Origin: Tubulanus polymorphus
Taxonomy: Eukaryota; Animalia; Nemertea
NCBI RefSeq assembly: GCF_964204645.1
Contig: NC_134026.1
Location: 581,950 to 645,949, forward strand
Direction of reading: 5' to 3'
DNA: 64,000 nt
A program made the position numbers and the translations under genes. This document shows, piece by piece, positions 1-64,000 of the stretch. The notes beneath the pieces were generated by a model. That model made no database searches and was not told the origin of the DNA. It saw only the letters and a list, made by a program, of their open reading frames with translations. The first letter of the stretch is position 1. Every line of letters begins with the position of its first letter.

Positions 1-14000: not shown

Positions 14001-16513
14001 AAATGTAGATATTTTATTCATCATGTTTCATGATTGCATCAGAATCCAAAGATTGATAGACATTCACTGATAGCAAGTCTTCAATTCATAGTATTTTTGG
14101 ACCCTGAAAACGAGTTTGGTTCGCGTCTAAAGAACTAACCCCTGGAAGTTAAGGTCCTAGAGAAAGCGCAAGCCAGATTAATCAGGAATCAGACTTTGAC
14201 TACTGTTCAAAATGATGTGTAAACTGCATCTATTACATCACAGTCTATATAACCTGAAGAACTGCTTCATGTTTCTGAGAAGCGATTTTCAAGGGCTAAC
14301 GACTCGACTAACACTTTTTTTCATCAACTACGGTAGATATTGTAGAAAAGCTAAGTAGTTTGCATTCACGAGATGAACTCACAGATACCTCTAGATCCTT
14401 ATACTCATTTCTAAGAAAGACGACTAGACTATTACTTAACCCTGAGCTACATATTACTGATTGACATCTTTCAATGTATTTCAGTTAAATCTAACCATCT
14501 TTTTTAAACCAACTCACCTGAATTTAAACGACTTCTACTCAAAAACGTAAAACACGAACAACTTTTCTTCTTGATCATATTACCGGTCGATCTGTTTGTA
14601 AGTTTTGGTCCCATGATTTCTGCGGAATGTTTATTACCGGTAGTGACAGGCATTATACTGTACTGAACTATATAATCACGGCGTGGTCTATTATATTTCA
14701 CAGCTATGAATTCAGTGAAGACCAGGATCATCGCTGTACACCTCTCGGCTATGTGTACTCGGTTAAAATGCCTAACACCCCGGTGCTAGTGGTTAGTTAT
14801 CTGCTATTTTACTGGGTCAATCTTATTATATTCATTACAAATTACTTCTAGGAAGTGGTACCCCCATTCCTATCCAGTAAATACTTTGACAGCTGATAAA
14901 CATCAGTATGTGTTGCTGGCTCGAGGCCAAGCTAACTTTTCAACCCTTTTTATCCCAACAACAGTAGGCCTACTTTAATCTCTTATCATCGATAAGATGT
15001 CTATGTAGAACATCGTAGGTAGTATTCACCACATGTTTTAATATCTAAAACCGGTTCAAGTAATTTACATACCGAGGCACACAACGCCACCTGGTTCTAT
15101 AACTATAAACTTCACAGTTAATAACCACATTCACATTGTACTTTATCATACAATTTTCTAAATTTAGTCTGTTCAAACTTTAACGGATCAAGCATTTATA
15201 TCAGTGAATAGTCTGTTCTAGATTTGTCAGTTCCATTAAAAGATTGACCAATACAATGTAGACTGACCAAAAGTTCTACACAATTGAGAAAGAACATTTC
15301 TCTGTGTGTGGATAGAAACTTATCGTTAATTGCCTGTCAATCATAGCCTTAAATCTAATAAGTGGCAGTTATAACAGCCAGCTTAAAAACATGCGTGAAT
15401 GCATATGTCTGGAACAGTCCGTTCTAAATTGGTCCTGTTCCAGGTATGGGCCAAATCAAAATGTACTAATTAGGGATGGTGTAAACGTGGCTAGACCTAT
15501 TTTACAACGCTTTATCAAGAATGCCAATTATCAATTTACTCCATATTGATGCAGTGAACAAACAAAGATAATTGCTCCAACCTCCATACGCCGACCTGTA
15601 TAACTATCAAATCAATTTAAGGAAAAATAATACTAATTTCATGAAAAAATTGTTTATCCCTAGAATGGGACACATGAATATAGCTGGAAAATGATGTGAG
15701 AAATTTACCACACCCAATATTAAATCAGCCAAAAATTATTTGCTAAAAAAATAACGTCTCATCTCATTATTGTAGACCTTGGCCTAGAATCAGATCTCAA
15801 ATTAAGGAGGCCCAAAATATTTGGAAATATACAGGCTTTGATGTTAATGCGCATTAGTTGAGATATAAACACTGCAATGGGCTGAAGTGCTGTTTACGTT
15901 TTGAGACATATACCCAGCTTTGCCCTGGCAAGCGAGGTTTTGAAATTTTTCATTATTCAAATCATTTTCCTTGGAACTACGAAGGATATCTGGGGAATAT
16001 TTAAAGCTAGAATTATTAAGCCAGCGTCGAAATAACGGAAAATGGAACTTACATCCATTTGTTTCACTAATTCCTTCCATAAAGCTTCATTTAATCGATA
16101 TTTTTGCTAAATTTTATGATTTTTATGTTTGACGTCCACCATCTTTGAAATGATGAATTCTGAGCCATGAAACGTCGGAATATCATATCCTCTTTATTTA
16201 TGATTTTTCAAAACCTTTATGATAAAGTTCTTCGTTAGAAATAAACATATAGAAATATATAGAAAATATTTGCCTTCTTTTTTATGAAAAATATGAATAG
16301 AAAAAATTATTCTCTTGATCGTTTCGTAACTGTGATTTGCAATGGGCGCATTTCATTGGTATTTTGTAAATCTCCAGACTCTACAAACCCGCACCACGTG
16401 ATTTACACCGAGCGCGGGAGGTGTGAGGCTCAATAAAATAGGCTCAAAGACTGGTTGCCTGTCGAATTCTGCGCCACCTGCAGGTCGCGGCCGGCAACCT
16501 GTCTAACCTCAAT

Positions 16514-19382
16514 ATGGCGGCTGCAATTATGGATATCGCTGATCAAAAGTCTTTTGATAAATTACTCGTAGATTCGGGAAAGTGAGTATAATTACACACC
16601 ATTAATGTGATCACCTAGTTATTAGATTTTAATCGGGTCAGTTGTCATTTTAATCATAATGAGGTTAAAGCTTGAAATTAGACAAGAGACAACAGTCCTT
16701 TGAGTCAATTCAATTAAATCAATAAAAAGGCTTACCTCCTCACAAACTTAAGCGATTGTTCGATTGTAGGAATCTTATAGTGGTTCATTTCCAAGCATCA
16801 TTTGCGACACAATGCACTCAAATGAACGAAGTGATGCAAGAATTGGCGAAAGATACACAATACATCAATGTCAAATTTGTTAAGGTAAATATCCTCCAAA
16901 CAACACGCATTATTGGATTGACTGACTGCAACTATCTGAGTGAGAGTAGAATTGAAGCCCAACTAGGATAGTTTCAGAAAGGTTTCCTTTTTATTGTCAA
17001 GTCTTAAATCCACAATAGAAAAGATAAATGCCAGTTGAAAATTAATTATAATTGGATTTTTCATCCTGGTTTTAATGACACACCTCCTTATTTGTAACTA
17101 TGACATTGGGTTTTTCTATATATGTTTATGTTTATTTAAAGGTTGATGCTGAATCAATTCCTGAGATTTCTGAACGGTTTTCCGTTGAAGCGGTTCCTAC
17201 TTTCATATTCATCAAGGTTCGTTCATCTTTCAGTGAAAACAATTCATACATAATAAATCAAAAAACAAAATGTTTCATAGATTTGGGGGCGAAATAATCC
17301 CTGGAAACATTTTGGAATTTCTCAAGTTATTACCATGGTTTCTCATCGTAACTATGGTAGCTGATACCCAGTTCGAGGACTATGGGTAACTTAAATACCA
17401 ATTTTATGAAAACAGGGCCTAATTTTTGAAAAATATTTACAGTAAATTAGTTAGGTTTTTTGTTTCTGTTTGTAGAATGGAGAAGTTGAGGGTCGTTTAG
17501 ACGGAGCAAATGCTCCACAATTCACAGAGAAAGTCAAGAAACTCGCTTCAATAAATGTCGGTGTTGCCACAACTCCAGTACAGCAGCCACCTAAACAGGT
17601 TCGATATTTCTCTTGACAAAATTTATATAGATTTTCAGGGTTCTCACGGATCAGAGGATTCTGGACTCATTTATCCTTGCTGGCAGAGCAAGCTGCCAAC
17701 TGTTCCTGATTGTCAGGGACAGTCCCTGAAAATACCTCACTGTTCCTGCTGGTGTTTTGATGCTATTGAAAATCTAAATTGCTGTTCCTGAAACAGTTTC
17801 CTTCTGAAAATTGCTGTAATTCTTATCAGGCAATTTTGGATTCCCTGATATGTAAGAACCCTGTATTCTTTCAACTCTGGATTTTATGTATATTTTCATG
17901 TCTTTTCATATGTTTTTCTTACTAAAGGATTTGAATGAAAGAATAAAGAAGTTGATTGCGTCACATCCAGTTATGGTATTCATGAAAGGTTCTCCTGCGG
18001 AACCGAGATGCGGTTAGTTTTCAGTTTTTCATCTTTCTGTGTTGAGTTAATTTATCTTTTTCGTAAGATTTTTGTGTAATTTTTAGGTTTCAGTCGACAA
18101 CTGGTACAGATTCTTGCTGACCACGAAGCTAAATATGGACACTTTGATATTTTACAGGATAATGAAGTTAGAGAAGGTAGAATATCTAATCCTCATTCAT
18201 ATTACTAACTGGTATAACTACTGTAACTGCTTTAACTACTTAGTCATTAGTTGGGGCTGGTAGTTGAAATTTGGGGGTGAATAGTAGCTTAGATCATCCA
18301 GTATTTAAACACCCGCCCCTGTGGGTTATAACCAAGAATTCAGTCAGAATTTCTGATGTTTAATGAAAACTTGTTAATTGTAGGATTGAAGAAGTATTCT
18401 GATTGGCCGACGTATCCTCAATTATACGTAGATTCTGAGTTGATCGGAGGTCTCGATATAATCAAAGAGTTGGTGTCTAGTGGAGAATTTAAATCTACTT
18501 TAGGAAGTCTTAATGACAGGTGATGATTGATACTTGATCTTCTATCCGTCATCATTTCTATCTCATTAAGTTTAATCCTAAAAATCTTTCGCTTTTCAGG
18601 TTAAAAGAATTGATCAATAAAGCTAAAGTGATGTTGTTTATGAAAGGAAATCCGGAGACACCGCGTTGTGGATTTAGTCGGACTGTGATAGAAATAATGA
18701 ATGAAACTGGGTGAGTAGTTTTACCACTAGTATCACATATACAGTATTACATCCCTCAGTGAACACCCCTTGATCAATGCCATTGATAGCCAGTCACATA
18801 ACTTTTCTATCATTTCTAAATACATACATCAATCAATACCTCTCCAATTTGGCTGATTGTTCATTGTTCAAATTACTCATTCTGCCAACTACTTATGATA
18901 CGCTCTGCTGCTTATAGAAGTATTATCTAGACATGTCTAAATTGATGTCTCTGAGACCATTGATATCATTGAAAAGATTAGACTTTTGAAGTTGTGGTAT
19001 TATCGGAAGATACTGTCGGCCTATGTCATGGACCACGTAGCACCACAGGCATTCACAGGTTTCACATGGATTTATTTTGAATTTGACTCGTGTATTTATA
19101 GTACACTTTGTTTGATTTCAGGGTGAAATATGAAACCTTTGATATTCTAACTGATAATCAAGTCAGACAAGGATTAAAGACGTATTCAGACTGGCCGACT
19201 TACCCTCAATTATACGTTAACGGAGAATTAATAGGTGGTTTAGATATTATCAAGGTACGTTTAGATATTCTATTTTCCCAATCATAATTTTGATATTCAT
19301 CATTCATACCTCGTTTTATTTCATATTACAGGAATTGAAATCATCTGGAGAACTGAAGTCAACTTTAGAAGGTGAAAACTAA
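16514..19382 (+). CDS. GLRX3: Glutaredoxin-3 (PICOT): thioredoxin-like domain + two monothiol CGFS glutaredoxin domains
   Basis: Exons 16514-16581, 16770-16884, 17142-17216, 17476-17598, 17928-18012, 18087-18176, 18384-18519, 18600-18710, 19122-19254, 19332-19382. Motifs FMKG..PRCGFS (x2) and [18 protein letters not shown] (x2). AATAAA at 19470. Confidence 0.96.
17636..17863. mobile_element. hAT-like MITE in a GLRX3 intron
   Basis: Ends CAGGGTTCTCAC...GTAAGAACCCTG; the flanking 8-mers match only partly. Confidence 0.5.
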
Positions 19383-20282
19383 CTAATTTGAGATCTACCC
19401 GATGGAATTCATATTGATGCATGTATTGCGTGTGCTACATTGTGAAGTGCATTTTCATTGATATACGCGAATAAATATTGCTTAAAATTTTATTACCGAA
19501 ATGCATCTCTGTTGTACAGTTTTTGCTAGAGAATTCGGCTTCCCATACCTGCATGGGCTGATCCCAGGACACATTTCAGGGAGCAAGGCGTCATGTGTGA
19601 AAATGTGTAGGTGGATTTGTGAAATGTATTTTACAGCATTTCCAAGTAGTATACTATTCCACATCCTACCAATCGTTGGGAGAGAAGATGATGAAGTATG
19701 ATAGAGCAGTAAAAGGATAAGAGTTCAGGAAAGGGCAACTCAAAAGAAAGTTCAAGACCTCTGGATCCGTGAGTTTCCGCGCACCGACAAAAATCTGAAG
19801 ACACCTCCTTCCAAGTCGTCGTCCACTGCTCGGGCTTTTTCCAATCGATGTTTGAACAAAGACTTGATTGGTTCATTATAAAACTCGAATTTATTTACAA
19901 TATATTTACACACTATATAACAATAATAAATGCCATAATATTTCTTAGCACAAAGCGATAATGAATGCAAATAATGAGACATAAATACAAGGGAAATGAA
20001 TAGAGGAGCCGAGCGCTACCTATACCCCAAAATATTCAAGCAGTTTTGTTTTGTTTCTCTGGAGGAAGCATTCACATTGTACGTTCTTTTCTCTTAGGGG
20101 TGTCCTTAAATAAACAGTTTGTGGACGAGGCATATCCTAAAACTGTCTGATACACAATAAAATTGCAGTTCATGTACCACAACACTTTAACCCTACCCCC
20201 GGTACTTCCTAGTTATAGGCTGTGTGCACACTATGTGAATGCTCCCTGTGCGCGTTGACTTGGAAGATTTGATAACTGATTT

Positions 20283-23200
20283 CTAGTCGGCAGAAACATC
20301 GACATCCGGTAATTGAGATGATTGCGATTGATTCTGTTGTGAATCGCACGGTTCCTCGTTCATCATCATCATATCATCATCGTCGATATCATCATCGTTA
20401 TCATTTAACGGATCAGTAGGTTTATTGGATACAGTTATAACCGCGTGACTAGAAGTATTATTCCCAGCTGCAGTAGCTGCTGCTGCAGCTGCTGTTGATG
20501 ATGGTGTCACAAAATGATCAAATAGCGTTCTCTGCAAGAAACAAACATATTTGTGATAATGAAATTATCCAACTCATCAAACATTAAACTTAGTACAGGA
20601 CAAAATAAGTTCTTTTTGTGATGGAAAAATTGAATCAGGAATACGTTTCTTTATACATGTAACAAACAAGGTTCTTACAGATCTGTGAGATCCTGGTGAG
20701 TTAGATTTAGTACATCGAAACCAAAATGTTACAAATATTCATTTTGGTTATGAAATAAACTCAACTTGTTTGAAATCAGAGAGGTTTGTATTTGAGGTGT
20801 TTTTACCTTTTTGCCGACGTTAGCCATCGCTTGATGCATGAACGTCCATTTACTGATAATTCGTACAACGAGATCTTTCACTTTTGTACAGTCGATCATG
20901 TGTACATTATCTCTTAATTCACTCATCAACGCTCGCATTATATCAGTTAATATATACAACGACTCCTGCATAAATTAACCATGAATTGTGTTAGTATCGA
21001 ATACTGAACTTAATCCACACTGACATTTCAGATACATAACTATCACTACCGTCCATCTTCACTGATTTATCTAAAAAGATTGATCTATGTTTGTGAAGAT
21101 GAATAGAAGTGATAGTAGTTATCAATCTGAAACATCAGTGTAACACATTTTTATGGTCCAATCTTCATGTGGCTGGTTTATTTTGGTCTCTTATACATCA
21201 GTCTACGTATAACTGGACTGTGCTTATATACATTCATATTTCACTCGAATATCTGATTATGACTTATCACTTAAAGCTTATCACCTACTACAGTCTATCC
21301 AAATAAACAAGAAATACTTATTTTAATTCAAGAGCATTGTGGGAACAGTCAAAATCGAATTTTAAATTCATTGTACTTGCTTTCGGTATGCAAATCTTTA
21401 CTGGTTTGGGTAACTCATTGTTACGATCGATCAAATTCTGGAATATCTGATCTAAATATTCTTAACACAAACCTTTTCATGTGGTGGTAACGTTTCATTG
21501 CCAACACTTAAATCAACGATCTGAACCATACTGTAAAGTCTATAGTAATCACCATCGAATTGATCTTTCAGATTAGCCAGTAGTGCATGAAGCCGTGATA
21601 CCTGAACAAACAATATCAAACATAACATTAGATTTCTAACATGTAATCCATGCTTATACAGAGACAATACTGACCAGATCCCGCCCCATGCTTAATCAGA
21701 AAGTGTGTTTACACATAAATCATTCACTTTTTACTGAGTTAGTATCTCAACAGAACCATTCACACGCAATCATTTGAACCGTGCTAAGAAGATAGATCAA
21801 ACAGGCATGGAAACATTTAGCACCAGTGTGATTGTCCGTGCCAGATTAGGCCCAGGCCAAATTAAATCCGGATCAAAAATGCTTGAGCTATAATGATCAC
21901 TAACCTTAACATCAACTCCTTCAGATGGGTTTCTAATATTTAACATTCTGTTAATCAACGTACAGTAAGCTACCGATCGTTGTAGTTTATATCCTCTCTT
22001 TCCGTGTGGCATCAGTCGAATTATATGCACTTGATTGTGATGATGTTCGCACAGAGTCGACAGTTTATTAACCAAAACTACAAACTGAATTAAAAAGAAC
22101 AGAAAACAACATTAATCGACGATCTAAAAATCCATAATAACAGTTCCGTAAATTATTAATAAAGATTCTTACATTTTCACTCCACGTTTCAGGTTTAAAT
22201 GCATCAATAATCATAGATAAACACACTTGAAAATCATATTTTAACACATCGCTGAAAATGGAGATAAGATAAACTTTAAGAATGGCAGAATCTGCTGTAA
22301 AATTTAAATGAAGACAAGATGTACAGTAAAACTTACTGAGTGAGAGTTTCATCGATGGCCACTTTACAGATAATGAGTAGAAGGGATATTAATTCATCGC
22401 TGCTGTACAGATGAGACCTAGAATAATACAGTGAAAACAATATAGATAAATACAATATCATCAAGTTAACACGAAAACCATAAAATTAACAGGGCTGGGG
22501 GTTAAATTGAACTCAATCTGGTAATTTCACATCCTTAGAACTGGCTTTTTCACAAACAAAATACAATTTTCGAACAATCGTAAAAGTGGTAAGTGATCAC
22601 AATCTGGAGAGATTTTGATAAAATTTCTTCATGTTTAGCACAGGCATAAATTCCTAAACCCGCAGTATATGGCATTCAAAGGGTATCGAAATATTTTTCT
22701 TGAATTTTTCATATATGTCCATGATATTCAGATTCTTATGAAGGCAATAAGCAGACATCCATTTGTAAAAATCTAATCACAAATTTCCACATGCATCTGA
22801 ACCCTGAAATGGTTTACTAACCTCTTTTGTACAGAATAAGCAATAATCTGTATGACTGATATCAAATTCTCCATTCCAAAATCATTTATCTCTTCTGAAT
22901 CGATATCCTGATTGTCAGATCTAAGAATGAATGAATGAATGAATGAAGTTATGAGTTGAATAGGGTTTTAAGTGTACATTGATTTATCAGATTCAAACTT
23001 ACTGCACACGTAATTCGGTTAAACCTAAATTATCCAACACCTCCACTTCTAAACCAAGACTTTCCTTGGAAGCACCTGAAACAAAAAAAGCTTATGTTGA
23101 AATAAAGAAATACTATCATTAAAATTCAGAAAGTTCAAATTCCACCAAATTCTTGGAATTCAGTTCCATGGGTCTCAGTTATGTGACTTAGAATTAAAGG

Positions 23201-26200
23201 GTTAAAATTAGTTCATTTCAAATATGTTAAAACTTTGAACCATGTTTACTGGCTTTCAGATCTTTTTTTAACTTAATAATTGCTCATCATAGTTGTACTA
23301 ACTGGTCTAATGGAAAACATAATTTGACTAACATTCACCAGATGGCAGTCAACTGCTATTGGGTACATACCGTAATTGATAAATATTTCAGCAATATGTT
23401 TGATTGGTGGAGCCCAGTCTTTACATTTATCGTCCATTAAAACGCGATAAAGAATGTGAAATCCAGCTCTAATAACATTATAATCTTCATGTATAGATAC
23501 TGTAATGTATAAAACACATAGAATCATTAGATCGACTCGACACCTGCCTCCATTAAAGAATCTATTTTCCATTAGTTTGCAGTTAAAGCCCTCGTACTTT
23601 AATGCGGGATAAGCAAATAAATCCTTAATATCAAATCCATAACATTGTTCCCACATTTACCGGGGGGTACACATGAATTCAAAATTCCTAAATTTTCAAT
23701 AAATATTTCACGGGTGATCTACAAAATATCAATATATCACAAAGTGGATCTATTTCATATTATACAAAACAGAAATAGGAGAGGAGGGAACAGAAAAAGG
23801 CTCTTAACCCAAACCAAGTTTTCACAGCCATATGACAATAACGCAACACTCACAACTCAGTCTCTCATACGTAAAATATATGTTTGAATATAAATTCAAA
23901 TACAAATTAAAATCCTATCTATTATTACAGTAGCAGCGTTGTTTAAATGATCTAAATATTTCACGGGTGATCTACAAAATATCAAAATATCACAAAGTAA
24001 ATCTATTTCGCATTAGACAAAACAGAAAAAGGAGATGAGGGAACAGAAAAAGGCCCTAACCCGAACCAAGTTTTCATAAGACACACGACAACAACACTCA
24101 CAATATATTCACAACAGTCTCTCATACGTAGAATATATGTTTGAATATAAAATTCGAAAACAAATTAAAATCTAATCTAAATCCTCTCTATCATCAGTTT
24201 AGTAGCGTTGATCACTGTGAACCGACTCTTACCTGTCTGAAATAACCAGTTTAGAAATGCGTTTGGAGTCGACAACTGATGAATACATAATAGAATAAAA
24301 TCCCCGTCTAAATACTGAGCGAGCATCGCTGCAATTACATTAAAAAAACACAATAAGATTTTTGAAGAAAGTTTGAATAATTATGGATTTACAACTCGAG
24401 CAGATGAGACTTACAATAGTCTAACTTGGCCAGACATTTATCGAGAGATGAAGTCGGTGATTTGGTAAAACCACAACTGTCTAACGTCAATGATTTTACA
24501 TCGAACACCTGTTGATAATTGTTCGGTATGAAGATCACTTCTCCGGGATGTTGTGTAGTGATTGTGCTAGCGTTCATTTGCAGCTGAATAAACGAAACGA
24601 ATATCGGCGTAGAGTGAAACGAATATCGGCGTAGAGTGAAACAAATATCGGCGTAGATCGAAACAAATACCGGCGTAGAGAAAATCAATAGATCGCATTC
24701 AGGAAATCTGCAATCTTTTTTATTCTTTCAGTTCCCTGCAGTGCACCCATCGTTATTGCGCCTGCCCAGCAGCGCGGAGTATGCATATAATTACTAATTA
24801 ATTAAAATCTCATAGATAGATGAGAGCATCAGGCAAACATATCAAACATCAATACCTTACACTACACCGCACTGAGGGGAAGATACAATATAGCGCAATA
24901 TGCCCATTATATAACGTACTGGGTTGGAATATTCCAAAAATTGTCAAATTATCACCAGCGCTTAAGGGTATGAAACTGTCAGCACTGAACGGATTTAACA
25001 AATCGAATATACGAACCTTCTGAAGCGCAGTAAGGTATTCCTCTCCAGCTGGTAGCTCATCTTAATAAGAGAACAAATCAAATTCGTTATTTGAAAATTC
25101 GGTATAAAATGAAAGTATTTACTGCACTGTTTGGACATGTGTGACAACGGCGTACAAAACGTCAGTTGTGAGGTGTGGTAATTTGATTCCAAACTTTAAT
25201 CCATGTTGGTAAAATAGAGAATATAAACACATGTCATGTTCGAATATAAAAAGTTCAGATCTATCATATTCAAATTTAAACATCTGAAATTCCAGGGTTG
25301 AATAGATTTTTTATACTAAACCATCAATCATGCTGATAAGGCTTGATATATATTTGTTTGAGGGAAGCATTGGATGGAAATATTGCGATTGTTTGAAACG
25401 AGATTGAACACTTACTGCTTTCTTCATCGAATGTCATGTTTCTAATGCCACCTTTCGCCAAATCACTTTTTAAATTAGCTTCCATCGGGCCGTACAGATT
25501 TTCTTTCTTTACCTAAAATATCAACATGTAATTCATGAATCTTCTTTACGACTGTATTACTCATTCAAAACACTCGATATAAACTGCATATCATGCGTCC
25601 AACAATTACTATCTTTACATCGTAAACTACAATTCATGCTATCGCTAGCAATAGCATCCAATCTAGGACAATTCAGAACGTTCATGCACCAAATCAGTGC
25701 ATTCACACAGATTCTTGAATCAACTGTTATCACTGGTCCAGCTAGACACAACACTGCTGCGAAACACGGGCAATTAAAGCAAATTGTGTCTATTTAGACC
25801 CACAGAAATGGTTCGTCTAAATAGGTCGGTTTGGATCCATTCAAAAATAGAACAGACCGAATTAGAACAATTTTTTCTAGAATGAATGCCTAGTCTATTC
25901 TGAATAGGAACCGTCTGAATTTCGAATGTTCTTAATAACAGTAGTATGAACGCGGCTATAGCAGTACGAATACTACCGATGCATTTATTCAAAGCCTAAT
26001 TTATGACAAAGTTTATGTTGCATCGAATTTCAACTCACCTGATTACGTTTATTTTCCAGCAATGATTCTAGCGTTATAGTTGTTTTAGAACTAGTTGAGT
26101 TTGACCATGTATAGGAATTACTATCGTCCAAATCCTAAAATAAAGCAATTTTCACTCTTAAAAATACGTGTACATAAATAGTAACTAATGCAGCCTGATT

Positions 26201-29200
26201 TTATAAGTAGATTAAGCGGAAACTCATTATAATGAAAGCAAGATGATTTAATCTATTACATATACTGGAACTTGATGTTTGTTGTATATAATTGCACAAA
26301 TTAAATTGCAAAAATTTAAAATTTTTTTTGTCATGAACGATATACATACAAATGATTTATCAGGACTTCGCGAGGAAGAATCCAAATTCTCTTCACTTAA
26401 TGATAATTTTCTGCTACTGAAATTTAAGGACATTACAAAATACTTTGATATATTCGATAAAAATAAAGTGAAATCCCACGATTGAAGTATAAATCTAGGA
26501 ATTGATTTTCATCGACGCCACGACAAAAATTTCAACGAAAAAAGAACTATTCAAACTTACGATGAATTGTTGTCTAAAATGGACGGTGCTTCCATCAAAT
26601 CATCATCGCTGTCATCAGAGGCCAACAGAGCATCATTGTCGCATAGATTTAAATCTATAATAGCAATTAAATCAACGGAATCGTTATCAAACAAGAGATT
26701 TAACTCTAAAGAGAAATCACGAGAATTTTCATCCAGAAAGTGTATCTAGTTTTTCAATGTTCTTCTCACCACCAACAACTAAAGCAACTAACCGTCAGCA
26801 AATGAGCTAATCCTATCACCACCACCACCGGCTCCACTACATTGATCTGAATCTGCTGAAACAGCAATTTTATTTTCGACATCTGCAACACAATCAAAAC
26901 AGCTGTTACAACATACAGTGGAGACATCTATTGTTTACGACGTGAAGTGCTGACATCAGCACACTGTTTTATAATAACGACATCAAAAATCAATACCAAA
27001 AGATTTGGGTTTAAATATTCTGCTTTCAGTTTAGAGTAGCCTAAATAGGTTAATAGGAGCCTCATAAATTGGGAATCAACCATTTGTCGAGGCGGGAAAA
27101 TTATAAATAACATTCAAAACCTATTTTTTTGTAATTTTTAACCACTGCCTGTTAACAGCCAGTGATTGATGACATATAGATGGAGACAACAGTTATTTGT
27201 GCACAAAATCTAATTCTAAATTGATCCATTTGAAAATGACAAATAAATTCAATTACAATCGTGATGGGATGAGGGAAAATTATGCTATGATTAGATATTT
27301 ATCAAAGTAAATCATGAATTAATAAAAATTCTAATCAGCACCATCTGAAAATCAGCATTCACGATTAAATGCATCATTACGAAATTCTTTTACCATTAAC
27401 TATTTCTGAATGCTGATGATGAGTAGGTGCATTTGAATTAGTTTATGCATGCGGCACAGTCTACAGTTACAATCACTGTCACAATTACCTTAAGTATATA
27501 TTAGTATTTAATTCATCTAGCTCATTAAATTATTCGGCTCGAACCCAGTTCTACATCTATGATTTTAAGTTTACTACGAATTACCGTTAAATAAGTGAGT
27601 CAAGTAAATTAAAGTAGAGTTGTAGAACTGGGTGCGGATTGAGATATCTACTGAAAGCACAGGCACCAAACCACAGCTTTTGTGATGGCACCGAAATAAT
27701 GAATATCATTTGAAACCATGCATTAACACGCACAGATGTTTCTGATTAAGTGAAAATCTTGTGAAGAGCTGCCAGGAAATCATTACACTCAGCACCAACA
27801 CTCAGTCTTACGTAGTCAATATTAGTTTCTTTTCCAATCATTGCGAGCTGAATTCTTAGGTTATTATCCTACGAAACCTCCAAAAACATTCAAGATTGTC
27901 TTTTTTGCTTGTATTTATCATAATTAGACTACCGGGGCGCTCTTAATGTAGAATATATTGAAACACGGAAGACCGAGATACAACTAACGACACCTAGTGG
28001 CATCCTCGTTCACCACAGTATCGTCGATTATTCTAACACTACACTCCACAAACCTCGAGTAAGTAAGAACACCACCAAACAAAACCGATTGTTTCCCGTT
28101 ACCAAAATACACAACGTTTCTACGCACCTTCAACAGTCGACAAACGAAATTCATCCCAGATATTGCGTGATTTATTGTCGATTCGAACGTCCGATAATAG
28201 AGGGCGTGACGATGTGTTTGTAGTCAGCTCAGATGTCGCGAGTGGTTTCGGTGAATTCGGTACACGCGCCCGATTATCTTTAAACAGCTTTTTCAGGTTG
28301 TTTAAACCGGCGAGTAGTTTGAGCGGACTAGTTTGAGGTGACGCGGTTCCGTCTTTCGTCACCGGTCGCGTCGGACTCTGCAGACGTGTGTGTTCTACGT
28401 CGTGTATCTCGAGTGATTGAAGCGAATCCTCCAAACAACCGAACACGCCGCGATCGTATTTCATTTTATCATCAATACTATCCACACTCGATTCCACACG
28501 ACTATCCACACTCGATTCCACACGACTATCCACACTCGATTCCACACGACTATCCGGGAGAGTTGGATTTGTATCCAGGAAACTATCCGAGCAAGTCAAG
28601 CTCGAATCCATGTGACTGTCCAGGTGAGTAGTGCTTGAATCCACGCGACTATCTGCGTGTGTCGCGCTTGAATCCACGCGACTATCTGCGTGGGTCGCGC
28701 TTGAATCCACGCGACTATCTGCGTGGGTCGCGCTTGAATCCACACGACTATCTGCGTGGGTCGGGCTTGAATCCACGCGACTATCTGGTCGAGTAGAGGT
28801 AGAAGCCGCGACATGATTTACTACCTCAGAAACGCGTCGTTTAAAATCAGTCGGATCAACGTGACTCAATTTCCACGACTTCAACAACTTGTTACTGATT
28901 TCGATCGCTTTGTCGCGAGTTGAAATTTCGCAGTCGTTCGTCTCTTTACAAACGTCATTAGAATGAGGAGCTGGTTGAACACCGCGTTCTATTGAGTCAC
29001 TGGAATGAGGAGCTGGTTGAACACCGCGTTCTATACAGTCACTGGAATCAGTAGAGTTCACACGAGTCTGCGATGAAACGATTGAATCAACCGTCGCCGT
29101 GGGATACGCTATGATATCATCGGTAATATGACCCGTTAATTCTTCTTCTACCGCGCATTCGATACTACGATCCTCAAAAACAGGATCAGAAATGTTTGAA

Positions 29201-30830
29201 GGTATTTCTAGAGGAGTAACAGTTTCGCTATGATCCTTATCGGTCATTTTCACATCGGTGTCAACATTCTCATCAATTACTAAATTGTCATAATTAAAAT
29301 GGAACAATTGTTGCTGCTGCTGCTGCTGCTGCTGCTTACATTCACTGAGATCATCACGTTTACCGATCAGATCACGCGAGATATTATTATCACCAATTTC
29401 TTGTGATTGAGCTGCATTATCTCTATTATTATCATCAGACCGAGACAGGTGGTGACCTCTATTGTTTCCTCGATCTTTCTTTCTCTTACGTTCATGGCTT
29501 CGCGAGTGTCTACGATTGTGCTTCGGACATTTCTTACACTTCGAGTTGTCATCGTCATCATCATCATCATCATCATTCTCAGTGGCTTTAACATCTTCAG
29601 TAACTGGTAAATCATTCTTCTCCTTACTTTCTTCATCTTTAATGTCGCATTCGGGTTCTTCCGCCTCGGGTTCTTCGCTAGGTTTATCCACGGATAGTCG
29701 TTGACAAACTGTACTCAGCTCTGAAGTTGCATTGTTCTCTTCTGCTGGAGAGTTTTTCTCGATATTATCTGTTAATTTTGTTGGAGATATAAGCGAGCTG
29801 CCGGTTAGAACTTTAGATACATCGTCCATATTCTTTATAACGGGCGATAAAAACTGAGCGGGCAGAGAAGGAAATCTAGTCGGGACGTGAGATGAAGGTT
29901 TTGTATTGTGTTGCCGCTGCCGATCGGGTCGGAAAAACGGTCGATCGTTAAATTCACCGCCGAACGGAGGTAAAGACGGTCCCATCGCCAATAGGGGGCG
30001 TATTCTCGAACGGGGAAAGTTCTGATCGTTGTTAGGCGTGAAAAGCGACGGGATATTGTTGCGTTGCTGTATCCCGGCGCTGTTCGTATTATCGATAAAA
30101 GATTGCGAAGGAACATCGCGGAATTTCCGTTGAAAATTGCGCCTCTGTTTACGGCTCCATCCCGGTTGAGGATAGCGCGGAATTTGATCGGCAAAGTTTT
30201 GACGGAAGTTTGGTCGGTTTGGTTGCCATCGATTTTGTGGTCGAGGCCACTCATTGTTGCACCCATAGGGATTTCTAAATCTCCATCTATTATTATCATT
30301 ATTATAATTATCATCATTACTATAATAATTGTTGTTAAACTTCATTTTTCTGCTGTTTCTACTATGTATGTCGAAAGCTAATTTCTTTTTTTTATTTTCT
30401 AATTCTCAGAGTGGAGGCACTAGCAACTCAAATCATACGTAGCCATAAAATATCAGAGTCTGGTCCCGGTTGAGTTTGTGTTGAACCGATGTTGAATTCG
30501 TTCGTTTAGAAAATTTTAGGTTCAAAGTAAGACCAAGTTTTCGGTCGGGTCTGAAATTAAGACACCAAAAAACTCTCGAATAATATCAATAATAACTCAT
30601 CACTTTTGAGACCATCTTATTATTAGTTTATGAGATTATAAGAATGATTAAAACTTACCTTTCTTGAATAACTTAGCGGCAGATTCTTCGCTGAAAAAAG
30701 GATAGTCAATAAAGTGAATTTGATTTGAACTTTAAGATCGTCATCAAAACCGATTGATAAATGACTGATTCATTAAAATATGATTAAAGGCGGCTAACCT
30801 AGATAAACAGTCGCTACTTCTTCTTTTCAT
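20283..30830 (-). CDS. SLF2: SMC5-SMC6 complex localization factor 2 (FAM178 family)
   Basis: Many phase-consistent exons. FAM178-type motifs HPGEVIF, NWLFQTVSIHED, WAPPIKHIAEIFINYG, LRDNVHMIDCTKVKDLVVRIISKW and RTLFDHF. The 5' structure is uncertain: small exons 30830-30799 and 30690-30659 and/or a large exon 30345-28128, all joining 26882 in phase 1. Confidence 0.85.
23701..24210. repeat. Local tandem duplication (~250-bp unit, 2 copies) in an SLF2 intron
   Basis: AAATATTTCACGGGTGATCTACAAAATATCAA... begins at 23701 and again at ~23954, with diverged continuations. Confidence 0.9.
24592..24682. repeat. 21-bp tandem repeat, ~4 copies
   Basis: AAACGAATATCGGCGTAGAGTG-like units immediately upstream of an SLF2 splice acceptor. 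Confidence 0.85.
28476..28790 (-). repeat. Coding tandem repeats in the 741-aa exon (11-aa DSRVDSSATHA and 8-aa DSRVESSV units)
   Basis: 33-bp and 24-bp units are visible in both the DNA and the translated ORF 28120-30345. Confidence 0.9.
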
Positions 30831-32099
30831 TCTTTAATTTCTATCACCATTTACTATAGTTCAGGCATAATAATGACAATACAAACAAGTTGACAAAAAT
30901 ACTCAACAAAAGAGTCTCTTCGTAACCGCAAATATTTCCTCGCTTGCCAGGATGTAATTTAATTCAATTTTGACTTTATTGATAACTTGCACCGGGCAAC
31001 AACTATATACTGGACTGTAGCTCTCCAGTCAATTTGACCCTCAAGGAGCCCTAGCACCGGGCAATAACCATATACCGGGCTGTAGCTCTAGACTAGGTCT
31101 ATCCTCTCTGAAAGTTTCAGAGACATTGACCGCTTTGTATTTTATTTATGAATTTATTTATTTTTTTAACAATTTTTTATTATTTTGGGGTTTTGGGGTC
31201 GATTAGACCCCCAAGGAGCCCTTGCATCGGGCGAAAATTATAAACACCGGGCTGTAGCTCTTGCATAGCTCTATCTTCGATGGAAATTTCGGGAAAATTG
31301 GCCCTATTTTAGAATGTCTCCATAGAGACCGAGAACCAGTCTACGTTGCCGCCGAGTCCGTTTCCGTACAATAACAACTACAAACGAATTAGATGAAATA
31401 TGTTGTATATTCACAATTTAATTTTAACGTAAAATATCTTTTTATTCAATAACAGTGCAAAAAATACAAATTAAAAACCACTAAAAATTTATAATAAATT
31501 TGAATCGAGTGATACCGAATCCAGTGCTCACTTCACGACGGTTAATGCGATATTTTGTTATATTCTTTTTAAAAGTGCTCCGAGGGTGCGATTTTCAGCT
31601 TTCAGTGTTAAATGCAGGTTTTTATTATTTGCGATCATGCACTAAGATAGTATAATCAATACGGTACCGGTTCATTCCCAAATATATATATATTGATAAT
31701 TTTCGAAAACACAATCAAAGAAAACGTAGCATACTATGATTTTGTGAAGCAACAAAAAATTACTGAAACTAAATACGACATCTATGCCCTTAGTCCCGTG
31801 AGATCTCCCAACGTACGAATAGCTCAGGCCACTTTGAATAAAATTTGGGAAACCTGCATTTGAATGAGAGATAAACAATTAAAGAAACAAACCAAGAAAA
31901 AATTCACTTTATTTTGAAAAATATCATCACATTTGTATTTGAGAACATAAAAGAACCATAAAAGAAGAACTTCAATTTCATTTAATAATTCATTACAAGT
32001 AGACTGCAATCTGGTAAATTTTGTGAACTACATTTTCGCCTGGACCAGTTTATATAAGTGTGATGTGTAAAGATAGATAAGTACTTTACTATACTTTAA

Positions 32100-32385
32100 G
32101 TCCACTATTGTCTCTGTTGCTCCTTAGTGTTTATTAGATGCACTAGCTGCTCTTCAAGTGTTTATAAGATGCACTAGCTGCTCCTCAAATGTTTATATGA
32201 TGCACTAGCTGCTCCCGATTCAGTGTTTATAAGATGAACTAATATCTTTGCTCCTCCGGAATCAGTGTTTGTAAGATACACTATTGTCTCTGTTGCTCCT
32301 GGATCAGAGTTTTTAAGATGCGCTATTGTCCATGCTGCTCCTCGAAGGTTTATAAGATCCGCTACTGCTGCTCCTGAAGTGTTGG
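32100..32385. repeat. Degenerate ~39-bp tandem repeat
   Basis: Recurring TTTATAAGATGCACTA..TGCTCCT units. Confidence 0.75.
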
Positions 32386-33601
32386 TAGAAATCCATCGTT
32401 GGGCGATAACTCGCTGCTGCTGGCTCCACAACTGCATCTGTGGTCGTCTAGCTACTTCTGGTTGTTGTTTACCAATCGAAGACCATTATTTCCAGGATAG
32501 AGTTTGGCTGAAATAAGAAAAAACAGATCACCCTTTGAGGCAGACCATCCTAATAAGCATTGATTATGATTCACAAATTAATTTTGATTATACGGTTGTC
32601 ATCTACCAATCATGGACCATTATTTCCAGGATAGAATTGTGCTGAAATAAGTCAAGAAGAACAACATCCTTTGAGGCAGACGATCCTTACAAGCATTGAT
32701 TATAATTTAAACGTTAATTTGAATTATACGGGCTGCCATGCTTTTTTTGTAGGGGAGAAATTCATCGGAAATTTATTGCGGCTTAAGACCACAATAATTA
32801 ATACATCACTGTTTATGACTAGTGACAATAGAATATGAGGCTGAATATAAGGTAACTGGCCTTTCTACACTTCAATACTCAGCCAAGAATATTCATATGA
32901 GACCTAACGAGTAATATTAGAGCAATGATTGTTTTAGATTTCAACTCACTAATAACCATATACCGGCCACAGAGCTTCAATCTTCAATCACTTTATAGTA
33001 AAATTGAGAACTTCACCAGCTTCTCTGTTCTCTCCAGTGCTATACGCATCCTGCCCTTGATGCTAACCCAGAAATGAAAAATCAACTTAGCTTTTTATCA
33101 AGACGGCCAGGTTCAGTTTCGAAAGGTCTCTTGGTGTTTTATTGTCGAGTTTAATTTAAGCTGGAGTCGGTGGTCGCTTCTGGTCGGTAGGATCTAGATG
33201 GCTAATGTATCTCATGCTGGGCCTTTCCAGATTCATGTTAGGCTGAAATGAGTAAATGAACGACATTTCTGTGGTCATACAATTCTTTGATCAATTGTAA
33301 TTGACATGTGTATCAACTTATCTTTCTTAAGATTGCCGAGCATCCTTTTTTCATCGTCCTATGGTGTCCACGTCATCTTCTTAATCATGGTGGGCCTGTT
33401 CAGATTAAGTTTACCTAAAATGAGTAAAAAAGGCATTTTGTAGTCAAACAATTCTTTGATTAATTTTAATTTACATGTGTATCAACTTAACTTTCTCAAG
33501 ATTGCCGAGTTCAGTATCGTCATCTTCTGTCCTCTTGGGGGCGTCGTCGTCTTCTGGGGTGTCCTGAAATGAAAAAAAGAACAGAGATAAAAACCTGGTA
33601 C

Positions 33602-34372
33602 GGAACAAAACTAATGTCCGAAAGCGTCGGATGCCCGACGCCGGTCATGTGCAGAGAATACCAGAAAAAGAATCAGCCAGGAATTCGCTGCCCTCTACAC
33701 GCCCTCACACAGAACGCGAAAACCTGAATGACAACGCCTCACGTTCACCATCTAACCACAGGGTGCACTGGGCGATGTTAGTAATTGACACACCTGTAAG
33801 ATTGTTCAAGACAAAAATAGAGCAGTACAACCAGATTGCCCGAATTGAGATTCAGGATCTCAACTAGCACTCAAAAGCGTGACAAGAGACTTCATCCACT
33901 GACCGAGGTTGTCACAAGGACACAATGAAACTAGCACTCACAAGCCGACAAGAGACTTCATCTACTGACCGGGGTTGTCACAAGGACACAATGAAAACTA
34001 GCACTCAAACTAGAAATCAAAGAGCGTGACAGTAGAATCATCCCTCAGCCAACTCAGAATACCAGAAACAAAGAGCGTGACAGTAGAATCATCCCTCATC
34101 CGGGCGGTCACAAGGACACAATGAATGCTAGTAGCGTGACAATCCAGTATAACCACTCCATTTGTATCCCGCGCAATCCCACAGATATGCCCGTCATTGA
34201 CATCACTCAGCGCACTTTGTAGATAGGTGGGGGCAGTGAGGCCTCGTCATCCTGGTTTTCGTGTTCCGTATGAGGGCATGTAGAGAGCAGCATTTCCTGA
34301 CCGACTCTTTTTCTGACATCCTCTGCACATGACCGGCGAAGGGGCCGACGCTTTCGGACATTAGTTTTGTTC
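33602..34372. repeat. ~190-bp diverged inverted repeat pair (33602-33790 / 34195-34372) enclosing short direct repeats
   Basis: GGAACAAAACTAATGTCCGAAAGCGTCGG...GCCGGTCATGTGCAGAG at 33602 is the reverse complement of 34320-34372. The spacer has GTCACAAGGACACAATGAA x3 and AAAGAGCGTGACAGTAGAATCATCCCTCA x2. Confidence 0.9.
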
Positions 34373-35390
34373 CATAGAACGTTGAAAATCGACAGAAAAA
34401 TCGGCCCTGAAAAATAGAACAAATTAAACGCTGAAAAATAGAACGGATTAATACACAGAACTGAACAGAACACAGAACAGAACAGGACAGTGCGGAGACG
34501 AACAGTAACACGTAAAACATAAAGACGTCGTTCCTCATGAAGGAACCAGCTTGTAGAGCGCAGCGTCATCGCGAGGAAGAACGCCAGGAGGAGAATCCAC
34601 GTCAGCATAGTGTCCGCACGGTGTGAAGAGCCTGAGGTGAATGACTGGCTTAGCGATTCTACTTTCTGTCGACCGGTGGCGTATTTCAATAATGACCAAT
34701 AGGCAGCCACGCTTTTGTCTTCTGATGAATGGGTTTACTGAAGTTTGTGGAACGTTCTGCGCTGATACACACGCGGGGAGATCGTGACGTCACCTCGGTA
34801 TACATCCAGTATATAGACCGGGCACTGACCATTCAAATATTGATGTATAGAAATATCTCTGAACACATTTGCATTGTCGAAGTTACCGCATGATAAAACA
34901 CTACGCGACGTCACCTTTGTACACCCGGCATATAGAATAAACTTTTTAGAAAACTAATGATTAAAGCAAAAAATTAAATACTGATCCAAATGCTTCGATG
35001 ATGCCCATGAAAATAATCTGGTCGTTTTCAGACCCTCTTGGTTGCAACGAAGTGTAGATTATCATTTACAGTTCGATGATGGACGATTGTACAACCGGTA
35101 TATGTAATAAAAAGCAAAAAATATCGACCAACTTAAGTGAACGTAAATCTTGAGTCAAATGACGGACGCAGTTGAAGGCTACTGAAGGTGGCCGGTCTAT
35201 TTTCTAAATGAATATAACGACCGCCTGAGATGGAATGTTTGACCGTCCAATACTCGGGAATTCTCATATGTCGGTGCTTTGAAATGAAACCTCAAAACAG
35301 GCGCGGTTCCAGAGGGGGTTTCAGGAGTCGTGACCCCCTGCTCAGCAACCAAAAAAGAATTTTAATCGTTTCCTTGAAAGGATGTACTAA

Positions 35391-35437
35391 TGCACCCGTC
35401 AATGAAATCCCTGTACCCCCCCTATATAGGCATTCGA
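35391..35437 (+). repeat. Left terminal inverted repeat
   Basis: TGCACCCGTCAATGAAATCCCTGTACCCCCCCTATATAGGCATTCGA, an exact reverse complement of 43063-43109. Confidence 0.97.
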
Positions 35438-35778
35438 CATAGATACGACTCATACGACTGTCATTCGACCTCGTATGCCTTACTAATAAAATTCCACTGC
35501 GATCGTTTGAAAGTCGTATGTCTCTCTTCAAAACAGCAAAGATTTTCGAATGGATATCGAGTTGCAAGCGAATGGATGTCTAATGGTGCATAGATGAAAG
35601 CGATTGGATGTCGTATGCCAGTAGAATGCATTTCATGATTTGGGATTCGAACCTTATACATTTGATTAGACTGGTTCCGTCGATTCTGTTCAGAACTGAA
35701 AGTAGAGACCGGGGACCAGTCTAACATAGATGTCGCATCTATACGGACAAGTTCAATCCAATTTACGACTCATCCAAA

Positions 35779-38700
35779 ATGGCTGAACTTGCCGAATTGC
35801 CGATGAGGTAATTTCTTTTTGCTTTTGGATGCATGTGATGGCAACTTCTTTATGAATTGTTATAGACTACTTTTAAACAAGAATAAGTAATTAATTGATA
35901 TGTGCAGCGTCAGATAAGCGGGCGTGGCCGTCACCATCCTCTACGTATCAGATTTAATGCAAGTCCCAATCTCAATATTCAATTCAATTCAATAATAAAA
36001 ACTTTAATGATTTCATTAGAAAAAGTCATGTCTAGGCCTATATTTCTTATATTTCGGTGTTGGTAACTAGACTTTGGATCAGTTTCACGATTGGTATTCT
36101 TATACAACCTAATAATAATCATGATAATAGTCCAATGGCATAAGTCTAGTATAAAAAAGGCTACCTAGTTTTTCAGCCTGGTAATGGTAGGCCTATTGGT
36201 AATCCCTGTGTGTTGGATTGGTAATCCCTGTGTGTTGTTGATTTGATTGTTGCTTACACCCCTGCCAGAACTTTGTAAAGTATGATTCAAGGGTCGGTTT
36301 TTTTTATCCTCTCCTTCACATGCAAGAATAAGATACATTTTCATGAAACTCTGGACTCTCGTCTCAGACGGTATCTCAATGTGCAGGCCTAGGCTTATTA
36401 TTGGAGATCCCGTTGTCATCTGATTAATCAGTTGCTCCCTGTGGTGGAAATTTTTAAACTATTTGAAGTTTTAAATTTTAGATTTCGTCGTATATGGAAC
36501 GCCCCTATAACATATCTGAAAACATGGTATTAACTTATAAATTTTTTTCAGGTTTTTCCGGGTACAAATTGGAGATGAAAGGAAAATAATGAAAGTAACA
36601 TGTTACGACGAAATCGTCCAAAAAGGTATCTAAATGTCACTGACATTAGTATTACATTGTACAATATCAAAATCACCATAGAATTAGGCCTATAGTTGAC
36701 ATAGCTTCATGGCTTGAATTTCATACTATTCTGAGAATATCGCTGATGATTATCCTTTGGTTTCCTGTACCTGTTACATGAGCCAGCCACCAAAATTATC
36801 TCTAATAGGCCCACTTTAAGATTTCTTCTATATAGGCTTAATATGTTCATTTTTTAGCTGCGTCTAAGCTGAATATAGAACCGCAACATGTAAGAGTATA
36901 TCTCTCAGATAGAAAAACTCAAATAGATGACGAATCATTCGATGTCATTGCCAACGACAGTGTTCTCGTTATCGATGATATAACTACATGTACAGTGAAA
37001 GAAGATTCTAGTACTACATGTGGTAGCACCATAATTCTAAGTGAAGATGAAGGTATGTGTTCAAGGCTCCATTAAAATTCAGATAGGCCTATGTAGGATA
37101 AACTGCATCCGTTTGATTTGTATATTTTGTGTCACGTTTTTGTAGAACCCTTTGAGATATTGTCATGAAACTTGGTACACATGTTCAGGGTGATCCCTGT
37201 TGTTTGCTATTTAGATTCAAGTTGATTCGATTATCGGTTGCGCCACCTTGTTGGGACTTTGTATTTTGTGATATATATGATACATTTAAATATAGGCCTA
37301 CAATGTATTTTGATAAATGTGATATATTTTCTGTATTTTTTCTCATATTGCAGGTTCTGACCCTATTCTGGAGCCGAGACCAGTCATGTTGTTGAAACAA
37401 CAAAAATTACCATACAATTTAATGTCATGGGTACAGAAATCTTCAAAGATATATCCTGAGACGGGAAAAAATGCGAATTACTATAAACAGATTAACAAAA
37501 CGTGTGAGGGATTAGCTTTAGATCAACCAGACCTATTGGATAAAAAAGGTGAATTATTAACTAAGGCAAGAAAAATTGTGAATGAGACATACAAATTTCA
37601 GAAAGGTTATACCAAATCAAAATTGGTAGAGAGACCCGAGAATCCAGGAAAACGAAAACGGTGGCTTAATAACGCTGTAAGGGCTGAGGTCAAAGCTGAA
37701 AAACTGAAAAAAGTTGAACATTTGGAAACAGACATTAAAATTTTAGAGGGCTCGTTAAAGTCAAAAATTGCCCATGAGAAATGGGAAGATGCCCAGTCTA
37801 TTCAGGATAAAATTAAGGTTTTATCAAGTGAAAAATTTGGGCTTATAAGAGAATGCAACTTAATCAACAAAGCTGAGAAAAAAGCGAAAACTGACAAAAA
37901 GTGCTTAGCTAAAAGGAAGTCCTGTACTATTACAAAGCCGAGTAACAGTACCAGTGGTTCATCTGATGATATAATTCCTCTTGACCAGCAGCTCATTCCA
38001 GAAGCAACTTCAGTGATAGAGGTTGCTACAACCGATATTCAACCGAGTACTTCTGGCCATCAGAGCGATCACAACTATGTGGACTTTTCTGTCAATGAAT
38101 ATCACAATGATTATGATACTGATGACCAGGTAAGTCAGAGTTTATATTATTCTGAACGAAGTGTTGTTCCTCTCATTAATGGTGATGTCAAGATCTCTCC
38201 ATTTAAAAAATTAACATTGGATAAATTCATATCAGTAACAAGTTCCATTTGCAAGTCAGAAAATCATGAAAACTGTTCTTGCCCAGAGAAATTAAAAGTT
38301 GCTCAATATATCTTACAAAATCAGCCTGTAACCATGGAACAGATTAGAAATGTTTGTAAAAAGAATTTATCACCCCACAATTTCGATATGTTCTTGTTAA
38401 GATTGCCTGTAGTTATTTTGACATTAGGAAGGGATAATCTCGGTGTTGTTATCAATGGTGCAACCACCAAATACGTAGTAGAAAAAGATCCAGAGATCGA
38501 TTACTCCAAGCTTTATTTAACACTAGAAAAACTAGGGCTGATACAGAGGCAGAAGCCAACATCCTCGTTTACTGGTCTTACCTTAGAAAAACTAAGAGAC
38601 TTGAAGGCACTAGCATCTTCAGAAATTGATAGACAACTGATTTCCTATGCAGCCACTGCTGGTCTAGGCACTCGTAAGTCGAGAGAGATTCTTCATGTTA

Positions 38701-40844
38701 CCACTGATAAGAGGCGCATAGATGAAGCCATATTCGAGCATAAGAAATTGGTTGGTATTTATAACAAGTTAGCCATTTGTGAAGACAAAGTATTTCTCAG
38801 TGCCAATGGTATCAGTGATGATGAAAACTTACTGTATAATATGGACTCAGACACAGAAATAGGGAGTATTGTTGATGAGGATTCAGACAAAAATGATGGC
38901 AATTTGGAGGACAACTCGTTTCCTTTGGAATTAAGTAGCTCATCATCCGAAGAAGAGACTGTCAACTGGTCAAATATGGAAGGTGTATCAGATCCTACTT
39001 TCCGTAGTATTGTTATTAATCATCGTAAGAAGATTAAAGCTAAAATGCAGCGACGCATTCAGCGCAAAAAGTCCGAAATGAGAACATGTGGGCGTAAATA
39101 CAGGAGGAAAGCTAAAACAATACTACAGCGACATCCAAACATTGGACAGTTCATAGAGGAATGCGTCAGAAAATCAGGTGTGGGAGCTGATAAGTGGAGA
39201 TCCTCCGGAAGCCTTACATGGGAAAGAAAACACGTAGGACAAAAGATGACATTCGAGAAACTACGGAAAAAAGTGTCTGAAGAAATTAATGAAAAAATCA
39301 GTCATGGGACATTAGTCCAGTTATGTTATCCAAAAAATAGAAGGAATAAATCGGCTGAAAGGTATAAAGGGGTGGCAAATATTCGAAGCAGGAGAGCCAG
39401 GAAGGGGTTTGACATCAAGCTCAATGTCGATGAAAAATGGTCAAACGCTCTTTATAAAAGTCTTGACACCCTTCAAAAAAATAACCCCAAGGAAATACTC
39501 TACATAAACCGTGACGACACAACTGGTCACCGACTGGACACCTTGACCACATCAGCAAAGCACAGATCTTTGATGGTTCAAGACAACGTAGACATGGCAA
39601 CCAGGACTGATTTTACAAATAAAGAACAGTCAGTAATACAAACTTCATCATATTATTTTGCTGGGCACAATGATTCTACTGTTGATGATCAATATGCTGG
39701 TGTGGTCAAGGCTGTCAAACTTACAGCGAAAAATGCATCTCAGCATAGTGCAGACCTCAGAATGTTGAAAGATCAACCAGAATTTAAAGGCCGTTTCGAT
39801 AAACCCATTGATTGCATACGCGTTGATGGGGGCAATGATGAAAGTCCTTCTCACCTAGAGAATCAGTTCATCTGGGCCGAATGGCACTTGGAACAAAGTA
39901 AGTTGGTAACCATGGTAACCACTCGCTGTAGTGGAAACAGTTATTTAAACGAGGTTGAGAGGCTGAATGGAGAAATCGGCAGGGCAGCAACTAATCTATT
40001 TATTCCATCCAACATTCTTGGACCAAACAAAAATCCTCAAACAGGAAAGATAGATGATGAAATGGTTGCCAGAAATCAACGTGCTGCTGCAGACTATTAT
40101 GTTGAACGTGTAAATGGTGCTTTATTTAACAACAAGCCTATACTCATGTATAATTGTGCCACAGATCAAAGGGCAGTTGATTATCAGGAACGCAGGGATT
40201 TACTCCTTAATTTTCTGAAATCTGGAACTGAAGCGAGACAGCGGTTAATTGATCAAAGCAATGGCCAAGAAAGCGATTTACTCAACCATTTTGCTGATGT
40301 ATGTAAAATTATGTCTACACACCAAGTTCAACCTTCCTCCAAGTACACCTATATTCTCATGTGCTGTTTCCAAAAGGAATGCATTCATCCAATGTGCAGC
40401 AGATATTCAGATAAGAAAATTGAGGACTTCTCTTGGTTCAAAGATGGCCCTCCTATAAACTTCATACCGTGGCCATTGAAAGATGAGCAACGCTTACCTG
40501 AAATGTGCAACAAATGTAAGCCAGTATGCACGGGACACTATCTACAATGGGACAAGTTGTATGACATATGGCGTACCAACCAGAAAATAGATCCAAATGA
40601 TACTTTACCCAGCGAAGTATTGAAAAACTATTTCAAAAATGTAACCAAAAAGATTCGAGGGCACGCACAGGTGAAACCAGTTGATTTCCAGATAAATGAC
40701 CAAAAAGCCAAGGAGCTAGCTTCACGCCTCTGTATCAGCGAAGCAATGGTCAAATATGAAATAGAACATCTCAGGCTTGTAGCTATTTCTAGGTCTCAAG
40801 GAGCTATTCAAGCTGCATTAACACGAGCAACTCGTAGGGATTAA
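35779..40844 (+). CDS. Spliced ~1262-aa DDE transposase (Zator/TP36-like core) with CIDE-N-like and NCD2-like N-terminal domains and a Cys/His-rich C-terminus
   Basis: Exons 35779-35807, 36552-36625, 36858-37052 and 37354-40844 join in frame. Putative catalytic motifs YINRDD (39513), IRVDGGNDESP (39825) and YLNEVERLNG (39957), giving D(43)E spacing. Confidence 0.85.
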
Positions 40845-43062
40845 AAGTTTTATAAATTTTAAAGGTTAAATTATCAATATATATGTTATTATGATAGTAT
40901 GGATTTCTATACCATTGACAAAGAAATTCTGTGATTGTGTGCATGGACCCGACTTGAATATTTTGGAAAAATGTCAATGTTTTCGGATAGTCCTGAAGAT
41001 CCTGTAAAAAATATTTTGGATATGTGGAAATTGGTTCATGCATCGGGTCACTGAAACCCATCATCCTCTATAGCTTAATAATTGGCGGTAAACTGATGTG
41101 ATTGATTACTGTCATTTATTTTGATTTCAGACATGGGCATGATGTGGTAAACAAAGACCTTTGGAGCCTCGTATCAACCTTAAAAAGTTGTGACTGTCTC
41201 AATTTTGTCAGTTGATGGTTCAGAATCACAGATTTATACTATTCTGGCTTAGGATTAAGCATTTTTGAGCCAAAATGGGCATTTTCTGTTTTGGCGACAT
41301 ATTCGCCTCTCAGGGAACTGCCACCTATACATGTATGTTGTGCAAGGATCGTGCACTTAATTTTTATTTCCAGCCCAAAATGGATATTTTTTTCTTTTCA
41401 TAATTTTGGTGACGTAACTTCTCAGGGAACTGTGAGAATACATGTATTATGTAATGCTCTTGAATTCTAATACTGAGATTAGTGTATCATAACCTTGGAT
41501 GTGAAATTCTGTATTGTGAAGTGTAGTGTTACCATTGGTTTAATATCCGTGATGAACAGTGTGAGGAATCTTATTAATTGTATACTATTTGATATCTCTT
41601 TTATATTCTGCATTTGAGCATATGGTAGGGGAAGATGAGTAGAATCGAAAAAGGGTGATACTTACTCATGACCAAGGATTCAACTGTTGCCTGCCGGAAG
41701 TGGGATCTGCTAATTGGGTAAATTTAAAGTTCTTGGTTAAAGTATTATACGTACTCTTAACATCTATCAAAACAAGTGACAAATTTAAACAGTTTTAGCC
41801 TATGCATTTTTCTTGAACTGTGAAATTGTAGATGATAATACGTTCTGGCAGGAAACAGTTGAAATTTAAATAATTGATAATTTTGCATTTAACCAATTAG
41901 AATACAATAAGATTTGTTGAATTTATATTTTAATTTTATAAAAGTAATTTTATGATGCCCCAATGGGGATTCATTTTAATAGATGATCAATAAAGTTTCA
42001 TACGGTAGTTATATTAACTCTAATTTTCTGACAAAGAAATTTTTCATTCTGCTGACACAATGCAGGAAGTTGTGTCAACCAAAATCGGTTAAAATGAGAA
42101 ATAATTAACTCCTTGCATTGTGTTTCGGCCCTATTATGATAGAGACATCCAAAAATTAGAATTAAGAAATTAAATTTGAAATCAACTTTGCCAGAAGCTC
42201 TGTAACTTTCTAGAGATTGAAAACTATTGTAGTATAATTTAAATCATTTCATGTCTCCATCATAGAAAGGTGGTTAGGGTGCTTCATCGAGCCGTGGGCC
42301 AGCTGTACATGCATTAGTATACGCATCTATTATAGTGAAGAGGTAACTATAACTAAAATATCATCAAGACAACAATATTCTTTGAATTTTATTATCTATC
42401 TAATGGATATACAGCATCATCATCAGAGCAGAATAACTCGATGATTATAGCACAACGAAGGTTAGTTTGATGAATGAGATATTATTCTAGTAGCTTTCAT
42501 CAACTGGTTGTCCAAGCATCTAGCAAGAACAACAAGCCTCTAGGATATATATCTTCGTAATGTAGCCTTGTGTTTATCATTTGCCAGAAATAATTCATGA
42601 ACATTTTGGGGCAATTGTGATAAACACCCACTGAAATGAAGAAATGATATGTATTAATTGGCCAGACTAGAGCCCCTAGGCTACATCACTGCAAAAATGG
42701 ATGGATGTTAGTGTTATTAGTAGCATGCTGAAAAGGTAGGGTTTTGTTTGTTATCTGCTGGAACTGCTGGCATGAAGAATCTAATCAGCTAAGATGCGGC
42801 TATGTGCCCCTGCCTCGGGGTCATAGAAGATGATGTCGAATACCTGTAGAGTATGCCTCTTTAACTGTTCTACTAGGCCTGCTATGATCGCATGACTGTC
42901 GAATGGCCTACACAGGTGATTATGATGTTGAGTCGAACCATGAGCGAATGGCATGTGTAAGTTATATGGCAAGGAATCTTACACTGGTAGAATACCTGAC
43001 TATTTAAAATCACACTCTGGTGAAGGATTGTCGAATGCCTGACGTATGAAAATTATTTATAA

Positions 43063-43109
43063 TCGAATGCCTATATAGGGGGGGTACAGGGATTTCATTG
43101 ACGGGTGCA
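43063..43109 (-). repeat. Right terminal inverted repeat
   Basis: TCGAATGCCTATATAGGGGGGGTACAGGGATTTCATTGACGGGTGCA followed by TAA. Confidence 0.97.
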
Positions 43110-45029
43110 TAAAGACAAAGCGGGCGAACAATCGGTACCATATCGCTTTATGTTTGGCCAAACAATATGCCGTATAGGTCCCCTATCTGAGATTTTAGTC
43201 GGAAAATCTTTATGAACCCCTCCTGGAAAAAATCCTGGATTTAAGTAACGTTCCATTGCACCAACAATACCTTAGATCTATTTGTATAAGCCTATTCGAT
43301 AATACAGGCGGGATCTACATATATCTAAACCATTTTGGAAATTTGGGGTTTTTAATACATAATGAAACACCCAACGCGATAAAATCCCACAAAACAATTT
43401 TCCTTGATTATTTCGACTTTATCCTTAAAATCATCTTCAGATAATAATTTTGCTGTAACTTCTGGCTTCACGTCGGATGGTGGAATGTTATTGAATATTG
43501 ATACTAAAAGGCACGGTTTACAATAAAGTCTCAATAACGAATGCATAGAAAAATTCACACAAAAAGATAATCCTCGCCTGCCAGGGAATACTCCACTCGA
43601 CAATCAAGCCAAAGAAGACGAACAACTTATTTTTGCATAAATTTATTCTTGTCGTCATCTCTTACAGATATTCAAGGATGAACATATTCTATAAATGCAT
43701 CTGAATTTCAATAACATATTTCAAGTTCTATAAAACAATTGTTATCAATCTTATATATACATATATAATATAATATAAACTAATCAAACTATTCCAAGCG
43801 TATGGAATGTAAAAATATACAACTTTGAATATTTGACGATCTCTAACTATTACTACTAGTTTCATGCTGTCATTTCTCAGAAGATACTTCCATAATTCGA
43901 ACGCTAAACGATATTTTCAATCTAATAATTCATTTACACATTTATCATTCACATGCGCATTTAAAATAATTCCATTCAAAACAATTAACATAAAACACGT
44001 GGACTTAGCCGTTTGAATACGGGCACCAGTTTGACAGTTCTGAGTTAAATAAGTTTCTACGGTTCTTTTACAAATATTTGAATCAGGACTATAGAACTGG
44101 GTCCAGTTACAAAATAGAATATTCGTCTCAATTTTCTATACAACACAGAGTATTGAAATCTTTAGCAACTGAAGCACGACTAGGAAAAATAATGAATCGA
44201 AATTATAAGAGTTCTAAATTTTTTAATTCATTCATCTATGGCACTTTTTATCAGCTTGGAATACACAAAGAATTTGGAAAGAAATTCACTTTTTTATCAT
44301 AAAAATGTCACCGCGAAAGCAACAAAACTCAAAACGTACAACAGTTTTCATTTTTTCAATAATGAATGAATAATCATTGTGAAAATATTCGACAATATTC
44401 ATTAAATTTGACAGCTACAAACATTAAGAGTCAGCTTGCCACAAAGGAAAAATATCAAAACGAACACATTTACATTTACATGCAAAAACAGAGACAAAAT
44501 ATTCAAATGAACATCATTCATTTGCACATAAAGAATAAAATAAAAGACAAGATTATTCTTTTAACTAAAAAGGCTAATCATACGAAATTCTTGATTTAAC
44601 TTCAAAATGCTTTCAATTCATACAGTCATTTTAGTTTAGAAAATAACATTTCCCATAGTATTTTGTCAAAACATTAACACTATTGAGTTAAGTCTCAGTT
44701 CAGGGACCAGTAGCACAAAAAAGAAAACCTCAAAATTTCGGTTTAATTGCTATTGGTTATTACTTCAGAACAGCAATTCTAGGACCAGGGCTTGGTTGTG
44801 TCCAGAAAAGTCATAATTTTGCTTTGCGAAACTGGCCCCATGAATGTAAACTGCTATGTAAAACGTTCAAATACAAAATACATATTGATAATAATTAAAC
44901 AAGAATTGATTGCGAGACACCGTTAGAGGTGGAAGCTCTTACGATATTATAAAATCACTTGTGAATCATCAATAGATTAAGAGTATCACTGCATTATGTG
45001 TCATGGATGATGAATATTATTCTATTTGT

Positions 45030-48000
45030 TCATTGTTTAGGGAACAGGTTAGTTGCCGCAGTCTGTTTCGGTAGGGAAGTACTATGAAACGGTATGTGGA
45101 ATCTCTCCGGTGGTACGAATCCCATATATGGAAACATCGTGTACATCGAATGATGTTGCTGTATCGAAACGTTGTTGTTGTGGTTGTTGTTATTGTTGTG
45201 GTTGTTGTTATGGTTACCGGTCTGCGATGAAACAAATGCTTGTGGAAATGCTGGATGAAGGGTGACCGGAAAATGTGTCGGAGCGATCTGAAAATAGAAA
45301 TCAATTCATATTACCGGATCGTGCAGTGTTGAGGGGCGACTAGAGCGTTACACTCCGAGTAGCTAGCAGTGTGGGTGATCCACGTTGGGATGTAGTTTCC
45401 TCAACTTATCCTCAACTTAAGATATGATATTTATTCTCATTGCCCCTCTCCACCAAACGCTGTTAGAAGTTTGGATATTTTACTTCTCTTCAGGTAGAGA
45501 TGACTGTTACGCAGAGATCTGATACGGATGTTTGAGTATCACGATTATCTTAACTAAAAAATAAAACAAGCAAGAATCAATTCCATCTTAATTCAATTAT
45601 CATTTTGATAACTTACCATTTGATGTTGAAGATGATGTGAGACTATCTGATTTCTAGTTTGACTAGGTTTTGGATAAGAGCACATAACGCTAGAATCCAT
45701 CCTCGATACGCCGCGACCGTTCTCTAAACTACCATTTGTAAACTCGTTCGCGTTCGATTTTAAACTCAAGTTCAACGGCTGATCTCGAACGCCGTCGACA
45801 ACCGCAGAATTCCTCGATCGTTTCGCATCCATTTCGCGATGAAACATTTCTCGTTGTTGCATAGGGTTAATATTTACAACGCCATTGTTAAACGGATTTT
45901 GTCGTTTACGCGATTCGACGATCGACGACGGTAGATTCGAATGAGCTGGAGGAGCAGATGGCACCTGCGTCGTCTGCACCTGCGTCGTCTGCACCTGCAT
46001 CGGCGTTATCGCTTTCAGCGGACTCAGTATTTTTTGTTCCTGTGAATGACAGATGACCGTTGGACGGGCGACAGCAGCGGTCGGTTGCTCGATGTTATTA
46101 TTCAGAACGGACGTCGGGTAAAAGTTAATCGTCGGTAAACCTAACGGAATATAACATCGAGACGTCGATGAGTCCAGAGTTTGTAACGATGGACTGAGAA
46201 TCGCCCGTGATTTAGGTTTACTAATTACAGTCACTTCGCCGCTGGATATCGGTAAACTTGGTAACAATTTATCAGCCATCGGAACAAGACACGGATTTAA
46301 AGTTTGCTGCTGCTGCGATTGCTGCTGAACTTGTAACAGTCCTGACGATGTTGCCAGGTTACTGCTAACACTGACTTGGTCCTGAAATTGAAAATAGAAA
46401 CATCTATAAGGCATCAGACCACAATTAGGTTAGTAGCTCGAAGATGCGTGGGGCCGGACCCCAAAAATAGTACCTAGAGTGAAGAAGAGGACCCCCATAA
46501 ATGTTGCCATAATTTCTGCAAATGGGATAGGTAACGAATTTTGGTTATATGTATGAAATCCATTGATCCTGAGAGACAGATTGATGATGAAATAAGGGAT
46601 TCCCTGGACTTTTTTTCCTTGGAGTAAGGGTACCAAACACGGTTGGGGATTCCCTTAGATATTGGACTCGGATGTACTGGCATACCTGTACTGGGATACC
46701 CCTCCTTTCTAAAGGTTTGATTATTTCAAAAGTTAGGTTGGGTATGTGGGGCGAAAACCACTTCAATGCGTAGCTAAGATGCTGGCCTATGAGCCATAAG
46801 CAGGATTTCCCCTGAATTTACGCGCTTATATATGAACTAAACTCTCGAATTTCTTGTTTTTACTATAGGATATAGAAGATTTTGGAATAGTGGTCTGAGC
46901 TCATAATTATTCATCATAAGTTTTTATTCCTGTATTTAGGTCTTGCAGCTATGTACTTATTCAATTCGAGACAATGCCATATTGGTTGGCAAACACAATC
47001 ACTGAGATATACACGACAGACCTCGAAGTTTGTAAATCCCCTGATTATTTTCTGTCATTATGTAAAGGAAGAGTCTCCACTACAGATGGGCAAACAAAGA
47101 CAGATATACATTACTTAAAACTTACATGATTTGCCAAATGCTGCTGATTCAGATTTACTATTGGTTTATTTATGATACTGTTTGTAAGTTTAGCTGCCTC
47201 TTGTTCTCGTGATAATTCCGCTATAGTTTTATTCTGAAATTCAAGAAAACCTCAAATTAATGTTCACCATGAACTCAACAACCGCGAACAAAGTCTCTTT
47301 TAATTACACTACTTATTGACCACGAAAACATCAAACCAAATATTGCTGACTCAAGATTATTTCAAGATTTTTCATTTACCTTTTTCTTAACTTTCACAGG
47401 AGACACGATAATTTCACTAATGTGATTTTCACTATTGTTGTTAATGCGTTGTTTCAGTTGTTTAATTTTATCGGCCAATAATTCCTTGGTTTGTTGACCG
47501 TTTGTTCTAGGACTATGCGATTGTTGACTTCTCACGTATTTCTCGTATGGCAATAGAAACCTGTAACAAAAGATAGTATTCAATATTGAGTTAATGTGAT
47601 AAACTAGCCAAATTTCTTGCTACCGACATCGCTTATCATTAGCTAAATAATTTTCCTGCGATTGAATTCTGAAAACCAAACTGATACTTTTAGGTGAATT
47701 TGGTGCAAAGACTTGATTCCGCATTTATTTGGTGGTGGTAACAAACTGAAAGAATTCAGCAATCAACGATTAAACATTTGGTGATAATATCAATCATTTT
47801 ATCTAACATTGCATCCCTTGGCACGCTATACAAAATTTGGAAAAAATCGATTAGCCGATGAAATTCGTTCAGTCTGTCAAAGGTTTAGCTTTTTCTCATA
47901 TTAAATATAGAGCTCACTTTTCATAATTTCTCCGAGTACACGTAGCTGCGCTTGTACTACCCGGATTTCCACCTAGAAGATCGTACAAATGTTTCCACAG

Positions 48001-51000
48001 ACGTTTTTCCGTAATCTGTCGAAAAAGCAATAAAATCATAATGTATAAAGAATGGAAAAAAAAAACCATTTTGTGCGGCAATAAACTCGATGAATTATTA
48101 GTGGATTAGTTTTACCTTCTCATAACCACCAAGTTTCTGAGCGTAAGTGTAAAACAAGTGCAGATCAACTAGAAATAAAGAGATAGTGTTTTTATTTGCA
48201 ATTCCAAACATTAAGAAAGTGTGTTAACAACAGAGGAACAAGTTCTACAGTCTATATACATGTATCATATATATTCTTAGATTGGTTTATTTCAATTGAC
48301 CGTCCGTGGAATCAGCACCAATGTTTCGAAAGACAAAAACAAAACAATTCAAATCATTCAGTGCTCAGAAAACTCCTCATATTCATACATACTCGTTTTA
48401 AATCCTAATTTTGGAACGCGCGAGATCGGAGTTCCTCGTTTTCTCATCAGCGAGTGCAGCTTCGTCAGAAACAGTTTTTCATCAATCGGAGATTTCAGTT
48501 GTATTCTCCTCGGTGAACATTTCGTCGATAAATCAGTCTATAAAAAACAGAACGTTAACCAGAGTCAAATTTTCCATTTTCCGACGAGAACAGAAGAAAT
48601 CGACCGAAAACTAATTTTATACCTTTTTATTTGAGATGACTATTTCTGGCGGTGTTTTAGTGCTGTCCGATTCCGAATCATAATCCCCGCATGATTTCTT
48701 TTTTCGACGTCTTCCTTTCAATTTAGGAGCTAAAAACACGAGAAAAAAAAAACAATTCAGATGCTGACATTTACCTTTAATACCTATGATATGCAATAGA
48801 TGGAGTTAAGCACAGCAGACGAGTATTGATTTTCCCCAGTTTATCGCTTATCACTACTTCAACATTACTCATGTTGAATGATATCATAAAAAGCTACCAT
48901 TTGTACACAAACAACTGATAACGCTAGACATAAATAGATTTCAATTCGATTCATACATTCAGCATTTCTCGATTGATAAATCTACCAGCTTATCAGTAAT
49001 CTTATTTTTTGCAACAAAAAAAAAAATATGAAGAAAATTCCACGAAACGAAACGAAAGTAATTGAAGCAAATCTTCTTCCCGACGAGTTTAATCATAATT
49101 ACTGGCCTCTAAAATCTTATCAAATGTTAGAAGGTATTTTTCAAGGCGTCTTTTAAAGCATAGGAGAAAATTCTTAAATAGTCAGTTCAGCATAGTAATG
49201 AGAAACTAACAATTATTTGTATTGGCCGTAAAACGGTTGAAATATTATGGCACACACATGTGCTGCATTCAGTCGAGTCGATGTATTATGTGTATATGCT
49301 AATGTATATATTTATATACATGAAAAGGTTACAATCAAATAGAAATAAGAACTGATGATGAATTTGAATAACAATAATACCGACTAGAGACACGGCGAGG
49401 AGATAGAACAGAACGAGGCATTAAAAATCCGATAAAATTCTGATCACAAAGCAACTGACTAGTTATTGAATATGCTTATAGCCAGCAGTTAACTACATAA
49501 TAATAATAATTAAAGCCTTCGGCCATTGCCTGCATGAGACTAATCATAATAATTGTAGTTCATTGTTCAAGTTACGTAGAAACTTTTATGACAAATTGAA
49601 CATATATAAATACCGCGTAATCATTGAATAGATCTACCTCGATTTATGGACTATTCAACATGATACAAGCAATAAAAATAGTACATAAATCAAGACTGTT
49701 GTCTTCATGCAGTAAATTCCAAAGGAGTTTTTAAAATGATAACTTGATCAATAAACGCAGGCCCCAGCCCGATGTGTACTAATGGTTATGACGCTACAGG
49801 GCGGAGCCACTTTCCACCCATTTTATAAATCCTCTGAGTATTCCCTGATTTTTCCATGTGATTACACAAAATTCCCCGAGTGAATCAAGAGAAATTTCTT
49901 GATTTAGAATGTTACAATTTATTCAGTTTCTATGAACGATGTAACATATCCAAATTGCCTGAGTTTTCCAGGTTTTTGTTAAAATTTGTCAAATTCCCTG
50001 ATTTTTAACAGGATTTTTTTCTGATATCCAGGGTTTTCCAGGTCAGTGGCCACCCCCCCCCCCCCCCCGTGATATCAATCTTCAATCGCTTTCGTTTTCG
50101 TCGCTTAATGAAAAATTTAGGTCAACGATCAAATACGAACCTAAATGATCTAATCTTTGTTCTAAATTATCGAGTTCGGCTGATTCGAAAACATCTCGAC
50201 AGAACACAACGAACGACGGTCTGCGGATATTGATTCCGCCGAGAGCAGAAATCAATGTATTTTTCAACCATGCGTCGGTCATACTGTCTAAACGTTTTAT
50301 TACTGTACAATATCGGCAATATTGTGAATAACTGAGTATCGTTACGTGAGCACCGTTATGATTATCACAGAAACCTACAACAAAAATAATATCATAGCTT
50401 TTTTATTACGGTTCTTTTCGCTAGAGTCTATATTTTATTGCCTGTAACCTGATTTTTTTCTGGGGGGGGGGGGGGGGGCGGAATGTAATTTAATTTTTTG
50501 CTAAGATACCCAGTAGAATTGTGCAGTGTGAATGAATCATTGTTTTTATATCCATTTCATACTGTATTGAAGGGTTGCCAAAAATTTTTTATTCACCACA
50601 GTTGAATCGTCCCGGAGAAGAGACTCCATTTTTTGAATGTTTAACATTATGTTTTCAAGCTTCAATCCAAACTTCGATGATTTGAAAATATCTCAGTTTG
50701 TAAAGCAGAGAAAGCTCATTGTTAAACTCGATTTATCTAAAAAAAATTGAGAAATTTTTTTCCATTCCAATTGAGTAAAAGAAACTTTTAGGCAATCCTT
50801 CAATACAGTGTAACATATGATTCATACTGGTCATTCTAACAACTATTTGAAGAGTTTTCATGTACACAAAAATCAAGCCAAATATCCTCAAAACAGGCTG
50901 CAGGCAATATAATATCTCTATAGGAATAATAATCAATTCTTTGACCTGGATTTTGATCTAATCTTGACATTATTTATTAGTCTACAGTCAAATTGTACTT

Positions 51001-51218
51001 TAATGTAGGTCGTGATTTTTAATACTCATTTCTCATAAAAAACGATTGGATTTCATTTGGTCCCGAAAGATTCAGATTTAACGAGCTATTACGTTATTAC
51101 ATTGGTTAATTAAAGTTTATCTTATTAATTAGATTAATCCAATTAAGACAAATGGAATATGATTTAGTGAATTTATCAGTTATGCACTCGTATGTGGTAG
51201 TGTATGAGAGAGACAGAG

Positions 51219-51252
<34 letters not shown>

Positions 51253-53379
51253 TCTCTATGCATAAATAATACATCACAAAGTGAATCAATAGAAATGATT
51301 AATTAATGATATAAAATCAATAATTTCAGGTTCCATTATTAAGAATTCGACGACAATAGAAGAAAACATGAATCTGATATTTCGAGCCCGAAATACGAGA
51401 CATCTCTGTATTACAGTATATCAGTGCTTGTTTTCCATTCAATAACAATTGCTGACATTTTCAGAATATGATTGTGTATCAGATGATGAAAGCGCTGCCT
51501 CTCTCTCTCTCTCTCTCTCTTCTCACTTCAATCATTAACATAATATATGTTGAATAAATGAAAAGTAGAAAAACTCTTCTTACTGTTCTGTTCGATTTGG
51601 TCAGATTTACTGACGGAGGAAAAGTCGGGATTGTTCGCTATGAACTTATTTTCAATGGATGAGTAATTTAGCGATGGCGGCGACGGTGTCGCTGCTTTCA
51701 AGCCGTAGTCCCACGACGATGGAAATTCTACGACCCACTGTAGTAAATCTAGCAGATTGAGCACCATTTTCTCTGATAAAGCGAGCACTTCATCCTGTAA
51801 TATACAACCGAAACCCATTCATCATATAATTGAGGCCAAACAAAAATAGAGATTGAGTAGTTGAAACCATGCGATCTGTTACAACTCTGTACACAATCTT
51901 AATTTTAGTCATGACTCTTCAACAGACAGTTTTTTGGCACAATACCATTAAACAGACAGTGACTATTTCCTGTTTCTATTGAATATGAAAATGTTTAGTT
52001 TTTACATAAGTCACATGTTTAAGTCATAGATAATGCGCTGTTCACTGCCTGACAAGGAAAACATTCATACAAAAATAGCCTAGCTATTTATAGGCTTCGA
52101 GTTATCCACCGATGAAATGGGCGAGGTTTTAAAAATATCTTTCAAACTATTTTGCATCTAATGATTTTCAATCATTAAAATTTGAGACAAAATTAATTTC
52201 ACCTAAAAACTAGAAGAAATTAACATCAAAATATCAAATGATTTGAAAAAACTTCTTTCGATCAAATTTTCTTAAAGAAATAAAATTTATTACAACCCCC
52301 CCCCCCAACAAAAATCCAAAAAATATTTTCATGCACATGTTTTCCCCAATGAAAATGAATTGCGAATGGTTTTGGCAGTACAATAATTATGGAGTAAAAA
52401 CATATAATTGACCTGTAATTCATGAATGTAGTTAAAGATATTGAGGTCACGTGTTGATCCTATGATATATTACTGACATAGGTTTAGCACTGAGATAAAA
52501 ATAAAACATTTTCTTTTCTATTTAGAACTACTAGGATACAGAGCAATAATGAAAGAACTTGATTTTTTTTCACAAGCATTCTTTCACTTCGAAAGGTAAA
52601 AAGACCCTCTATCAGTTGTTAGTAAATCAAATGCATTTCTTCAAGAAATCTAGAATTTAGCAGAAATTGAAACTAGGTCAAAATGACATCATATGACAAA
52701 AATAAATTCAAAATCAGCGCCTACCTTTCCATGTTCAGCCATTCTACCATCCGGCGTATTTTCAGGAATGAAATAAAGCCTTACGCTGCAAAGACTCGCG
52801 CCGACCACATTTTTATCAGTCCATATTAACTGCAACTCTCCGAGGCAGGCCGGTATATTTTTTGACAGTTTCATGAAGAAGAACTCGCCCAGCGATATCA
52901 CTTGAGGTGTTCTTTCCGGTTTTGAAAGTTTCACTGATTTATAAAATGTATAAGGTCCATGCTCCCCAATGGTGGGTCCAACAATCTAAAAGAAAAAATT
53001 TCAAACATTTGAATCAGTTCAGTTAATCAAACATTTAATTTAATCAGGCTAATTCATTGAATCTGCAAAATTATCAGATCTAAACACCTTAGAGGTCTAT
53101 AACTATCACGGACAATATGCGTAAGCTTATAAGACTTCTATGGCAATTTTATCAATCTATTAATTTCATTTTTTGGGAGCGAGATTACGGGATTCGAACC
53201 CGTTTACTGCCAAGATAAACAGATGAGTCGGAAACAATATTTGGGTCAGCGAAATAGCGCTATAAAATACCTCATAAAAAATGAACGAGACGGCGAAATT
53301 TAAGGCATTCATAAATGAAATGAGCACAAATAGTTCATAGAAATATTGCAGACATTACCTGAATTTTGGAGCCCTCCAT
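45030..53379 (-). CDS. ARID5B: ARID5-family AT-rich interactive domain transcription factor (ARID5B-like, with N-terminal BAH-like region)
   Basis: MEGSKIQ|IVGPTIGEHGPYTFYK..SLGEFFF..ELQLIW..LYFIPENTPDGR..HGK|DEVLALSEK matches the ARID5B N-terminus as I recall it. Also APKLKGRRRKKK and the ARID domain FLTKLHSLMRKRGTPISRVPKLGFK..LGGYEKITEKRLWKHLYDLLGGNPGSTSAATCTRRNYEKFLLPYE. Last exon 45287-45030. Confidence 0.93.
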
Positions 53380-53454
53380 CGGCGTGAAATTTGAATGAAT
53401 TCACCGAACTTGTTGCACGGAATCCTGACAATACTCTACATGGGTTCTTAATTA

Positions 53455-53464
53455 GTGACGTCAC
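53455..53464. promoter_or_regulatory. CRE/ATF palindrome upstream of the ARID5 start codon
   Basis: GTGACGTCAC about 75 bp upstream of the ATG at 53379. Confidence 0.45.
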
Positions 53465-54886
53465 GATGCGAGAAGATTGCACGAAAGTCGATACTAAAAT
53501 GAGAACTGATAAAACAATTAAAAATATTTATTATATTTAAAAAATTAGCGCGTTTAATTAAAATCTTTCTCCGGACATGCAGATCAGCTATGGGTTCTTT
53601 GTATACGGTTTCATTTCTCTAAACAACAACATGAAGAGGGCTATTTTTAGATGACCGGTACGTGCTACCGTAAATCGGAATATGTGTACCGAGTACAGAT
53701 AAGTATAGATGGCGCATTGGTGAACTGGTGGAATCGACCGTTGTGCTGAAGAAATCCTCACTATGAATACCATTCCCCGGACAAAATCCTCAGAATAAGA
53801 ATAAAAAAGAAAAAATCTGTCATTTTTTAATAATGAATGTTATGTTTTTAATCGAAATGTTTCAACACAATAGATAATAGAGATATAACATCAACTGATC
53901 TATACAAATTTACAGGAAAAATTAAAGGATCACAAGTTTAAATTGGAATACATTCTTGGTGGTAACCAGAGATGAAGCTAACCTCTAATCATATCGGGGG
54001 GAATATAAATAGCACAGCCATCGTACTGAATCACACTTATCATGAAAAATCCCTCCTATTCCAAGTTGTCGGGTTAAAATTGACTCTTGAGTCAAAATTA
54101 GCACATTGAATCACGCAGAGTCAAATTAACAACAACTACATTGGATTTGAGAGTCTGAAACTATTCTTAAACATCTGAAAATATCGACCCGTTACAATCG
54201 TTACATCGTCAATCTCCCTAAACACTTCATTCAGCGTGTAGACAAATTTTATTGACAACAACAATTAAAGACCTCAATAACATCGAAAATCCAATAAAAA
54301 TCTTCCAACTCAGAATCATCGAGTATTGATGATAAAATTGAGAAAAAGAACATTTCGAAAAAAGTGATATCAAAACGTTGATGATCGCTTTCTGCAGATT
54401 TATGCGTTTAAAACGTCCCTCGTCAAGATATCGGGATACGTTCTACCGGAGCGTACAAGATGAAATAGATGAATTTGAAAATACAACTCGCCAACTGATT
54501 GCATTTATTTTGGTAACTACTGAAGGGATGTTTCGTGTAAATCACGTAAAACTAGTGGGTATTGGAACTTTTTAACTTCCCAGATATATATGGCCCAGAT
54601 ATCACAAACATTAGACATTTTTTGGTTATTTTTGTTTTTGAACTGCACACGAGTTATTGTTATAGTTCTCACATTAAGATCATTGAAATTAATGCATAGA
54701 TCTTTTTCGATGTGTTGGTACTCATAATGTTTCATTTGTGATCGAGATTCACCGCATTGTCACAACATGAAATGTATACATATTTCAAAAGCAACCGTAA
54801 TCAGTGATGTTTTGTATATTTGTCAGAAAATGACGAAAAGCAGCTATGATTCAAACGGCAGAGCGGGTTCGCTTCAAAAATCTCGC

Positions 54887-57618
54887 TTACGAAAACGTGA
54901 TCCACGTTAGGATCAAAAATAAAATTGACGAAGATAAAATTCTGGATGAGAATCCTAATGACGTCGCAGTGTTACAGCCATCAGACGCGCACGCTAGCAC
55001 ACAACCTCTCATATCTTGATCGTTCAATCTGAGCTCTCGTATCCATCCGCAGTGAGATTCCCGACCTATTTCAGTCTCGGATGTGGTTCCACCGTCGTCC
55101 ACCACACATCTACGCGACATTATTGTATAATTTTCTCCGACTGTTTCAAAAGAGAAGTAAAATATAATATTAGGCTATCAAATAAATTAACAATACCAGT
55201 CCACCCTTTAGAAACTATAAATTGTTAAAAAGGTCCCCTAATAGTCTATTCCTATGAAAACCTCATCCGTATCAAGGATCGGTGAAGTGTTCGTGAATTT
55301 TCGCTCAAGGACACTTTTAGACCCCATTGCGACAGCTATCGAGCGTGGAGCAATCATTATCAGAAACCTTGTCGTGTCGAGCTTTCCCCGCAGCCATTAG
55401 TGACAGCAGTGTGCTGCTAGTTACTTTGCTAGATTGATGACGAATTGAGCGAGATGAAAATTAATCAGATTTGGTTGTGATGCATGTGTATAACTAATCT
55501 AGAGCTGATGTAAAATCCAGAGTTATGAATAAATATGGTGACGTACACGATCGACATCGTCTCAAACAAGATATCATGGAGTGAAAAATACTAATCAACT
55601 AACATAGTCTAATCTATGTCTAATTATTCTTAAAGATGCCTATTTTGTGAAATAAACCAGATTGAATAAAGTATGCATGGTTTCGATTGTGAATGTGATT
55701 TTACTGTAAGAGTATTATTACAGAGCTCAGCTGCAAATAAGTCCCAGCATTCTGGGTTTAGATACTACGTAACTTACATCATTGACGACAGAACTTGAAC
55801 TTGTAAATTATGAATTTATCCGTCGCCCAAAGCTCGCAGTAAATAACACATAATGTCGGCATAAATAATTTCCACATATTCAAATTCTAAAAACTAAGCT
55901 TTATTTAAAGTAATAGAATTGAAGATCCGCTCATCGAAATGATGATAGGAATTGTAAGCGAGGGTGGTATGATTCTAGAGGCGCCATTACAGCCATCGTA
56001 GTCACAGGCGAGCAGGCACCCGCTCATGTCTACCCCATCGATCGACACCATTCGGACCCAACCACAGTGGTCTTGACGACCCATTTCACTATCGGATGTC
56101 AATCCACCGTTATCCGTGACGCAACTTCGCGTAATTATTGAATAATTTTGAGAAGCTAAAAAACAATGGAAAATTTGCCGCTAGATTTCAGATCGAGCAT
56201 ATATGTAAACATGGAAGTTCCAAAATATTGGCCCTAGACTTTTATGGATGCAAAGGTATTGGCGCGCTTTCCACAAGTTTAAATCATACGGTTGTAAACA
56301 ATCATAGAAATCAAGAACGAACAACATGCACGAATGTTGAGGGGAGAGATGAGAGGATAATGGCACGATTAAAGAGAAGCAATAGATGGAAAATATCAAT
56401 TTGATTTTTTGCTGAATTGACAGAAAAATGATGAAAGCGATGGGTGATGCTGAAAATAAGAGTTTATACGCACTTGAAGCTTTCAGTTTTATACACTGAG
56501 TCGCCGGAAATAAGCCAGCTCGATTCTTTCTACCAGCCCAACATTCGCTTTGATAGTAACTTCTTTTCGTGCTGTTGAATGTATCTTCGCATTGCGGATC
56601 GCTGTGGTTGATCGACGTACAAACATAACATCCTATACCGTTCGCTGAAGATTTAAACAATTTAAAATTTATATTTCGACTCGTGTTTTCCTTTCCGTTC
56701 TTTATTCATGCGAAATTCCAGAATTAAAAAAAACTGAGTGTTGGAAAATGTTGGAGGCTTTTTTGGCTATTAATAGAGGAAGTACCGAAATGTATCGTTC
56801 ATAGGCGTCAAATATTATTGGACATCCAATGGCCGTCAACCTTGGCTTTTTACTGGAGTCAGCAGCTTTAGACAAGGCACTCATTTCATACAAGGCACTC
56901 ATTTCATCTCATTTCGTGATGTAATATCTACTTTATTATATATGAGATATTGCTGAGTAACGCAGTATAAACACACTGATGACCGCGCGATCACCGGCTT
57001 ATGACGTATGAAATGACGGTTCACTCGTATCGAATGATATTGACCCAGGCTGATATTCAAATATATAGAAACATAACATATTGTGGACCGAAAAACGGCT
57101 GCAGGGTTTGGATTTCCCAATCGAGGACCGTTTATTTATTTATCCAGTTGTCACGTTTCGATCGGTTAGATATCGAGAATAGATTTACGATGTATTTTGA
57201 GACTATTAGTGCATATTTCAACATCGCGCGGTATGTTTCCCTCCATTACAAAAATCGAAGATAATTCTAACGGTAGCATATCATGGTTATATGTAAACGG
57301 TTTTTGCTCTTTAAAATCGTTATTTGGAGCATTTAAAAGCCTATTTCGTAAATGAATCAGCTCAGGCGTGTAACGTCGAACGGAGGGCTGCAACCGTGCA
57401 GCAACCCGTTAAATCAGCCTCCTCAGCTCGGGGCGGGCTTCATAGCATCATCACATTCAATTCTCGCAGTATAAAATTTGCGTGTCGATTTGTTTCTTTT
57501 TGCGTATTTCATGCATCGGTTCATGTGTCGGCGGAATTGATTTACCTTCACTAACACACAGTAGAATCACAAATAAACCCGTCAAGCAAATATTTGCCGT
57601 TTCCTCTCCCGAACGCAT
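54887..57618 (-). CDS. Ly6/uPAR three-finger GPI-anchored protein (quiver/sleepless/crooked-like) with two alternative terminal exons
   Basis: Signal-peptide exon 57618-57546 (MRSGEETANICLTGLFVILLCVSEA). Exon 56644-56474 (IGCYVCTSINHSDPQCED..C..C). Terminal exon A 56155-55905 or B 55140-54887, each ending C..DGCN plus a hydrophobic tail. Confidence 0.88.
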
Positions 57619-60083
57619 CTTGTGGCTATCGACATCGGAACAACTGAAACGAGAGTAACGTCATTTTCTAAACGTTTTTTTTCACATTTTCTAAATGTAA
57701 TTTTTAATTACTAATTACTTGTCGATATTTTGACTTTGTCTGAAGTAACATATATATATTATATATATATATATACGTATATTACTGTGATCAATACATA
57801 TAAAGTCGCCCTGATGGTTAGTCGAGTCGAGTTATACCAATTAAGCCATCCTGTGAATGGTGCTCTGAGAAGTTGCTAATTACAATCGTTATCCGGGGCT
57901 TCGAACTGACAACGATCTGACGAACCAGTTGCTAAGATACCGACCAAACAAGAACGATGTATTCAGGAATGAACTCGATATTTAGGCTCAGATCAAATAG
58001 GTAGTGTGTAATCTATACATTGTTTATTATATGGTCTGTCTCTCTGAAATGACAATTTCCGATTAACTACTGCACTGTACTGAAATCATATCCTGCGGAT
58101 GCAGAATCAATTATTTAATCGCGTGAGTTCATCAGCCTGAAACAATCGGCTTATTGATCAAACGTGTGATGCTTTTTAATGTTTACAGCAATGGGTATAA
58201 ATTAATGAGGCATTCACTATAATAAAACACGAATTGAAATTGCACTTTTAGCGCATAATTCTGTCGAATTTTGCATAGAAGTGATAACTATAATTATCCG
58301 TTAAACCTCGTTGATACTGTTCTGTTTCAAACGATATTCTGTGATGAAACCGTTTATTGCAATGATTTCCAGCATGTCCCAGCTTAAAGTGTCCCAGCTG
58401 AGATATTTATATCAATCAAGATTTTGGATAATACGAAATATTACAATTATATATGACAATTTCACTTTTACCCACGAGACGAGGTTCAACTGTATATTAA
58501 AGTTGTTATTTTTCGGATCAGTAAAAATCGGCTCCGACTGTGTAATGGGCCTAACCGTCGCGATGATGATGACATTTGAGAGAATTCCAAACATCGGGAC
58601 CGGATAAAGCTATCATCGATAACGTGGTATTCAATACAATTTCGATGATTGAAATTCCACGCAGTGTATGTACGGAATACAGTGAGATCTGTCTCAGATT
58701 CTACAGTTTCAACCTCAGCAGTTAAATCTTGCTATCTATCATGCAGTACATTAATTACATATAACATCATCATTTTCTTATCATGATCAAATACATGATA
58801 TTTACACGCAATATATGATATTATCTAGATGATATTTTTCTGTGCATAGACTTCATTCGTCAGAAATGTTGTCAAATCGATTTTCTATTTTGTTATTATA
58901 TAATCAGTTGAACTTACCATCGTGTTTGATCGGTTTATGTCTTGGTTAGACGTTATAAAAAGGGAAAATCTCTTTGGTAATCGTTTCCGTAACTACAACA
59001 GGTTTATATCCTGACGATTTGCTGAATAAATATGGCGACGTTGGGAAAAATTGATTATTCTGGTGGATGGTGGTTTCAGCAGTGTGAACTACGCTACTGG
59101 CGCCAGACGTAGCATCAGCTCAGCGCTTCATGCGTAACAGCGTTACGTTTAGTTATCAGTCTAACCACCTTTATCATCACCTTAGTCCTTCCTTAAAGTA
59201 ATCATTTGAACTCAAAGGTCCTTTTATACCATGAATTCATAATAGATCTTTGGGCTCACTGTCGGATCATAGAGACAAAAACCTTCGTTCATCGCCAAAT
59301 TCGAAGAACATCTCTCAATTTACGACGAAACAGCATATTTCACAAAATCATTTCGAAAAACTTTATTTAATAATATTTCATCTATATCTCTCTATACAAT
59401 ACGATCCAATATTGCAACATCTGTGACAGACAAATATAAAATTAGTCACACGGATTCGATTCTATGATCGAATTAACTGACACCATAGCTAAAAGATTGA
59501 TTCTAACAACACTACCCCCCCCCCCCCCCGAGTTTGTCGACAGTTGTTGGAAATTTTGAGAAGATCAAAATGATTGATTCAAACCAATGCGTCAAACATT
59601 ATTCACATATTTGGTGGTCACTGCTCAATTCAAAAGCCACCATTACATATACATAAATATATACCAGTAATGGATTTAACATAAAAACGATAAATGAATG
59701 AATACAGATAGATATATAATGAAAATTTCATATGCATCATATATTGATTGCAACGTTTTTGGTTTAGCATCATTTATCATCATTTGTAACGACGGAAATG
59801 CATTAAAACGATTGTATTTATATAGCACCAGTTTTATATATAGGCATACAGCGTAACAAACTCAGTATATTCAGATCTATAATACAACATCAACAGGTGT
59901 TTGATAATACATAATTGTAAACATTTGGTGCACGTTAATAAACTCTGACATATATCAACTTACGGCATATACAATAGACTGCACTTTTTATATGTGTTTA
60001 AAATATTTCATCTTCATCAAAAATATTGACTGATATAGAAATATCTCAAAAATAAATCTCAATGTCGAGGTTTTCATATTTCT

Positions 60084-61715
60084 TTACAAGAATTTATTCT
60101 GACGAAATATGGATTTCAATTGATTGATTTCATCTTCGGTGATAGGAGTCAATGGGCGACGTGTAGGACCTCCGTATAAACCGTACCATTCCATGGCAGT
60201 CTTTAAACCGGGAACTCCAAAACTACGAGTCACCTACAATGACAATATAACAAGATCTCAGATCTACTTCATTAAAAAGTTCATTAACACGCAACATCCT
60301 TCTATCATAGATTAACAATTGATCAGTGTTGATTGTTTATTCGTACCGCAGTATTTGGAGCTATAAGTCTGTGTTGTAATTTGACGGCTGCTTCAATATC
60401 ACCTTTATGATACAAGGTGTGTAACTGACACACCTGTTCACCTAGTACATTAGCTAGCGCACAAACACCACCAACGCAACCTACAAATAATCAGTTTTTT
60501 TCAGTTTTTTATCAAATGCACAATTAATACGTGTGAAAAAGTTTTTCAATAGATTTTCATTCAGCATTGCTTCATACCTAATTCATAAGATGGCAATAGA
60601 AAGCTAGCAGATCCAGCCAAAATTTGAAAGTCTTCATCTTTGGTCCTGTAGCACAAGTACCCAATCTTCGAAATCTATAAGAACATCGCCGGACTATGTG
60701 GTTAAATATACATGTGTAATTAGATCTATACATTCAGAAAGAAACGACTGTAAGACTATTATTACTTACATCACCTCCACTGTCTTTCAATCCAATAATA
60801 TTTGGATGTTTACATAAACTGAGGATAACCTCAGGTGCTAGGTCGATTCCAGTATTTGCGGGAACACTGTACAAAATAACAGGAACTGGGCTTTTGTCAG
60901 CAACCTAACATGCAAGAAATAAAAGAATTTAAAAATTCTAAAATCAGCACCAGTATTTTATAAGTAATATTTTTCCCCTGCAATCTAAACACATTTTATT
61001 GTTCATAGATACTAATTCCACGTTGTTACTTACCATTTTGTAATGTTTAATGAGCGATGTATGGTTCATTTTTCCTTTATAGAAACACGGCGTACAAACA
61101 AGTACAGCATCAGCTCCAGCTTCAGCCATCTTTTCACTCATAGTGATTGTCTCTCGAGTTGCTATATCGAAATTAAACAAATTGATAATCAGATAATTAA
61201 TCATTAACAAGTTATTAGTTCAAATGATTAAGATAATGAACTTAATAGAGAATTATTGAACTACATTCACATCCTGATCCAGCAATGATAAGTTGTTTAT
61301 CACTGACTTTGCGTCGCACTTTATCAACCATTTGAATTCTTTCATCGCGAGTAAGATACACATATTCCCCATTGCTTCCCTGCACCACAAAACCTATAAA
61401 TGAGAAACAAAATTTAAATAATTGAAGGTAGGCTAAAATACGCTATCGAAATCAATCCATTCGTAATCGAAATCAATTAGGCAACATACCTCGGAATGGC
61501 ATTCGTCCCCAAATTTCCAAGTTGCTCTCAAGTTTGCCCCAATTAATATCTTCATTTTCATGGAAAGGAGTTGTGATCGGCGGGTAAATTCCTGTTAGAT
61601 CGATAGACGATCTTGAGCTGCTACTCAAACATCGAGTCAGTAAAGATGACACTGTTCGGTTTACTGGCCCCAGGGCCATCAAAGTGCGAGTTAGCTGCCC
61701 AAAATTTGCCAACAT
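60084..61715 (-). CDS. HOGA1: 4-hydroxy-2-oxoglutarate aldolase, mitochondrial (DHDPS family)
   Basis: Transit-peptide-like N-terminus, then [62 protein letters not shown] and [14 protein letters not shown] across multiple GT-AG exons. Confidence 0.95.
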
Positions 61716-61876
61716 TACACCGGTGCGTACGTCGAAGCGAACCAGGAGGTGTCGCCGTCTAGAGTTGAAGAAATCCTACGTACGAGGTTTAGGGAAACTT
61801 GAGTCCAGTGTCCGACGCTTAGGGAATTCCAAATACCATTTCTCTGACGTCACGACATAGTTACTAAATTCTAGAA
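61716..61876. promoter_or_regulatory. Putative bidirectional promoter between HOGA1 and ARL3
   Basis: Only 161 bp separate the divergent ATGs; the interval is CpG-enriched and has TGACGTCA at 61845-61852. Confidence 0.65.
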
Positions 61877-63810
61877 ATGGTGAGTTTTTTGGGTGTTTTT
61901 TATCAGTTACTGGTGCTTGTTTTATCAGATTTATTGTAAATAATGTTCAGATTCAGTTATTCTGTATTTCATTGAAGCTGTTTTTTAATATTTCGTTCAT
62001 AAGATGCTTAAATTGAGGAATTTGAGCCAGCAAAACGTCAATACAAATCAATTTATTTGTAATTCTGTTAATAATTGGTTTCCCAACTATGTTGATTGGA
62101 TGATGCCTTCTGTTTAAACTTGTGAATGTGATTTCTGATGATCAGTTTTACTACAGTTCATTCAGACCATGAATGTTTTTCATGTTGGCTTCAACATGAA
62201 ACAGAACCATAGCCTCTACTTTGGTCTCTAGGCCTAGTCTTGTAAAAGGTTTTGCCAACAAGGTTTAGTAATCAGATGGGCTTGTACCACAACCGATAGT
62301 AGGGTTACTGGAGTTAAGTGTTGGCAAATTCAACCCCAATTTGCGAATCGATGAAACATTTCCGTCTCTTTTATTAAACCAGGGGCTGCTTGCGTTGTTG
62401 CGAAAAATGAAAGCGAGTCCTTCTAAGGAACTCAAAATTCTTCTGTTGGGACTCGACAATGCCGGAAAAACTACACTGCTTAAGAAGATCGCTTCAGAAG
62501 ATGTCAGCCATATCACACCTACTCAGGTATTACCACTTGAAAGCAAGTTTCAGAATTGACTGCTCGTTTTTGGTTTAATGAGGCACCATAAAAACACCTG
62601 TGGACCGATCAAAGTTTCTGATTATATAAGAAAGTTAATTGAAGTTTGAGTCCCAGAAAAATGTTCGCTGTTCAAAGTTCACTAGAGATAGGTGTTCACT
62701 TCAGGAGGTTTTAGTGTAGTATTCATCGACATATGAATTGCTCTTATTTCAAGAAATTGTATGTTTTTTTATTTCTAGGGGTTTAATATAAAAAGTGTGC
62801 AATCGAATGGAATTAATTTGAATGTATGGGATATAGGTGGCCAGAGAAAAATACGTCCTTACTGGAGAAATTATTTTGTAGATATTGATATGTTAGTAAG
62901 TATGATGAGTCTCCACAAACTGTCTCTCAAAACCTTTATAAAAACCAAACTGTTCTGTTCCTCATTTCAACCTTTAATCCCAGGGAGCACTGAACTTTTT
63001 TTTGTACTCGGAAAACTGCGCTTTACAAATGACTATTATTATTATTATTAAGACAAGTACAAAACATTTAGATCAAGGAATTTGCATACACGGTCTGTAG
63101 ATATTATAGTGATTTTTCCAGAAAACTAAGAGTGTAATTGTATTTTTTTCGTTATTAGGTGTTTGTGATCGACAGTTCAGATAGAAAACGTTTTGAAGAA
63201 ACAGAATTTGTAAGTAGGAAATATTTAGGAGCCATATTGATATAGCGCTTAGCAATACAAATAAACACTGACGCAATCGTTTGTTTTTGTAGGAGTTGAG
63301 TCATTTATTAGAAGAAGAAAAGTTATCCGGAGTCCCTATTTTAGTGTTTGCCAATAAATCGGATTTACTTACGGCTGCAACACCTAGTGAAATAACCACG
63401 GCCTTATCGCTTTCATCAATCCGTGATCGAAGCTGGCAAATTCAACAGTGTTCCGCTCTGAAGGGAACCGGGCTCAAGGTGAGAATACACGCAGAATGGG
63501 GACGCTATGTCTGACTGGCAATCGAGGATCCACCAGGTGTCGCTAATGTGCTTTCAGACAATGATTCCAGATTTCTTCTTTGATGATCAATTAAATGTGT
63601 CTTTGATTTCTTGAAGTCTACAGATTATGAATCGCTTATTTATGAACACTTCAGATCAATGAGAGTTTATCGGCAAGATTTGCCTAATTTCTCATGTGGG
63701 AGGCTTTTAAAGATCAAATGATCTCCTGAATATATTCAGTTCTTAACTTGATTCTTTTCTTCTTTCTCTAGGAGGGCTTAGAATGGCTTGCAAAAATGGT
63801 TAAAAAGTGA
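61877..63810 (+). CDS. ARL3: ADP-ribosylation factor-like GTPase 3
   Basis: ATG|intron|[33 protein letters not shown]|[53 protein letters not shown]; stop at 63810. Confidence 0.95.
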
Positions 63811-64000
63811 TCTAAGGACATTGTTTGATACAAAAAAAACTCAAGAAGAAATTAACGACTCAATAACTGTGTATGTGAAATGCGTTCTAGTGAATCTATT
63901 TTGGTATCTACACAAGGGCTACCAATCTACGATGCACTCACTGAGAGACTACCTACTGGATTAGTGGAAGTTGGCCAATGATGCTGGTTCATCACTTTAG

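Follow-up and report, generated by a model that had tools for sequence, protein, structure and literature searches.

A spliced, expressed Zator-like transposon gene of Tubulanus polymorphus with a probable CIDE-N head

Zator transposons have termini that begin 5'-GG and a transposase with DD43E spacing. In the available sections of PMC7386202 and PMC8533490, Zator is related to bacterial TP36, and amphioxus Zator-1 is described with 3-bp TAA/TTA target duplications (PMC12905397, accessible part); terminal features of Zator were not found in the accessible text of PMC4455052. Bacterial IS elements, LTR retrotransposons and one domesticated yeast transposase are well-known users of programmed frameshifting. 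In IS1, the InsA/InsAB' ratio governs activity, and transposition rose about 1000-fold when the frame was forced (available portion of PMC12428005), while the frameshifts of Ty are treated in PMC7175516 (sections available). CIDE-N domains (PF02017) are otherwise known from host apoptosis and lipid-droplet proteins; CAD/DFF40, ICAD/DFF45, DREP2/4 and CIDEA/B/C carry the domain N-terminally, as does the protein described below, and CIDE domains assemble into filaments on which the CAD nuclease depends (PMC8891305 and PMC6292858, each in its available part). The accessible text of the Hydra genome paper counts 10 and 7 CIDE-N copies against 1-3 in other cnidarians and ties no element to them (PMC7642931). 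Here we describe a domain of this kind as a recurring part of mobile DNA transposons, starting from one window, by which we mean the whole analysed stretch of 64,000 nt from the nemertean Tubulanus polymorphus (NC_134026.1, positions 581,950 to 645,949).

Structure of the element and splicing of its gene

The element spans 35391-43109 of the window (7.7 kb). An inverted repeat initially placed at 35383-35437 and 43063-43117 resolved to perfect terminal inverted repeats (TIRs) of 47 nt, bordered by a TAA target site duplication (Table 1). Contigs of the flanking DNA join about 35322-35356 to 43130-43149 and depth is high at the flank, which suggests that the element was inserted into a short abundant repeat; the flanks at about 35299-35387 and 43113-43240 look like two halves of one such repeat. 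The long ORF inside the element (1173 aa from stop to stop, 1152 aa counted from its ATG) has no Pfam match, and a search that scored 7991 candidates returned 106 homologues at 29-45% identity, none of them named a transposase. D-43-E spacing is present in 41 of 44 aligned rows, and the core was modelled with an RNase H fold at pLDDT 80. Mos1 was the top Foldseek match of this model (E 2.7e-03, with none at E ≤0.001) and led again in VIA-align (Z 8.6, rmsd 4.1, 192 aligned), where retroviral integrases tie within 1 Z. With its TIRs, TAA target duplication, RNase H fold and DD43E core, the element has the features of a DDE TIR transposon of the ITm group, which confirms the transposase context in which the earlier note had placed three hidden upstream exons.

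Target duplications read TAA/TAA in the window and in the related loci L020 and L021, and TAA/TTA in L010 (three of the four exact), in agreement with the 3-bp TWA of Zator. Termini of the form TG[C]-purine-C are shared by the window and by every one of the 10 motif-bearing loci; because the ends begin TGC and not GG, we file the element, on these sequence features, as a Zator-like DD43E TIR transposon and not as Zator. The nearest named Atlas clusters of the core are DDE_Tnp_ISAZ013 (ISAzo13/TP36 transposases; 0.87 and 0.85, under 0.9), a likeness that is a lead only. No TP36/ISAzo13 Pfam match was found in 38 family members, and tblastn against plasmids gave two matches, both irrelevant. The 39 pattern matches in viral contigs included no relative of the transposase, and Rfam gave no match over 35300-43300.

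Table 1. Coordinates of the element's features in the window
Feature	Position	Strand	Remarks
Left target site duplication, TAA	35388-35390	.	same TAA at 43110-43112
Left TIR	35391-35437	+	47 nt, perfect; begins TGCACC; similar ends in L010, L020, L021
Coding exon 1	35779-35807	+	ATG; 29 nt; phase 2; in RNA contig
Exon 2	36552-36625	+	first half of CIDE-N-like domain; in RNA contig
Exon 3	36858-37052	+	second half of CIDE-N-like domain (to about 36979), then acidic Ser/Thr linker
Exon 4	37354-40844	+	long ORF; unites the family's ORF1 block with ORF2 in a single frame
Conserved ORF1 block	37422-37910	+	NCD2-like helical region, then charged helix (coiled coil by eye)
G GAC TTT	38081-38087	+	likely counterpart of the relatives' slippery site; in frame, no hairpin (z -0.2)
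Donor-like site CAG/GTAAGT	38127-38135	+	only match in the ORF to the scanned pattern
DDE core	39513-39959	+	D 39513 (or 39516), D 39825, E 39957; DD43E
Right TIR	43063-43109	-	partner of the 47-nt left TIR
Right target site duplication, TAA	43110-43112	.	copy of the left TAA

The three introns upstream of the long ORF have GT donors and T-rich AG acceptors in phases 2, 1 and 1. Joined, the exons give an open frame of 1262 aa; with the borders moved by one base, the joined exons hold 84 stops. In run X4, a single contig of 988 nt carries all three joints exactly (35807/36552, 36625/36858 and 37052/37354), each of them GT..AG, with a shortest flanking side of 34 letters. This evidence comes from one RNA run, as contigs and not as reads, and X1 to X4 all belong to one study; the spliced contig stops at 38036, short of the catalytic core, and the genomic frame is continuous onward. 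X4 can be taken as RNA because it has canonical joints in host genes (at least 12 in two genes, among the 15 rows listed out of 51). None of the three window junctions occurs in the contigs of X1, X2 and X3 over 35000-43500. Runs X2 and X3 also have none of the 12 host-gene joints, their contigs cross exon borders, and they look like DNA; X1 has the whole element in one flat contig of 7685 nt, introns included. We regard the splicing of the three small exons onto the transposase ORF as almost certainly real. The earlier note had drawn these exons from the letters alone, and the junctions that it predicted stand together in the X4 contig.

Three further observations concern the transcript. The donor-like site of Table 1 has the consensus form and lies 45 nt past the junction fixed in frame at 38081-38087; to judge from its sequence, splicing there could give a short ORF1-type product. 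No joint from this site (38130) occurs in the X1-X4 contigs, X4 having no listed cover at 38124-38691. A change of G to T at 37851 in X2 and X3 creates a stop at codon 266, within the ORF1 block, and marks one broken allele or copy of the element. Finally, the 2.2 kb between the stop codon and the right TIR (40845-43062) hold no long ORF and are covered by X4 contigs, as either a long 3' UTR or further small exons.

Elsewhere in the window, two spliced host genes are seen in X4, at 18011-19330 (+) and 20531-23369 (-), the former with repeated glutaredoxin domains (Pfam 21.3 bits in one exon). A tandem array of about 15 units of 60 nt lies at 7351-8251, a low-complexity ORF of 761 aa, with tandem repeats of 33 nt and 24 nt and free of Pfam matches, at 28120-30405 (-), and a Quiver/Ly-6-like exon at 56181-56705 (-; Pfam QVR 18.5 bits, under cutoff). 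The inverted repeats at 33592-33683 and 34294-34383 bound an element of ~800 nt that contains direct repeats and is covered at very high depth; it is likely a MITE.

Identity of the head and its exchange among relatives

Taken by themselves, the window exons do not reveal what the head is. Exons 2 and 3, scanned separately, have no Pfam match (PF02017 cutoff 23.5 bits), a PDB sequence search with exon 3 gave two chance matches, none CIDE-like, and the Atlas leads for the 40-aa half are CIDE-N, SUMO, DCX and Par3-N, all under 0.9. None of the 106 homologues, which are mostly single-exon gene calls starting near residue 360-380 or later, matches the first 75 aa of the window protein, and no database protein with a CIDE-N joined to ORF1 or transposase was found (0 of 106, and 0 of the 21 scanned of 25). 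A protein search for the spliced transcript, made with the amino acids from 37356-38036, likewise found none among 431 candidates scored. When 42 aa of exon 3 were used in a representative search, the one match, a repeat protein of 5028 aa, was rejected as an artefact of summed weak repeats.

The relatives are more informative. The best 80 of 105 related loci include seven in which a CIDE-N peptide lies upstream on the same strand. Six of the seven exceed the Pfam cutoff of 23.5 (59.6, 39.0, 37.0, 34.8, 30.2 and 28.8), L002 scores 22.7, and in L012 and L020 the CIDE-N lies inside the TIRs. All 12 PDB matches of the L026 domain are of the CIDE family (ICAD, DFF45, DREP2, CAD, CIDE-A), with ICAD as the best (E 1.3e-06). 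A profile of the relatives' second half ranked window exon 3 first of 2035 six-frame window peptides (E 0.0022), hhalign paired exon 3 with the relatives' CIDE-N at a probability of 69%, and a two-half profile made without the window gave the spliced window domain 31.1 bits, against 17.4 for exon 3 and 2.4 for exon 2 alone. Out of 5000 shuffles scored with the relatives-only profile, none reached 31.1 bits (4826 reported, maximum 10.4). Five of the seven CIDE-N relatives also have a phase-1 AG acceptor at the codon of the window's exon 2/3 junction; in L012 and L020 the donors match too, in L002 there is only one base of context, and L026 is without the intron. Because the relatives-only profile scores the spliced head at 31.1 bits, we consider the window N terminus very probably a diverged CIDE-N; its beta-grasp fold would follow from this homology. 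The CIDE-N identity proposed in the earlier note is therefore upheld, by way of the relatives' profile and the shared intron. Its picture of a captured module stays plausible but loses its singularity: since seven related loci carry an upstream CIDE-N, some with the same intron, the domain is a trait of the family and not a one-off capture by the window copy.

Other domains fill the same position in some relatives. Where more than 600 nt precede the ORF1 block (21 loci), we counted six CIDE-N heads, four of a different, putatively ubiquitin-like domain, one SAM_4 and nine loci without an assignable module; L023 was left out of this head check and takes its label in the tree from its identity to L022. 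The replacement head of L017, L021, L022 and L036 (three families) is alignable among all four loci. It models as beta-beta-alpha-beta-beta-beta (best pLDDT 82.7, the others 52-66, one of five models above 70), and its Foldseek matches, each with E >0.001, are to ubiquitin, PB1, RA and DIX folds and include non-polymerising ubiquitin folds; the models thus suggest a ubiquitin/PB1-like fold. The head of L003 is a SAM_4 (25.7 bits, cutoff 23.6). The upstream peptide of L010 was considered as a further SAM, being SAM-like by eye, and was set aside for want of Pfam support. An unrooted FastTree phylogeny covered 32 cores, namely the window, P0001-P0003 and 28 of 29 picked loci, the remaining one being too short. 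In it, the CIDE-bearing loci are scattered and the other ubiquitin fold is nested among them, while the window and P0001-P0003 group on a long branch with support 1.0. By this sequence evidence the head slot is modular, with CIDE-N apparently replaced by other domains in some lineages.

A short motif ending in L/I-G-P is conserved between head domain and ORF1 block in many relatives (L008, L010, L012, L013, L014, L017, L018, L020, L022, L029, L037, L066 and L071) and was not noticed in the window protein. An ORF upstream of the element in L056 (L056:2-907) is tyrosine-recombinase-like by eye, and the L021 element (L021:1713-3938) sits inside a TRIM-NHL gene.

The ORF1-ORF2 junction in relatives and in the window

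Downstream of the head, Pfam NCD2 exceeds its cutoff in P0109-P0111 and reaches 24.3 of 25 bits in L003, with no match in the window. The ORF1 block (window 37422-37625 and relatives) resembles NCD2 of the NAB co-repressors, a sequence likeness that may link the transposon family to a host domain. At the C-termini (P0005-P0106), a PHD finger is found in 21 of 38 aligned proteins and a weak homeodomain match in seven; the window protein has no PHD match and ends before any PHD (40401-40841).

In none of the 30 loci with both ORF1 and ORF2 do the two form a continuous ORF. They overlap in the -1 frame in 21, a layout that the earlier note had missed; the other junctions are -1 with a gap (three), +1 (five) and in frame with intervening stops (one). 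When five gapped copies (L032, L049, L056, L066 and L068) are left out, NNT TTT occurs near the ORF1 stop in 24 of 25 loci, and in 21 of these 24 as a canonical heptamer (G GAT TTT, A AAT TTT, G GGT TTT or T TTT TTA). From the heptamer onward, 20 of the 24 are open in the -1 frame. Over the next 70 nt the median fold z is -2.7, with 16 of 24 loci below -2 and eight without a strong hairpin, compared with a median of 0.33 and 4 of 100 below -2 in control windows. The hairpins start about 6-8 nt 3' of the heptamer, where a stimulatory structure is expected at about 5-9 nt, and their stem sequences differ between families; L012:4306-4375, L020:2944-3000 and L026:1491-1530 are examples (from loci within L002-L071). 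After four near-duplicates were dropped, 19 of the 21 remaining loci had a heptamer within the final 11 codon positions, versus 29 of 471 background windows, a contrast whose binomial value is overstated since the loci are kin, and whose heptamer class was fixed after seeing the data, with GGA/GGT/GTT variants known from viral sites. As an independent line, 15 of 25 database ORF1 proteins end in Phe. The relatives thus combine a -1 ORF open from a heptamer of the X XXY YYZ kind with structure 3' of it, and we think it likely that they use programmed -1 ribosomal frameshifting.

Many junctions read TTTTAG or TTTCAG, so that in the relatives the T-run and AG could instead be an acceptor by which alternative splicing, and not a ribosomal slip, joins ORF1 to ORF2; the NCBI gene model P0129 does join both ORFs. 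Pyrimidine content does not settle the matter (0.53, where five real acceptors have about 0.62). However, the phase of the first AG is mixed (2, 9 and 9 of 20) and the AG lies up to 36 nt off, which weakens the acceptor reading, and the open -1 frames and the spacing of the hairpins also tell against it; we consider it quite unlikely.

The window itself has no -1 signature: ORF1 block and ORF2 lie in a single frame with eight in-frame heptamers, and the -1 frame is open for at most 6 codons. The D-F-S-V encoded at 38082 precedes the ORF2 profile by 32 aa, compared with 17-58 in relatives. The site at 38081-38087 likely marks a slip that became fixed in frame.

Possible roles of the head and comparison with known systems

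Taken together, we read the locus as a spliced, expressed gene of a Zator-like transposon whose CIDE-N head is likely the element's own self-assembly module, and give this reading a probability of about 0.55. The earlier note had proposed two roles, in transpososome assembly or in contact with host CIDE proteins. PB1 and SAM domains polymerise, and because the head slot is filled by three such folds, self-assembly is preferred over the binding of one host partner. In the relatives, most ribosomes would stop at the end of ORF1 and yield an abundant short protein composed of CIDE-N or another interaction domain, the NCD2-like part and the helical region, while a minority would slip by -1 at heptamer and hairpin and produce the full transposase with the same head. 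By way of the common head, the short protein could enter one assembly with the transposase, serving as its scaffold or holding it in check, as InsA does in IS1. In the window lineage the slip has likely become permanent as an in-frame fusion, so that every translation would give the full enzyme; its CIDE-N head would then mainly gather transposase subunits at the two transposon ends.

It is conceivable that the head instead addresses the host. If it served as a decoy for host CIDE proteins (CAD/DFF40, ICAD/DFF45) or as a module for docking to them, it would damp the apoptotic nuclease or borrow that nuclease's chaperone. Heterotypic CIDE-CIDE binding is established (PMC8891305, available part), and ICAD is the best PDB match of the L026 domain; yet a specific host partner would not predict unrelated folds, SAM and the other ubiquitin fold, in the same slot, and the window copy is strongly diverged, so that we hold such docking to be unlikely. 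Similar doubts apply to a head that targets chromatin instead of assembling the enzyme, together with the relatives' C-terminal PHD finger. The CIDE of DREP4 binds histones H1 and H2 (again the available part of PMC8891305) and the PHD match is common in the family, but it is missing from the window protein, whose head domain is net acidic overall (10 K/R versus 13 D/E), a charge that neither shows nor excludes histone binding; we rate chromatin targeting rather unlikely.

A decaying vestige without a role would be in keeping with a domain below Pfam detection on a long branch that has lost frameshift and PHD too. Against this, the three introns are still spliced in frame, the CIDE-N pattern is kept in both halves, and the sole listed variant in exons 1-3 is silent, which makes decay improbable. 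The fusion of a host CIDE gene to a domesticated transposase finds some favour in an expressed, intron-bearing gene and in the single flat contig of X1, but all exons lie within perfect TIRs and a target duplication, inserted in another repeat, and the same layout recurs in other TIR elements (L012, L020); we consider it highly improbable. Self-assembly remains our preferred reading of the head.

It is tempting to speculate further, if tentatively and against somewhat adverse odds, that the family is a new animal cut-and-paste lineage on retrovirus-like logic, with a programmed -1 frameshift that leaves the full transposase far outnumbered by a short ORF1 protein able to form polymers, and with a swappable self-assembly head (CIDE-N, PB1-like or SAM) shared by ORF1 protein and transposase. 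If true, the transpososome would have a filament as its base or its brake, and the window copy would be a natural frameshift-fixed mutant; the elements would also form a CIDE-N reservoir, perhaps behind expansions of the Hydra type or the origin of the CAD nuclease head. A transposon-borne CIDE-N reopens the question of the domain's origin and of how invertebrate CIDE-N counts should be read, and frameshifting elements would look broken to annotation pipelines. The family offers ready test pairs, of frameshifting versus in-frame copies and of CIDE-N versus other heads.

In a literature search that lay outside most subscription papers, Repbase Reports and supplements, we found no report of a CIDE-N in a transposase and none of frameshifting in Zator-like elements or mobile animal DNA transposons; PMC3417536 has CIDE-N in its reference list only. 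The transposon family may already be catalogued in Repbase Reports or supplements. Within the ITm group, Zator/TP36 (ISAzo13, PF07592) is alike in its 3-bp TAA/TTA duplications, Mos1-like fold and DD43E, but Zator TIRs measure 33 bp and begin GG, whereas those of the window measure 47 bp and begin TGC, and we did not find the spliced CIDE-N head, the ORF1 block, the PHD tail or the -1 junction described there. IS1 resembles the relatives in pairing a short N-terminal protein with a -1 transframe transposase by means of a slippery site and downstream structure (PMC12428005, portion available). However, it is prokaryotic and slips at an A6C site, and its InsA is a DNA-binding repressor, whereas the predicted short ORF1 protein of the relatives has interaction domains in that place. 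KAT1 of Kluyveromyces is a eukaryotic transposase regulated by programmed frameshifting, like the layout predicted for the relatives (accessible text of PMC4316626), but it is a domesticated hAT of yeast, whereas the relatives are apparently mobile animal TIR elements. The CIDE-N of CAD likewise stands at the head of a nuclease, whose function requires the filaments that the domain forms (available part of PMC8891305); CAD and its kin differ from the window, where a CIDE-N below Pfam detection would head the DDE transposase of a mobile element.
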